A program made the position numbers and the translations under genes. A stretch of DNA of 64,000 nucleotides, from positions 69,357 through 133,356 of the forward strand of contig JAUCBJ010008936.1 of assembly GCA_032718475.1 (NCBI GenBank), in the 5' to 3' direction. Of the stretch, positions 1 through 64,000 are shown piece by piece (position 1 is the stretch's first letter; every line of letters begins with the position of its first letter). Source of the DNA: Nemertoderma westbladi (taxonomy: Eukaryota > Animalia > Xenacoelomorpha). The notes under the pieces were generated by a model. That model searched no databases. It saw only the letters and a program-made list of their open reading frames with translations, and had not been told where the DNA came from.

Positions 1-1664
1 GAATCCGCTCAATCTCCTGAGAGGGAGAGACCCCATAAAACTTCCCTCTACCATTGATGAACACATAGTTGCTATGTGAGACACCCGCTTGCTTTAGCAT
101 GCGCGGTCTAATCATATCGCAATAATGTTGAATCATCCTGTAGCGGGAGGACAACTGCAGCATTATTTGTTGCCTTTGTCTTATGGCCAGCAACCAAAAT
201 CAAGTGCTGCCTTGATTCTGACACAAAGGGCGGCTTATATGCCCGACGGAATTCCACCATCTTCATCTTTCCAGCAACACTAGGGCGTTGGTGCTCCCCA
301 ACTATGATAATGGCCATGAGGTACCGAACATAGAACGAATATAATATGCAATCAATCCACCCTATGTGAAGTTTCCTCTAGGCCTCAATCACAGAAAGAA
401 GGATTTTCTCATCCTTCACAAGAAACAGGGCATCTGCTGGAGTCTTATCATGAAACTCAATCATTGAGTTTAGCTCCTTCTGTCTCTCTACGGATGACCA
501 AAGGGTGATATTTTTGTGGAAGCTCTTGATAGCCTTTCTGACTAAGGAGATCTTGGATTGTAGGTGAGATGATATTTCATCTGCACCAGTTGATCCAGAT
601 CTGAACTGAAAGAACCTCAGTAGGCACTTCAGGTGGCCATCTAAACTTTCACCCTTTATGCCACATTTCTCATGCTCCTCTGCCATCACCAACTTCAACT
701 GCCCAAGGTCACAGACTGACAGTTCTACAAAACCCTGATCAGTAGTGCCCAACCACCTCTGAAACTGGAATGCAATAGTAGCAACCGTGTTAAGGTTATG
801 CTTGACATATTTTTGACTGTTTGATGTTGATCTGCCGCCATGGAGTCCTTCCATTTCTGGAGAACCTGTACATGGGTCGGATCAAACCTTAGGTCAAAAT
901 CATGTATAGCAAGCTTGCCCTTAACCGATTGCGCACCCCAGTCATAGCCAGTTGTAACACACGTCCCTACCACCTCTTCTCAATCACTATCATCATCACT
1001 CTGGGGAGTTTAGGAGGTCGTATGATCTCTCCTTCACTATCAGCATCATCTGAGGAAAACCAAAAACTCAAGTTCCTCCTATAACCTTTATCCTTAAGGA
1101 CAGAGTCGCACCTTGCAAGGATGACTTGAACAAGGTGTGGTAGGGGAATGCAAGTTTATCGTTGAAGGTGATGCTGAAGGAATATCTACAGTAATCTGCC
1201 CCTCATTAAGGTCTCCCGTTGCCAATACCATTACCTGCCTGACTTCCTACGTTTCTATATTTTATAAAGTCATTGCCTCTTAATGATATAACTTTGTTTG
1301 GGACACCCTTATCAACTTTTTTACCTAGCCATAAAATATCCCAATCAGACAATACTTCAGCCCCCTCCCCAACATTGTTTGAAACCATAATTTGCTTAAC
1401 TACTGTATAAATATAATCTTCTAGATTATTGATGACCTTTGTAGAATTAGATTGGGACCATGCTTCTTTAAATTCTTGCATTCGTAGTTTGGATTCTTCC
1501 TTTCTTAAATTATGAACTTTCTGAAGATGTGTAGAGAGGTACTTCTGTGGCCTAGGGGGATCGCATATAGTGCAGTCGATTATATAGCGGATTGGTTTCG
1601 ATGGAATTACTTTGGAGGGTCCAGTGCCAGTTGGGGCAGAATCATCAGAATCAGAATAAGACAT
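1..1664 (-). pseudogene. Decayed C2H2 zinc-finger + tyrosine recombinase gene (runs off the left edge)
   Basis: Joining minus-strand fragments gives an acidic N-terminus and C2H2 finger CTIC..YLSTHLQKVH (1206-1664), a helical region (378-973), YR box I YLMAIIIVGEHQRPSVAGKM..EF and LVAGHKT (108-330), then after a frameshift IRPRML..SNYVFINGRG (1-112). The order is collinear with the intact YR at 37203-41535. Several stops and frameshifts are present. Confidence 0.72.
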
Positions 1665-1711
1665 ATTAGATAAGAAAGAGTGGAGAGTGAAAAAAAAAGA
1701 AATAATAAATC

Positions 1712-1900
1712 AAATTGCAGTTGAGGTTATAAAGTTAATAGAACAATTCGTAGATCAAAGATAATACAGATTGATGTAGAAATTGAGTATATCGAAAAAA
1801 TAATATTTATAGAAGAATGCAAATATTGCAGTTGAGTTGATAAAATTCGTAGAACAATTCGTAGATCAAAGTAAATAGAGATTGATATAGAAATTGAGAT
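1712..1900. repeat. Two imperfect direct repeats of ~80-110 bp upstream of the YR pseudogene
   Basis: ttgcagttgag...agaacaattcgtagatcaaag...agattgat.tagaaattgag occurs at ~1715 and ~1825. Confidence 0.7.
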
Positions 1901-3157
1901 AGATAACTGAATTATTTAATTATTAGGTTATTTTTATGTACAAATTTGAACTTCTGTCTTGACTTTAACACCCTGGTAGCTAAATGAATGGAAGCGGTGT
2001 TGCTGCAGGTATAAATCCTGCCTTTAAAATTACTTATTTTACCAATTTTCCCAAAATACTGTATATTTAGTGATAAAGGACCAGTTACGGTATCATATTG
2101 ATTTGTTTCTTACAAATTATTCTTTAGTAAAGGTTCTTACGCCATCTTGTGCTATTACACCTATATTCGATCTAATTTCTGTTGTATGGCCTACTAAGCC
2201 TCAAATGGAATACGTGACGCTTATTGGCAATGCTCCTTCCTGATAAAGCTAGTATATAAGTGCGGTTGTGCTATGATTGATTTTACTCTCTCTTTTTGGT
2301 ATTGTTTGACAGAAGAAGTCGCACTGCCCATGCAGAGGCTTTATTCCCCGGTCAGGTTTAACTGACTGGTGGTTATTACAGGCCAAATGTCTAAAATTAA
2401 AGAGTTAATAATTGAATTATAATTATTCATTGCTACATTGTATATTCTACTGGTTTATTCAATTTATCTTTATTATTTGCTTAATATATCGCCGATATTA
2501 TGTAATCAAGGAGGTTTTACACGCGCCACAACAGGTGGGTTGCAGTAACTAAGTATCAGTGATAATCTGGACAATTGTATCAGATTTGTGTGCTGTTATA
2601 TCTCTGACTTACTAAATAATTAATATATGGCGATATTTCAGACCATTAATGTAAGCAAAGCTCTCATTATTAATTGCATCACGATTGAGAGTTGTCACAA
2701 ATTGAATACTGTAGCGATATCAATATAATTAGACCCGAAGACTTGTCTCTATACGTTTCCCCTAAAGGGAAACACAATCACCAGACTTGAGTTCTTACAG
2801 AATTAATTAGTCAGTCATTTGCTTGTTATACTGTGTTGTCACACCCTCCCGGTATAGTGTCTCAGTCAAATACAATAGATAATCAAATACCGTATTGAAC
2901 TAAGTGAAATATAGAGCAAATCAATGCATCGAAAGGAAAAAGGGCAAAGAAACAGATACAGTGAGCGGCCCTTGTTGACAGGTACACTAGCACAATCCCG
3001 TTTATTGTATCAGACCAGACATCTTGCCTTCAATTTTGCATGGTTTATTAAGTAACAGAAAAGAGTCAAAATATATGAAAATTGAGAGTGAAAGAACATA
3101 ATTTACTAAAAGCACTAACACCCACAGATATTCCACTCACCAAATGGGTCAAATTAA

Positions 3158-3395
3158 AAACTAAAATTAGTAACTAGGTACTAAAATTAGTAACTGGATA
3201 CTAAAATTAGTAACTGGGAATGAAAATAGTAACTTACCATGTACTGAAATTAGTAACTGGATAGTGAAATTAGTAACCGCGTCTTGAAATTAGTAACAGG
3301 GTACTGAAATTAGTAACTGGGTACTGAAATTAGTAACAGGGCCCTGAAATTCGTAACTGGGTACTAAAATTGGTAACCGGGTACTGAAATTAGTG
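3158..3395. repeat. Minisatellite, 20-bp unit (consensus aaattagtaactgggtactg), ~11-12 copies
   Basis: Tandem units are directly visible. Confidence 0.9.
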
Positions 3396-4239
3396 TTTTT
3401 ATACCTACGAGATTAGCACTACATTGGGGATTAACCAGACATTATTGTAAATTACTGTTGTTAGATATATTTGCTATAAGCTAATAAGATAAAAGCATTG
3501 CGTTTTTTTACACATAATGCTAATATTATTCATATTATGATTATAATATTAATAAATAGCGTTTTTACCCATTGTTATTCTGTAATATTATAAAACAAAC
3601 CGCACCAATTTTGTTCAGATGTATTAAGTTATTGCATTTATAGAAATAACATTGTTTATATGGAAATTCTATGTAGGCCTATTACAAGATACCATGCATT
3701 TAATAACATTAAAATCATAATGTTTTAGTATTGATGTACTAATGTTAGAATAATAATGATAAAATAGTGAGAAACTAAATCAGGAATGCTATGAGAATGC
3801 TATGAAATAATTCCAATATTAGCTTAATGTTAGAATAACATTAGAATTGTAAGGGTGGGAAACCCACTAACTATTAGAATTCCAATGTTAAAATAACACT
3901 GATTAATATTGGTTACCGAATACTGCCGAAAGTGCACTTTTATTGCACAGGGTCCGAGCGCTTTGCCAAAAAAATTTAAAACTGGCATTAGTTTAACATT
4001 TGAATTTTAATATTTTATTATATGAATAAAGATGTTAATAAACATTATTTTAATGTTGCTATGGTTTGCAGGGTAGAGGTTATGATTCAAAATTACCACA
4101 GCAACTGGGTGTTTCGACATAGCAACGGCTTCTCTAAACATTATTAGACTATGGGACCGCTACCTACCCCTACTATATCGACTACTGCGGATTTAATGGA
4201 CGCGGTACCATAGCAACACGGTGAAGCAAGTTAGAGTTA

Positions 4240-4620
4240 CGTTAGTACGTTTTTAGTGTTTTATTGAACCCAAACAATGTAGATCCTGAGGACAGGGAAA
4301 CAAGAATCCACGGTATTACAGAATTAGTAAGTGATATCTGTAAACAGTATACACCAGGTCGGAATTTATCCCTTGATGAAGCATTACTACTTTTCAAAGG
4401 TCGGCTCGGATTCAATGTATTTATTCGCACGAAACGTTCCCGCTTTAGGATCAAACTATTTATTCTTTGTGACTCTAATGGGTATTTGGTTGTTGCAAGG
4501 GTGTATTTTGGGAAGAATGCCACAATACCCCAGATATTGGCAACACCACAGCTTCCACATAGTCGCTTTGTTACTTGATAAATCCGATTTATTGAAGAAA
4601 GGATACATTGTCCACATAGA
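4240..4620 (+). pseudogene. piggyBac transposase fragment 1 (first catalytic Asp)
   Basis: YTPGRNLSLDEALLLFKGR...KRSRFRIKLFILCDSNGY, then after a frameshift DLLKKGYIVHI. This matches the PGBD4-like DDE_Tnp_1_7 pattern. Confidence 0.9.
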
Positions 4621-4909
4621 AATTCTAAACTTATGAATTATTACTTTTAATTATTGAACTATGAATTAAAACTTATTATGAAATTCTAAACTCGTATAAA
4701 ACCATAAATTATAATATATTGACCCAATATATAATATAAACCATAAATGGATATTATATTTATATACATAAAAAATATGTAATTAGATAGAGAATAATTC
4801 GAATTATAACGATAAAAACAGCTGGTTATGTGCTCGTATCATAGTTTCCTAATATAGGTATCACAATAATTGATGCATTATAGTTCAGTTAGTATTCCCG
4901 GCGGTAGGT

Positions 4910-5256
4910 CTAGTTCAAGTCTAACTCATTTTCTATTTCTTGTATTCCTGCAACAAATGCTGGTCTCGAGCACTTCTTCGAAAATTCGTGCCGATATTCC
5001 ATACATGGAAACAAATAAAGACCCCATACATCCTTCACCCATGCGGCATCCTTTGATCCATAAAAGTAGACCCATAAACATTTACCCATCTTTAATCCCG
5101 GAGGATCGGCCATGGCTGGTGGAGCAGAAATACGACCAGGCCATGGTGTATCTTTTTTGCGCATTTTCACCCACACCAGATCACCAATCCTCATCATTTG
5201 CGACTCATCTGACTCCAGACCAGAACTGGTCAAATTACATTCCTCGTCAGAACTTT
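4910..5256 (-). CDS. PWWP-domain coding exon (probably a terminal exon; HDGF/GLYR1-like fold)
   Basis: IGDLVWVKMRKKDTPWPGRI...WVYFYGSKDAAWV...F..GIQEIE is a PWWP signature. The frame is open from a ttttAG acceptor (5257-5258) to the stop at 4910. Confidence 0.8.
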
Positions 5257-5848
5257 CTAAAATATGGATTACTATGGATGTTTAGGTTCAAATTAACTTT
5301 TATTGCTTAAATTGCTATTAAACAAGTCCAATATTTATTATATTAAATTATTATATAATTTTGTTTAAATTGTAATTTAAATTTTGTTAATCTACCGGTG
5401 ATTACCACGGACGCAAGTTGGAGCCGATGAATGACCCGCCGACAATACCCCCAGTATCGAGTCTTGCATCCCTCATAAGCTCATCGAAGGAACTCAAAAG
5501 GCTTTTACATGCGACTAGAATCATTGCAGTTACAACGGGTGAATTTATTGTCATGTTTATTCTTTAATGTCATAACTCAACACACAGTTACTAAAATTAA
5601 AAATAATAGTATGTTGTAAATGTATATAACAATGTTCTGAATTTGTAATATAGAATACTAAATACGAAAGCTGTACCTGCAAAATAGTCTTGAGAAAAAG
5701 CAATCTACATTGAACGCAATCTATAGTTTTTCATTTTTTCAATCTGATATATTTATTATAGTGGTCATTTCGTGGCTAACCCTTAAAAGGTATTTTATAT
5801 ATGAAGATATTATAAAATATTTTCACACAATATATTGTATATTTACAG

Positions 5849-6061
5849 ATCAACATCGTCCAAGGATGCAGAGGGGCAGTGTGCAGGGGCACCTACTACG
5901 GTAGGCCGTGTCCCTGTTTTCGAATAGTGGACCCCGTTTGGGTACTTAAGGCCGATGTCGTGCTTGAGGAAGTATTCGATAATGAGTCACGACATATCCG
6001 CCCTCATTATTTCTGCAGTAATGAGTTTACCTCATTATTCTTCGATAAAGCGCACCTAGAA
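5849..6061 (+). CDS. Orphan Cys-rich exon (71 codons, phase 0-0), function unknown
   Basis: GC-richer island bounded by tttacAG and GTgagt, open throughout: INIVQGCRGAVCRGTYYGRPCPCFRIVDPVWVL...HYFCSNEFTSLFFDKAHLE. Confidence 0.45.
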
Positions 6062-7769
6062 GTGAGTAATAAATAAATAGGAAATGTACCTTATGTGTAA
6101 AGTAAAGCACCAGTGTCTATTGTAACAGAAAACAAGTTGACTTTCAGTGTAATGAAAGAGTCTAGACATATAAAGTATATATCTTTTCTATTCTTCCCTA
6201 TATTGATTTTACAGAGCTCTCTAATGTTAAAGTTTATTAGATAAAATATATTACTTTACAAATAGAATGTATTATGGTCACTCTTTGTGAATAAATAGTT
6301 ATTAAGATATTATATTATATTATTATTATATTATTTACTATTATAGATAAATAATATATAACATTATTTATAATATAATACAAAACTACAATACATTTGC
6401 TGTATTGAATCATATTAGTATAAACTAAAAAACTCACATGTTTGACATTTTAGAACCTAATGTGTTTTTGGATAAAACTTATCATAATTACAAAAACTAA
6501 TAGCAAAAATTAGAACTCAAGCTTTTGATTTATATTAATTAATTGAATTACTACATACAGTATGTTGAATTGTAATATTTATACAGTCCAGCTCACCAAC
6601 AGAGTGCCATCGGATCCGATCTGAACCGATCGGATCCAACAGCTTCAAACACTTTCAGACAAACTCCAACAGTCCAACAACTTCAAACAGATTCAGACAG
6701 TTTCAAACAGAATCAGACAACTTCCAACAACCTGTCAATCACTCCACCCTCACTCAACCGCAACCCCAACTCAACTCCCATCTTCTTGCGCGCAGATAGA
6801 ATGAAAGCGTTTGAAACTACTAAAGGAACTCCATTTATAAAGCCACAATAACGACAGAGTGGACTGGCCACTGGCGGCGCCCTTGAACATTCACACTGTA
6901 ACTTAAGCCGACCTGAAGGAACAGCCCATTAGTGAGGTCGGTATTTCTCTTTTTCCTGCCGCTATCTTTGAATAACACAATAGCAGAAAGCTAACCAGTG
7001 GTCTACCCCCAATACAAGAAAGACAAGTTGGCTACCATTGAAATGAACGGGGAATGGAATTCTTTGTTCACATACTAATGTTGCTTTGGGTTGGTCTAGA
7101 GCCATACAATAGAGCTTTACGGAAATACACTTCCAAAGAGCCAAGCAGTGGCGGTATAGGTCCAAAATGCCCATGTAGAATTTCTTCGAATAAGGCTCAA
7201 TTTCTTTAAGTTACATTAATTAAAATACTGATAAATATATTTTGCTTTTTGCAGGAGGGACAGTATCCCCCTCTAAAGTTAATAATATAGTGTATGTAGA
7301 TGTGTTAGTTATATCGTTGCGTTTATTTATATTTATACATATACAGGTTTGGATATGATCTCTACTAGTTTGATTTTTGTTTTGTAAATTAATTAATTGT
7401 GCGGTTAATTTGTCAATCACAGCCTTAATTGGCTACATTGCTTATTGTATGAATGAATATAATTAGTTATTAAGACATTATTTTAATTAGTATCTGGTGT
7501 GATTAGGTCTACCTTTTACATAACAACAGTACGTCAATGGCGGATATACTACTACTACTAAGTCGAGCGAACTTGGACAGTGGAAATGAGATCCTTCCAG
7601 GCTTCCCAATTCTCCATAGTTGTCGCAATTTCGTTTCTCCCAAGTTCAGAGATGGCGGATATACATTACATCATAATATGGCATGGCAGTCACGTGAAAA
7701 CAAGGGCCTTCACATTCCCAATTCTCTATCTAATCTATTATGGTTGTGCGTATGGTTGTATCGCTGCGT

Positions 7770-9894
7770 GTAATGGCGACCAAAAAGCATTGTTCAGTCT
7801 GGTAAACTCGCTGGCCAAACAAAGATTATTTTGCTGCAAAAATCCGAATTATCCGAGACAAACTAGACATTGCGAACTCCAGAACGGATCCTATTCAATG
7901 TAAATCTCATCAAATCTCTAGTGACCACACAAGAACTGCAACGCTTTCTCAATTCACTGTACTGCCTACCTCCGAAGTGGGACGACTAATATCATCAGCA
8001 CCCAACAAGCAATGTCCTCAGGACCCATTACCAACCAGTATCGTAAAACAGTGCATCTCGAGTCTTTGTATACCAATCAGTATTATCACAAACATCAAAT
8101 TTTCGACCTGTAAGTGGTTTACCATTTGTATCAAAAATTGCAGAGCGAGCAGTAATGTCACAATTCCTACCATACATTGATGAACACCATCCTTTACCAT
8201 GCACTGAATCGGGATATCGACGATTCCACAGTACTGAAACAACCTTAATTAAAGTTCTATCCGATATCCTTATCAACATGGACAACAAGAAGGTGACATT
8301 TCTAGTGCTACTAGATCTAAGTACCGCCTTCGACACTGTAGACCACGATCGGCTTTTGAACGTATTCGAGTCGGAACTGGGAATTTGTGGCACCTGTCTC
8401 CGTTGGTTTTCATCGTTTCTCCGAGGACGTCATCAGCACGTAACAACATTGGGTTCGAACTCTAAGGATCACTTACTAGAATATGATTTTCCCCAGGGAG
8501 CTTGCTCATCATGTCACTACTTTGGGAACTTTGGCAGAGGGCTATTTAAAATCATCAAGCGACACTTACCAATTGCTTTACATGGATATGCAGATGATAA
8601 ACAAACCTACCACGCATTTCAGCCAACTAACAAATCCGATGAAAGCTCTAGAAAATTGCATCGCAGATTTGCGCGAATGGTTCATCGAAAATAAACTAAA
8701 AATAAACGATGATAAAACCGAGTTTATAATATTAGGAACCCCGCACCAATTATCTAAACTAACTACTAAGTCTATTCGTGTTGGGGACTTTGAAATACAT
8801 CCAGCAAAATCGGTGAAGAACCTTGGTGCATGGCTCGATCCTGGTCTAACCATGAGAAAGTTCATAACAAAAACTTGTAGTGCAGCCTTCTTCCACCTCC
8901 ACAATATTCGACGCATCGCCAACTTTCTCGACCAGAAGTCTGCAGAAACCATCATACACTCGCTCATATCAAGCCGTATCGATTACTGTAACGGTCCTCT
9001 CTACGGTATACCTGGCTACCAACTTGCAAAGTTGCAATGCGTACAAAACTGGGCTGCACGTCTACTAACCAAGGTTCACAAATACGATCACATTACACCG
9101 AGTCTCAAGCAATTACATTGGCTACCAGTTCGGAAACGCATCGAATTCAAATTACTTCTCCTCATTCACAAGTCCCGATTGCAATGAGCACCACAGTACA
9201 TCCGCGAAATGCTATCCCCGGTGACCTACGCAAACCACACAACCCGAAGGTGCACTTCACTCTCGCTCGTCGAACTGCGTTTTAAGTGCCAAACTTTGGG
9301 CCGCCGGGCCTTCCCCATAGCCGCCCGCAGACTCTGGAATAAACTCCCCACAGATATCCGTTCGATTTCCGATACACCGACCTTCAAGCGACAACTCAAA
9401 ACATACCTTTTCTCCATGGCATACGCATAATTAGTTTCGAATACCTCTAGTATTTAATTTAATTATATTATCTAATTTGCTTCATGGAACTGTCTTTTAA
9501 TGCTGTAATAATGTTGGTATGTCAGTATGTATACTGCATTGTATATCGTACAAACTTTTTTTTAACCATGTATTTTAACAAGCTCTAATTAATTTTACTT
9601 ATATTGAAAATTTGAACTGAACTGTTGATTGAACCGTTTTATTTATTGAAGTATTCGTAATTGTATTACTGAACTTTATGTTGATCGTTGTCGTGTCACA
9701 TATCTGCCTGTTTTTGAATGCCCCAATTATTGTTATCAAAATTTGCCGGTTTTAATGCTCTAAATATTTTACATATTCGTTTGTCACTTAATTGTCCGTT
9801 TTAAATCCCTAATTAATTATTTTGCTTATATTAGTTGATCACGAATTTGTCTATTTTGATACTTTTCGACACGCAATAAAATTACAAACCATAA
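7770..9894 (+). mobile_element. 5'-truncated, frameshifted L2-clade LINE (RT plus C-terminus plus 3' UTR)
   Basis: HSTETTLIKV, LVLLDLSTAFDTVDH, PQG, YADD, KLKINDDKTE, SRIDYCN, QCVQNWAARL, HITPSLKQLHWLPV, GRRAF..LWNKLP and FKRQLKTYLF are distributed over ORFs 7977-9430. Confidence 0.92.
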
Positions 9895-10350
9895 GTCCAC
9901 ATAGATAACTGGTATACTAGCACTCGCCTGGCGACGTTTTTTTACAATCCAAATGGTGTGAGAGGAACGATAAATGTAACTAGAGGAATTCCAGACGAAT
10001 TAAAAAACTTCAAACAGAAGGCTATTAGTTCGAAGTTTATGCGAAATGAAAGTAAAACAATCTTAGCTGTCAAATTTACTGATAAACGGGATGTTTATTT
10101 ATTGTCAACTGTGGATGATGCCAAAGAGGTTAAGAAGAACCGATTTGTCCATGGTGGTGATCAAGTTGCATTTTGTAAACCAACCCCGATTGACATGTAT
10201 AACAAATTCATGGGAGGCGTTGACTTGCAGGACCAACTTATAAAAATGTACAATCCTGTACGGAAGAGCCATTCGTGGTAGAAAAAGATTGGATATAATC
10301 TGGTTATGCGTTTGGTTATAAATGCCTATGTCATTCATAAGCGCGAGAAG
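9895..10350 (+). pseudogene. piggyBac transposase fragment 2 (second and third catalytic Asp)
   Basis: VHIDNWYTS, GT, KFTDKRDVYLLST, KPTPIDMYNKFMGGVDLQDQ, W*KK..NAYVIH. Confidence 0.92.
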
Positions 10351-10723
10351 AATAATAATAATAATAATTATTATTATTATTATTACACCCATAGTCAAAA
10401 ATTGCACATATGAAATTTATTTCAAATAAAATAGATCATTAGATAAAAATATATACAGTAAGTAGTGGGGGAGGAGACTAACCAGGCCCGTGCACTTACG
10501 GTTAGCCATTCCATTATTTAAGTTAATTAATTTGTATACTAATCGTTATAAGTACATGTAAAAGTAACTAAAAAGTATTAAATAATTAAACGTTTCCCTG
10601 ATAAAAATATTTTTCTAAAAAATATTGTTAAAGATATTTTTCTACTGCCTGTACTGAAATTGATATATCAACAATAAATAGTATTATATAATAACATGAG
10701 TTATGCCAAAAATAATCCAATTA

Positions 10724-13560
10724 TTATAAAAATCTGTTAAAACTGCAATATTTTAAAAGGTCTACATCCCGTGCTAAAATATTACTAAAAATATTAATGT
10801 TTGGGGCTGATGCAGCATTAGAAGGTAGGTCGTTCCACATACTAACTATCCTATTACAAAAATATTTCTGACAAATTTGTAGGCGGCAAAAATTGTGTTG
10901 CAATTTATATTGGTGACCTCTAAGACCCCTTCGTGAAGCAAAGCTAAAAAAATCATCAAAATTCATTTGCACTGCACCGGTGATTATAGAGTAAACCTGT
11001 TTTAAATCAAACACATGACGTCTAACTTCGAGTGGTTGTAAGTTTAAGTACTCAAGTCTATCTAAATAAGGCACCATGGTTAATTTACATCTAAAAAATA
11101 ATCTGCGCGTAAAATATCTCTGTACGTGTTCGATCAGATCTATATGTCCTTTGGTAAAAGGAGACCAAATTACTGTACAATATTCCAATAAGGGACGCAC
11201 GTAAGATTTATAAGCACAAATTAGGGCTGCCATATTACGAGTACGAAAACATCTAAAAATCATGTTGATTACTTTAGTTGATTTCAGAGCACGCTCATGG
11301 CAATGTTTATTAAATTTAAAATCAGAAGAAATCGTAACTCCCAGATCCTTACAATCATCCTCTGCTTTAACAAGTTTACTATCTAGAAAATATTGCTGTT
11401 GAGGGTTATTGTAACCTAAATAGAGCACTATACATTTGTGTGGAGCGATATTCAACTGCCATTTATTAGACCATTCTGTGATTTTGTACAGGGACTGTGA
11501 GATCAGTAAGTGGTCGCTGGATGGCGCATATATTTTGACGTCGTCCGCAAATAGTTTACACGATAACCCTAAATTAAAAATATCCGGTAAATCGTTAATA
11601 AAAAGCACAAATAAAATTGGACCTAGTACGCTACCTTGTATGGTGACCGACGTAACTGGACAATAATCCGAGAAACTACTACCAACTAAAATACGTTGTG
11701 ATCTATATGCGAGAAAAGCCTTTAACCAATAAAATAAGTCACCTACTATACCGTAAGAAGAAAGTTTACATAAAAGTTTTTGGTGCACAACAGAATCAAA
11801 GGCTTTCGCAAAGTCTATGTAGATTACATCAACAGTGCACTTTCTATCCAATAATTTAATCCAATCCTTTGTACATTCTAATAGCTGGGTACATGTAGAC
11901 TTATTTTTTAAGAAGCCATGTTGGGCCTTATTAATTAATTTGTTAGTAAATAAGTAATCACACAAATCTTGTTTAATACACTGCTCCATAATTTTACACG
12001 CAATACAAGTCAATGAAACGGGTCTGTAGTTATATGGGTCACTCGAGTTTCCTTTTTTGTACAACGGGACAATAATAGCTGTAGACCAAATTGAAGGAAG
12101 GGCATGTGATTTAAAAGAAATATTAAAAATAACAGATAACGGTAAAGATAAAACTGACGCTAAATTACTGAATAAAATGCACGGAATACCGTCAGGCGTA
12201 CGACTTGTTTTAGAACCTAATTTACGAATAATTGAGAAAACACGATCAACTGAAAAATCGACTTTAGAAATATATACAGATTGCGGGACCCTCCGCGTAA
12301 ATGTAGGGCAATCGTTATTATCAATATTAAAATTGTCTGACAGAACCTGAGCGAAAATATCAGCCTTGACGGCATCATCTACAATTGTGGCACCATTAAA
12401 TGAAAGAGGTGAAATTCCCTGTCTAGATTTGCACTTTAAGTTTACGTAATTAAACAAAACATTCGCCTTTCCACTGTTTAGGATTTTATATTCTCGTAAA
12501 CATTCAGATCGAAGAATTGCCTCTGACAGTTCCTTACAACAACGGTTGTAATCTGATTTACCAATCTCTGTGTGGCGCCGGCGCCAAAGTAACTTTTTCT
12601 TTCATTGTAGTGCGCGAATGTGATGTGGGTACACCTTTTTCTTAGTGTTTAGTAGTTTGTATGGTACAAATTTATCAACACCGTCTTTAAGTACTGTTGA
12701 AAAAACGTTCCAAAATGCATCAATCGTACTGCACGAGTCAAAATTGAGGTGCCAATTAATGATCGAAATGTAATGGGAAAATCCTACAAAATCAGCATTT
12801 TTAAAATCGTAAAAACCCAAATTGTTAACTGGAATTAAAATGTCTGGTCCTAAAGTATAAAAGTTTACTATTGAGTGGTCACTGGTTGAAAAAGTATGCC
12901 CTACTTCAACATCAGACACAATTGATTCGTCAGAAACTAAAATTATATCTAAAATATTATCCTCACGAGTGGGTCTTGTAACCAGTTGATCAAAACCATT
13001 TTCTAAAATAAATAAAGAAAACTGTTCGTAGTTGTGGCTTGATGGGTAATTAAAATCCTTCCAGTTAAAATCAGGCAGATTGAAATCGCCTACCACGAGA
13101 CAAGGTTGGGTGACGTCGCACAGCGATGAGATACATTGCCTCAGTTTGCAGTCCAGTTCCAACTTCTCCGCTCTCTCTTCTCCGGTTTCAGAATCTGGGG
13201 TTCTGTAGGCGCAAACCATACGGAAAGGAGTCGACCCGAGAAAATCGACAGCGACCACCTCGAGTCCATCCAGGTTGTTAGGGAGAGGAACATTCACACA
13301 ACGAATGTTGTTGCGCACCAGTATTGCCACCCCGCCGCCAAGAGAGGGGCGATCTTTTCGAAAAACCTGATGCTGTTTGAAACCCACCATTGAATCAGTG
13401 ACCGATCCGTCCAACCAAGTCTCGGTGATAGCGAGGACGTCGTAATTAGAGGAAACGATCAAATGTTTGAGATCATGTATCTTGTTTTTCAGCGATCTAG
13501 AGTTCAGTAGACAACATTTCAGGCGCGGATCTGTATTGCCTCCTCCCCTCTCTAGTTTTC
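10724..13560 (-). pseudogene. CR1 ORF2 (AP endonuclease + RT) with one in-frame stop
   Basis: APE motifs ITETWL, GDFN, LDII, SDH; RT motifs YRPVSLT, DFAKAFD, QGSVLGP, FADD. ORFs 12602-13462 and 10724-12457 are in the same frame, separated by a TGA at 12602-12604 that aligns to Arg in the second CR1. Confidence 0.92.
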
Positions 13561-14775
13561 CTCTTGGTCGGCAGTAGTGTTGTTTTCTTCGGTTGTCGCC
13601 TGTGGTGGAGATTTAGCGGCGGGCGTTGGCAATCTCCACTTCCTATCGCGTTTCCATTTCCCATTCTCGTCCGGGGTATACCGCCAAATAGACCCGTCTT
13701 GCCGTAAGCTGTAACTCTCCGAGTCGAGATCAGCCGCTAAGTTTAGTTGTTGCAACGTTTTCTTCCGTTCTCTAAACAGCTTCAGTTGCTCCTTAGATTG
13801 ACTCGGTCTGATTTTTAGGTTTTTGATTATTTCCGGTACAGTTCCAGAACTCTTTGCTTCTTCGAAACCCGACCGAAAGTTCCGCGCTTCGTTTTCCGAA
13901 GTGAAAGTAACTTTCACAATGCGCTCCTTATCATCGGTTTGTCGCCCCAGCCGTTGAAACTCGTTTATCGAAGAAGAGTTTACATTGGATGCCACACAGA
14001 CATCGTTTACCGCTTGTCTGTCGGCCGCCAGGTTCGCTGATTCAGGCAAACGAGAGATTATCACCTCTCTTTTCAGTTTCTCTGAAGATAACGCTTCTTT
14101 AACTGAGGACTCCACAACTTGCGACAGCACAATGTTATTCCGTGCCGAGTTCCTATATCCGCGGGTTCGAGCCTTCCGGCTTTTCTTTTTGTTTCGTCGT
14201 GTTTCCCATTCTCCCTCGCCGTCGCTGACTTCCTCGCTCTCCTCCGCTGACAAGTCGGAGTCACAAACTACCCCGAGATGTGCTTTAACGGAACCGATTT
14301 CCGCCACTACTGATTCGATGAGTTTCGTTTGATTTTCGACAATGAGTTTTAACTCGTTTACAGTTGATCGATTGCTCATCGCCTCCTCCTCTGCCGCAGT
14401 GGCCACTTGAATGAAGGTTGCACACTTGCTGCAAAACCATTTAAATTGGCTGTACCTGTTAAACTTTTCGAGTAATTCGGAAACAAGTTTATACGACGGA
14501 AGTGAAATGTTCTCACATTTGGCATGGAACCAAACCTTACAACCGTCACATGTAATACCGTTGTCTTGATCCTGTACCAGGAAGGAACATCGTCCGCAAT
14601 TATATGTGCTTAGGTCGGCTACGCTGCCGGCACGTGTACTGGGTTGTGCAGATTTGTGGACTATTCCGCCACCAGCCGCTCTAGGAGAAGTTGTTGGCGT
14701 TGCAAGTCGAGCAGAATTTCGAGGAGGAACAGTAGGTTGGTGAATAGTTTCTTTGGGTCGGCGCGTTGTCGCCAT
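13552..14775 (-). CDS. CR1 ORF1 protein (PHD finger, coiled coil, basic/RRM-like region)
   Basis: C4HC3 PHD CGRC..CDGCKVWFHAKC..WFCSKC; intact 407-aa ORF; QRLG...RIVKVTF motif typical of LINE ORF1. Confidence 0.88.
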   Translation of the reverse strand: MATTRRPKETIHQPTVPPRNSARLATPTTSPRAAGGGIVHKSAQPSTRAGSVADLSTYNCGRCSFLVQDQDNGITCDGCKVWFHAKCENISLPSYKLVSELLEKFNRYSQFKWFCSKCATFIQVATAAEEEAMSNRSTVNELKLIVENQTKLIESVVAEIGSVKAHLGVVCDSDLSAEESEEVSDGEGEWETRRNKKKSRKARTRGYRNSARNNIVLSQVVESSVKEALSSEKLKREVIISRLPESANLAADRQAVNDVCVASNVNSSSINEFQRLGRQTDDKERIVKVTFTSENEARNFRSGFEEAKSSGTVPEIIKNLKIRPSQSKEQLKLFRERKKTLQQLNLAADLDSESYSLRQDGSIWRYTPDENGKWKRDRKWRLPTPAAKSPPQATTEENNTTADQEEN

Positions 14776-15439
14776 TCCCGGTAAAACAGTTCAACAGTTT
14801 GTGATATTTAAAACAAACCAAATTTAAAAATTCAGTACGGTGCAGGTATGTGCGTATTCAGTAATGATGCAATACAAAGTTATACAAAACGGTACTGGTA
14901 CAAAAAACAAAAGCAAACGTTACATAGCAAACGTCTTTAGAACGAAGAATATCCACATGGACACAGCAATATTATGTTAAATAAAATCTTAGTACAGCTA
15001 TTTCCCTAATTTCACCAACCTTTATTTTACAGATGCTAGGGGTGTCTACAGGTAACTTCTACTAATTTTCACCAGTAACTAAATTTAATTTTGCAATTTT
15101 TCAGATAACAAAATATTCAACTGGGTTCGAACTCGGGACTGTTGAAATAACCCCGATCCCGATCCCGTAAAATAGGGATTACGAGAGCGATAATCCCGAT
15201 CCTGGAAATCCTGGTACATAGCAATTATTTTAGTTTAAATATCGCTAAATTTGCTTATTTCTGGTTTAATGTGGAAGTAACAGATCTGTTTGGATCATAC
15301 TATCAATCCCCAGCCATTGATTATAACTTGGTGATAGCGAAATAACCCAACTGTTGTAGCACAAATTCTACCCAGTTCAGTCTGGTTGATTTAAACTGTC
15401 TGGTCTAGCAATGTTTGTGCGACTATGATAAGAAGGCGT

Positions 15440-15769
15440 GATAAGAAGGCAAATCTCCTAACTTTCCTAACAAACGCAATTATTTGGCTGACTCAAATGA
15501 AATGTGATAACCCCCGTAAGTGGCAACGTGGCTTCTACAAAAGTGACAGTTGTGATTCTGTAGTTCCAGGCCCAGGGGCCTTTGTCCACCACTCCCTCAC
15601 ACTAATTCCACCAACACCGAAGGTTCGCAAACCAAGAAACCGTTGCCGATTGTGTTACTCTGATGGGTGCAAAGAAAAACTGTCACGATATTATTGCCCG
15701 CAATGCCCCTCTAAGCCATCTCTATGTCTGTATTGTGCGACTCCGTGGCACAAGAACATAAAACAATAG
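15440..15769 (+). pseudogene. piggyBac transposase fragment 3 (C-terminal cysteine-rich domain)
   Basis: H....P.....RNRCRLC....SRYYCPQCPSKPSLC..CATPWH. It continues ...VIHKREK of fragment 2 as KKANLLTFL. Confidence 0.85.
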
Positions 15770-16109
15770 GTATCTGTTCACTATAATTCCAATGTAATAT
15801 CAATCAATCAATCATTTAATATATTTTTAACTATATTAGTCATTTTTTTATTCGATAATTTTGACAGACAGACTGACCGACAGACAGACAGACAGACAGT
15901 AAACCGTCAGGGTATATTCAACTAAACATGAGAATTGACTTCAGAAATGCAATCAGCAACCAGAAAACCCCCACGGCGAACGTTTTAGCTGCGTGGTAGA
16001 ATTTTTTAATTTTGACAGACAAAGAAACATGGGAATTGATTTCAGATATGAATCAGCGTCCAGACAAACACCCATGGCGAACTTTAGAATTTTTTAATTT
16101 TGACATTAA

Positions 16110-16400
16110 TATACACCAAACATAATGTACTGTATATAGGTAATGTCCAACACAACATATAGGATTACCCATAAAGCTTTGCAGCTTATTTCCATGGGGG
16201 TCCTTAATGTTACTTGGTTACAAATACAGTACAATATGAAAAATATGAAAATTGGCAATTGGGCTATAACTTTTACTGTCTTTTTTCATATCAATAACAC
16301 TATTAGTAATGGTGGGGTCTATAAAACATTAAATGCCCTAAGGAAGGTTGGGGGGGGGGGGGGGGGTGGTGGGCGCAATTCATCCTCATTAATTACAATT
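16110..16400 (+). repeat. Dispersed repeat, copy 1 (copy 2 at ~33225-33495)
   Basis: Both copies share caccaaacataat...aacatataggattaccc.taaagctttgcagc...tacaatatgaaaaatat...tagtaatggtgggt.tataaaacattaaa...G-tract.gggcgcaattcatc. Confidence 0.75.
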
Positions 16401-19036
16401 TTTCTAATTCTTCATAATATTTTTATAAAAATACATCCCTTAAAATCAAATCATTACAACTTATGATACATTAATAAATTGTTGATTAACACAGGACCAC
16501 CATTCCTCTAATCCAAATATATTGTAGTATAATACAGTATAATTGTAAGGCTTTATACCTATAATATACTGCTCCATACAAATAGCCTAAGAGAGCGGCA
16601 TTACCGGTAGCAATTTCCGCGGACATAAAAAGATAAAATCAGCGGACATAATGAGTAAATTCAACGGACAAAAAAAAATATTGTGGATCTAAAGCACTGT
16701 ATCCTAGTGGACCAGTGAATCCTTTGACAATCAGTGAATAACTACTCCCACAGCCCACCTCCCATCTCTCTCTCACAAACTCAGCTGTCCTACCAAACTA
16801 ATGTGTTCTATACTATCTCCCTATAGAACCTGTTGTATTACATCTAACCAATATTAGTTAACTTCTCTCTCTACCTTCATGAAGGGCCTATGAATTTCGA
16901 TGGTTACACCAAATAATTCCACACTGCTACTAATGACTCACCAGCAGATAGCTTTTCCAGTGCCCTTCAATGATTGGCTAAACTCTTGGCTATCATTTGG
17001 TTACATGTTATGCCTGCCTGCCTATAAGCAAAACAACAACAATATTCTGTACATTATTACTGTTCTAGGTTTGGGTATTGCGTTATTTTATATATATAGC
17101 TAATGGTCTGAATGTAGATCAATCGCACGATCGGACCACTTTTCTTCATATTTGTTTTTAAGCCTAAGGCAGTAAGGCAGGTACAACTGTAGCATACTGT
17201 AACCCGTATTTATGTTAATTAATTGCTTTGATTTTAGGTTTAAGCATAAGTACTTATGTAATTATATAGTACTTATGTAGTATATAGGCCTGTCTACCTG
17301 TAGCTTCTATGCTATATCAGTTCAGTACATAGTAGGCCAATACTTAGGCTGTTAGGCCACCAGTATTGGTTATGTGGTTTGGAAGCAGTGGAATTGTGCA
17401 CTGGAAAGCACCCAACCACCCAGACCACCCACCGTGGTCTTGTGGTACTTTAAATTAATCTAATTAATAATAAAACTAATAAATTAATCATAATAATTAA
17501 TTTATCTAATCTAAAGCCCCGGTTTCCATGATTTAACATAGCTACAGTACTATAGCTATAGTACTATATACTAATACTTATATATAATATAGCTAAATTG
17601 CAAGTAATGCTAGCTGTAGTAATACTACAGCTGCAATAGTACTACTATGCTAATTAATACTACAATTAATAGTAATACTAACAGTTGGCCGTGTCTCACA
17701 GCTACCTCCTACTGTATTTCAGATACTCTCATCCCTGTTTCACAACACTACTACCGCTAAATGTGGAATGCCCCAGTACTGGTTCTGCTACTGCAGTACC
17801 TACAAAATCTATATATATAATTATATCAATCAAGAGATTAAATAATATTTTTATAATCTGAGGCGAATCGGAGCAGCACTTAGGCTGCTTAGCGATAGTC
17901 CAGGCATTATTAAAAAAAATGGAAATAAAAACCAATACGAAAAAAAAGGCAATTAAAAACTGGTATTGAAGAAAAAGATAATAAAAACCAATAAGAAAAA
18001 CGGCAAGTAAAGTAAAGTAAAAACTGATAGATTGCACAACCACATGACCCCCTTGGTTTGGCCGCTGGTTCACTCTAAAAAAACTTCTTTGTAAAATTGC
18101 AAAGAAAATCTTGTTTGATCTTTTTTACTAGATTTTCTTTGGAAAAGTTTCAAGGATTTTATCAGATTACCAAGATGAAGTCAATTTGACAATATTTATC
18201 TAGGCATCTGGATCTTGTTGAAAATCATCTTGGAAATGTTGGCGGTTTGTTACCTACACAAGCAGACTTTCATACAGTACCGGCACTGTATCACTGCAGC
18301 CAGCCATGCAGTCAAGTCAGGCTGTCAGGTGGACACAGGGCAGCAGGGTAGTGCAGTACAGCAGTTCAGCAGTACAGTGTGAGTGTAGTCTGGCAGTAAT
18401 GCCATTTCTGACCTTTACTGGTACCGGTACCGGTAATACTTCTCCGTACCGGTAGCGGTAATATACCAGTATACTGTGACGCCTACTGCTGTACTGGTAA
18501 TACCATACTGCCATAACAGACATAGGGCAGTAGGGCCTACTTACAGACTTAATACTGTTAGACTGTAGGCACTAATACCGGTAGGCCTACTGTAATAGCA
18601 GAGCTAATTCCAGAATACCGTACGTACCGGACCGGTCTGCCACTGCCGGTAGGCTGTCAGGCTGTACCCGTACCGGTTACCGATCTAGCACCTAGCTGCC
18701 TAGCCTGCTAGCGGTACGGTACCGGTCAGCCGGTAGTTATGCAGTTACTGACTTCTGGGAACACTTCTGACTGACTGACTGGACACTACTGACTTCTGAC
18801 TGGGAAAATTGAACTTCTCCTCGACTGCTATATAGATTAGCTAGGCCTATGTATATATACCTGTATATACCTATATGGCCTATACAGCTATATAGGCCTA
18901 ATATGCCAGTAATGCTTAGGCCCTTATATAGGCCTAATACTTTTATTCTCATTCGGCATTCATTTGACTTTCATTTGGTATTCTTTTAATAATTCACGCT
19001 TTAGCAGCTTCATTAAAATTGTTATAAGACTTTAGG

Positions 19037-21601
19037 ATGCTATCCTGTATCCACTGTTCTTTGAGCTTGAGAACATTGACCTCTTATCGTAATCATTTGA
19101 GGGAATTTCATAAAATTCGAGTTCATCAAAGGTTTAAGATCATCTGCGGCCAGGATGGATGCTCATTAGATTTCTACTTCTTTCAATCGTTAAGTAGACA
19201 CATAAAATCCAAACATTCCCAGTTGCTTTCAGCAGCTGGAAATAACCAAAACACACCTCTTACTCTTCCACACTTTGGCCCACCACTACAACCTGATGCA
19301 GATTTGGGAAATGATGACGATACTATCCCTACTGCTGCTGCTACAGATGATATTTCAACTCCGATAGTCCAGTTAGAAAAAATGCTTAATAGTAAGATAG
19401 AAAAATCAATTTCAATAAATGAGGAATTTAATGTTGATGCTCTACTGCTGGTATCAAAACTTAAAGGGAGCCCGGTTATTCCACAATCATCAATTACAGA
19501 AATTATAAATAACATTGAAGAATGCTTCTGCTATCCACTTTCATTAATCCGTGAAGCATTGGAACATATCTTAATAAAGGCAAATCTTTCAGAATCTGAC
19601 CTTAATGATTATAACCTTGTCATAAAGGCATTACATTTTTATAGTCGTCCTTTTATAGGTATTAAAACAGATTATAAGCAGAATAAAGTTTTGGAAAAGT
19701 TGAACTGCTACATTCCCCCAAAAACATATACCATAAATCAAACAATGGTGGCTGTCCCTGGCCACAATCCAGAAGACATTGTTTATAAAACTAAACTCCT
19801 TAATGGAAGTTACATTCCTCTTGAGCCATTACTTCAAAAGTTTTTATCTATTCCCAATGTATTCAACACAATAATTCAACACCTCAAGGGAGACAGCAAT
19901 GGCAGAATAACAGATTTTAAAGATGGCCAATTATGGATTCAAAACCCAACTCGTATGTTGCATGAGAAAGATCCTTATTCAATTGTCATTCCTGTTTTTT
20001 TTTACCAGGATGACTTGGAAGTTACAAATCCTCTTGGTTCAAAGACCACTATTCATAAAATTGGAAATGCCTATCTCACTATTAAAGGGTTACCGCCTCG
20101 TTTTAATAGCAGGTTATCTAACTTACTACTAGCTATAATGCATTACGCAACTGATAGAACACAGTTTGGTAACAAAGCCACATTTTCAATTCTTATTGAT
20201 ATGCTGGGATCATTAGAAACGAAAGGGTTTTTGTTAACTCACGAAGGTAAATCTTATACAGTGTATGTGGTTTTGTCCATGGTCCATGGTGACAACCTTG
20301 CTGTCAATTCAATGCTTGGTTATATTGAAGGTTTTACAGGGAATTATTCCTGTCGTGCTTGCCTGTGTCACCGTGGTGACTTTGTTAAAACATTTTATGA
20401 ACAAAACTCACTTAATCGGCATTGTGATAACTATCAAGAACATGTAAATAGAGATAATCCATCTGAGACGGGTATTAAAGCAGAGTGTTGCTTTAACTCA
20501 CTCCCTTCATACCATGTGTACAAAAATCAAACTTTTGATATCATGCATGATATACTAGAGGGTGTTTGCCAATATGTTATTCCAAAATGTTTGTTTAAAT
20601 TGATTTTTGAATTTGAGTTCTTCACAACAAATGATCTAAACAGACGAATTAAGGGTTTCAAATTTGATCATACTTCTATTCCTCCTCTATTTCATGAAGA
20701 TAAATTGAGAAAGCAATTGTCAATTTCTATAACCGCTTCTCAAATGCTAAATTTCTGTTTAGCATTTCCACTGTTGGTCGGAGATTTTGTTCCTTCAGGC
20801 AACATTTACTGGATTATCTTGCTAAAAATGAGGGAGGTTTTGCTTTTTTGTTTGTCTCCAAGCTTTGTTAAACAAGATCTCGAACTTTTTTCAACTGAAA
20901 TAGCAGAATTTTTGGAAATATATGTTGGAACATTTGAACTCCAGAGGCTTCAGCCGAAATTCCATAATATGATCCACTATCCTGAAGCAGTGAGACAGGC
21001 AGGCCCCTTGGTATGGATGTGGTCACTAAGATGTGAAGCTAAACATCGCGATGCAAAAAGAACTGCAGCTGTTGTTTGTTGTTTTAAAAATATTGTGAAA
21101 ACATTATCCAAGCAACATCAATTATCATTATCATATAAATTGCACAGTGGCAGTGGTATTGGTGTTGGTGATGAAGTAGTTATAAAGATACCGGTGGCAA
21201 CAACCTTTGCAAATCTCGAGAATGGTTTAGCTTTTTCAACACTTATAGACAACTATGGAATGGATAGGGATATAATTTCTTCTACTAGTATCGATATTTG
21301 TTCTGTTCGGTATACTATTGGACATGTCCTCTGTCATGATATTATTAACAATGATTTGAATTTTCCAGAATTCGGTTTTATTTGCCACATATTTGTTTTA
21401 GATAATGGAGATTTTGTATTTATTTGCAGCAAATTAACTACAGTAAATTACTCTGAACACCTACAGGCTTTTGAAGTTGAGAAATCATATCGAAATTCAT
21501 ATTTCATTATTGGTTCCATAGATTCTCTTATTAGTCCATGGCCATTACATCTCCACTCTAGCCATTCAAAGTTTTATGTTGCTTTGCGTCATCGATTTTA
21601 A
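19037..21601 (+). CDS. EnSpm-type transposase, 854 aa, with N-terminal C2H2 fingers
   Basis: DDLEVTNPLGS..HKIG, GDNLA..LG...F...CRAC, DIMHDILEGV, PKFHNMIHY...GPL..W..RCEAKH. Uninterrupted ORF. Confidence 0.9.
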   Translation: MLSCIHCSLSLRTLTSYRNHLREFHKIRVHQRFKIICGQDGCSLDFYFFQSLSRHIKSKHSQLLSAAGNNQNTPLTLPHFGPPLQPDADLGNDDDTIPTAAATDDISTPIVQLEKMLNSKIEKSISINEEFNVDALLLVSKLKGSPVIPQSSITEIINNIEECFCYPLSLIREALEHILIKANLSESDLNDYNLVIKALHFYSRPFIGIKTDYKQNKVLEKLNCYIPPKTYTINQTMVAVPGHNPEDIVYKTKLLNGSYIPLEPLLQKFLSIPNVFNTIIQHLKGDSNGRITDFKDGQLWIQNPTRMLHEKDPYSIVIPVFFYQDDLEVTNPLGSKTTIHKIGNAYLTIKGLPPRFNSRLSNLLLAIMHYATDRTQFGNKATFSILIDMLGSLETKGFLLTHEGKSYTVYVVLSMVHGDNLAVNSMLGYIEGFTGNYSCRACLCHRGDFVKTFYEQNSLNRHCDNYQEHVNRDNPSETGIKAECCFNSLPSYHVYKNQTFDIMHDILEGVCQYVIPKCLFKLIFEFEFFTTNDLNRRIKGFKFDHTSIPPLFHEDKLRKQLSISITASQMLNFCLAFPLLVGDFVPSGNIYWIILLKMREVLLFCLSPSFVKQDLELFSTEIAEFLEIYVGTFELQRLQPKFHNMIHYPEAVRQAGPLVWMWSLRCEAKHRDAKRTAAVVCCFKNIVKTLSKQHQLSLSYKLHSGSGIGVGDEVVIKIPVATTFANLENGLAFSTLIDNYGMDRDIISSTSIDICSVRYTIGHVLCHDIINNDLNFPEFGFICHIFVLDNGDFVFICSKLTTVNYSEHLQAFEVEKSYRNSYFIIGSIDSLISPWPLHLHSSHSKFYVALRHRF

Positions 21602-21830
21602 GGGCCTATCAGTACCGGTACCATTATATGTACCGGTATATATATATATATATATATACCGGTATATATTTAATATACAGATATAGGCTGCATCTTACAG
21701 TCTTACTTTTATACAACCTTATGACTGGCAATAATTATTACAACCACACAATATATAATAATACATACAGCATATTAGGCTTTTTATACTCGTATGGTGT
21801 TTGTATTTCTGTAATTCTATTAATTTAATT

Positions 21831-23842
21831 ATGAAGGATATTCATAGTATTATGAGAACTCACTGTAAGGATTGTGAGGAAGGTGAATGTCCGGAATACT
21901 TTTTGCCTGATGATACGGGTAAGTCGCAAGCTTGTACTTATTGTGGATGTCCACCAGTCAAACATGCCAAAGGAGATGGAGAGTCGGCTTCTGGGATTGC
22001 CCCTGATGTAGGCCTAAGTGCTGGAAATTCAAATATGGAGCAATCTGATATTTCTCCTACTGTGTCGTCCTATACCGGTATTTGTTCACCAATACCTGAA
22101 CCACCAGTGCCAATTTATTCAAGTACTCCTAAGGTGCGAATCTGCCAAGATGGTCTTGTTGATATACTGCGGATGTCCGCCGAGGGCCGTGATTTGTTAA
22201 AACGATGTGGCAATGGGGTGCCGCTTGGGGAGGCTCATAGAAGCACGTTGGTTTCGCTTATAGTCTCTTCGTGTTATGATGCTGGGTTGAATCACGAACA
22301 ACTACAAGAGTGGGCCGTTAATATTACAAAGGTATTTCCTAGCGAACGTGCAAACACCTATTTCTATAAAAAGACGGTGACAAAGTCGGTGAAAGTTAAA
22401 GATTCCGCAACCAGTAAAGACTATAAAACACAAGTTGCTTGCGGTAAACTGTATAATAGGTAAGTTGAATATTTAGTTAATTGTATAGGCCTACAACATA
22501 ACATATATATTTAGACATTTCGTATTTGCAGTCATTATACAACAGTAGGGGCTACGGGGTAGTATTGTACTATCTTTGGAATTGCAGACATTGTCAATGT
22601 AATCTTTCAAAAACACAATCAAGCAAAGCAAACAGTCGGTCGAAGCCGGAGGCGACCCGAAGGCTCCTCTTTCGTAGCTGCTACCCGAAGGTAGGGGTGG
22701 GTGCTACTCCTATCCCCAGTTTTGCTCCCAATAATTCTACTGTTCCTCATTTTATCGACCCCAGAGGAAGAAAGTACAACACAAAGGAAATGTAGGTCCT
22801 CAAACGAATTGGAGACTGGCGATTAATACCGGTACATGTTAATATTATATGAATTATAGGGATTAGGATTATATTATAGGATTTTTGGATTATATGAATG
22901 AAAATGCGATACTGTATTTAAGTTCGGTTGATTTTAATAACAGTATATTTGTATTAACTTTTCAGGTTCGTAACTGTAAGGAAAAAACTTAAAACATCAA
23001 AGGAAAGTCAATCGGTTGGCATAGCTGCTATGGCTGTTGAACAACCACTAAGTGGTTTTAATGTGGACGACATTAAAGCGGAAGTAGAAGAGGAGTTGAA
23101 CTATCTGACACTTAATGGTTTTGAAAGAAGTAAATTCATAGCAACAACATTGTACCGCTTAGTCGGGTTTTATCATGGGGCAATTATTCTCGCTGATCTG
23201 CCATACATGCTAGACAATAGCATAGTATATGAATGCATTTGTCACGATTTCGTCCATTTGTGGAAGGTGGTAAAAAATGTAACAGACTTGAATGAAAACG
23301 CCTTATTCACCCCGAGTTTCATTGATGTTTGCCGCCAACTGATTGTGATGGAGAAAATAGGGAGCATTGACCCTGGTGATCTGAACGAGACTGCTACTGC
23401 AAAGATAGGTTTGTTCTTGCTGACAGAGAAGCTCTGTAATAAGATGTCTGTACAGATATCCCGATCTAATCGAAAGTTTTGGCGCCCATCCATTTCTGAT
23501 GCGAAGAGTTCGTTCATAATGGAGGCTGTGGATCATGCAGCCATGGATAAACAGATACTGACTTTGTCATCTGAATATGCCCGTATGGGTTTGCAAGTAA
23601 ACCCATTTGTAGTTCTACTTAAAGATTCCTCGCAGAGCGTCGTTATCTATAATGATCTTCGGTTTCAGCGGCCAACCCTTCTGCAAGGTGTTGACCTAGC
23701 TTTTAAGTTGTCGAACGTGTGTTACTTACGGTATCCGGCTGCATCGCTTCCTGTGTGGCTCTTTTTGGAGCACATTTTTGGGGTCCCACCGTCCGAAATA
23801 TCTTCTAAAGTCTCAAGTCTTCTCTCCGACTTAAAGTTGTAA
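21831..23842 (+). CDS. EnSpm second (accessory) gene, spliced: join(21831..22459,22966..23842), 501 aa
   Basis: Donor AG|GTAAG at 22460 and acceptor ttttcAG at 22964-22965 join in frame to give GKLYNRFVTVRKKLK. N-terminal CxxC...CxYCGC.P..H motif. The C-terminal DLAFKL..V..LRYP....VWLFLE is typical of animal EnSpm ORF2. Confidence 0.8.
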
Positions 23843-24494
23843 TTGTTTGTGAAACATTTCAGGTATATTGTGCTTATTGAAGGAATATTTTGTTGTTATG
23901 TTTGTAATTTGTTATGGTTGTTATGTTGTAATTTGTTATGCTAGCAGATATACTTTATCTTTTTTTTAATCGAAAAATAATTTTATTCAAAAATTTAAAT
24001 ATTTCTTTCCGACTTTCCGATGAGGCGTTGTTTTAATACAATGTACCGTACCATACCGGTATAACGTGCAGTGTTTGATATGCTGATTGCAAGGCCTACT
24101 TAGGGTGCGCCATAGAATTTGACCCCAAGAGTGGATTTTAAGTAAAGTTCTAGCAGTAAACATTACTAATATATCGAACCTATTGACGTCTTGATAATAA
24201 TTTCTAGGCCCTCAATTATCAGGAAGTACCAGTTGGCTGCGCGCCCTGTCTTCTATAGTAGGCCTTGGATGATTGCTACCGGTACAACAGCACAGGATAT
24301 AGGAAAGTGAAACTAAAATATGACAATATGACAATGACAGTACTAATGTAATAATGTGATAGTTAATTAATGTAATAGTGTGAGCTTACAAAAAAGTGTG
24401 AGCGGACATAAAAGTTAAACTTTTATTGACGCTGTTGATACTGACAGAGGAAATAAATGTTTAAAATTTGGAATAAAATTACATATAACGCTGC

Positions 24495-24595
24495 TAAAAG
24501 CACGTTATAGGAAAACAGTACTCGTCTACTTTAATTGCCTCGCTGCGCTCGGCGAGTAAACCGACTCGTACTGTTTAACTATAATAAAGTGCTAT
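24495..24595. repeat. ~100-bp imperfect palindrome resembling a non-autonomous Crypton-like terminus
   Basis: agcac.ttata..aaacagtac.....ctcgctgcgctcggcgag.....gtactgttt..tataa...gtgct folds back on itself. The family assignment is from memory of similar ends only. Confidence 0.4.
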
Positions 24596-25429
24596 ATCTT
24601 TAACTGTGATATAACTGTAATAAATAGTTATTTTTAAATGTTTCGAAGGTTTTTAATAATTAGTAGGTTTTATATTAATTAGTTTGTTTGTTTTATTTCT
24701 CAGTAGTAACTTTTTTGGCAGTATAATTTTGTAATTTAACCACCTATGAATGAATAAATAAAGTGTCAGTGTTATTAGTTTTATATCTTGTAAAGTACAT
24801 CTGATACATCTTGGTAAATAAACGTTGAATCTGGTCAGTTTTTTTGCAATTACCTTTGAGCAATTTCGCTTGGTATCTGGTTAACTTGCTTAAATATCTT
24901 GCTTTGATCGCCAGATATTTTTGGCAATTACACCAGATATTTTAGTAATATAATTTGACAAGATAATCATGCCAATTTGCCAACGTATATTGTGCCTATT
25001 TTTTGGCATGATTATCTTGGCAGTTTCCATATTTTTTTTTGCAGATTGCCAAATTATTTTTTAGAGTGTTCCTATTGATACTTTGACCTTTCTATCTAAA
25101 TCATGTACCGGTACTTCAAACATTAATTTAAGTCTTTTTGGGTTGTGAACTCATAACTCAGTTCTACCCAGTAGTTACTGGTATGAAACAACTCGTATCT
25201 TGTAGTTCAATTTTAATAGCGCTCATAGTACTTTCACACCTCACATACTGTACTGATGTTACTCTTATTCCACTGTGCCACTTTTTTAATGTCATTCTTA
25301 CACATAGGCCTTCATTCACTTAATTACTTAAATTTACTATGCAAATATTCAATTATAATTAAATTAAAATCGTATTCATACCTTAAAATAATTGTGCAAT
25401 CATTTTCACATATATACATATAATAAATG

Positions 25430-25660
25430 CAATACAATTATACGAATTCAGTTCATATAGGTATCAAGTATAATTGCTTTACTTTCAGTTACTTTTACAC
25501 ATTTCATAAAGGTATTAAGTATAATTGCAGTAATTCAAGGTACTTTTTTACTCAGTTCATAAAGGTGTCAAATATAATAAATTGCTCTACCCCAGTTAAT
25601 TTTATTCAGTTCATAAAGGTTTAGAAGTATAATTGCATAATTTCAATTTACTTTTATTTC
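25430..25660. repeat. Degenerate tandem repeat of ~60 bp, ~4 copies
   Basis: cagttcataaaggt..aagtataattgc recurs. Confidence 0.7.
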
Positions 25661-27639
25661 CAATATCTTGCTGACTGTTTGATACATCTAATGCAGAAAA
25701 CAATATTTGTTTTTGTCAAGGATTTGCAGAAATCGTCTGTCTTAGAGGAACAAAATAACGTAACTCATTAAAATCGTAACTCTTTCAATCTCTGACTAAA
25801 TTATACCAAACTTGGTAAACATGCAATCTTGTCTATCGGCTAAAATATACACAATTTGCTAAAATTTTCCCTATAATGTTTTTTTCCTATAGAACAGGAT
25901 GCAGTTTTATTTTAGTAGAAAACAAGCTGTTATTTGTGTAGATTTTCACCTGTGGAGGGGAGAATATTGATTCCCCCCCCCCCCCCCCCCCCCCATCAAT
26001 TAGTCTGTCAAAAGATACAATTCATTATAAACATAACAAAATTAATTATAATAATTCTAAAAATATACCCCCCCCCCCCCCCTCCGGTTTGGACCTGCTG
26101 CGTTTTCATATATTTAAAATATGTTGCGGGGTTATGGGAATGTGTTAGTACAACTACATTTAAATGTTTAGAGGTTCTCATAAATGGGACGGCCATTGAC
26201 AGCTTGTGGTAAGAGGCAGAAGCATTCTCGGGGAACAATATCATGTGGGCAACAAAGTGATACTTGTAGGCTGGCCAGTTGTGCAGTTGATGCCTAGAAG
26301 AGCTATTTCCCTATAATAATCTTATCAGATAATACAACGGGTACAGACAGGTCTTCCATGCATTCCTACAATTTCAACCATTTGAAAGTGTTTACACAAT
26401 ATCTTTTCAAACACACTCAGTTGTGCATTCACACATGACTCATTATTCACATGCTAACTTTAGCACTATGTTAACTTAACAATATGTGTTATTACTTGTT
26501 ATTTGTTTAGAGAGTACTCACTCGAGACTCATAACGAGATGGTTCGGAGAGGGGACATAGAAAATCCGTCAATCAATCAAACAAACCTCTTTCCTAGGAA
26601 CCATCCTGCTTTTGGAATTTAATTAGATTATAATTGAAAGTCTATATTACAATATAGATCTATCTAGACCATATATATATTATATTGAAAGACTATATTT
26701 TTTAATAAAATCCCCGGCACTTACATGAGTGCTTGAAAGCTTCCAGCCAAAAGATGCTTGATCCTGTAACAGTGTGGAATGCAGTGATGCTGATGGCGGC
26801 CTGCAATTTCAGATGTATCTCCACATTGTTATAAAGGTCATTGCCCCCGACACGCAAGAATGTTGGGCATGGATTAGGGACAGCAGAACTATGGTAATAG
26901 TTAGTTAGATGTTGGAACTGGCTTAGAGTTTCTATGTAGTATGTATGTATGTAGTTTGTATGACCATTAAACGCGCATCTATTGGTAGGTCAATAGGTAG
27001 GTAGAAATGTGTAATAAGCTTTCTAATCAATGTGTATAAAACCGTTACTCAATATTAATTATGTTCATAAGTTCGTAGTTATCTGCGCTGGTGGACAGAA
27101 TGTTGGTGGAACTAGCTTCTTATTTTTTTCCTGATATATTACTAGACCCGGAATCACTGTTAGAAACTGAAACAATACTAGAACCTGATTCATCATCAGA
27201 ACCAGATTCACTACTAGATTTAGGTTCGGAATCTGACTCACTCGTTGAAGGGTACATGTCAGCATCACAACCTATACCACTCGTCAATACCAGTGTTATG
27301 ATAACCATGCTCATGAGTACTTTCTACGTCTTTCTCAATTTGTTCAGTATCCCCCCCCCGTGGTTTTTTTGTTATAATTCTGAAACAAACGCAGTTGGGA
27401 ATCTGAAATTTTATGACTTTTCCTAAAAATCTATTGTCTATAAGTGAAAACCGTTTTCAAAAATATTGGGTAGTTTTCGAGTTATAGCACCATTTTTTAA
27501 CCCTACTTTTGGCAATTTTTTGAGACGTTTTTTGAAAATTACATTTCATTAAATATGATTTGTAACATCTCTATTTTTGATTTACACCAGTTTTTTGGTG
27601 TTAGCAATTGGATGGAATTCATATAAATTAATTTAGAAA

Positions 27640-27930
27640 TGCAATGCACACATCTCCAACCAGACACTATATAACATTGGAGGTGTCTCATTGGTTCCCC
27701 CAAGCTTGACAGTAGAACAAAATCGCCTCCACTTTGCAGGACATTGCTTTTGCTGTGAGGAACAGCCAGTGCATAATCTTGTACTTCGGCAGCCTCATGG
27801 AGTGAATAAGCATGGTGGACAGCCCATGACTTTCTTGAGACGCATCTTAAAGGACACTGGCCTTAAAGATGCGGATGATCTAGCAAATGTCTGGGTGATA
27901 GGGAGTTGTGGCGGTGCAATTTTGTTGACA
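27640..27930 (+). mobile_element. RTE-clade LINE 3' fragment
   Basis: HISNQTLY...RLHFAGHC...LVL..P...GGQP.TF...LKDTG...DRELW matches the RTE ORF C-terminus pattern. Confidence 0.72.
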
Positions 27931-28196
27931 AACCGGCACAGCATTCTTACAAATGCAGCTGCAATGCAGCATGCCAATCCTAGTAGTTGTAATATATGAG
28001 AAATTGTCAACCACATTGACAGTGTTACCAGACGTCGACCAACTGGACGAATTCGTCTCGAATTCCATTGGGTGAGTAAACAACGCCGGCGGCTGGTATG
28101 TTGTCGGTTGGGTGAATCCCCGGCAGAGCGCTGGCAGTGAACTCACATCACTGCTGGTGATTCATATACAGATATTGCGAATTGTCCTAGTCAGTA

Positions 28197-28304
28197 TCCG
28201 GACAATTCGGTCCCGGACAATTCAGTCCCGGACAATTCAGTCCCGGACAATTCGGTCCCAAAACATAAAATTAATGGGACCGAATTGTCCGGGACCGAAT
28301 TGTC
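28197..28304. repeat. Small foldback (MITE-like) built from 15-bp units ccggacaattc(g/a)gtc
   Basis: Four direct units are followed by two inverted units gggaccgaattgtcc. Confidence 0.7.
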
Positions 28305-28479
28305 CTGCTTCCAAATAATAAACGTATAGGCCTATATAGGCGTATATATTTAGGCGCATTAAGCTCAAACTGAAATCAACTACCGAAAAATCTAAATACA
28401 GTAGGCAATAGGAAAAGTTATGTAGAGGTATAACGGTATTTATTATTTAAAAATTATTGTTTACATTGATTTTTTTCAG

Positions 28480-30112
28480 TTGGATGCGATAGCACCAGCG
28501 TTAATACTGGCTGGAAAAACGGAATAATTGTGAACCTCGAACGGAAACTAGAAACACCACTTCAACATGCGATATGCCTCCTTCACATCAACGAGCTTCC
28601 ACTTCGACATCTGATAATAGAACTTGACGGTACTACAACAGGAAGCAACACATTTTCGGGTCCAGTTGGGAAACTCCTTCATAATTGTCACAAATTTAGC
28701 CCTGTTATATTTGAGCCTATTATCAATAATAATTTTCCTGAACTTGAACAGTCTGTTTCTTCCAAACTTTCGAGTGATCAGCGATATTTATTTGATATCT
28801 GCAATGCAGTAATATCTGGAGAACTATGTGAATCAACCGCCAATAAAACTCCAGGACCTATCAGTCACTCGAGGTGGCTTACAACTGCGTCAAGAATCCT
28901 TCGGCTTTATGTATCTACCGAAGATCCATCTGATGTACTTTCCCGTCTTTCTTATTTTGTGATAAATATATATGCCCCTTCCTGGTTTAATATAAAGCGT
29001 AATTGGGAGATACAATACGGGGCTTTACACTTCCTCCATATGTTGATTTTGTGTGACAAGTTACTCCTCGATAATGAAAAGACCATTATATTTCCAGTTC
29101 TCCGTCAAGGGGCATATTATGCTCACAGCGAAAATGTATTATTATCTTTGTTGTCATCTGAAGATAAGGACACTCGATTTCAGGCGTTTGATATAATACG
29201 TGAAATTAGAATATCGAAGTTGATAACTAGTGAGCCAATCATTAGAGTGTTCCGTACCCCTCACATATCGTGTACCGAGAATACATTATTAGAGCTACTT
29301 GAAACTAATGAAGAGAAACATCAACCCCCTTTAATAGCTAATAAATCTCTTACTGAGCTACAAATGTTACTGGAGAAAGGTCCTATGAAATGGGAAATTC
29401 CATGTCATTCCCAGAATGTGGAACAATTGGTTCAATGCGTGTCAACTGTATCCAAACGAGTCTGCGGTGTTAAGGAGAGAGATGGCTACATTAGAACTCA
29501 ATTATCTAGTCGCCAAACAATGCCAAAATTTAATTCTAAGAAAGATTTTAAGCTAAAGATAAACCTTAATATCCCCAGTAGTACAGATGGTGTTTAGTTT
29601 GAGTTATTGGATTCTGATTTTTCTTATATTGTGTTGGTGGTGATTAATAAAGCATCTTGATAGTACTGATCTCGTCCAGACTAATTACAATGTTCACAGA
29701 CCCAGTTCTACTGTTTATTATCACAAATTTTAGGGATAAGTTGGTTAAATATACACATTGACAAACATAATGACATAAATAACGATATTTTTTTGCGTAT
29801 TCGTGAAAAGCAACCTACTTTGGTGACTAGGTGCGGGGGTAGAACATATATGAAATTGTAAAATTATCGTTTCTTACAAATAACTAACTAACCAAGAATG
29901 CTATAAAATATGGGAAAGTTGAAATATAAAAGGAAAAAAATTTCATAAAAAATTTAATTTTTGAAAAAACGTTCGAAACAAAGTTGGCTTGTGCGGGGGT
30001 CAAATGTAAAAATAAAATGTTTTCATTTGTTTTGAAGTTATTTTTAATGAATTTGGCATCCCATTTACGATAGGAAAATTGAATTATCGAAAAAAAATTT
30101 TTGCACACCCTA
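28480..30112 (+). mobile_element. 5'-truncated hAT-superfamily (hATx/hAT19-like) transposon: last transposase exon plus right end
   Basis: After a tttcAG acceptor: GCDSTSVNTGWKNG..LE..L..PLQHAICLLHINELPLRH, SSDQRYL, HSRWLTTA, AHSEN, PCHSQNVE, with a stop at 29597. The end ...tttttgcacacccTA at 30112 looks like a TAGGGTG terminus. No left TIR was found. Confidence 0.78.
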
Positions 30113-33100
30113 TTATACATGGCATTGTATGGTCAGTAATAGGCCAACTCGAATATTCAAAATTGCAGCTATTTGTATGTTAATAGTATAAAGCATGGCT
30201 CATAAATTTGCAGCAAAATGACACTTCGTTAAAAATCTAGGTACAGCAAGATACAGTAGTATTGTAGATACATACTATTCATAGGCTTACAATAAAGTTA
30301 AAGTTTATCTTCAATATTGTCAAATATAGGAGGTAATATAAGTATGGATATTATGATGTGAAATACTAAGCTGAGTCTAAATATGTTGTCAGCATTCTTA
30401 TAAGGTTCCCGTACTAACACTGATTAAAAATAAAAATCGAAATTAAATCACCATTACAAGAAACACCCCATAATAAAATCTTACATTGGGCGAAGGTGTG
30501 CCTCTATATAGATTATTGATTGTTAGGCAGATCGATCAACATTGGCAAACAATCAATATTCCTTAAAACGTTAAAACGGACATCGGAAAATAGATGAGGA
30601 AATTCCCAAGAAGCAAAAATTTCAGGTCGCTGGTGTACTGTACTATGTTATTATTATCGTTTTTGACTTTATCGTTTATCGTTTGAAATAATGACAGTCC
30701 CTCAATCATTATTATAATTAACATCGGAAATGATAACCCGACCAGGAAAATCCAGATATAAATAATCGTAGATAGGACTTACAATAAGGATACACAACCC
30801 ATCTACTGTAGGCCCCTTCTCCAGTATTCATATCTTAGTTCTCTCACAACAGAAATACCTAATGCAGCACATACATTAGTTCAAGAATTTATGCAGCCAT
30901 TGTTGTGAAAATAAGCGGCAGCCAATATGCCATTATTTATACAAGAATATCTATATAATTCAGCAAAATATCTATATAATTCACCAAAATGTATATATCG
31001 AGATAATAATTGACCCAAAAATTTAAATTGCAGCCACTGTAGTAACCAGGCTTATATGTATATCCAATGTCCCTATAGAGCCAAAAATATATATCATTTT
31101 TTAAAAGACAAATCTTGAAATTTCAGATATTGGAATCAAATTTTAATAGATGGATCTAAAATATGTGATAAATTTTGTTCCAGGAATGTTAAATTTTTTT
31201 CTAATATATCTTTCGTTATCATGACAAACATAGCAGTACACTACATATTTCGGAGCATTTGGAGAACTTTCTAGGATTATCAAGAATAATGGATTTTCAC
31301 GTATACATAATTTCATTTTTTGCGCTTGAAAATGTTTCAATGTTTCTAATTTTTTCCATACTTACTATATTGAACATTTAAAGTTGTTAATTTGTTGTTA
31401 CAGCTATTCAAAATATATAAATTTTCTAAAATGTCTCAGAGAATATTCAAAACTAAACATATTTATAATACAGGCTAGCTAGGTTGCTAGGAAACTACAG
31501 TATAATTTAAATAGAACATTAGTGCAAAAAATATAAAACCATAATAATTGATTAAATGACACTAGAACGCCATCAAGATGGCTTTAAACGAACCTGTCTT
31601 ACACAGACTCCAAGAAACAGATGGGGATTGGAAGATGCAAACCAAGAATGACTTGCATCAACCAAAAAACTGCCTCCCATCTAATGTAATACACATTCGC
31701 CTAGGCAAACAAATCATAATCACAATTACTACAATGATGTGTGAAATGTTATCCATATCCGTAACCTGGGAAACGGCCCCAAAGAGCAGTTTATTCTGAG
31801 GAGGGGTCTTTCTGTATTAGATAAATAAAATAAAGAATACGAATTATTTATACCTAATACATCCTCAGTTAGCCTAATAAAAACATCGGAGCAACCAATA
31901 TAATGTACATGTACAAGCATCCTATGAAAGTTTGTGAAATGTTCCCTTAAGTCTACCCAACAGCCGTTGGTACCCGGCTGGCAGCCACCCTGGTTCAGTT
32001 TTATGGTTTTGTTAGTTTAATCGACAGCTGTTGTAAACGTCCCAGATATACAAAACCTACTAAGCCTTTGCATTACAATTGAGCTTAGCCTAAGTTGATG
32101 ACAGTATTATAACGATGACAATTAGGCCCTATAGATACATACGATATATAAATGATGTACTGCTTGACATTACACTAACTGGCTGAATAGAGATAGAACT
32201 ATAATAATACGTTTGGCATTCTGTCAGATTTCAGTAGTAAGTAACCTCATAATAATTGCTAAATATCAATCACCTGAAAAACATTTCAAGCAAGGGAGTT
32301 GTGGGTATTTAATTTCGCGTTCAATAATGTTGAAAATATGCAAATATTTCGAATATCGCACTTCGAATCGTTCCCAACTTTTTTATTCAACAACTAGACA
32401 ACAATTGATAAATACTTGCGTTTACAATTTTACAATGCATGCAAGTGGTTTCAAGCCATTTGGTGAACATACATAGTGAGTGATATAGTGACATATATAT
32501 ATAGTGATATAGGTAAATATATATATCCATCGTGTTTTTGCCGGCCTCAGCTTTAGACAAAAACTACCCAGTCTAAAGACAGGTTCGTTATAATGCATGA
32601 ATAAGGGTTGTGTAAACCCGAAAATTTGCAAAGGAGTAGCTATATTTTTTAAGTGACTGAGTGGTGTATATTTATTTATTGAAAAATATAATACATAGAG
32701 AAATATATATATAGATATTCCTTGTATCATGCGGGCCATATGTGTATAACTCCAGTGGCCCATTCGCATCCAAGAAATATATTTTTCAGGCCTATTCGCT
32801 ACCAAGTGGCCTTTTTTATCAAAGGCCATTTTGAATTTTGGCGGCCTAATTGCTGCAAATTGGCCCTGGGGCTACGTAAATTATTTACGTCGGCCTATAT
32901 GCTACTAGAAGGCCTAAATGGAACTAAGAATATATTCCCTATGGCCCAGAAGCTACAATGTGGCCCCTTTGCTACCACAATTTTATAGTTATATAGTTAT
33001 AGTTATGTATATAAATTAAATTATAAATTAAACGCCATCTGATGTATGACCATGGAATTTATTATTGGATAATTTAACCATGGCCCATATACTACTAGCG

Positions 33101-33224
33101 AAATATAATAAAAAATATATATTTCGTAATTTTTGGGCCATTGAGTTTTTCAAAACGTCAAAACGAGTAAAAGTTTTGTAGAATAGATTTATTTATACAA
33201 TATACAGTATAAAAACAATAACAA

Positions 33225-33495
33225 ATACACCAAACATAATGGTATTTTTTTTCACCAACATAACATATAGGATTACCCCTAAAGCTTTGCAGCATATTTC
33301 AAAGCATATTTCTAATTTATGTTACTTACAAATGCCGTACAATATGAAAAATATAAAAATGGGTTATGGGGGATAACTTAAACTTTAACTGTCTTTTTTT
33401 CATATCAACATCTCTTTTAGTAATGGTGGGGTGTATAAAACATTAAAACAACAAAACGGAGGGGGAGGGGGGTAGGGGCGCAATTCATCTTTCCG
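33225..33495 (+). repeat. Dispersed repeat, copy 2 (see 16110-16400)
   Basis: Direct sequence similarity to the copy at ~16.1-16.4 kb. Confidence 0.75.
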
Positions 33496-34115
33496 AATAT
33501 ATCATTACACTTGTATAAAAGATCACGTTCTCTCTCAATTGCAAATATATTCTTGAGGGGCGAGCCACGAAGTGAGCGAAGCTTTAGCATATGGGCGCCA
33601 TTGGCGAGTTGTATGTCGTCGTCGTAGTCTTTGATCGTTAATAACTCAGATATTCCTTGATGAAATTAAACGAAATTTGCTATGTATGTAGTCCGTCAAA
33701 ATTCAAAATCTGAAGTTTTGTCAAAAACGAACGAACGCAACGAGGAACAAGAGGAGGAAAAGTATTGTGTTGAAGACTTCTGACTAACGGCAGACAACTC
33801 GTTAATGGTGCTCATAATGGCTTTATGAAGCTCATCTTTTCCAAGTTCGTGAAACAGCGAGAGACCACATACAGCAAATGCGTAAACTGTGTCAGATGGC
33901 TACCGGTACGCGCTACTGCAGGCAACATCACTCTTGAGGTAAATGTCTTAAATTATTTAAATTTTAGTTAAATGATTTATACTAAAGTCGTACGGCCGAC
34001 TTAAAAACTAACTACTAAGTAATGCGAACGACTTACTAATTCGTTGGAACGACTCACTAAGACATTCGAATCACTTAACTACTGTATCTATGTTTCGATT
34101 GGCCATTACTAGTAT

Positions 34116-35407
34116 TAAAATATACAATAGCGGGTTTTTAAATTCAATATACAATACTGCAGTTGAAACTCAATAATGGCTAACTCAAGACAATCTGCAG
34201 TTTTCTAGTCTGCCGCTAGAGGACGAAATGTCTGAAAGTGAATTTTTTGACCTATTCAGTCATTTATGATCCGTTCAAGCTGAAAATTGTCAGATATACA
34301 TCCTGTGTCATTGTATGGTCGTTATCACTAGCGCGAAGGCTCCACTTCGTGAATTATACAATGTAAAATTTATCGTTAAACTCTTTTAATAAAAAGACCC
34401 TTCCTGAGTTATTAAGCCTTGAAAATAAGATATTTAGCGCCACTTAACGGCAGCCAATGAAATTACAGGACGCCAAAATCCACAACTAAACTTTCTAAAC
34501 CTTTTCTCTACTACATACATAACCAATTACAAAAACATTTACCGAGTCATAGATGAGATATTGGTGTGAGCCAGACAGACAGAGAAACAGAAGCGTGACA
34601 GACAGACATGGGCAGCGCCGATTTGGCCCTGTATTACACTGTATCAGGATTAGAGATTGTAAGTCGTTCGCACGACTTAGCAAAAAAAAGACTATTTCAT
34701 TTCCCTGTATGGGCTCCGCAGGTTTATTTTCAGTTCAGAAATAAAATTTGTAGTGGCCCATTTGCTACACGAATATATTTTTGTATTTGTGAGACAGGAG
34801 AAAACTTAACGAACCCCTATCGGCAAATTAAATTCTCACCGAAATGTTAAAGTATCTATTTAGGGAAAGGGTCAGGTTAACTTTGGCACGTAATTCTAAC
34901 TAAAACAATAAATTGAAGTCAATAGAAATTTATTTAGTTAATTTTTATTTATTTATTTAGTCCCCATTCAAGGATGCAAGGCAGAGATGTGCCCTGGCTA
35001 GACCCTTCAAAGCATTCGTGCCGAAACAAAAATTGCCCTCCCTGGCCTGTTAATGTTAACATGCCCTGTTAATATGCGATTATCATATGTTCTACTTGTA
35101 TACTTTTCGCGACCCTCCCCCCCCCCCCCCCCCCAGGGATTCAAGGAATCGGATATCTGTTGTCTTTGTACCTCGGTGGGTTTGAACTTCATTCATAGAA
35201 AACTGTAGAAATTTTTCACAGCGGCCCATTTACTACAGACATATATATGAAGTGTAAATCACGCAGGGCCGTTCATAATGCAACGCCAATAGATTCTAGA
35301 TTAGCATCCTCAAATTAAATAGCATTAAGAAAAGAAAAGTATTGATTGACAACAACGACATTTCTTAATATCTATTAATTAAAAAACAAATTACAAATAA
35401 AACAAAC
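34116..35407 (+). repeat. Long direct repeat, copy A
   Basis: Collinear with 46293-47882 from atacaatagcgggttttt to caaataaaacaaac. It lacks ~590 bp present in copy B. Confidence 0.92.
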
Positions 35408-35499
35408 TATATAAATGAACTAATAAAATATAAATGAACTAATAAAATATAATGAACTATATAAATGAACTAATAAGGAACTATATAAAAAATATAAGT

Positions 35500-37195
35500 C
35501 TGAGTCTGGGGACTACCCAAAGCGAACAACTGAGTCTGGGGACTACCCAAAGCGAACAACTGAGTCTGGGGACTACCCAAAGCGAACAACTAAGTCTGGG
35601 GACTACCCAAAGCGAACAACTGAGTCTGGGGACTACCCAAAGCGAACAACTGAGTCTGGGGACTACCCAAAGCGAACAACTGAGTCTGGGGACTACCCAA
35701 AGCGAACAACTGAGTCTGGGGACTACCCAAAGCGAACAACTGAGTCTGGGGACTACCCAAAGCGAACAACTAAGTCTGGGGACTACCCAAAGCGAACAAC
35801 TGAGTCTGGGGACTACCCAAAGCGAACAACTGAGTCTGGCGACTACCCAAAGCGAACAACTAAGTCTGGGGACTACCCAAAGCGAACAACTGAGTCTGGG
35901 GACTACCCAAAGCGAACAACTAAGTCTGGGGACTACCCAAAGCGAACAACTAAGTCTGGGGACTACCCAAAGCGAACAACTAAGTCTGGGGACTACCCAA
36001 AGCGAACAACTAAGTCTGGGGACTACCCAAAGCGAACAACTAAGTCTGGGGACTACCCAAAGCGAACAACTAAGTCTGGGGACTACCCAAAGCGAACAAC
36101 TAAGTCTGGGGACTACCCAAAGCGAACAACTAAGTCTGGGGACTACCCAAAGCGAACAACTGAGTCTGGGGACTACCCAAAGCGAACAACTAAGTCTGGG
36201 GACTACCCAAAGCGAACAACTGAGTCTGGGGACTACCCAAAGCGAACAACTAAGTCTGGGGACTACCCAAAGCGAACAACTGAGTCTGGGGACTACCCAA
36301 AGCGAACAACTAAGTCTGGGGACTACCCAAAGCGAACAACTAAGTCTGGGGACTACCCAAAGCGAACAACTGAGTCTGGGGACTACCCAAAGCGAACAAC
36401 TGAGTCTGGGGACTACCTTAAGCGAACAACTGAGTCTGGGGACTAAGCGAACAACTGAGTCTGGGGACTACCCAAAGCGAACAACTGAGTCTGGGGACTA
36501 CCCAAAGCGAACAACTGAGTCTGGGGACTACCTTAAGCGAACAACTGAGTCTGGGGACTAAGCGAACAACTGAGTCTGGGTACTACCCAAAGCGAACAAC
36601 TGAGTCTGGGGATTACCCAAAGCGAACAACTAAGCCTGGGGACTACCCAAAGCGAACAACTGAGTCTGGGGACTACCCAAAGCGAACAACTGAGTCTGGG
36701 GACTACCCAAAGCGAACAACTGAGTCTGGGGACTACCTTAAGCGAACAACTGAGTCTGGGGACTAAGCGAACAACTGAGTCTGGGTACTACCCAAAGCGA
36801 ACAACTGAGTCTGGGGACTACCTAAAGCGAACAACTGAGTCTGGAGACTACCCAAAGCGAACAACTGAGTCTGGGGACTACCCTACCCAAAGCGAACAAC
36901 TAAGTCTGGGGACTACCCAAAGCGAACAACTGAGTCTGGGGACTACCTAAAGCGAACAACTGAGTCTGGGGACTACCTAAAGCAAACAACTGAGTCTGGG
37001 GACTACCCAAAGCGAACAACTGAGTCTGGGGACTACCCAAAGCGAACAACTAAGTCTGGGGACTACCCAAAGCGAACAACTGAGTCTGGGGACAACCCAA
37101 AGCGAACAACTGAGTCTGGGGACTACCCAAAGCGAACAACTGAGTCTGGGGACTACCCAAAGCGAACAGCTGAGTCTGGAGACTATCCAAAGCGA
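35500..37195. repeat. Satellite, 30-bp unit ct(g/a)agtctggggactacccaaagcgaacaa, about 57 copies
   Basis: Highly homogeneous head-to-tail array with no spacers. A few 25-bp units and repeated variant blocks (gactaccttaagcg...gactaagcg) lie in the right half. Confidence 0.98.
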
Positions 37196-37202
37196 CCCAC
37201 CA

Positions 37203-40200
37203 TTAATCCTCGAATAGGGTCTTCTTGGCCCTCTTCATTACATTTAGGCGGGCATAAATTTGTTTGATGCTTTTTGAATTAAGTTTCAGTGCTGCAGTAT
37301 TAAGGAGCTGAGTCATTGATCCTTTCACAGTTCTAACAGCGGTAGAAGTATCGCGAAAGAGGTGGTCTTTGAAGACATCTTCCATGATTTTATTCTCAGA
37401 CTTTTTCCATATAGCCCGCTTTGGCTTTCCAGCCATTGGAGATTCCTCAGGTGAAGATATTCTACAAGCGTTTACATCCAACGGGCTGTTAGTCGTTGCG
37501 ATTGGTGGCCCTAATGCTTCAGTAGCGGGTCCCAAGTCAATATAAGGCAGGTCAATATTGGGCTGTAATGCAATGCCGGTACGTGGCTCTAATGCGTCAA
37601 TATTGGGTCCCAAGTCAATAAGCGGTGGGTCAATATGGGATTCTAAGTCAACATCTGTTTCACCGGGGTTATTGATAAGATTATAGGCCCGAACAGCTTC
37701 TGCCCCTGAATTCGCAGCATCGTATATTTTTCGTTGCGTAGACATGGAATGTGCCAACTGTTTAGAAACCAAGTTTTGTTCAACCACGGTACGATTCTCG
37801 CGTTGGTTATAGAATGATACTGAATGTCTGTTTAAAGTTGGCGTGATCTTGGATCTCGATTGTGGGAGAATGGTCTTCCACAGATCCTGAATCGGTCTAC
37901 AGATACCACCAATCGGCTGTCCCAGCGTTGTGGTAAACACGTTTTGGACCTGGATACGAACAATCGCATATTGCGGTCGACAGTACGTGCTCCATTGTTT
38001 CACTAATAAATAGGTTGCTTCATCCATGACTATTTTAGCACTTCCATACACTTGATCAGTTTTAAGTTTCGGAACACTTATAACGATTCTATTACTTCCC
38101 TCCCGTTTTCGTTTGGTTACATGTTGCAGCTCCATATTGATAAGCTGGCTAGGTCGCGCACCATTGCGTAAGGCGAGTGCTGCAAATAAGTAGGCCCGCA
38201 TGTCACTAAGCTTCTCACCTGTGGTGTTTGACTTATTGTTAGTAATGTTCTGTAAAGCTAAATGTATATTCTTTATTCTATCTGCAGCAAAAAATTCCCT
38301 GATTTCTTGTTTTGTAGGCATATTATTAGTAGCTTCGTCTAGGACAACGTGAGCCCTTCGTTTCAGGGCCCTTTTTTGCGACCTTTGGATTGCATCCACG
38401 ACACCTTTGGCAGTTAATATATCAAGTTGTGAAACACTATTATTGGTCTTTTGGGAGATGACAACGTGTTGTTGATGAGCAAAAGTCATAAACAGAACCA
38501 TCTTCTGCACGTATACTCTAAGCGAAGTAATTTCCCTCAACTTTTTATTACTACAAATTGTTTCCTCTTGAAGTAATTTATACCCATTCATCAACTGGTC
38601 GCCATTGAACATTATTGCGGGTGATATGGGCTCAGGTAAAGTCATTGCAATTAATGTGTAGTAATGTTTAACACGCTGGGCTGCAAAGTCGACATCTTTC
38701 CACTCCATATCACACATGGGTGATTGTAAATAGGCCCGAAACTCGCCGATGAGGGGTATGAACAAATTAGCAAATTCACTATCATCTTTAGGCACATCAT
38801 AACGTTTCCTGTGCTTTAAAATATGCACTCGCTCTTCATTTTGGACCCGTTTCCCATTTACCATGTCATACGTGGGAATCTCATGCGCATAGGTTAGGTG
38901 ATTGGGGAGTCGAAGTGTTATAGCTCCACATAGCGAACAATTTGAAGGAACTCTTTTACTATTTTTATGATGTTTCTTAGAAAGAGCGGACATATAACGA
39001 ATGTATTTCGGATTAGTAGCCTTATGCTGCTCCCTCATGTGCCGTGTAATATTAATAACTTTCTTATTGCAGGCCGGGCATTCTTTACGATATCGCTTGG
39101 TTACACCGCCATAAGACTTGCGTACGAATTGCCATTTATCACGTTTACCCAATATTGGTTTTCCAGTGTCTAAGCTTTCGTTGTCCTCAGAATCATCACA
39201 GTAAGATGAAGAATCATCCGGAGTCCAATCAGGATCATTGGTATATTGCAATTGCGGGATTTTTATAGCCGCAACTGCAGCATCTTCATCGTCATATGTA
39301 TTAGATTCATGTGTTTCAAATGTATTCATATGACTGTTACCTATAAAAATTAAATAAAATCGAATAATATCCACTGATACTGGGAAGACAATGGAAAGGG
39401 AACATTTTTAAAAGCAATTTTTAAATTCTCATTTTTAATGTCAGACAAAGTCTTTTATAAAATTTCATTGTACTGTAGAAGAAACCATCCCTAAATCACA
39501 CCCCGACAATAAACCAACCCCGGTCGAATTATGTATACTCAGTCCCAGTCATTTGCTACTTGAAACACTCCTGTTTAAGGAGCAGGTGAGCATCCATGCA
39601 CACACCGCACATGGTCAACTTCACCTTTCCCATTTGATTATTTCCCATAACCTTTGAGGCTGTATCATGTAGGCAGGCATTAGCCCATTGTTAGCCTACC
39701 ATTTTGATAGTTAAAGCTTTCTCTGTATGCCACTAGATTATAGTGTTTGTTGTGTGGTAATTTAGGATTAGCAGCAAGTGTTATATTTAAAAACAAGTGT
39801 TATAATTTCAGGTGTTTATATGATAGCAGTATTTGTTATTGCAGTGTTAAAAACAATATTTATTTTATTATTTTATTTTGCATTAAGATACCTACAGGTA
39901 GTTGCCATAGACTAATGTAATAAGGGGCCATCCATAAATGACATCACTCTGAACAGCGGAGGGGGGGGGGGGGGGGGGGGGGTTGATATTTCGTGACGAT
40001 TTGTGACGAAGGGGGGGGGGGGGGGGGGGTAAAAATGTCTTTAAAAACCGTGACGTCATTTATGGATAGCCCCTGATGTATTTTATTACCAGCCAGTCGG
40101 TAACATGATATTTAAAAATAATCAGTTCCAGAAACCGCATTGTAGCACTTGATTTCAACCCAATGGCCAATAATTTGAAGTGCATGTTATGTTACTAACC

Positions 40201-41535
40201 TCCAAAACCTTCTAATGGCATATTATCCAATTCAGTTAACATAAATGGAACCGTATCATCTAAAAGGCTGTATGTATGATTATCATCTGTGCTAAGCAGA
40301 GGTAAATCTATGCCTTGGTTGTCATTGAAATAAATTTCAGACTCCCGGAGAGGATTATCATTTATTCCAAATTCGCCATCATCTGAAAGATAACAAACAC
40401 TTTAAGTTAAAAAGTTATGCCTAGTAAACGACCGGTTAACCGGGACGAGTTCAAACCCGGGCCGGGTTGGGGTGACCCGGACCCGTCAAAAAAGACGCCG
40501 GGTACTGGGTTTTATTAAAATTAAGCACTTGCGTGAATGAGAATGAAAAGCCTGTTTGACATACCTATATACGTAGGTACCAGTACACAAAGTTGCCTAA
40601 AGCAGTAGGTAGTCAGGTAGTAGTAGCATCTTCTTAGATTTTATATCATTTTCGATTTTTTTTTTCAATTTTTTTCTTTTGATGTATCATTTTTTTTCGA
40701 TTTTATTTTATTTGTATCATTTTTGATATCACAAGTGTTGACCCGGACCCTGCGTTTTTGAGACAGACCCGGATCCGGCAAAATGTTCGACCCGGTCGTT
40801 TACTAGTTATGCCCTAATGCTGTAATGGGAATGCCTATCAAAAATAAATTGATTCCAATAAGTTGATTTAAATAATTTCAAAATAATTGTATTATTGATT
40901 GAGGCAGGCCTTAATTATTGTATAATTAATAAGTTGATTGCAACTGGAAGAAAACTTTGGCTCTCTTTTGTGATCAAAAACCTAAAAACCTAGTTTTAGA
41001 CTTTTTTTAAATTTTAGAATTTCAAATCGACAAAAACCTAGGCTTACAAAAACCTACTTTGCCAGCCCTACTAGGACCACCCTATCCAGGCACCAGGTCC
41101 CGGCAGATTGGCAGTACTGTTACTGGTTACTGAGGTAGGCCTACCGTAATTAAATTCATTAACCAGTCATCCAGTTAACTTACCAGTATCTGCGACATCA
41201 TCTTCACCAGAATTACAACTGCTACCGGTACCGGTACCGCATGAACTACCAGTATAGCAGTCTGAAGAATTCCAATTGTCGTCGTCATCATTATGAAATA
41301 CAGGAAACTTTGGCCCCTTAGGTTGCTTAGCCTTAGGCCTAAATACAGGCACAATGCGAGTGAGGTTTTTTTCTCTATTAATACCGGTACCGGTATTTGA
41401 TCCGGAAGGGAGGCTACAGTCACCGGAAGCAGTATTAACGCCGTTGCCTGTTACCGCTACCGGTAAGGTACCGGTACCAACCACCGCCGCCGGTAGGCAG
41501 GTAGGCGTAGGACATCTACGTTTTCGTCTTCCCAT
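37203..41535 (-). CDS. Intact spliced tyrosine recombinase with two C2H2 fingers and a C-terminal Myb-like helix: complement(join 41535..41184, 40382..40200, 39340..37203), 890 aa
   Basis: All four splice sites are GT-AG and phase-1 compatible, and the spliced length is 2673 nt. Fingers CPAC..RHMREQH and CSLC..NHLTYAH. YR catalytic set NGAR, KLKT, TLNRH, LAHS, KIY. C-terminal RAIWKKSE...KQIYARL. Confidence 0.86.
39924..40073. mobile_element. PIF/Harbinger-type MITE in YR intron 2
   Basis: TIRs ggggccatccataaatgacatcac and gtgacgtcatttatggatagcccc, with 3-bp flanks TAA and TGA. Confidence 0.8.
40422..40805. mobile_element. hAT-type MITE in YR intron 1
   Basis: Perfect 14-bp TIR TAGTAAACGACCGG and perfect 8-bp TSD GTTATGCC (40414-40421 and 40806-40813). 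Confidence 0.92.
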
Positions 41536-41934
41536 CAAGATCAACTGATCACAGCACCCTGCAGCACTGGTAACGGCTGAACGGGACGTGCTCTGTGCTC
41601 AGGGCAACGGACTGTCAACGGCAACGGATGTACCTGTAACGGTACTGCTGTACTGCGGTATGGCTGTATGGTAGGCCTGTCAGCCTGTACTGCTGTACTG
41701 TAAGGTAAGGCTACTTCTGCTGGATCTGAGCCTGAGGCTGTGAGGAAGACTGGTGTTTGTGATGCGCGATGCGGTACCGGCAAGCGGCAACCGGCTGTAG
41801 CTCCTATTTCTTTTCCTGTTTTCTGCAGTCGGATCTCGGATCCACTGACTGACTGACAGACTGATCCAGCAACTCAGTCAGCAACTCCTGAACTCCTGAA
41901 CTCACCCAGTCACCAGCTCACTGCAGCACTTCTT

Positions 41935-44900
41935 TAAAATTATAGTCAAGAATAAGTATCCTTTAAGTCGGAATACGAAGCACGTGACTTCCGCTCGTTA
42001 ACAACCGCAGCACGCGATGCCACTGATGGTCCAGCAGTCTGTCGGGAAATTCGAGTACGTCAGAGTTTATCTCAAATACAAAGGCTATCCCTCCGCAACA
42101 CCAGAATCTCGGTACAGAAACTAAATAAGAAAGCCCATCATGATGAAATCGGTGATGCTACTGAAAGCTATAGTCTAAAACCGGATGGCGAAGTCTGGCG
42201 GTATACAAAACACAGTGACGGCAAATGGAAACGAGACCGTCGATGGAGTTTTGTTGAAGTAGATGCAGATCGCTCTAGGACGACTCAGAACTCCTCTCGA
42301 TCAGATAGCGGTCCCCGCTCCCACCAGGCTATTTGGAGAAACCGTCCCCTGGACCAGGAAAACTAGTTAAGGGAGAGGACGCCGTAAATAGTGGACCTTT
42401 TCTAAACTGTTATAGTGCAAATGTGCAATCAATAAAAATGAAACTTTCCGAACTTCAGGTCTTGTTAAACAATAACAAATATGATATTATAGCCTTAACC
42501 GAAACTTGGGCAAATGAAACTATAACTGATGCTATGCTAGTGGGTGGTACTGATTATGCATCTATGAGACACGATAGATTCCATCTGGATCTGGGCGGTG
42601 GGGTAGCTATCCTTTTAAAAAAAAGCATTAAATGCTGTAGAGTGACTTTACCAAACCATCTTAGTGATGCTGAGGTAATAGGAATTGACTTATTAGGTTC
42701 TAATAAATCTAGAATCATATGTGGCTATAGACCACCTCCCAGACCGGACGTAGTTGATAACACAGCGATTTTATTGGAATCGCTGGCTTTTTTGTGCAAT
42801 ACATCACTCCCTTGTGTTTTAATTGGGGACTTTAATTATCCACTTTTTAATTGGTCTGAATTTGTGTATCCAGACAATGCTTGCTACAACCAGTTTGCCA
42901 CTTTTATCTTGCATAATAGCTTAACTCAATTGCAATTTAAACCAACTAGGGGCCCAAATGTGCTGGATTTAGTGTTCACATCGGATAATCAGTTTGTTTC
43001 TAGTGTTAATACTAACGTACCCTTCTCAACCAGTGACCATGACAGTGTTAGTTTTAATATTTTAGCACCATCCCTTCATATTAATGATAATTCAACCTCG
43101 TATACAGGTTTTTATGATTTTAATAATGGCGACTATACTGCTTTCAGTGCTTACATTAAGAATAGTAATATTATTACCAGGTATGAAAGTTGTGTTACGG
43201 TAGACGATTTTTATGAGACTTTTTCCTCAGTACTTAAGGAAGGCATAGACAAATTTGTCCCTTTCAAACCTTTTAAACAACGCAAAAAGTATTACCCGCT
43301 TTTTGTTAGACGCCTTCAGAGGGCGAAGAAATTACTGTGGAGGAAACGACATAGAGAGAATGGGCGACAAGAATATTATCGTGTGGCAAAGGCTGCAGCC
43401 TCTGCAGCTCACCGCGCTACCTGCATCAAAGAGACTGAAATCCTAAACTCGGGTAACCCTGCTTTAATTTATAAATATATAAATTCAAAGAGAAAATCCA
43501 CCTTGGGTATTGGCCCTTTAAAATTCAAAGGTGATACGGTAGTGGATGATGCGACAAAGGCCCGTATATTTAACGAGGTGCTAACCCAAAATTTTACAGT
43601 TGATAACAATGTAAGCATCAATATACCCAGTAAAGTGCATAGTAGTATTAATTTGTCGACTATAAATTTTAGCCCGGTAAATGTGTTAACTTTTTTGAAT
43701 AAGTTGCCCAATAAGAAAAGTGGGACCCCTGACAACCTACCGAGTATCTTATTTCATCGTTTATCAGTGTGCTTGGCTAAACCATTATCTGTTATATTTA
43801 AACTCTCTTTTGAGACACACACACTTCCATCTATTTGGCTTACTGCTACCATTATTCCTATCTTTAAAAAGGGTGATCCTTGCGACCCCTTTAACTATAG
43901 ACCAATATCATTAACTTGCATCGCATGCAAAATTATGGAAATGTGTGTCAAAAATGATTTATTATCCTATTTGCTATTGAATAAATTGATCAATAAGGCA
44001 CAACATGGTTTCTTGTGCCGTAGGTCTACCAATACACAATTATTGGAGTGTGTTACAGATTGGTATAATATGGTTGATAATAGGCAAAATATCGATATAA
44101 TTTATATCGATTTCGCCAAAGCCTTTGATTCCGTTGTGCACAGCAAATTATTAATTAAACTGAGAGCTTATGGCATAGCTGATGACTTGTTATTGTGGCT
44201 TTCAGCCCTTCTGTCAAATAGGACACAGCGTGTTGTTGTCGGTAAATATTGCTCAGATTTTGCACCAGTTACCTCCGGTACAATACAAGGGAGTGTGCTG
44301 GGACCACTTTTGTTCCTAATGTTCATAAACGACCTACCTGAACAGCTCTTGCCAATAACTGTCAAACTTTTCGCTGATGATGTTAAAATGTATGCTGACA
44401 GTTCGCAGTGCCATTTGCTATCCAATGCACTTAATAAACTGGAGACATGGGCCAGTACATGGCAGCTGTCGATTGCAGCACACAAATGTACTGTAGTTTA
44501 TGTGGGTAAAAACAATTGCAAACATGTGTACTACTTAAATGATAGCGTCCTCAGTGAAAGTTTATTTTGTAAAGATTTAGGCTTAACAGTAATGTCAGAT
44601 CTCTCATTCGATCGGTACTGCAGCGACCAAGTAGCCAAAGCATGTAAAATTGTCAACATTCTGTTTCGGTGTATTCAAACGAAAAACATTAAAGCTCTCC
44701 TTATGGCATACAAAAGTATGGTCCGCCCATTACTTGAGTATTGTACTTCAGTATGGTCTCCATATAAAAAAAGCAGTATCAATCTTGTCGAGAGCGTACA
44801 GCATTACTTTACTAGGCGCTTATATGCAAGGTGCAATATTCCCTATACTTGTTATACAAACCGTTTAGATTTTCTGTTCTTACAACCGCTGGAACTACGT

Positions 44901-45598
44901 CGTATCATATTTGATTTAAAGTTAACCTACAGTATTGACAGAAACCTAGTTGATCTAGATGTAGATAAATATTTTACAAGACCACCGCGTAGTGGTCTTC
45001 GAGGGCATTCTCGTAAATTATTTGTACCTAGGTGCAGACTCAATATGTGTAAAAACTCGTTTAAGCACAGAGTTGTTCCTATTTGGAACGAGTTACCTGG
45101 AGATCTTGTTGATGCTGTAAACCTAACCATTTTTACACGGGGTTTGTCAGGGGTTAACCTACTTAAATATTGCTCTTTTTCAAGAGACCAGGGTAATCCA
45201 TGGTTTTTTCAGTAAAATGTATTTAATCTCGTTAGTATTGTTTTTATTTTTTTTTTTTCTATTTTTTTCCAATGGTCAAACTGGATATTTTCTCTTACTT
45301 TGAACCAATTATTTTAAATTTAATGTTCTTTTTAATTTTCTTCAACATTCCTTGTGTAATTTTAATTTTAATTTCAATTTCAATATTCTTTTTTTCACAT
45401 TAAAACTAATTATGGACCACCATAAGTGCTATATGCCTGGTAGGTATCCTCTCCCTCGAACCATATAATGTATCTTATATCTCAATTACAATATTTTACT
45501 TATATTTAGTAAATGTATTTCGTGTATAATTTTGTATTAATATCTGTTGCTTTGTTTTTTTTTTAAATTTGATTTCGTGTTAATAAATAAATAAATAA
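41935..45598 (+). mobile_element. 5'-truncated CR1-clade LINE (family B), inserted upstream of the YR gene
   Basis: The ORF1 C-terminus (SYSLKPDGEVWRY...GKWKRDRRW...DQEN*, to 42366) is homologous to family A ORF1. It is followed by an intact ORF2, a 3' UTR and a (TAAA)n tail at ~45581-45598. Confidence 0.93.
42357..45215 (+). CDS. CR1 ORF2 (APE + RT), uninterrupted
   Basis: ANVQSI, LTETW, GDFN, LDL, SDH; YRPISLT, DFAKAFD, QGSVLGP, FADD; YKSMVRPLLEY, LRGH, WNELP. Confidence 0.94.
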   Translation, partial: GKLVKGEDAVNSGPFLNCYSANVQSIKMKLSELQVLLNNNKYDIIALTETWANETITDAMLVGGTDYASMRHDRFHLDLGGGVAILLKKSIKCCRVTLPNHLSDAEVIGIDLLGSNKSRIICGYRPPPRPDVVDNTAILLESLAFLCNTSLPCVLIGDFNYPLFNWSEFVYPDNACYNQFATFILHNSLTQLQFKPTRGPNVLDLVFTSDNQFVSSVNTNVPFSTSDHDSVSFNILAPSLHINDNSTSYTGFYDFNNGDYTAFSAYIKNSNIITRYESCVTVDDFYETFSSVLKEGIDKFVPFKPFKQRKKYYPLFVRRLQRAKKLLWRKRHRENGRQEYYRVAKAAASAAHRATCIKETEILNSGNPALIYKYINSKRKSTLGIGPLKFKGDTVVDDATKARIFNEVLTQNFTVDNNVSINIPSKVHSSINLSTINFSPVNVLTFLNKLPNKKSGTPDNLPSILFHRLSVCLAKPLSVIFKLSFETHTLPSIWLTATIIPIFKKGDPCDPFNYRPISLTCIACKIMEMCVKNDLLSYLLLNKLINKAQHGFLCRRSTNTQLLECVTDWYNMVDNRQNIDIIYIDFAKAFDSVVHSKLLIKLRAYGIADDLLLWLSALLSNRTQRVVVGKYCSDFAPVTSGTIQGSVLGPLLFLMFINDLPEQLLPITVKLFADDVKMYADSSQCHLLSNALNKLETWASTWQLSIAAHKCTVVYVGKNNCKHVYYLNDSVLSESLFCKDLGLTVMSDLSFDRYCSDQVAKACKIVNILFRCIQTKNIKALLMAYKSMVRPLLEYCTSVWSPYKKSSINLVESVQHYFTRRLYARCNIPYTCYTNRLDFLFLQPLELRRIIFDLKLTYSIDRNLVDLDVDKYFTRPPRSGLRGHSRKLFVPRCRLNMCKNSFKHRVVPIWNELPGDLVDAVNLTIFTRGLSGVNLLKYCSFSRDQGNPWFFQ

Positions 45599-46292
45599 GA
45601 CACGGTAGGCCTACGTACTGACGTAGGACAGTAGGAACACGGTCAGAATACAGGAATACAGAAATATCGGTACAGTAATACACAGGCAGACAGGTATACC
45701 TGGCTGTCTGATAGGTCTACCGCCCTACCGGCACCGGCAAACTGGTTATAAAACTACTCCCAGACTCCAGTGTCAGTCTGCTGGTCTGGCAGTGCAGTAC
45801 AGCAGTAGCAGCAGCAGTATGCTGGTATGGTACAGCCACAGCACTTCAATCAGGCAGTGCTGCAGTGCCGGTACTGCCAACACTGAAGACACTTTAGATC
45901 CTAACTGTGAACTTAGATCCTAACTAGGTGAACTTAGATCACAATTTATGCTAAAAAACCTTTGGTAATCATCATGCTAGTCAGCTAGTCGCGAAGCAAC
46001 TTAGATCCCACGTGTATTGCTCCCTCGATATTATAGTACAGTAGTATATTGTGTTGTGCTACATTAAGCATATAAAAGTACTTATAATGATCTAATGCAA
46101 ATATGTCATACACTCAAATTAGTTGCAATCAGCGACTCACCAACAAACAATAATTTGCCAATTATAATAGCTAATTCATTACAATGTATTGGTGGTATGA
46201 TCTAAGTTCGCTTCCCGTTAAGCGTGATAAATATTTACATTAAATGTCTGCTGGCATATGGCAGCAATGACATTTCACATTTAACACAGCTA

Positions 46293-47882
46293 TAAAAAAT
46301 ACAATAGCGGGTTTTTAAATTCAATATACAATATACTGCAGTTGAAACTCAATAATGGCTAACTCAAGACAATCTGCAGTTCTTTAGTCTGCCGCTAGAG
46401 TACGAAATGTCTGAAAGTGAATTTTTTGACCTATTCAGTCATTTATGATCCGTTCAAGCTGAAAATTGTCAGATAGGAACTAGAATACACCCTGTGTCAT
46501 TGTATGGTCGGAATCACTAGCGCGAAGGCCCCACTTCGTGAATTATACACAGTACCGGTATGTATAATTTATTAGATTAGATTAGAGATCGTAAGTTGTT
46601 CGCACGACTTAGCTAAAAAAAAGACTATTTAATTTCCCTGTATGGGCTCCGTAGGTTTATTTTCAGTTCAGAAATAAACTTTGTAGTGGCCCATTTGGTA
46701 CACGCATATATTTTTGTATTTGTGACATTATATTTTTACAGGAGAAAACTTAACGCAACCCCTATCGGCAAATTAAATTCTCACCGAAATGTTAAAGTAG
46801 TGAAAGGGTCAGGTTAACGTTGGCGCGTCATTCTAACCAAAACAATAAACGGAAGTCAATAGAAAAGACGTTTCAGTTTTATTTTTGGGGAATAATCCGT
46901 TGTTATATGCGTCGTGGAAATTAGCAAATGAAATAGAAGTTGGAGACAATGTTATATTACTGAGCTACTTGCATTTTTCGTCACTCATTGGGACATATTT
47001 AAAAATACCACAATCACAATCAATCAGAAACGATTAATATTTAATTTCGCGACAATTTTATTCAATAGTTTCGGGAATTTTCTTATAGAAAAGCAACGAA
47101 TGGCTAATTTTATCTAAAAGTTGGAACCCGGTGTTATTTGTTGTGCTCTTTCTATTTTCGACTGTGTTCGATTGTGTTTGGGTGTGTTCTTGTATGTTCG
47201 CTTGTGTTCTGTAAAAAGGACTATCCAATAAAATCAAAATCAGGTTGATTTCTTAATGCTTTATGCGATTACCAAATATGTGCTACTTGTCTACTTTTCG
47301 TAACACACGGTCCTTACTGTGAAAAGTACAGTAGGGCCTAAAGTACATTTTCGTCGGCCGTGAGACCATGGAATACACACAAAGTCTGATGACTTATTTC
47401 CAGTGCGGTCCCCACAGAACTATACTCCCCAGAGGAAACTCCAATACTCATTTAGCTACCATTCAAGGATGCAAGGCAGATATGCGCCTAGACCCTAGAC
47501 GCTTAGACCCTTCAAAGCGTTCGTGCCGAAACAAAAACTGCCCTGGCCTGTTAATGTTAACATGCCTTGTTAATATGTGATTATCATATATGTTCTACTT
47601 GTATACCTTTCGCGATACTTTTCGCGGATATCTGTTGTCTTTCTACTTCGGTAGGTGTGAACTTCATCCATAGAAAACTGTAGTAATTTTTAAGAGTGGC
47701 CCATTTACTACAGACATATATATGAAGTGTAAGTCACGCAGGGCCGTTCATAATGCAACGCCAATGGATTCTAGATTAGCATCCTCAAATTAAATAGCAT
47801 TAAGAAAAGAAAAGTATTGATTGACAACAACGACATTTCTTAATATCTATTATTTAAAAAACAAATTACAAATAAAACAAAC
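46293..47882 (+). repeat. Long direct repeat, copy B
   Basis: Collinear with 34116-35407, with an extra segment at ~46866-47450. Confidence 0.92.
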
Positions 47883-49196
47883 CAAATAAAATAGAAGCAC
47901 TATTTGAAGAGACAGTAACAATACCTGCAATATCTTACTGTAAAGTTTGTGAATCAAATCATAAATCCGACCTTCTCACCAAAACAGTAAACTCTAAGTA
48001 AGCGAATATATTGCAGTATCGATCTCTCATAACCGGTGAGGCAGAAAACAGTCTACGAGCAGACAAACTTCGATAAAACAAAATCCCGCGCAGCGAATCC
48101 TAAAATCAGGCTGACTCACTGACGGACTAAGGGGCTCGTATACTTTGCCGCGGTGTGATTTATATGGTTGGGCGAAAGGGACGCTAGCTAGGGGCAGAGA
48201 TTTGGAGATGTCTAACTAGCGGGCAAAGTGCAGTACGGACAAAAGTTAATTTTATATATTTTGAGGTGTAAATAATTTCTAACGCGCGTGTGTTAATTCT
48301 GAACAGTCAAAGCAGTTTTGCTCCTTCATATATATAATTACTGGGTACGGTGTGCATTTTACAAATATTCTAATTTTGTAACTTGTAGGGCCAATACTCA
48401 CGAATGATAAGGCTCCTTCCCCTCTTGCGTATTTCCAGGACTCAAATTCAGGCATAAGGTTAATGCTACGCCCAGAATTCGGCAATTTTAATTTACCAGG
48501 CCCCTAATACTAAGAAGAAATGTGTTAGTTTACTACTGTAGGCGTACAGTTACTAATAGCTATCCTGGCTCTTATCTGGAATTTTAGTCACCTAGGTAGG
48601 CTGGGTAACTTCCTATCAGGACGTTGGCGGGGACACGGTAGATGTTAGTATATCCCTAATAGCCTCAATTTATTTGCGCCTAGTCGTAAACTGCCCTACC
48701 GCCTGAACGGTACAATCCTAATTCAGGTGAAACACAGCAACCCTCCTAGCCTACAAGTTCTAATGCAATGGACACCGTTGTACTACAAATAGTCGCAAAC
48801 GCACCTGTACTTAGCAAGAGTTAGGCGTACAGTTTGCTGCACCCTACCAATGTGTATGCCTTGTACCGGTGTGCCTACGTCCTATCTGCGTACTAGTATC
48901 TCTGCCTGCTCTCTCTCCCCCCCCCCCCCCCCCCCCCCCCCGTAGGAATATGAAGGTCTACTGCGGTTTTTTCCTGAATTAAGACAGTACAGTCCCTAGA
49001 TGTAATTTTAGGCGTACAGCGTGTCACTACTTCTACCTTTGATCTTTGGTCTTACGCTTAGGTAGCAAGGCATCGAACGCTGTCTAACCTTTCAGGCGAT
49101 GGGCGAATAACTAAGATGGTATTGCGGGTTGTCTCCTGTCTACATTCCCTTGATGTTCCCGTTCATTGCTGCGGCCCGATCTCTAGCCGGCCATCC

Positions 49197-50332
49197 TGTT
49201 CCTAAGTGTGTTCACCGTAGTGAATCATGGTGAAAAGAAAAGGCAGGTAGCGGTATTTCTGAATTTATTGCAGATAATAATACAAAATGTAATCTGAAAA
49301 CTAATGACCGAATAAACAAATATCAGATAACTCAGAATAATTGTGTAAGTGAAGAGGGTGTGTGAGAGTGTAATTAATGAACGAAACTGCACCTTTTATA
49401 GCAAATTTGTGCTGCAATCAATCGAGAACATTCTATAATTATATTGGGTTTTTAAAGATAATCATTGGTCCAGCTAATATATAACTTGCACGACATTGGT
49501 TACAATCTAATAACTGCAGTCTCATTGGTTAATCTAGGTACAGACAAATGCAATTTAATTTGTAGCGGTCAATTTAAATGAGTTGAAATTCTGCACAAAA
49601 AATAATTCGCACTTACTAGGATTCGAACTCAATACCTACTACACATATAATTTCCAACGCTCTACCGACTGAGCTACTGAACCACTTGACTAAACATCGT
49701 ACAATAGATATAACAAATACAAATGAGGACTCAAAGTAATCTTTTAGCAAAGTTAATTCGAATAAAAATAAAATTTTGAAAATCCACGGCATTTAGGGAA
49801 TATAATTCTATACCGCTCCATGAAAACAGGATATTATCGTGCATAAAATATACGGTTTTCACCAATAATCAATCAAACTATAGAATACTTAGGGCGTACT
49901 TACATATTTACAATTAAATTTCAAACAATACTTCCTTTCTACATAATGATTCGATACAAAATAATTACAAATTCAAACTTTACGTATTTAAGGCTTTACT
50001 AAGTAAGTACAATATAAATCTAAATTAAATTCACCAATATAAATCTATTGCATCTCAATATTGCATAAATTCAAACAATTACAAATACAAATAAGTGAAA
50101 ATTTTCTATTTCACTGTAAATACAAATACTGCTTATAAGATATAAATTGCATAGTATTCGGAACAATATAAATTGCATAAGTTCGGAATAATCACAAATA
50201 TAAAATATAAATCTTGCAAATATAAATTCTTACTGACTATAAATCTTACTAAATATAAATTCTTATAATTAAATATAAAACATATAATTCAAATAAATCA
50301 CAAATTCACAAGAAAGGCTCACGAGTCTTCCA
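49197..50332 (-). promoter_or_regulatory. Putative LTR (U3 with CCAAT boxes and TATA box, poly(A) signal)
   Basis: Begins TG right after the purine tract aaagggagggcaagggtgga (50333-50353). Several CCAAT at 49443-49528, TATAAAAGG at 49400-49392, AATAAA at 49269-49264, and ends ...GGAACA at 49197. Alternative ends at 49209 and 49927 cannot be excluded. Confidence 0.7.
49608..49684 (-). other. tRNA-derived (Pol III A/B-box) segment inside the LTR
   Basis: GGTTCAGTAGCTCAGTCGGTAGAGCG (D-arm/A box) ... GAGTTCGAATCC (B box). The anticodon and acceptor stems do not pair, so it is not a functional tRNA. Confidence 0.75.
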
Positions 50333-50351
50333 TCCACCCTTGCCCTCCCTT

Positions 50352-53300
50352 TTATCGCTTAGTTGATCGAGCCCTGCCGCGTCCTCGAAAACTGCGCACA
50401 GGTGACTTTCCTCGCGATATGGGACTCGTGGGGCGAGTCACTGGTTTCGCTTGGACGTTGAGAGACGGTGCAACTATTTCCTCGCAAATTCGTCTATTTG
50501 GTATCCCAAAACCTCGACCGATTCCTCGTGACCGATCAGTTGTCACTACAGTTGGTAAAACGTCTGGGAACGAGCGAGAAGCGGACGACGCAGACCCAAG
50601 AGCAGCTTGCGCCCCCTTTTGATCAGCTGGTGTTTGTCCCGATCCTCCTGTTGGTTCTCTAGGAAGCGATACCGTATCCCGAGTAATTCGAATAGTCGGC
50701 TCAACTCCCTTGCGTTCTTCTATATTAATAGACTTCTTTAATTGTTGGCCTACTTTCTGGACCCGTATGATCCTACCCTGTCCATCCTCCCGAGGGTGAC
50801 GTGCAGACGGCGCAACCGGAGTGGCTGGTATATTTGTCGCCTCTAGGACCTCCTCTTCCTCGAATACACTCGCTCGTATACGTTTGTGGTAAAACGCGGC
50901 TCGGTATGCCCATGCGACGGTTAACCAAGCTCCTTTATTCCGCTTTTCAGTTCGGAAACGATCGAATTCACCATACGTGATGCGATTAACGACTTTCTGA
51001 AAATTCCACGTGTTTTTGTTATCCGGGTGAATCTGTAATAGATACTCGCGCACTACTCGGAATCCACTGTCATGGGGCAAAATATCGACTACCTCGATAA
51101 GTTTGTCATATTGGGGCATAGCTGAAATGTATCCTTCCAACATCATCGTTTGGGGATTTACCGCCCAAAATCCAAGATGCGCCCTCATCGGAAATCGTCT
51201 TCTTTGTGCCGATACATGTTCGTCGGCTAAATCTTCCCACTCATCGAATAATTTTCTCACGAGTTTTACAGATTCGTGTTCATAGGGTATGTCTCTTAGT
51301 TGGCATTCAGATGCTCGATGCCCTTTTATATTGCAATAAGTACATTGAGCCATAAATATCCAGCAAGTATAAAAGGTATGAGACCCTTGATCTCCACACC
51401 ATCCACAGATTAGCTGAGTCGTAGTAATGTGCTTTCCACTGCACTTGGTCGAATGATGTCCAGCGACGCCACATTTACCACACATCGTATTGGCAGGGTA
51501 CCACACTCGTTCGTATATAAGATCTCCAATCGGTCGAGCGCTTCCTCCCACACTATAATCGTAATCATCTGGATCTATGGGTTGGTAGGTTTCTGAAGGT
51601 TGTATACAAACTATAGCATCTGTTGCTTCAAGTTGTCGAATCTCCGTCTGAGATTTCTTTGGGAGGTTCCTTTCTATCTCAAGAAGTTCCTCTAAAGGAT
51701 CGTCGGTGATCATAGTAGTTACTTCGAAATCATCACCAAGGTGACCGATAGGCGCGCGCGTCTGCCGTGATTCATCCGTAATCTCCACGATACGTTCTCC
51801 TTCATAGGGTAACAATGTAAACATAGATGGTCTTTCGATAAGAGATCCTGCACAGCGAAGATACACGTCTCGAAATATACTAAATCCTGCTCGAGTAAAG
51901 GCATTACACTGAGCGTCGGAGTTGTAGAAGGGTTCAAGGAATCGTCTAAACACATCGGTATGAATTCTCCCTTCCATGTAGAACGTATGATCTTCTCCGA
52001 GACAAAGTGGATGTCTTTTGAGAGTCCGAGACACAATGTCGGCGATTAGGCAAACATTCACTGACGACTCTATTGCTAAATAATATTGTAGGACCGCTCT
52101 TGGAGGTGACGTAATAGCCCAATACACGCATCCTCTCCATTTAAGCTGTGATTCAAACTCACTCATATCTGGAGTATCACCTTCTCCATAAGTCTCAATA
52201 TACTTGGTTCTCTTACTTTCCTTATAATCCCAATTGAATAACAGGTAGGAAATGTATCCAGTTCCAGTCTTCTGAGTATTATACTCACGAAAATATCCCT
52301 GTTCTATAGACCACAAAATAAGAGGTCGAGTGTCGACGTAAGGTGTCGGTAGTTGGTCATCGATGTCCGTCATGCCGGCGAAGTATCGCAAATTAAGTCC
52401 TCCCTTACTCCTGATCCAATCTTTACAACAGTTTTATCTAAAATCATGTTTCTTACCATCTTCGGTAGCATTCTAGCGTCGATATTACAAGCTTGGTCCA
52501 TCTTCTTTACTATGTCAGTGATAAGATGGTGTCGCTTTGTATTCGCTGGAGGTATCGGCATTCGTTTGTCGCTCCTCTGTCTACTGAAAACGTGCAGGAC
52601 TCCGTCCGCCGCTCTAATTTGTATAGTCTTAGAAGTCAAACTCTGTTGATGACTGCCGCCCTCGTTATCATAAAACATGTAACCATTTTCCTGAAACGAT
52701 CTAAACGTTCTATTCCATTCATCCAACAATTCTTCCGAAGGTTGCCAAATCTTCTCTATGTCCTTATCATCTTCGAAACGAATAACCTTACCTCGCCAAT
52801 CCGCGGCAATATCTGTATCCGACTCGAAGGTTCCGGTTCCAATCCATAAACGAATCGTCTTGGTTAAATATCCTTTCAAATTACTCGGAGCTATATCGGC
52901 ACCAGCTCTATCCAGTTCCTTAAAGTCTTGAATACGATGATCCACGATGGGTATTTCGTACGTCGTATCCTGTCGGACTGGTATACTAATAGGAAAATTG
53001 AGTGTCGTACTCAATGGTTTCGTAGTCGAAGTACTATATGGTTGCATTTCTCTTGTCCTCTCCAGGGATGCAATCTGTAGTCTCTGAATAACATTTTGAG
53101 CAAAGTTTATGCTCTCAAAAACTTCCGGTGTCATCTCCTTAGCTGGAGTTTGATCGTGTGACGTCCAATGGTAAGGTAGGCTCGCGAGTCTTCCGCCCCA
53201 TTCTTCCATCTCACCTTTCTCGAAAGCCTTGTAGGCTCTGTATAGGCTAAGAGCTTCTTTCTTTTCGCGGGTTGACTGATTCGCCTCGTCCAGCGTAAGT

Positions 53301-53965
53301 TCAAATACATCGGGTTCAACAACCTTAGGTGGGTAAACGACAGTTTCTCCCGCCTTTGGTCCGGTCATAGCAAATGAATGATATGGATTCGATAAAGGAT
53401 ACCCTCCTTCCTGGTAGCGTAGTTGTTGATGGTTCGAACACCTCGCCAATATCGGTTCGGGATTTTCCTTATTCAAACGCATCGGAATCGCATTTCGTTG
53501 TTCGCGCATACAAGAACCGCATTGATAATAAAGTTTATAAACTGAAAATGCTTCCTTGGTTTCTCTATCGTCCCCTCGAGTTCGTCTGTAAAGATGCATT
53601 CCATCGAATTCATCGCGTACCGCGGGCATAGGTTCATGCGCCTTTAGGTATTGCATGGTATGATACAAACGACTAATTTCAGTATCGGGGTCTTCGCTAA
53701 TGTCTCCCGTATCACACAAAGTGTCGTACGGGTAAAGTTAATTGAAGGTTTTGTGCAAACTTTCGATTCTTTCATTTAATGCGTTTTGTCTTTTCTTTAA
53801 TACATTTGAGTCATATTTAGTTCTCGCGAGTTTCGCAGTACTTTCTGATAATTCTTTTATACCAAATATAGTGTAGTCCTTGGCTCCAAATCTTTCGAAT
53901 GGCGCTGCTGCCTCCTCTTGGATATCATATCCCCATCTCGGCTCTCCTTGTATCCCTTTCTCCAT
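50352..53965 (-). pseudogene. BEL accessory ORF (~1200 codons; one stop, one frameshift) with three CCHC-type knuckles and an RG-rich tail
   Basis: ORFs 53738-53965 and 52370-53719 are in the same frame across one TAA; 50352-52391 overlaps in another frame. Knuckles CGKCGVAGHHSTKC, CGWCGDQGSHTFYTC and CTYCNIKGHRASEC. It ends RGRGRARSTKR immediately before the PPT. Confidence 0.75.
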
Positions 53966-54625
53966 GATTAGAGGTGTAGTTACATAATCATTACTACTAG
54001 AGGGAATACAACAGAGTTTGTAGTTAGTTGTGAGGAGACGTGAGAGTTTCGTCTGCCCTTTTGGCTCGACAACGCTCTAACCTCCTACCCATAGCCTAAG
54101 ATCTAGGGTTTCTTTAATGACACGCTGCTTCTTATCTAAAATTTTTTGCCGAAATAAAAACGAATTTGGGCTAAACTGGCTGTGAGTCTAAAATACTCAC
54201 TTTTTGATCCCAAACTATTATCAGAAAATAAGCAGTCAAGAATTAGTAATAAATATAGGGAAGTCTTATTTTTGACGTAACTTATTGAAACAAGACCGTG
54301 TAAAATTTAATTAAAATTTTAAGAAAGGCTCGCAAGTCTTCCTCTCTTGTTTCTCTAATTTTAAGTTCCACCCGACTGTACCCTGAAATCTATTCACTGG
54401 AGAAAATTTTAAAAATTTTCAAATCCAAATGGATTGTCTAAAATTTCGAAAATGTCTCAATATTGTGAGTTCCAAGTAGAATTCCATTTCTTATACCTAC
54501 AAATCCCGCTCCTATGTGACACATAAGGGTACTACCCTCAATGTTCACATATAAAGACAATGGAATTCTACCGCTGTCCTTACTACGGTGTACAGGTACG
54601 TGGAAATCTATTTGTAAACTCCTAA

Positions 54626-57600
54626 TTATTTACTAATATTAGGAGGAGATTTGTAGTCTCCAGACTCGTTACGAGTCTCTTCAAGAAGTACGAGACGTTG
54701 AGTCGGTCTGTCTACTGTACGACCATCAATTGTCCGTACCGTCACAGTTCTTGTCACTCCATCCATAGATGGATGTGTGGCTAAAATTACACCTGTTATC
54801 CAGAAGCGTCTTTTTAGATTCACTTCTGCTAACAGCACGTGATCTCCCGGCTTTAATGCGCGGGTGTTATTGTACCAGTTTGTTCTGGCAGAAATAGAGG
54901 GCAAATAATGGTTTTGCCATATTTCCCAGAATTTGTTAGCTAGTAGTTGCGTGATTTTCCACGCTTTTCTACCGTAGCTATCGCCTTCTATTGGAATAGA
55001 AATAGGCGTTAATGTCGTCGGTGCCTGCATAAGCAGGTGTGCCGGTGTTAATGCAAACTGGGATTGTTTGTCATCGGGTACTAATACTATTGGTCTAGTA
55101 TTTAGTATTGCCTCGATTTCAACAAACAGTGTTGTCAGTTGGTCGTCTGTCAATATGTGGTTTACTGGAATGACCTTTGCCATTGCCGTTTTGATAGATC
55201 TAATCAATCTCTCCCAGACTCCGCCTCTCCATGGACTATCTGGAGGATTAAACTTCCAAACAATCTTGTGAGGTTGTAGTTCGTTCGAGATTTGATCATG
55301 ATCTAATTTCTTAAAGGCTCTAGCAATCTCATTTCGAGCACCAACAAAGTTTGTCCCTTGGTCTGAGTACAAGCACTTCACTAGTCCGCGTCTGTCTAGC
55401 GATAAATCGCCGCAATGCTAGTATAAACGCGTTGGTGGAAAGATCCATCACACGTTCAATATGAACTGCCCTACTGGACATACATGTGAAAATCAGTCCC
55501 CAGCGTTTTACTAGTATACGTCCACGTTTCGTATGTATGGGACCAAAGCAATCAATTCCAGTCTCTGTAAAAGGTGGTCTGAATGCTTGAAGTCGTGCTT
55601 GTGGAAGTTCACTCATTTCTTGGGTACCTATTCTAGAATGTACCTTTTTACAAATAATACACGTACGTGTCACTGAACTTAACGCTTTACTGGGTCTAAT
55701 TAATACAAATCTTGTACGTAAGTAGGAAAGACAGTGGTGTCTTCCAGCGTGTTTCAGATGTAAATGTGCGTCCAGTATCATTGCACGTTGTAGTTCGTGA
55801 TGCTGTGGTATTATTATTGGGTATCTAAAGTTTGTGTTAAAGTCAATGTTTTGAAGCCAAGATTTATGACAAATTAAGCCATTATAAATAATCGGACTCC
55901 AACTCAGTATTGGTGACGACTTGATTGGTTGACCTTGATTTATAGATGTGAATTCGCGCGCGAAATATCGCAGTTGGTAATGGCGAATTAATTTAATCTC
56001 ACACCTGTCAATCTCAGTCAATGTAAGTCGACGTGTAAAGTCTCGTTTGCCTTTAACGTATTGTACAAAACGTACAATTCACGCTAATTTTCGGCAAGCG
56101 TTTGTCCAAGAGTCTGTTAAGTTTACAATACGGTCGACGTGAGTATTTGTGACGTCATCAGGTAAGTCAATGGAGAATTTGGAAGGTTTTTATTTACTAG
56201 AAGGGCCCACGGGTCCGCCGGTAATTATTCCCTTGTTGACTGTTGATCCGTCCGGGTCTACAAGTAATTTGTCCTTCTTCGTCTTCTTACCTTGGTTGTC
56301 AGTACTTTGTAAGTCGATCGTTAATGGTGGTTTGAACTCTATGGGGTCAGTGGGTTTCGGTACACTTATTTTTCTGCCGATATTAATCCCGGGTCTCACC
56401 ATAGGTTGCAAGTTTGGTATGTCTCTTGAGCGCAGAGTAACACCTGTATTTACATTAGCGTAGGTACTACCCACATGAGGTATCACTGTGCTTATGGTTG
56501 CTCAAGTGTGTCAAATTTGGTAGTTTGTCTATAGAAGGCCGCTCCAATAGGGAAACTGCGGCTTTTCTATTTGTCAATATGTTACTAGTGTCTGGTAGAA
56601 CATTTTGTGACATGTCTGGTAAAATGTTTCGCGGAACATCCGGCAAAATATCTAGTGACGTGTCTGGCAAAACGTCTGGTTGACCATCTAGTAACGTATC
56701 TGGTTGTTTGTCAATAGAAGGCCGCTCCAATAGAGAAACTGCGGCTTTACTATTTGTCAGTATGTTACTAGTGTCTGGTAGAACATTTTGTGATATGTCT
56801 GGCAAAATGTCTGGTTGGCCGTCTAGTAACGTGTCTGTTTGACCGTCTGGCGATATGTCTGGTGTAGAAAGGCTCGCAAGTCTTCCGTTCTTGACCTTTG
56901 AAGTTATCGCTTTCCATTTCGCCTTCGGTTTTTTCTTGAGTTTAGCCGCCGTCTTTTTCTTTGCTTTCCCTTTCTTTGGTTTTTTAATTTCCGCGTCTTT
57001 AGGGATAGTGTTAGACTTGTTGTCGTATAGTGGCGGCCAATGTTGTATTGATCCCTGCAAGAACCGTGGTCCGTGCTGCCAAAATTCTTTGTTCTCCGGT
57101 TTACAGAATTCCTCAGACATCATTCCTCTTGACGCAATATCGGCTGGGTTTTGTGGTCCGGGACAATGTCGCCAATCTTCCTTTATTGAACGGTCTAGAA
57201 TTTCTGCGCGACGGTTAGCTACGAATGTCTTGAATTCAAGTGTGTCGTTGTTTATGTAAAATAAAACCAACGTCGCGTCAGTCCAATAAAATATCTGTAA
57301 ACTTGACTGTAGTTCTGTCTGTATAAGGTTCACGATTGTGGTTGACAGGGTTGCGGCTTGTAGCTCAGCTCGTGGTGTCGTCATATACTTAGTAGGCATT
57401 GTTTTTGCCTTAGAAGTAATGAGCGAAACATCGAATTCTTCTGAGTCTACTTGTCTGCGCAAGTACGCTGCCACACCAAAGCCGTTGTCACTGGCGTCGG
57501 AAAAACAATGTAATTCCAAGTTGTCAGGAAATGTTGTTTGTAATGGAAAGTAGACTCTGGGTATGGAATAATCCTCTAGCGAAGATAATTCTGCCTCCCA

Positions 57601-60600
57601 GGTTTTCCATAAGTCCACTTGGTCTGATGAGATCGGCTCATCCCATGTTAGTCCATCCTTCCAAATACTGCGCATATAAATTCTGGCTTGCAGTATTATT
57701 GGACTGATGAATCCTAATGGATCGAACAATCAGCTCAATTTTGACAAGCATGATCTCTTTGTCAGTGTGTTTTCTTGACTGTCCAGTCTCACCTTCACTC
57801 GAAAGTTGTCCGTGTTTGGGTCCCAAAAGAGCCCCAACACCTTGGTCGTCGGTAGTGGTTCGAACTCTAGGTCTATGTCACCACCTCCACGCTCAGTCGT
57901 TCCGAATGAGTCTACCAATTCGGCACTGTTTGAGGCGAATTTGGTGAGGTTAAAACCTCCGCCCTCTAAGCAGTCCCGTAATTGATGTGCTACTGTTATA
58001 GCACGTTCTACTGTGTCACAACTCTGTAAACCGTCGTCGACGTAAAAGTCACGTTCTACGATCTTAATTATCTCTGGGTCATATATGTGTTTCTGATCCC
58101 TAGCAGCTTGCTTTAGGGCGTACATCGTACAGTTTGGGCTGTCCCTGGCACCGAAAACGCGAACTTGCATTTGGTAAGTCGCCGGTGGTAGACTTAAGTC
58201 TCCTTCCAGGTACCAGAGGAACCTCAAACTGTCTCTGTCTCGCTCTAACGCTCTCACTTGGTGAAACATAGCTTCGACGTCACAAGTAAAGGCTACTTGA
58301 CGCTGACGGAAGCGCATAATCACCCCCATAAGATAATTATTCATGTTTGGTCCATCCATTAACTCACTGTTGAGGGACATTCCCTCAAACAGAGCCGCAC
58401 AGTCATTGACTACACGTACTTTGTCTGGTTTGTCGGGGTGTCTCACGTAGTGATGTGGCAAGTAGTATGTTTGGTCAGTCACTATCTCCGGGTTAGTCAT
58501 TCGGATAGCGTATCCCTTGGACAAATACGTCTCCATCTGAGTGTTGTACTGCAGATGGGCTTTCTCGTCCTTTAATAGACGTTGTCGTATTGAGTGTAAG
58601 CGTCTTAAAGCTAGTGGATAGTTATTTATAAGTTTAGGACTTTGGCTACGCCATAACATCCCTACCTCATAATGTCCGTCTTTCGTCTGGCGGATAGTAT
58701 CTTCCATGATCTTCAAAGATTGTTTCTCCTGTTCCGACATACATGGTTCGTAGCTACCAGGTTCAGCTGTATCTTGTTCTAACCACCTGATAGTCTTCTC
58801 CGTTAATTCTTTGTCCAGTGCAGCTTGTTCCACTTGATGATTTCTTAACGCGTCATCATCGATATCGACGGGTATTGTTGAGGTTATTGGGGTAGGTAGA
58901 CTCGCAAGCCTTCCGGCGTTATCATCTGTCGTCGATGGAATCTCTGGCTGACTCGTCTTCTCCCCAAGTTCTAAACTCACCTGGTGGATTAGCTGCTCCT
59001 TGTGACTTATCATACTAGTTACACGTCTGTCATGTTTTGTATGTAAGGTAGTATAGTCTACGTCGTGTGAAAAGGAATGAGTCGACGTTGTAGTTAATAA
59101 ACTACATGTACTTTGTATATCGTCTTCCTCGTCACTTATATCCAGTGTGCGCACAGGCGCTCGAGTATACCACCCTATCGGCGTTCTACAGGCGTATGCG
59201 TTTCCCGCTACGACTGCCGATGGTCTGGTTTCCCACACTTGATGTAGGTTGAATTGGTCTGTCCCGATCAGCATTGCTACCGATCTATAATTGACAGGAC
59301 ATTCAGGTACACCAAGGTGTCTGAAATACTTACGGTCCTCCAAGGATTGTTCTGGGACAGGACCTAGTAGGTTACTAAAGTCCTTGGTGGCCGCAAAAGT
59401 CAAATCCTTAAAGGGTAACAAAGACCTCTCCTTTTCGCTGTGTTGCGATTTCGGAAGAAGAGTGTCTAAGTTTAACTTAACTCGTGTCACTGGTATTGCA
59501 CGTTGTCCGTGCATACTACTTACGGTGTAACTGACGTGCTTACCTTGTCTGAGATCCGTCACGACATCAGCTATCTGCTCATCCACGTAGCTGTGAGATG
59601 AGGCTGAATCCAGGATAGCGTAGATTCTCTTGCTCCCTTTTGTGCCAGTAATCTTAATCGGAATTACACTGAAACCCTTTAGTTGGTCAGTCGTCAGAAG
59701 CGCGATCGATGGTTGTTCGTCTCCATCTGAATATACGTCGTCGTCTTCCGACTCTTCGTCCGACGATCCGGATTGTTCTGAGAAGCAATCCTTAATATGT
59801 GTCACGAAGGTTGGAGTCGTTTTCGATTCTCGATTCTTGTAGGCCGTATTACATTTCGCTGCTGCTTCCGGGTGTTCCCTGGCGAAGCGTTTTGTCGGCG
59901 TGTGGCTGTCTGTGTGGAGCAGACCGTCGTGGTTGCGTCCACAGGATGGACAAGTGTCGGTATTTGGGCAATCTTTGCGGACGTGTCCGTGTCGCGTACA
60001 CCGCCAACAAGAGTCCAATGGCCGTATCTGCAGCCGTCGTTCTTCCGAGTTTAACTCGCGAAACTGTCGACAACCTCTCAACTTGTGACCGATATACCGC
60101 TTGCCTAAATGCTCGCAGTATTGGCAGCCGCTGAAGTCTGTACTGAGTTGCTGTCTAGTCTGTTTTATTCCAATGGGCGCAGATACCCTACTACCGTCCG
60201 AGAATTGTCGTGTTTCCGTCGATGTGGCGTAAGTGGCCGTCTTGGTGGATGTTGTCTGGGGTTTTTGTCGGTTTGAGGATGGCAAGGTGATTCCTTCTGC
60301 TACGATGTGCTGGTCAGTGTAGTTGGATCGAGTTTCTACCACTGCTTCCCTGGATATCAAAAGGTACACATCTTCCAGTTTTAAGAATCCACCCCGCTCT
60401 TCCCGCTGGTATTCGATCTTCCTCCACTCCCGACGAAGTCGATGGTGGAGTCGTCCTATGATCTTTAATAGGACTGTAGGGGTATTCCCGTAGTCAAGTT
60501 GTCCAATGGATCTCAAAGTAGTGATAGCGTTCTTTATTTCGTCAGCCAGTTTCAATAAGTCGACGGGTTTAGTAATAGCCCCTCCCTTACAGAGTTCCTC

Positions 60601-61160
60601 TATCACTGACCTGGCCATGCTGACTGTACCTCCGTAGATCGAAGTTAAACGATCGTACGCTAGTTCGAAGGCGTCCGGTACACCAACGAAGGTCTCCGCC
60701 AAACGTTTAGGTTCTCCCGACAACGTTTGAAGCAGGTAATTAAACTTCTCCCGTGATGTAAAGGCGCACACGGCGATCTGAGATTCGATATAGTCTACGA
60801 AAGTGTGCCAGTGTTTTGAGCTACCGGAAAACTTAGGTGGTTGTTGCACCGGTAGTCCTTGTCTAGCTGCGAATTTCGCTATTTCTTCTGCAACGTTCAG
60901 AGTTTCGCGTCCTTGGTTGGTAATCTGGTTGATGTCCCTTCTTGGCGCTTTTCCCTGATCACTTGTGTCCTTCTGGGCTCCTCCCCGAGGCGCACCCACG
61001 AGGCGGACACCTTTCCACCACCCCTGGGGCCAGTCCGACTGCTTGTTATTATCAGACCGGGCCGGAGGGTGGCCTGATGCTTCCCGGGTTCTGTTTTCGG
61101 TCCCCCGATCACACCAGCACAGCTCGTCGAACGTGTAGCTAGATGGGCGGCTACTGTCAA
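54626..61160 (-). pseudogene. BEL/Pao gag-pol polyprotein, interrupted by a few stops and frameshifts
   Basis: Gag PKFSG..W..F; BEL triple knuckle ending CPSCGRNHDGLLH; protease LDSAS; RT YLPHH, RVVND, DVEAMF, FYVDD; RNase H FSDAS, PRAELQAA, NPADIASRG; integrase H..H..CIIC, IDCFGP, SDQGTNF, GGVWERLI; C-terminal DGVTRTV. Stops at 57730 and 56467, and a 4-bp duplication frameshift at ~55390. Confidence 0.95.
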
Positions 61161-61558
61161 CTTACTGTGGCCTGACTGTACATTGAGCCAACTCAAAGTA
61201 TAACAAAGAGTCAACCGGCAGGTGGACCAGTCGATAGCGATCGAGCACCAAGGTCGCCCTTGGGCCTAACCGACGGTCTTGTCCCAAGCGGGCTTGCGCT
61301 ACCCAACATGGAATATTGACACGTTTTCACCTGCCTCGCCGGCAGTATTGAGGGGACACCGTTCCTCAACAATACTGACTAGCTCGAAAGCTAGGAACAA
61401 GTAACCAAAAGTTGTAATAAGGTTGTAATAAAATGAGTACTAAGCCAAACTACTCGACCCTCAACAGGCTCTAGTTGGCAATGATCTCCACATCCTATGA
61501 ATAATTTTCCACCAAATTGCCTTTATGAGTAGTATGCTAAACACCTGGATTGAGACAG

Positions 61559-61939
61559 TGTCTGCCATAGTCTACCATGTTAAAGAATTTGCCGAACGGC
61601 TCTTGCCCCGCCTACTTACTATGATTACTATTGTTGCCCCACCCACTTACTATGGTTACTATGGTTACCATTGTGCATATGTAACATATGTCACCACTGT
61701 GTATATGTGACATATGCGGTATAAGGCCAGTCCACAGACGGAAGTAATTTAATTAATTCGTGTCTACCGGTCGGCGTTTGACCTTGAACCGCAATAGGTA
61801 AAACCCAATATAGTAAGTGGGTTGCAGACGTTTGTTATAAAGTGAACAAACCCATAATATTACACCTTTAATTACAGTTGCAACAGCTCATCTCCAATTT
61901 ATTTAATAAAGTCTTTAACATGATAGACTATTACAGACG
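61559..61939. repeat. Segment bounded by 28-bp imperfect inverted repeats (probable non-autonomous DNA element piece)
   Basis: tgtctgccatagtctaccatgttaaaga versus tctttaacatgatagactattacagacg (24/28 match as an inverted repeat). Confidence 0.55.
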
Positions 61940-62002
61940 CAACAACTAAAAAAAGGTGAATAAACACAGACTAACGGCGGCTACCAATATTGTCAAGCAA
62001 TA

Positions 62003-62540
62003 AGTTGTGGGGGCGAGCCGCGAAGTGAGAATAAGGTATTTATAATATTATTTTAATTTGATTATTCTACCTATGGGGGCGAGCCATGAAGTGAGTGATA
62101 GCATCGAAGTAAGGTTATTGTATTTATACTTATCACTACGCAACAAGTTGTGGGGCGAGCCACGAAGTGAGTATAAGGTTATAGTATTTATAATATTATT
62201 TTAATTTGATTATTCTACCTATGGGGCGAGCCATGAAGTGAGTGATAGCATCGAAGTAAGGTTATTTTAATTTGATCATTTACTTAAATCCGACGCCGCT
62301 TTATTTAAAAATTTCTCCCACCACCCCACCCGCTTATCCCGCTATCACCATCTGCCCAATCTTCTTCCTCATCCACAACATCATTACCACTACCACCATC
62401 ACCCGACATCCCCTTCATTCCTTTCCAACATTGAAAAAATGGGGCGAGCCATGAAGCGAGTGAAGCCTTAGCATATGGGCGCCATTAATGAGTTGTGGGG
62501 CGAGCTACGGCGAAGTAAGGTTATTGTATTTATAATATTA
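62003..62540 (+). repeat. Cluster of ~6 repeats ggggcgagccaygaagtgag (related copy at ~33557-33615)
   Basis: Recurring units, including two longer ~145-bp tandem blocks. Confidence 0.8.
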
Positions 62541-62642
62541 TCATTATACCAACAAATTTGATTATTATACTTAAATCCATCACCATTACTATTTTAAAAT
62601 TTCTTCCACCACCTCACCCATTTATCCCACTATCCTCGCTAT

Positions 62643-63059
62643 CTACATCCACCGCATTATTACCATTACCACCACCACCCCATCACCCAACACCTCCATC
62701 ATTCCTTCTAACATCTCAATCCTTTCTTTCATCACCTTCTCCTGCGCACACCTCTCAGCTTCCCTCGCTCTCCTAACCCCCTCAGCCTCCATCTCCAACT
62801 CCCAATCTTCACCCCACGCGCTGTTCTTTCTCGCCTCTTCCTCCAAATAATGGTTCTTCTCTATCTCCTCCCACTTGTTTCTCGGATTTAACAACCTCTC
62901 CAACCGCGCTTCTTCTTTCTCCCTCGCATACATAGCCACCAATATTGCTTCATTCTCCTTCGCTATTTCAGCCGCCACATCCTCATCTTCCTCCTCTTCC
63001 ACCTCTTCCTCCGCATCCATATCTACTTCATCCACCACAAGTTCATTTTCCCCCAACAT
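62643..63059 (-). CDS. Orphan Glu-rich protein, 138 aa
   Basis: ATG-initiated ORF downstream of an AT-rich TATA-like spacer; low-complexity acidic/coiled-coil sequence; no family recognised. Confidence 0.4.
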   Translation of the reverse strand: MLGENELVVDEVDMDAEEEVEEEEDEDVAAEIAKENEAILVAMYAREKEEARLERLLNPRNKWEEIEKNHYLEEEARKNSAWGEDWELEMEAEGVRRAREAERCAQEKVMKERIEMLEGMMEVLGDGVVVVMVIMRWM

Positions 63060-63291
63060 ATCCGCGTATAATAAATAAAATAAAGTAATAAATATATAAA
63101 TATGTGTATAATAATGTATAATACTATAAATAAATTTATATAATATTTATTTCAATCGATAATTCATTATACCAACAAATAATTTACCACCACAAAATAA
63201 TAATAATAATTTAACCGTGCCCGGCTCGTTGCGGCGACACCGCCTACGAACATGGTCTATTTATATAATAAAGTTTCTACCGCTCGAAGAT

Positions 63292-64000
63292 TCACACTGA
63301 ATGTTTATTCTTCTTTATTTGAGGTTGCCCATTAGTCTCGATTTCATTGAAAATGTCTTCACCATCATCCGTATCATTGACGATGTCCTCTTCAAAGTCG
63401 CTGATATCTTCATACTCATAGCTAGGTGTTTTATTCACGATGAGATCAATTTTTCGCTTAAGCGCTTGTTCTTTCATGGCTTTAGGTGTTTTCATCTTCA
63501 TCTGAGCGCTCACACCCCCAACGAGGGTATCAATATCCTTATAATCATTCTTTTTTTCAGTGCTGTCTACCTGTTCATTTTCTGCAATCGCAGGCAACCA
63601 GATTTTTTTCTCATCCATTTTCTTAGCAGCGACTTTTACTGCTTCGGACGTCTTCAGCTGACTAGCATTGTTCGGCATTTCCACTTTCATTAGTTCCTCG
63701 TCCGCTAATTCATCAATCGCAGCCTCAACAACTAACTTTTTAATCGGTAGAAACTCACACCCAGACGGAATATCGCGGTCCGCGTACTTCTGTAATTGCT
63801 TAATTATCTCGACATTTGCGTTGTTTCGAGGGATGAAAATAACCTTGGTGTCGAAGTTGTGGGACAAATATATCCCGTTTTTGTTAACGGTTGATGTGTA
63901 CCTCATACTAACCTCATCGATATTCTCGTTAACATTCTTATCTATGTTAAAGTCGAGCAAACAGAATTCATCCGCTCTGAGATTCAACCCATCGTAATAT
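63292..64000 (-). CDS. Orphan protein, 5'-incomplete (>231 aa), with a globular N-terminal part and an acidic/basic tail
   Basis: Long open frame running to the window edge, intronless in this stretch; no family recognised. Confidence 0.55.
   Translation of the reverse strand, partial: YYDGLNLRADEFCLLDFNIDKNVNENIDEVSMRYTSTVNKNGIYLSHNFDTKVIFIPRNNANVEIIKQLQKYADRDIPSGCEFLPIKKLVVEAAIDELADEELMKVEMPNNASQLKTSEAVKVAAKKMDEKKIWLPAIAENEQVDSTEKKNDYKDIDTLVGGVSAQMKMKTPKAMKEQALKRKIDLIVNKTPSYEYEDISDFEEDIVNDTDDGEDIFNEIETNGQPQIKKNKHSV

What the first reader, a model, noticed from the sequence alone, without database searches (positions are those of the whole stretch)
35500..41535. Intact, spliced, RT-less C2H2-tyrosine recombinase whose stop codon abuts a 1.7-kb satellite
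Seen: a three-exon 890-aa gene with a complete R-K-(T)xxRH-H-Y catalytic set. It is still open even though MITEs occupy both introns, which suggests selection on the coding sequence. The 30-bp array starts 7 bp after the stop codon. No linked RT/RNase H in DIRS/Ngaro arrangement, polB or capsid gene is visible, and the C2H2 + YR + Myb-like architecture is not one I recognise as a classical Crypton. Inference: the integrase of a poorly described large animal YR DNA element (conceptually like a Starship captain or a viral integrase). The array could be subterminal binding or recombination sites, or the preferred target.
Basis: partly seen in the sequence, partly recalled or inferred. Interest (0 to 1): 0.8.

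Follow-up and report, generated by a model that had tools for sequence, protein, structure and literature searches.

The report
Crypton-like recombinase beside splice-edge minisatellite
An animal genome carries an unbroken gene for a predicted DNA cut-and-rejoin enzyme of a widespread but little-described family that likely drives jumping DNA, and the 1.7-kb repeat next to it likely grew from a predicted splice signal rather than serving as the enzyme's working site.

Summary
The anatomy is real: a 2,673-nt, three-exon model gives an open 890-aa tyrosine recombinase (YR), and a 57-copy 30-bp array begins just past its stop. The architecture is not unique. phmmer finds 116 relatives (crinoid, Hydra, coral, isopods, fish; several at many loci per genome) with the same zinc fingers, R-K-TxxR-H-Y site and helical tail. 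This matches a Crypton-type DNA transposase, nearest in description to CryptonV and the nimaviral YRs; membership could not be tested without their sequences. Runs of the same organism show one low-copy full gene, an internally deleted copy and frameshifted fragments, so it has been duplicated and has decayed. No cargo, viral gene, terminus or target repeat was found, so 'large Starship-like element' is unsupported. The array has no recombination-site symmetry, is local, and its first unit starts exactly at a good donor-like GT two bases after the stop. Unchecked earlier notes report many exon-edge arrays in ordinary genes of this genome. It is most likely an intron-start minisatellite unrelated to recombination. 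The window's allele lacks a near-invariant His and has a LINE about 420 bp upstream, so it may be failing.

The parts
41184..41535 (-). Predicted exon 1 (ATG at 41535; low-complexity, aa 1-117)
   Evidence: donor CTG|GTAAGT ranks 2 of 408 GT sites; no RNA
40950..41070 (.). Fragment of a high-copy repeat in intron 1 (approximate limits)
   Evidence: depth 830-1,800 in bin 40947-41287 in three runs
40422..40805 (.). MITE in intron 1: perfect terminal inverted repeats, 8-bp TSD GTTATGCC (hAT-type by recalled TSD rule)
40200..40382 (-). Predicted exon 2 (183 nt, acidic)
   Evidence: donor ranks 6 of 408
39924..40073 (.). MITE in intron 2: 28-bp arms 89% complementary, flanks TAA/TGA (PIF/Harbinger-type by recalled rule)
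37203..39340 (-). Exon 3 (aa 179-890 and stop): all recognisable domains
38883..39080 (-). Two C2H2-like fingers (aa 266-284, 313-331)
   Evidence: (zf-Di19 E 6e-4, below cut-off)
37722..38156 (-). YR active-site span R574...K605...T680xxR683...H709...Y718
   Evidence: PF00589 E 2.7e-4, below cut-off
37206..37445 (-). C-terminal helical domain shared with the family; homeodomain/Myb-like fold only weakly suggested
   Evidence: 17.9 bits against a family tail profile, best of 200 shuffles 3.9
37195..37203 (-). Donor-like site ATG|GTGGGT, GT at 37200-37199, 2 nt after the stop; predicted start of a 3'-UTR intron
   Evidence: rank 4 of 408 GT sites, recalled weight matrix; register test
35500..37200 (.). 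30-bp minisatellite, about 57 units; two variants make 38 of 57; block duplications; diverged first unit at the gene side
35405..35494 (.). Short AT-rich 19/31-bp repeat at the far end of the array
41536..41956 (-). Upstream region; strong donor at 41905 suggests a 5'-UTR exon; part is shared with other copies
41957..45593 (+). 5'-truncated, high-depth endonuclease-RT LINE with candidate 6-bp TSD AATAAG, inserted about 420 bp upstream of the ATG; not part of the YR element

Best explanation
This is likely the transposase gene of a low-copy Crypton-type (CryptonV-like) tyrosine-recombinase DNA transposon that has long sat at this place, and the 30-bp array is likely a separate minisatellite that grew from the first 30 bases of a predicted 3'-UTR intron. 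Shown: an open 890-aa model, a YR fold prediction, the family's invariant catalytic residues, deleted and frameshifted sister sequences in runs of the same organism, and the array's first unit starting at a donor-like GT. Inferred from YR chemistry and the Crypton model (PMC3212892): the zinc fingers and helical tail bind the element's ends or a repetitive target; Y718 cuts and rejoins DNA; the element leaves as a circle and re-enters elsewhere with no RT, no TIR and at most a few bases of direct repeat; deleted copies ride along. Inferred for the array: slippage or unequal crossing-over expands it into non-coding sequence, and the exon edge stops it spreading into the gene, which is why it abuts the stop. 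The window's allele may be failing: L604 in place of the family's His, and a LINE in the upstream region.
For: Family: 116 hits at E<=1e-3, best 5e-17, 20-38% identity. 7 of 30 clusters looked up name an organism, all animals; Hydra, Armadillidium and Paramormyrops clusters hold several loci. Armadillidium clusters of 7, 19 and 12 members. Atlas neighbours 0.97-0.98 in Chordata and Arthropoda. A second, broken member lies at window 1-1709 (E 4e-8, window-scale search). Same organism: contigs in X1 and X2 leave the gene at 37686 and continue in sequence like 41631-41716, an internally deleted copy. A roughly 90% copy of 37366-37542 is in X1, X2 and X3. A fragment family over 38691-39473, at about 3-9 times core depth, has 1-bp deletions and 7 synonymous of 28 listed exon changes, i.e. 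neutral. The window frame stayed open: 10 of 1,000 simulated frames survive 4.5% substitution, 0 of 1,000 with indels. Array: no core-site symmetry; array-bin depth 52 and 61 times core depth in X1 and X3, about what this one array would give; donor-like GT rank 4 of 408, chance in that gap about 0.004; none of 8 other window arrays has such a site; exon-edge minisatellites are a described type (PMC3087553).
Against: No element ends, direct repeats, empty site or target microsatellite found, so mobility is not shown. The full gene is at low depth and nearly identical in three samples (2-3 differences per kb), so there is no sign of current transposition. The 'deleted copy' could be a deletion allele of this locus, not a paralog. 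The intron is unproven (no RNA), the weight matrix was recalled, and unlike classic mirages the unit holds no exon bases and later units have lost the donor. A second, diverged array of the same 17-bp core exists, which fits co-inheritance with a YR copy and so also fits a function. Summed contig depth is not a copy number: X2 and X3 are one sample yet give array ratios of about 6 and 61.
Confidence: 0.6

Rival explanations
1. Domesticated host gene: a former transposase now kept at one locus by the host, with the fragments being old debris or segmental copies.
For: Low depth, shared by three samples; frame open despite three intron insertions; host-like intron structure and a probable UTR intron; Crypton YRs have been domesticated repeatedly (PMC3212892).
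Against: The full catalytic set is kept, whereas domesticated DUF3504 genes mostly lose it. Two of three inter-sample differences in the core are non-synonymous, one at a His held by 100 of 112 relatives. A 3.9-kb deletion form is carried in at least two samples. Relatives are multi-locus in single genomes.
Confidence: 0.17
2. One reading: the array is a working part of the element (subterminal arm-type binding sites for the zinc fingers or tail, or the preferred target).
For: Adjacency is unlikely by chance. The array-stop junction is present with 0 differences in an independent sample (X2 contig 37139-37395). A diverged array keeps the core TCTGGGGACTACCCAAA while the spacer changes. CryptonV and nimaviral YRs target repeats.
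Against: No inverted-arm symmetry: 81% of shuffles reach the observed core-site score and 30% the short-arm score. The array is on one side only, whereas a target would flank both ends. Its depth fits a local array, not a dispersed target. Its start coincides with a splice-donor-like site. The second YR locus has an unrelated 20-mer, upstream rather than downstream.
Confidence: 0.12
3. Remnant integrase of a large endogenous DNA virus or giant element (nimavirus-like or Starship-like) whose other genes were lost or lie outside the window.
For: Nimaviral YRs are described as C2H2 + SAM-like + YR, some multi-exon, and distinct from DIRS, Enterprise and Cryptons (PMC10871703). DUF3435 clusters appear in the Atlas at 0.91. 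A PWWP ORF lies 3.2 kb upstream of the second YR.
Against: No viral or cargo gene among the ORFs scanned. None of 30 clusters looked up carries a viral name. No relative in IMG/VR with three queries. No nimavirus among the 50 BFVD rows shown. No DUF3435 hit in 59 members. The same paper notes YR-like relatives not tied to viruses.
Confidence: 0.06

Closest known systems
CryptonV (Kapitonov and Jurka 2012, Repbase Reports; seen only as a cited title and one sentence in PMC8869645; listed in PMC5753468)
   Same: RT-less YR DNA transposons of animals, first described from cnidarians; the third-best hit here is a multi-locus Hydra protein, and Hydra has annotated Crypton-V repeats (PMC13465017).
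   Different: Some CryptonV families sit in microsatellites; none was found at plausible ends here. Sequence identity with CryptonV could not be tested.
Nimaviral tyrosine recombinases (Kawato et al. 2023, PMC10871703; passages)
   Same: C2H2 zinc domain, SAM-like core-binding domain and YR; some genes multi-exon; related YRs not tied to viruses are noted.
   Different: Those sit in 270-580-kb viral genomes at 22-477 copies, in telomere repeats or 28S rDNA. Here there is no viral gene, no telomere repeat, no Rfam match and low depth.
CryptonA/I/F/S (Kojima and Jurka 2011, PMC3212892; part 1 of 7 and passages)
   Same: YR-only DNA elements, ends hard to define, internally deleted non-autonomous derivatives.
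   Different: CryptonA/I have no C-terminal domain and CryptonA is DUF3504-type; CryptonF has GCR1_C. Neither Pfam family hit the protein or 58 relatives. This protein has N-terminal fingers, a C-terminal helical domain and Thr in place of the first His of R-H-R-Y.
Starship captains (DUF3435; PMC9156397, passages)
   Same: Intron-bearing eukaryotic YR; weak feature-level likeness (Atlas 0.91, 140 of 256 features).
   Different: No PF11917 hit, no cargo, no defined ends, animal host.
'Mirage' exon-edge minisatellites (PMC3087553, passages)
   Same: Tandem array beginning at a predicted exon-intron boundary; homogenised interior and a diverged boundary unit.
   Different: Classic mirages span the boundary and often repeat the splice signal; here the unit holds only intron-side bases and later units lack a usable donor. 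The intron itself is unproven.

Membership tests
Tyrosine recombinase superfamily | Core-binding plus catalytic fold with R, K, R, H/W, Y | tested here: met
   (XerA/XerH/Cre); R574 112 of 112, K605 112 of 112, R683 100 of 101, H709 96 of 96, Y718 94 of 95 rows with a residue, out of 116 hits
Crypton (broad sense: eukaryotic YR DNA transposon) | YR without linked RT/RNase H | tested here: met
   the nearest RT is an endonuclease-RT LINE with its own TSD
Crypton (broad sense) | R-H-R-Y tetrad | tested here: inconclusive
   R, R, Y kept; first His is Thr (T680), as in 78 of 102 relatives: a family variant, activity untested
Crypton (broad sense) | No TIR or long repeats; 4-6-bp terminal direct repeats or none | tested here: inconclusive
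   ends unknown; only 7-8-bp AT-rich matches between candidate end regions; a 1.3-kb flanking repeat pair is a dispersed high-depth family
Crypton (broad sense) | Dispersed copies and internally deleted derivatives | tested here: inconclusive
   deleted, diverged and frameshifted sister sequences seen in contigs; allele versus paralog and flanks not resolved; no genome held
CryptonA/I | DUF3504-type YR, no C-terminal domain | tested here: not met
   no PF12012 in 59 members at E<=0.01 or in the query at E<=10; C-terminal domain present
CryptonF | GCR1_C domain | tested here: not met
CryptonV | Sequence clusters with Repbase CryptonV transposases | not testable with these tools
   no Repbase access; review PMID 30416149 not held; searches gave no sequence description
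CryptonV | Insertion in microsatellites (some families) | tested here: inconclusive
   no microsatellite longer than 16 bp or telomere dimer near candidate ends, but the ends are unknown
Nimaviral YR | C2H2 + SAM-like + YR architecture | tested here: met
   Phage_int_SAM_1 in 3 of 59 members
Nimaviral YR | Embedded in a nimavirus genome with core genes | tested here: not met
   no such gene by Pfam in the ORFs scanned; no dedicated WSSV-gene search was possible
Nimaviral YR | Phylogenetic placement in that clade | not testable with these tools
   no nimaviral sequence came back from any tool; the supplements held as text gave none
Starship | DUF3435 captain at the 5' end of a cargo-bearing element | tested here: not met
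DIRS/Ngaro/VIPER | RT-RNase H with YR inside inverted or split direct repeats | tested here: not met
Mirage minisatellite | Array begins at an exon-intron boundary | tested here: inconclusive
   first unit starts at a donor-like GT, rank 4 of 408; no RNA to confirm the intron
Mirage minisatellite | Unit spans the boundary (holds exon bases and the splice signal) | tested here: not met
   the five exon-side bases match the unit at 0 of 5; in-register GT sites of later units score -6 to -9

The most novel reading that the evidence does not exclude
This zinc-finger YR family is a large, barely described superfamily of repeat-homing animal DNA transposons that also supplied the integrases of endogenous nimaviruses, and this lineage carries its own binding or landing pad: a 30-bp array with a conserved 17-bp core, hidden in a 3'-UTR intron so that it costs the transcript nothing and is read by the enzyme's zinc fingers or tail.
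Probability: 0.12. Interest if true: 0.72.

Novelty: new member of a known kind. Interest (0 to 1): 0.33.

Why it matters
Modest. Animal YR DNA transposons of this kind are thinly described: ten literature searches found one sentence on CryptonV and one paper on nimaviral YRs with this architecture, and none describing the wider family's proteins; the library lacks Repbase Reports and most subscription journals. A near-intact, divergent member (at most 26% identical to any hit in the catalytic region) is a usable starting point for testing whether such enzymes excise circles and choose repeats, which would be of interest for targeted integration tools.

Tried and rejected
No whole genome is held, so copy alignment was impossible. 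Word-index homolog searches with exon 3 and with alignment A1 found nothing; the third, with P0009, found only isopod relatives. The search for related loci: nothing in IMG/VR for the query, A4 or A5, nothing in JGI metagenomes for A5; A1-A3 had no stretch conserved enough. The 30-mer was absent from JGI metagenomes. So no flanks of relatives were seen, and whether relatives abut arrays is untested. No RNA holder listed; this is no evidence on expression. X1 and X3 have no contig over 37202-37243, and X4 is patchy; these holes prove nothing, so whether the deleted copy carries the array is open. Rfam: no match in the window. NCBIfam: only weak integrase hits. Alignment A6 misplaced the tail and was dropped. 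The wide structural search for the tail never ran. Rejected: the flanking pair 34116-35415 / 46293-47890 as LTRs or split direct repeats (84-92% identical, interrupted by different insertions, high depth); the LINE as the YR's RT; the 30-mer as a lox/dif-like core; telomere repeats as target; a '155-bp GT..AG skip' at 38864-39020 as an intron (wrong strand, replaced by other letters). The tree of 100 catalytic regions (17 of 117 rows dropped for gaps) has weak deep support and no named reference YRs, so it assigns no family. The estimate that three insertions all land in introns (0.02) is partly circular, since the exon model was drawn around them.
Full report
1. The observation. The gene model holds as sequence. 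Three exons on the minus strand (41535-41184, 40382-40200, 39340-37203) join to 2,673 nt and 890 aa without an internal stop; both introns are GT-AG and phase 1. The two donors rank 2 and 6 of 408 GT sites on that strand of 33000-42000 under a recalled weight matrix. No RNA run was listed, so splicing is predicted only; exon 3 alone holds all domains. Pfam gives PF00589 at E 2.7e-4, below cut-off. An AF2 model of residues 255-745 has pLDDT 85.9 and matches XerA, XerH and Cre. Intron 1 holds a MITE with a perfect 8-bp TSD and a second repeat fragment; intron 2 holds a MITE with 89% complementary arms. The array has period 30, 56.9 copies and 94% matches.

2. The family. phmmer over 1.84 billion representatives gave 116 hits at E<=0.001, 3 at <=1e-10. 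Of 30 clusters looked up, 7 name an organism: Anneissia, Hydra, Armadillidium, Sparus, Serrasalmus, Paramormyrops and Desmophyllum; two more carry generic names and none is viral. Several clusters hold many loci of one species or genus; Armadillidium clusters have 7, 19 and 12 members. Among rows with a residue at the column, R574 is kept in 112 of 112, K605 in 112 of 112, R683 in 100 of 101, H709 in 96 of 96 and Y718 in 94 of 95; T680 stands for the usual first His in 78 of 102; H684 is not conserved. Of 55 hits of 600 aa or more, 51 have the C2H2-like motif and 42 match a tail profile built from 47 of the family's own tails. The query's tail, not in that set, scores 17.9 bits against a best shuffle of 3.9. 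Its model is helical (pLDDT 72) with only non-significant homeodomain, SANT and Zeste matches. No member of 59 hit DUF3504, GCR1_C or DUF3435.

3. Copies in the same organism. Four runs from three samples hold the stretch; X1 may be the window's own source. All are contigs, so depth is only a rough guide. The YR core (37634-38720) lies on single contigs at depth 9, 20 and 66 with 0, 3 and 3 differences, about 1.5-3 times the lowest flanking depth, while the MITEs, the LINE and the repeats right of 45900 are at hundreds to tens of thousands. In X1 and X2 a contig leaves the gene at 37686 and goes on in sequence like window 41631-41716: a form lacking about 3.9 kb with both flanks kept. It may be a non-autonomous copy or a deletion allele. 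A roughly 90% identical copy of 37366-37542 is in three runs. A fragment family over 38691-39473 has depth 60-190, 1-bp deletions and a 160-bp replacement; 7 of the 28 exon changes listed are synonymous (40 of 70 rows were shown). Against that decay the window frame stayed open: in simulation 10 of 1,000 frames survive 4.5% substitution and none with 10% indels, which supports past selection if about half the divergence fell on this lineage. Against present activity: X2, X3 and X4 carry His at 604, as do 100 of 112 relatives, while the window and X1 carry Leu; and a 5'-truncated LINE with a candidate 6-bp TSD sits about 420 bp upstream of the ATG. A second, broken member of the family lies 35 kb away at 1-1709.

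4. No large element. Pfam on 12 long ORFs, 82 smaller ORFs or segments and 8 further ones found LINEs, a BEL/Pao element, piggyBac pieces, a PHD and a PWWP domain, and no viral or cargo gene near the YR. No relative was found in IMG/VR. No terminal repeat or flanking microsatellite was found. The direct-repeat pair at 34116-35415 and 46293-47890 is 84-92% identical, carries different insertions and belongs to a dispersed family.

5. The array. Its closeness to the stop is unlikely by chance (about 0.003), and the junction is identical in an independent sample (X2 contig 37139-37395). But the unit has no core-site symmetry: 81% of 2,000 shuffles do as well. The array bin's depth is 52 and 61 times core depth in X1 and X3 and about 6 in X2 and X4, never the thousands of a dispersed satellite. 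It lies on one side only. Read on the gene's strand, the sequence is TAA TG|GTGGGT: a donor-like site 2 nt after the stop that ranks 4 of 408. In register the first unit starts at that G, differs from the core unit at 4 of 30 bases, and the five bases before it match at none. The chance of so good a site in that gap is about 0.004, and none of 8 other window arrays has one. There is no AATAAA or ATTAAA on that strand between the stop and 34957. Exon-edge minisatellites with diverged boundary units are described from amphioxus (PMC3087553, passages). Earlier notes of this scan report many such arrays in ordinary genes of this same genome (8 shown of 51 that fitted the words); these are unchecked AI notes, used as the lead for the test above and not as support. 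Against this reading: no RNA; the unit holds no exon bases; and a diverged array elsewhere keeps a 17-bp core while the spacer changes, which could be plain co-inheritance with a YR copy or constraint.

6. How it likely works. Shown: open frame, predicted fold, conserved residues, sister sequences, array register. Inferred from YR chemistry and the model in PMC3212892: the enzyme binds the element's ends, cuts through a phosphotyrosine at Y718, frees a circle and inserts it elsewhere; relatives described so far prefer repeats (CryptonV in microsatellites, PMC8869645; nimaviral YRs in telomere repeats or 28S rDNA, PMC10871703). This copy's target is unknown. The array likely expands by slippage or unequal crossing-over inside a 3'-UTR intron and is halted by the exon edge.

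7. Comparison and sources. It works like a Crypton. It fails the markers of CryptonA/I/F, Starship and DIRS. It shares the described architecture of nimaviral YRs without the virus. CryptonV is the likeliest name but could not be tested. Papers seen: PMC10871703 passages and a supplement search (figures and sequence files not held may bear on placement); PMC3212892 part 1 of 7 and passages; passages of PMC8869645, PMC5753468, PMC13465315, PMC13465017, PMC3706591, PMC9156397, PMC3087553. The Repbase CryptonV report was seen only as a citation; PMID 30416149 was not held. The labels hAT and PIF/Harbinger for the MITEs are recalled from TSD rules. Three earlier notes describe like genes in other genomes, as 7.7-kb and 14-23-kb repeat-homing elements or as debris (unchecked).

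8. Verdict. A real, divergent and nearly intact member of a known but thinly described kind of animal YR transposase, next to a minisatellite that is probably incidental. Interest 0.33.

Noticed in passing
window 1-1709 (-), with 3160-3394 and 4910-5281: Second, broken member of the same YR family (C2H2 piece, core-binding piece, catalytic piece with HKT motif; frameshifts and stops; cut by the window edge). Upstream lie a 20-bp array (11.6 copies), a piggyBac fragment and a PWWP ORF on the same strand (E 1.8e-12); one homolog, P0033, carries a PWWP-associated domain.
   Followed up: partly
window 34116-35415 and 46293-47890: Two direct copies (84-92%) of a composite repeat bracket the YR and array, ending at the same base; built of pieces at very different depths, baseline about 150 in X1. 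Nature unknown.
   Followed up: partly
window 41957-45593 (+): Young 5'-truncated endonuclease-RT LINE, intact 968-aa frame, contigs nearly identical at depth 160-1,000, candidate TSD AATAAG; related older LINE at 10724-14790 (-) with PHD-bearing ORF1.
   Followed up: partly
window 38065 and 38305: The window and run X1 differ from X2, X3 and X4 at two non-synonymous sites (aa 604 and 524); 604 is the His of the family's HKT motif.
   Followed up: yes
window 41663-41909: Runs X2 and X3 show a joint skipping 245 bp of the upstream region; this region is at several times core depth in all runs.
   Followed up: no
window 19028-23842 (+): Open 857-aa ORF with two N-terminal C2H2-like motifs followed by 233- and 294-aa ORFs, no Pfam hit; looks like a CACTA/EnSpm-type DNA transposon (recalled motif, untested).
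   Followed up: no
window 50352-61161 (-): BEL/Pao LTR element (DUF1759, Peptidase_A17, DUF5641) followed by two long ORFs (455 and 693 aa) with no significant Pfam hit, an unusual extra load.
   Followed up: no
window 28198-29597 (+): 375-aa ORF without Pfam hit, preceded by a 15-bp tandem and inverted repeat cluster typical of a DNA-transposon end.
   Followed up: no
window 37505-37639: Internal 57-bp duplication (81%) in the YR's proline-rich linker; X3 shows a 6-bp in-frame deletion there.
   Followed up: no
window 5829-6060 (+): Exon-like piece with a clear acceptor and donor on the plus strand near the second YR; no Pfam hit.
   Followed up: no

Follow-up and report, generated by a model that had tools for sequence, protein, structure and literature searches.

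A dispersed 20-nt motif that likely forms small RNA hairpins along a BEL/Pao element

The same 20-nt quasi-palindrome occurs in seven copies along one BEL/Pao element, about 1.4 kb apart and all on the minus strand of the window, i.e. the whole 64-kb stretch of DNA that was analysed (Table 1), and because pairing is kept through double changes the motif RNAs likely fold as small hairpins, as judged from comparison of the copies. We propose, as a good possibility that nonetheless stays short of probable, that these hairpins constitute a dispersed signal to which the element's own CCHC knuckles would bind and by which the long RNA would be singled out for export and packaging, a notion that stems from the second and fourth loop bases, both G as in HIV SL2/SL3 and in the RSV loop UGCG.

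Table 1. Motif copies and other features of the element, with positions in the window
Feature	Position	Strand	Remarks
Hairpin copy 1	50312..50331	-	non-coding, 20 nt past extra-ORF stop; loop CGUG
Hairpin copy 2 (new)	51747..51766	-	extra ORF, read as QTRAP in another frame; G-C at 8/13; loop CGCG
Hairpin copy 3	53175..53194	-	extra ORF, GRLASL; loop CGCG
Hairpin copy 4	54323..54342	-	integrase/extra-ORF spacer, non-coding; loop UGCG
Hairpin copy 5 (new)	56200..56219	-	3' end of RH-IN linker, GGPVGP; 8/13 C-G, 4/17 G-C; loop CGUG
Hairpin copy 6	56867..56886	-	RH-IN linker, GRLASL; same 20 nt as copy 4; loop UGCG
Hairpin copy 7	58895..58914	-	PR-RT linker, GRLASL; 6/15 G-U replaces A.C; loop UGCG
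Possible diverged eighth copy, uncounted	55726..55745	-	integrase zinc finger; full 8-pair stem, loop CCAC
BEL/Pao gag-PR-RT frame	57730..61161	-	DUF1759; Gag knuckles 59968-60009 and 59914-59952
Rest of pol, several frames in this copy	54626..57729	-	RNase H region (PF05380), expanded linker, integrase
Extra sense coding region after pol	50352..54076	-	three pieces of 112, 455 and 693 aa, interrupted at 53738 and around 52400
Three CCHC-type knuckles, extra ORF	51303..51482	-	51441-82, 51363-407, 51303-44
AT-rich, length-variable 3' region	50040..50311	-	further motif copies near 50100 in sister copies
Likely LTR promoter region, approximate limits	49260..49690	-	tRNA-like A and B boxes, 4 CCAAT, TATA, AATAAA

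Copies of the motif and their pairing

The sequence-only reading had placed five copies in the element, and all five are indeed present on the minus strand at those sites, the coordinates then given covering an 18-nt part of each 20-mer, but the number has to be raised to seven by the copies at 51747-51766 and 56200-56219. A 20-letter pattern has five exact matches and eleven with at most three mismatches, both strands counted, and 100 shuffles gave a mean of 0.07 and a largest value of 1. The flanks of the original five are unrelated, with a per-column agreement of 2-4 out of five beyond the 20-21 nt, and the spacing of the seven copies is even (CV 0.315, p about 0.009). Coding sequence holds five of the seven and the other two are non-coding; two copies stand after stop codons. 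A model search found no copy in gag and the region upstream of it (58920-62500), a structure model gave no site better than E 0.13 in the remaining 50 kb of the window, and the Rfam covariance models returned no matches to positions 49000-63000 at E up to 5. Exact-pattern scans yielded 1 viral and 81 metagenome loci, each with a single site (at most two mismatches), which are read as chance occurrences, and none of these 82 loci was similar to the BEL element by tblastn or blastn; the viral and prokaryote contigs searched held no loci related to the element. Readings of the motif as a splice site, a frameshift site or a tRNA complement were dropped by eye, there being no matching consensus.

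The two additional copies were held out of the structure model, which was trained on the original five only, and were recovered by it with 20.1 bits (51747-51766, E 0.0016) and 16.6 bits (56200-56219, E 0.02); a sequence-only model put the former at E 5.5 and missed the latter. The top three new sites of the structure model all lie within the element on the sense strand, the third being 55726-55745 (14.2 bits, E 0.12, and E 0.59 in another model search), and the best site outside the element reaches 14.0 bits. In the new copies U-A is replaced by G-C and by C-G, and A-U by G-C, with the A.C wobble and the YGYG loop kept, pair 8/13 being U-A five times and G-C and C-G once each and pair 4/17 occurring in two types. 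From base frequencies the chance of all three double changes is about 1 in 64. Among 1500 shuffles, a single one contained two core-plus-pair sites and none contained the full descriptor. Covariation is of borderline formal significance (score 0.262 versus 0.138, 6 of 500 shuffles), and the number of pairs with a double change, which comprises only 3 cells and 2 pairs, was matched in 166 of 500 shuffles; within the original five copies alone the apparent covariation amounts to one wobble swap.

The earlier description of an 8-bp stem with a YGYG tetraloop holds for the loop but not for a perfect stem, since the original five have six or seven standard pairs out of eight, pair 6/15 being A.C in four of them and pair 3/18 A.A in two. 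Likewise, among the substitutions that had been said to preserve the structure, the swap between A.C and G.U stands, whereas the change from G-U to G-C at 2/19 is accompanied by loss of a neighbouring pair. What is invariant is a core of G5-C16, A6.C15 or G.U, C7-G14, a free pair 8/13 and the loop YGYG; A.C at 6/15 is kept in six of seven copies, loop G10 and G12 are unchanged throughout, and UGCG is the loop of three. The hairpins are weak, with predicted energies of -0.4 to -4.9 kcal/mol for the original five; the two new 20-mers favour another fold when folded alone, and C7-G14 has a pair probability of at most 0.39 in 20 of 21 predicted folds with flanks of 20-80 nt. Stem pair counts do not choose the strand (46 of 56 sense versus 47 of 56 antisense).

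The element and its extra reading frame

The element belongs to BEL/Pao by its gag-PR-RT-RH-IN order and by DUF1759, Peptidase_A17 and DUF5641, all above cut-off, with Integrase_H2C2 just below; its integrase domains are PF17921 (below cut-off) and PF18701. Ninety relatives with these BEL-type domains were available for comparison and bear out the previously asserted expansion of both linkers, since the PR-RT linker has 171 aa against a median of 78 (range 68-115) in the 27 of 90 relatives that had both anchors, and the RH-IN linker about 422 codons against a median of 162 in the 40 of 90 that were measured, 38 of which lie at or below 186 and the other two of which are anchor misses. The expanded linker in 54626..57729 includes a 183-nt tandem duplication. 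Self-BLAST found no second LTR in the window and contig depth does not fix the LTR boundary, but promoter-like signals (TATA at 49400, AATAAA at 49269 and four CCAAT) are found 800-1050 nt beyond the copy at 50312, for which a place at the LTR start had been asserted. ARAGORN found no tRNA at 49260-49690 despite the A and B boxes.

CCHC knuckles are encoded both in Gag and in the extra ORF, the three pieces of which we infer to be one gene that ends in an RG-rich tail. The extra-ORF knuckles match Pfam zf-CCHC at E 0.043, below cut-off, and the Atlas leads for this ORF are CCHC clusters, all below 0.9. Sequence searches found no homologs apart from one knuckle-only match (E 1.4e-6) among 1.84 billion representatives, and PDB sequences gave nothing meaningful, the best match (E 0.0023) being a designed protein; a match to an NC protein in PDB at E 0.95 is not taken as evidence. 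The AlphaFold models have pLDDT 31 and 37 and are therefore too poor for fold comparison.

Selection on the nucleotides and alternative explanations

The three copies that encode GRLASL differ at four places, all of them third codon positions and thus synonymous. The recurrence of this peptide had been taken to indicate selection at the nucleotide level, an argument that is weak on its own because third-position differences also fit selection on the peptide, but the conclusion stands by way of the two new copies, which encode GGPVGP and, in another frame, QTRAP, and hence point to a constraint on nucleotides. The notion that structure-keeping selection acts on the nucleotides is supported by this comparison. 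GRLASL is found in 0 of the 90 relatives and a peptide trace of the motif is absent from these 90 other BEL proteins, in which repeated 6-mer peptides at least 100 aa apart occur in five, in two copies each and with no common motif. That GRLASL should itself be a protease cleavage site or linear motif, with the DNA repeat secondary to it, would agree with the two copies at the PR-RT and RH-IN junctions and with the synonymous nature of the differences, but has next to no probability, since it is largely refuted by the two non-coding copies and the two that encode other peptides, one of them in another frame, besides the lack of GRLASL in all relatives.

It is also possible, albeit improbable, that the motifs serve RNA-RNA contact, with self-complementary 20-mers that kiss, become extended duplexes and at numerous places dimerise or compact the genome. 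Loop positions 9/12 and 10/11 can pair (G.U allowed) in all seven copies on the sense strand and in four and five of the seven on the antisense strand, and a 20-mer homoduplex at -17 to -25 kcal/mol is far more stable than the hairpins. In the passages cited, MLV SL-D kisses through two G-C pairs and NC turns HIV DIS into an extended duplex (PMC7599994). The motif resembles MLV SL-C/SL-D and HIV DIS in having a self-complementary loop in a pseudopalindrome from which an extended duplex could form, but differs in its loop, YGYG instead of GACG, and in its seven dispersed copies as opposed to one or two in the leader (PMC7599994). However, a gain from duplex formation is expected of any hairpin, the Y/Y loop changes are also expected from transitions beside invariant G's, seven sites would invite mispairing and the retained A.C weakens the duplex. 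Being a near-perfect palindrome without spacer that matches both strands, holds a CpG and stands in tandem near the promoter-like end in sisters, the motif might furthermore work as duplex DNA that a dimeric factor binds, as an enhancer, insulator or internal promoter, in the manner of the repeated motifs of Sireviruses, whose RM boxes cluster in LTRs and ahead of the env-like gene (PMC2829016), but such a site would not require the joint change of 8/13 and 4/17, with the chance given above, and all seven copies lie in one orientation, so that this explanation appears remote. The likeness to Sirevirus motifs (multi-copy, symmetric and CG-containing, the LTR retrotransposon having an extra ORF) and to the 3' tandem arrays of Retand, likewise of varying copy number near the 3' end, is countered by both being described, in the sections cited, as non-coding DNA sites or PPTs, whereas five of the seven copies are coding here, with double changes (PMC2829016, PMC11963269).

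That a host protein should read the motif as a redundant zipcode or as a stability element, either for germ-line transport or for protection from decay in view of the very long 3' region, is quite improbable. Copies in coding as well as non-coding parts, two of them after stop codons, would suit it, and in ASH1 three localisation elements are found within the ORF. ASH1 has four such elements (bioRxiv 10.1101/2024.03.10.584336, as far as excerpted), but the motif has no Rfam match at E up to 5, the other 50 kb of the window are without a copy better than E 0.13 and the 90 other BEL proteins are without the peptide trace. Internal plus-strand priming sites, each a purine tract with an inverted repeat and spaced to speed the copying of a long genome, would agree with the even spacing, with the purine-rich 15 nt upstream of the copies (mean 0.70 versus 0.56 at 62 control starts, p 0.002), with the copy at 50312 being next to the best purine tract found in the 3' region and with the multiple PPTs and the inverted repeat at the terminal PPT reported for Sireviruses (PMC2829016, in part). 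The tracts however have no common sequence, four of seven being just 0.53-0.67 purine, and the conserved part is the stem core and the loop G's, making this a very unlikely explanation. Little credence can likewise be given to a neutral by-product, i.e. a short palindrome spread by RT template switching with its arms co-corrected by the same process: copies in tolerant expanded linkers and in the length-variable tandem region, two identical copies and the window copy without the extra 3' copies all fit, but arm correction should erase the A.C mismatch, which is kept in six of seven, diverged copies retain the core while both sides of other pairs change, and both the sharp boundary at 20-21 nt and the even spacing speak against it.

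A candidate signal for zinc knuckle proteins

In the proposed dispersed signal for the element's own CCHC knuckles, the 20-nt motifs would act as small hairpins in the genomic RNA rather than as DNA, a protein would stabilise the otherwise weak hairpin, with a knuckle protein binding the two invariant loop G's, and the bound hairpins would tag this long RNA so that it is exported or packaged. RT template switching or tandem duplication would be the likely source of new copies, which may persist where linkers and non-coding stretches tolerate them. The reader could be the extra-ORF product, a doubtful though reasonable candidate, or Gag NC, which seems unlikely. In the published passages cited, HIV NC knuckles bind the second and fourth loop bases, both G, of SL3 (GGAG) and SL2 (GGUG); in RSV it is the N-terminal knuckle that binds G218 of SL-C (PMC7599994), a hairpin whose loop is UGCG (PMC5035970). 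The motif resembles RSV mu-psi SL-C and HIV-1 SL2/SL3 in its four-base loop with G at 2 and 4, and in that CCHC knuckles are encoded by the same element as the hairpins, with binding putative here (PMC7599994, PMC5035970), but is unlike these single hairpins of the 5' leader in having seven near-identical copies distributed through pol, the extra ORF and the 3' region. The same passages report that Gag was no less selective in vitro after the RSV UGCG had been changed and that GC to UU in the loop left packaging unaffected (PMC5035970), and that swaps of the HIV GGAG loop had little effect (PMC7599994).

Against the proposed signal speak the weakness of the hairpin, the borderline covariation, the absence of the motif from gag and the 5' region seen, retroviral psi lying in the 5' leader or gag and being absent from spliced RNA, and the three of the seven copies that would also be part of any spliced extra-ORF mRNA. 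The even spacing on the other hand fits dispersed packaging signals (PMC6281560, in the part cited), multiple such signals being also the subject of bioRxiv 10.64898/2026.06.18.733228. Those of RNA viruses and HBV are likewise many weak, small stem-loops with a shared motif within coding sequence, but they are degenerate and bound by coat protein, unlike the present sharp 20-nt family with its kept A.C in an LTR retrotransposon (PMC6281560). We regard it as rather doubtful that an orphan triple-knuckle accessory protein binds at least seven spaced hairpins and coats, exports or packages the genomic RNA, which would be a distributed Rev/RRE-like system new to Belpaoviridae; the suggested pairing with the extra ORF draws on co-occurrence in one family. 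Cer1, which offers a parallel, is a Ty3/gypsy-type element. CERV is an LTR retrotransposon accessory protein that is needed for the gRNA to be exported, and the present element resembles Cer1 CERV and HIV Rev/RRE in that an LTR retroelement encodes an additional cysteine-rich protein and has to export unspliced RNA (PMC10309623, in the sections used), but RRE is one large structure, unlike the small dispersed hairpins found here, whose export role is a candidate only.

The literature searched (Belpaoviridae together with packaging signal) held no description of RNA selection, export or packaging in BEL/Pao, nor of a dispersed hairpin signal of the packaging or export type for this family. As a candidate, the motif is defined to 20 nt and has an invariant core; its natural variants can act as internal controls and two proteins are candidate readers, and the question is therefore amenable to tests with short oligos and protein domains of small size. 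Were the proposal correct, dispersed packaging signals would extend from RNA viruses to LTR retrotransposons, and a second accessory-protein system may be added alongside CERV.

Towards the 3' end, some 200 nt beyond 50312, sister contigs have additional motif copies in tandem, which the window copy lacks and which are found also in a run labelled organism B. The sisters include subfamilies at 82-92%. Joints are seen from 50341 to 50103 (X3, X4) and from 54342 to 50057 (X3), and loose contig ends at 50101 in X3, X4 and X5, the last of which is RNA only by guess. The outer arm of one motif is touched by a deletion of 9 nt at 58911 that is common in sisters, among the 40 rows listed of 892, and a variant in two contigs of X3 turns pair 8/13 into U.G on the sense strand. 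The copy at 50312 has no variant at 8% or above in sisters, with only 4 variant places in 461 nt.

Copies of the hairpin motif

The five copies of a 20-nt hairpin motif with a YGYG loop picked out in the sequence-only reading (named here by their starts) are all found where that reading placed them, on the sense strand of the BEL/Pao element, and the 20-letter pattern has five exact matches and, when both strands are counted and 3 mismatches or fewer allowed, 11 matches against 0.07 expected by chance. The 8-bp stem ascribed to each copy was overstated, since only 6-7 of the 8 pairs are standard. An A.C mismatch occupies 6/15 in four of the five, and the reported change from G-U to G-C at 2/19 is present but accompanied by A.A mispairing at 3/18. 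Watson-Crick double changes are absent from the five, and in the three copies encoding the peptide GRLASL all four internal differences fall at third codon positions, which are mutually paired in that frame. The recurrence of this peptide had been taken to indicate nucleotide-level selection, which the third-position differences leave unproven on the five copies; indeed the five alone are insufficient to show selection on RNA structure.

A weight matrix, together with a core scan that placed no constraint on positions 8 and 13, added two copies, 51747 and 56200, both of which keep G1, G2, G5, the A6.C15 mismatch, C7-G14, C16, C20 and the YGYG loop. At pair 8/13 the five have U-A, one added copy has G-C and the other C-G, and copy 56200 furthermore converts 4/17 from A-U to G-C. 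The added copies encode QTRAP (51747, in another frame) and GGPVGP (56200), so that the peptide is not the target of constraint, which to this extent bears out the earlier argument. After removal of the five copies the element was dinucleotide-shuffled 1500 times; at least two core-plus-pair sites arose in 1 shuffle and the full descriptor in 0, and the sole core match outside the element, at 38189, has 2 of 8 pairs. When models were trained on the five copies only, the one with structure recovered 51747 at 20.1 bits (E 0.0016) and 56200 at 16.6 bits (E 0.02), with 55726 (14.2 bits, E 0.12) and then the best outside site (14.0 bits) next in rank, whereas the sequence-only model gave 51747 an E of 5.5 and did not list 56200, all these E-values being rough. 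A seven-copy model yielded no clear eighth copy.

The covariation score of the seven copies (0.262 versus 0.138) was matched by 6/500 shuffles, with slid controls at or below 0.131, and shuffles reached the double-change counts in 166/500 (pairs) and 35/500 (cells). Since related sequences can pass such shuffles, as the tool itself warns, the formal signal is borderline. Double changes at 8/13 and 4/17 appear once the added copies are included, but the case for RNA structure rests on the held-out test and the retained mismatch rather than on formal covariation. The hairpin is weak, and it is mostly unpredicted when folded in its sequence context.

Over the remaining 50 kb of the window, nothing scored better than E 0.13. 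Rfam gave no match, and the motif-encoded peptides, in the frames tried, occur in 0 of 90 BEL/Pao relatives. Public collections gave exact matches at 1 viral and 81 metagenome loci, each of them single and unrelated to BEL.

The BEL/Pao element and its sister copies

The 90 relatives share 27-46% identity with the element, the named ones atop the list being mostly from marine invertebrates. Both linkers holding motif copies are expanded, as the sequence-only reading held: the PR-RT linker has 171 aa, compared with a median length of 78 aa in the 27 of the 90 relatives that were measurable, and the RH-IN linker about 422 against 162 (40 of 90 measurable, 2 of these being anchor misses). A 550-nt spacer 3' of the integrase is followed by a sense coding region, about 1260 codons long and here called the extra ORF, which lies in three pieces in the window copy and whose last piece encodes, besides an RG-rich tail, three knuckles of CCHC type; a homolog search gave nothing beyond one knuckle-only match. 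No second LTR was found within the window.

Contigs of four public runs span the entire stretch with many variants, and the element therefore represents a family of many copies, in which subfamilies reach as low as about 82% identity. In their AT-rich 3' region sister contigs carry further motif copies, which the window copy lacks. A joint leads from 50341 back to 50103 in runs X3 and X4, loose contig ends at 50101 continue into motif sequence in X3, X4 and X5 (the last labelled as another organism, its motif copy having a CGCG loop), and another joint connects the motif to 50057 in X3. Since 50312 is succeeded by additional copies, with promoter-like signals 800-1050 nt beyond it, the placement of this copy at the LTR start is only putative. 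Copy 50312 shows no variant at 8% or more, a weak observation as only 4 places vary in 461 nt, and in two X3 contigs the sense strand has U.G at 8/13. A 9-nt deletion at 58911, common in sisters (all depth in X4, about 40% in X3, 10% in X1), touches the outer arm of copy 58895. Taken by itself, and apart from nearby substitutions (40 of 892 substitution rows were covered), it would by hand derivation alter this arm and leave six inner pairs and the loop. In some sister contigs roughly 2 kb of the extra ORF is missing (51793-53810 and 51905-53826), and these are deletion derivatives in which copy 53175 is lost and the breakpoint lies just beside copy 51747.

Possible readers of the motif and rival explanations

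With its weak stem, retained wobble and two invariant loop G's, the hairpin resembles a ligand for protein more than an element conferring stability. In SL3 and SL2, the knuckles of HIV NC are described as binding the G's that stand second and fourth in the loop, and the N-terminal knuckle of RSV as binding G218 in the SL-C loop (PMC7599994), which reads UGCG (PMC5035970); in some packaging assays described in these two papers, those loop sequences matter little. The element likewise encodes knuckles, in Gag and, three in number, in the orphan extra ORF. Given such loop G's and such knuckles, we tentatively regard the motif as a candidate dispersed signal whose readers would be the knuckles of the element itself and which would act in export or packaging, a reading to which we give somewhat less than even weight. 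Seven dispersed weak hairpins would present two invariant loop G's on the element RNA, knuckles of the extra ORF or Gag would read them, and this recognition would lead to export or packaging, much as described for dispersed packaging signals (PMC6281560) and for CERV, the accessory cysteine-rich protein of the LTR element Cer1 tied to gRNA export (PMC10309623). As reader, the extra-ORF product is a possible though doubtful candidate and the Gag knuckles a somewhat more doubtful one.

On the sense strand 7/7 copies have self-complementary loops, with homoduplexes at -17 to -25 kcal/mol, and dimerization or compaction of the genome by RNA-RNA contacts between motif copies is an unlikely but not negligible reading. 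Slightly less probable is a zipcode or stability element for a host factor. The 15 nt upstream of the copies are purine-rich (0.70 versus 0.56, p 0.002), and internal plus-strand priming sites, of the kind treated in PMC2829016, appear improbable. To the same degree improbable is neutral copying of the motif. Sequences flanking the five copies are unrelated to each other, and the gaps between the seven (1435, 1428, 1148, 1877, 667 and 2028 nt) are spaced more regularly than random placement would give (CV 0.315, p about 0.009). No copy lies in gag or upstream of it. Stem pair counts give no strand (46/56 sense, 47/56 antisense), but wherever a change is one-sided, as at 2/19, at 8/13 and in the loop, it is of a type tolerated by G.U on the sense strand. 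A duplex DNA site is quite improbable. A protease site would be read in the peptide, which differs in the added copies, and this explanation is very improbable indeed.

The ingredients of the preferred signal reading are individually already known from other systems, and in the literature searched, largely open-access papers, no paper was found on a dispersed hairpin of this type or a packaging signal in BEL/Pao. This family-specific, selected-looking motif, whose function we infer, brings BEL RNA recognition within reach of small-reagent tests.

Further features of the window

Coordinates of the element, its motif copies and other features
Feature	Position	Strand	Basis or remark
BEL/Pao LTR retrotransposon	49.2-62 kb	-	DUF1759, Peptidase_A17, Integrase_H2C2, DUF5641
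First-noted hairpin copies (starts)	50312, 53175, 54323, 56867, 58895	-	
Added hairpin copy	51747-51766	-	weight matrix and core scan
Added hairpin copy	56200-56219	-	weight matrix and core scan
tRNA-like A and B boxes	49619-49676	-	upstream of CCAAT/TATA cluster
183-nt tandem duplication	56515-56863		within RH-IN linker
31-nt inverted repeat	61560-61590, 61908-61938		317 nt apart, upstream of gag
Short-repeat family	61997-62550		one match at 33557-33612
LINE-like element	10724-14790	-	endonuclease and RT frames; related to the next
LINE-like element	41956-45215	+	endonuclease and RT frames
857-aa ORF	19028-21601	+	no Pfam match; presumably resembles an EnSpm/CACTA-type transposase
30-nt satellite array	35500-37195		frames open on both strands
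734-aa ORF	37203-39407	-	weak tyrosine-recombinase match, PF00589, E 0.0003, below cut-off
235-aa frame	63292-63999	-	open at window end

The tRNA-like boxes, at which ARAGORN called no tRNA, fall in the likely LTR of an element with coding capacity; the non-autonomous Helenus TRIMs are known to have tRNA-like LTRs (PMC10886601). Contig depth is continuous across the inverted repeat, which may belong to the 5' region of the family. At 62440, 43 contigs of run X1 have unlike left flanks, which suggests the end of a separate high-copy element.
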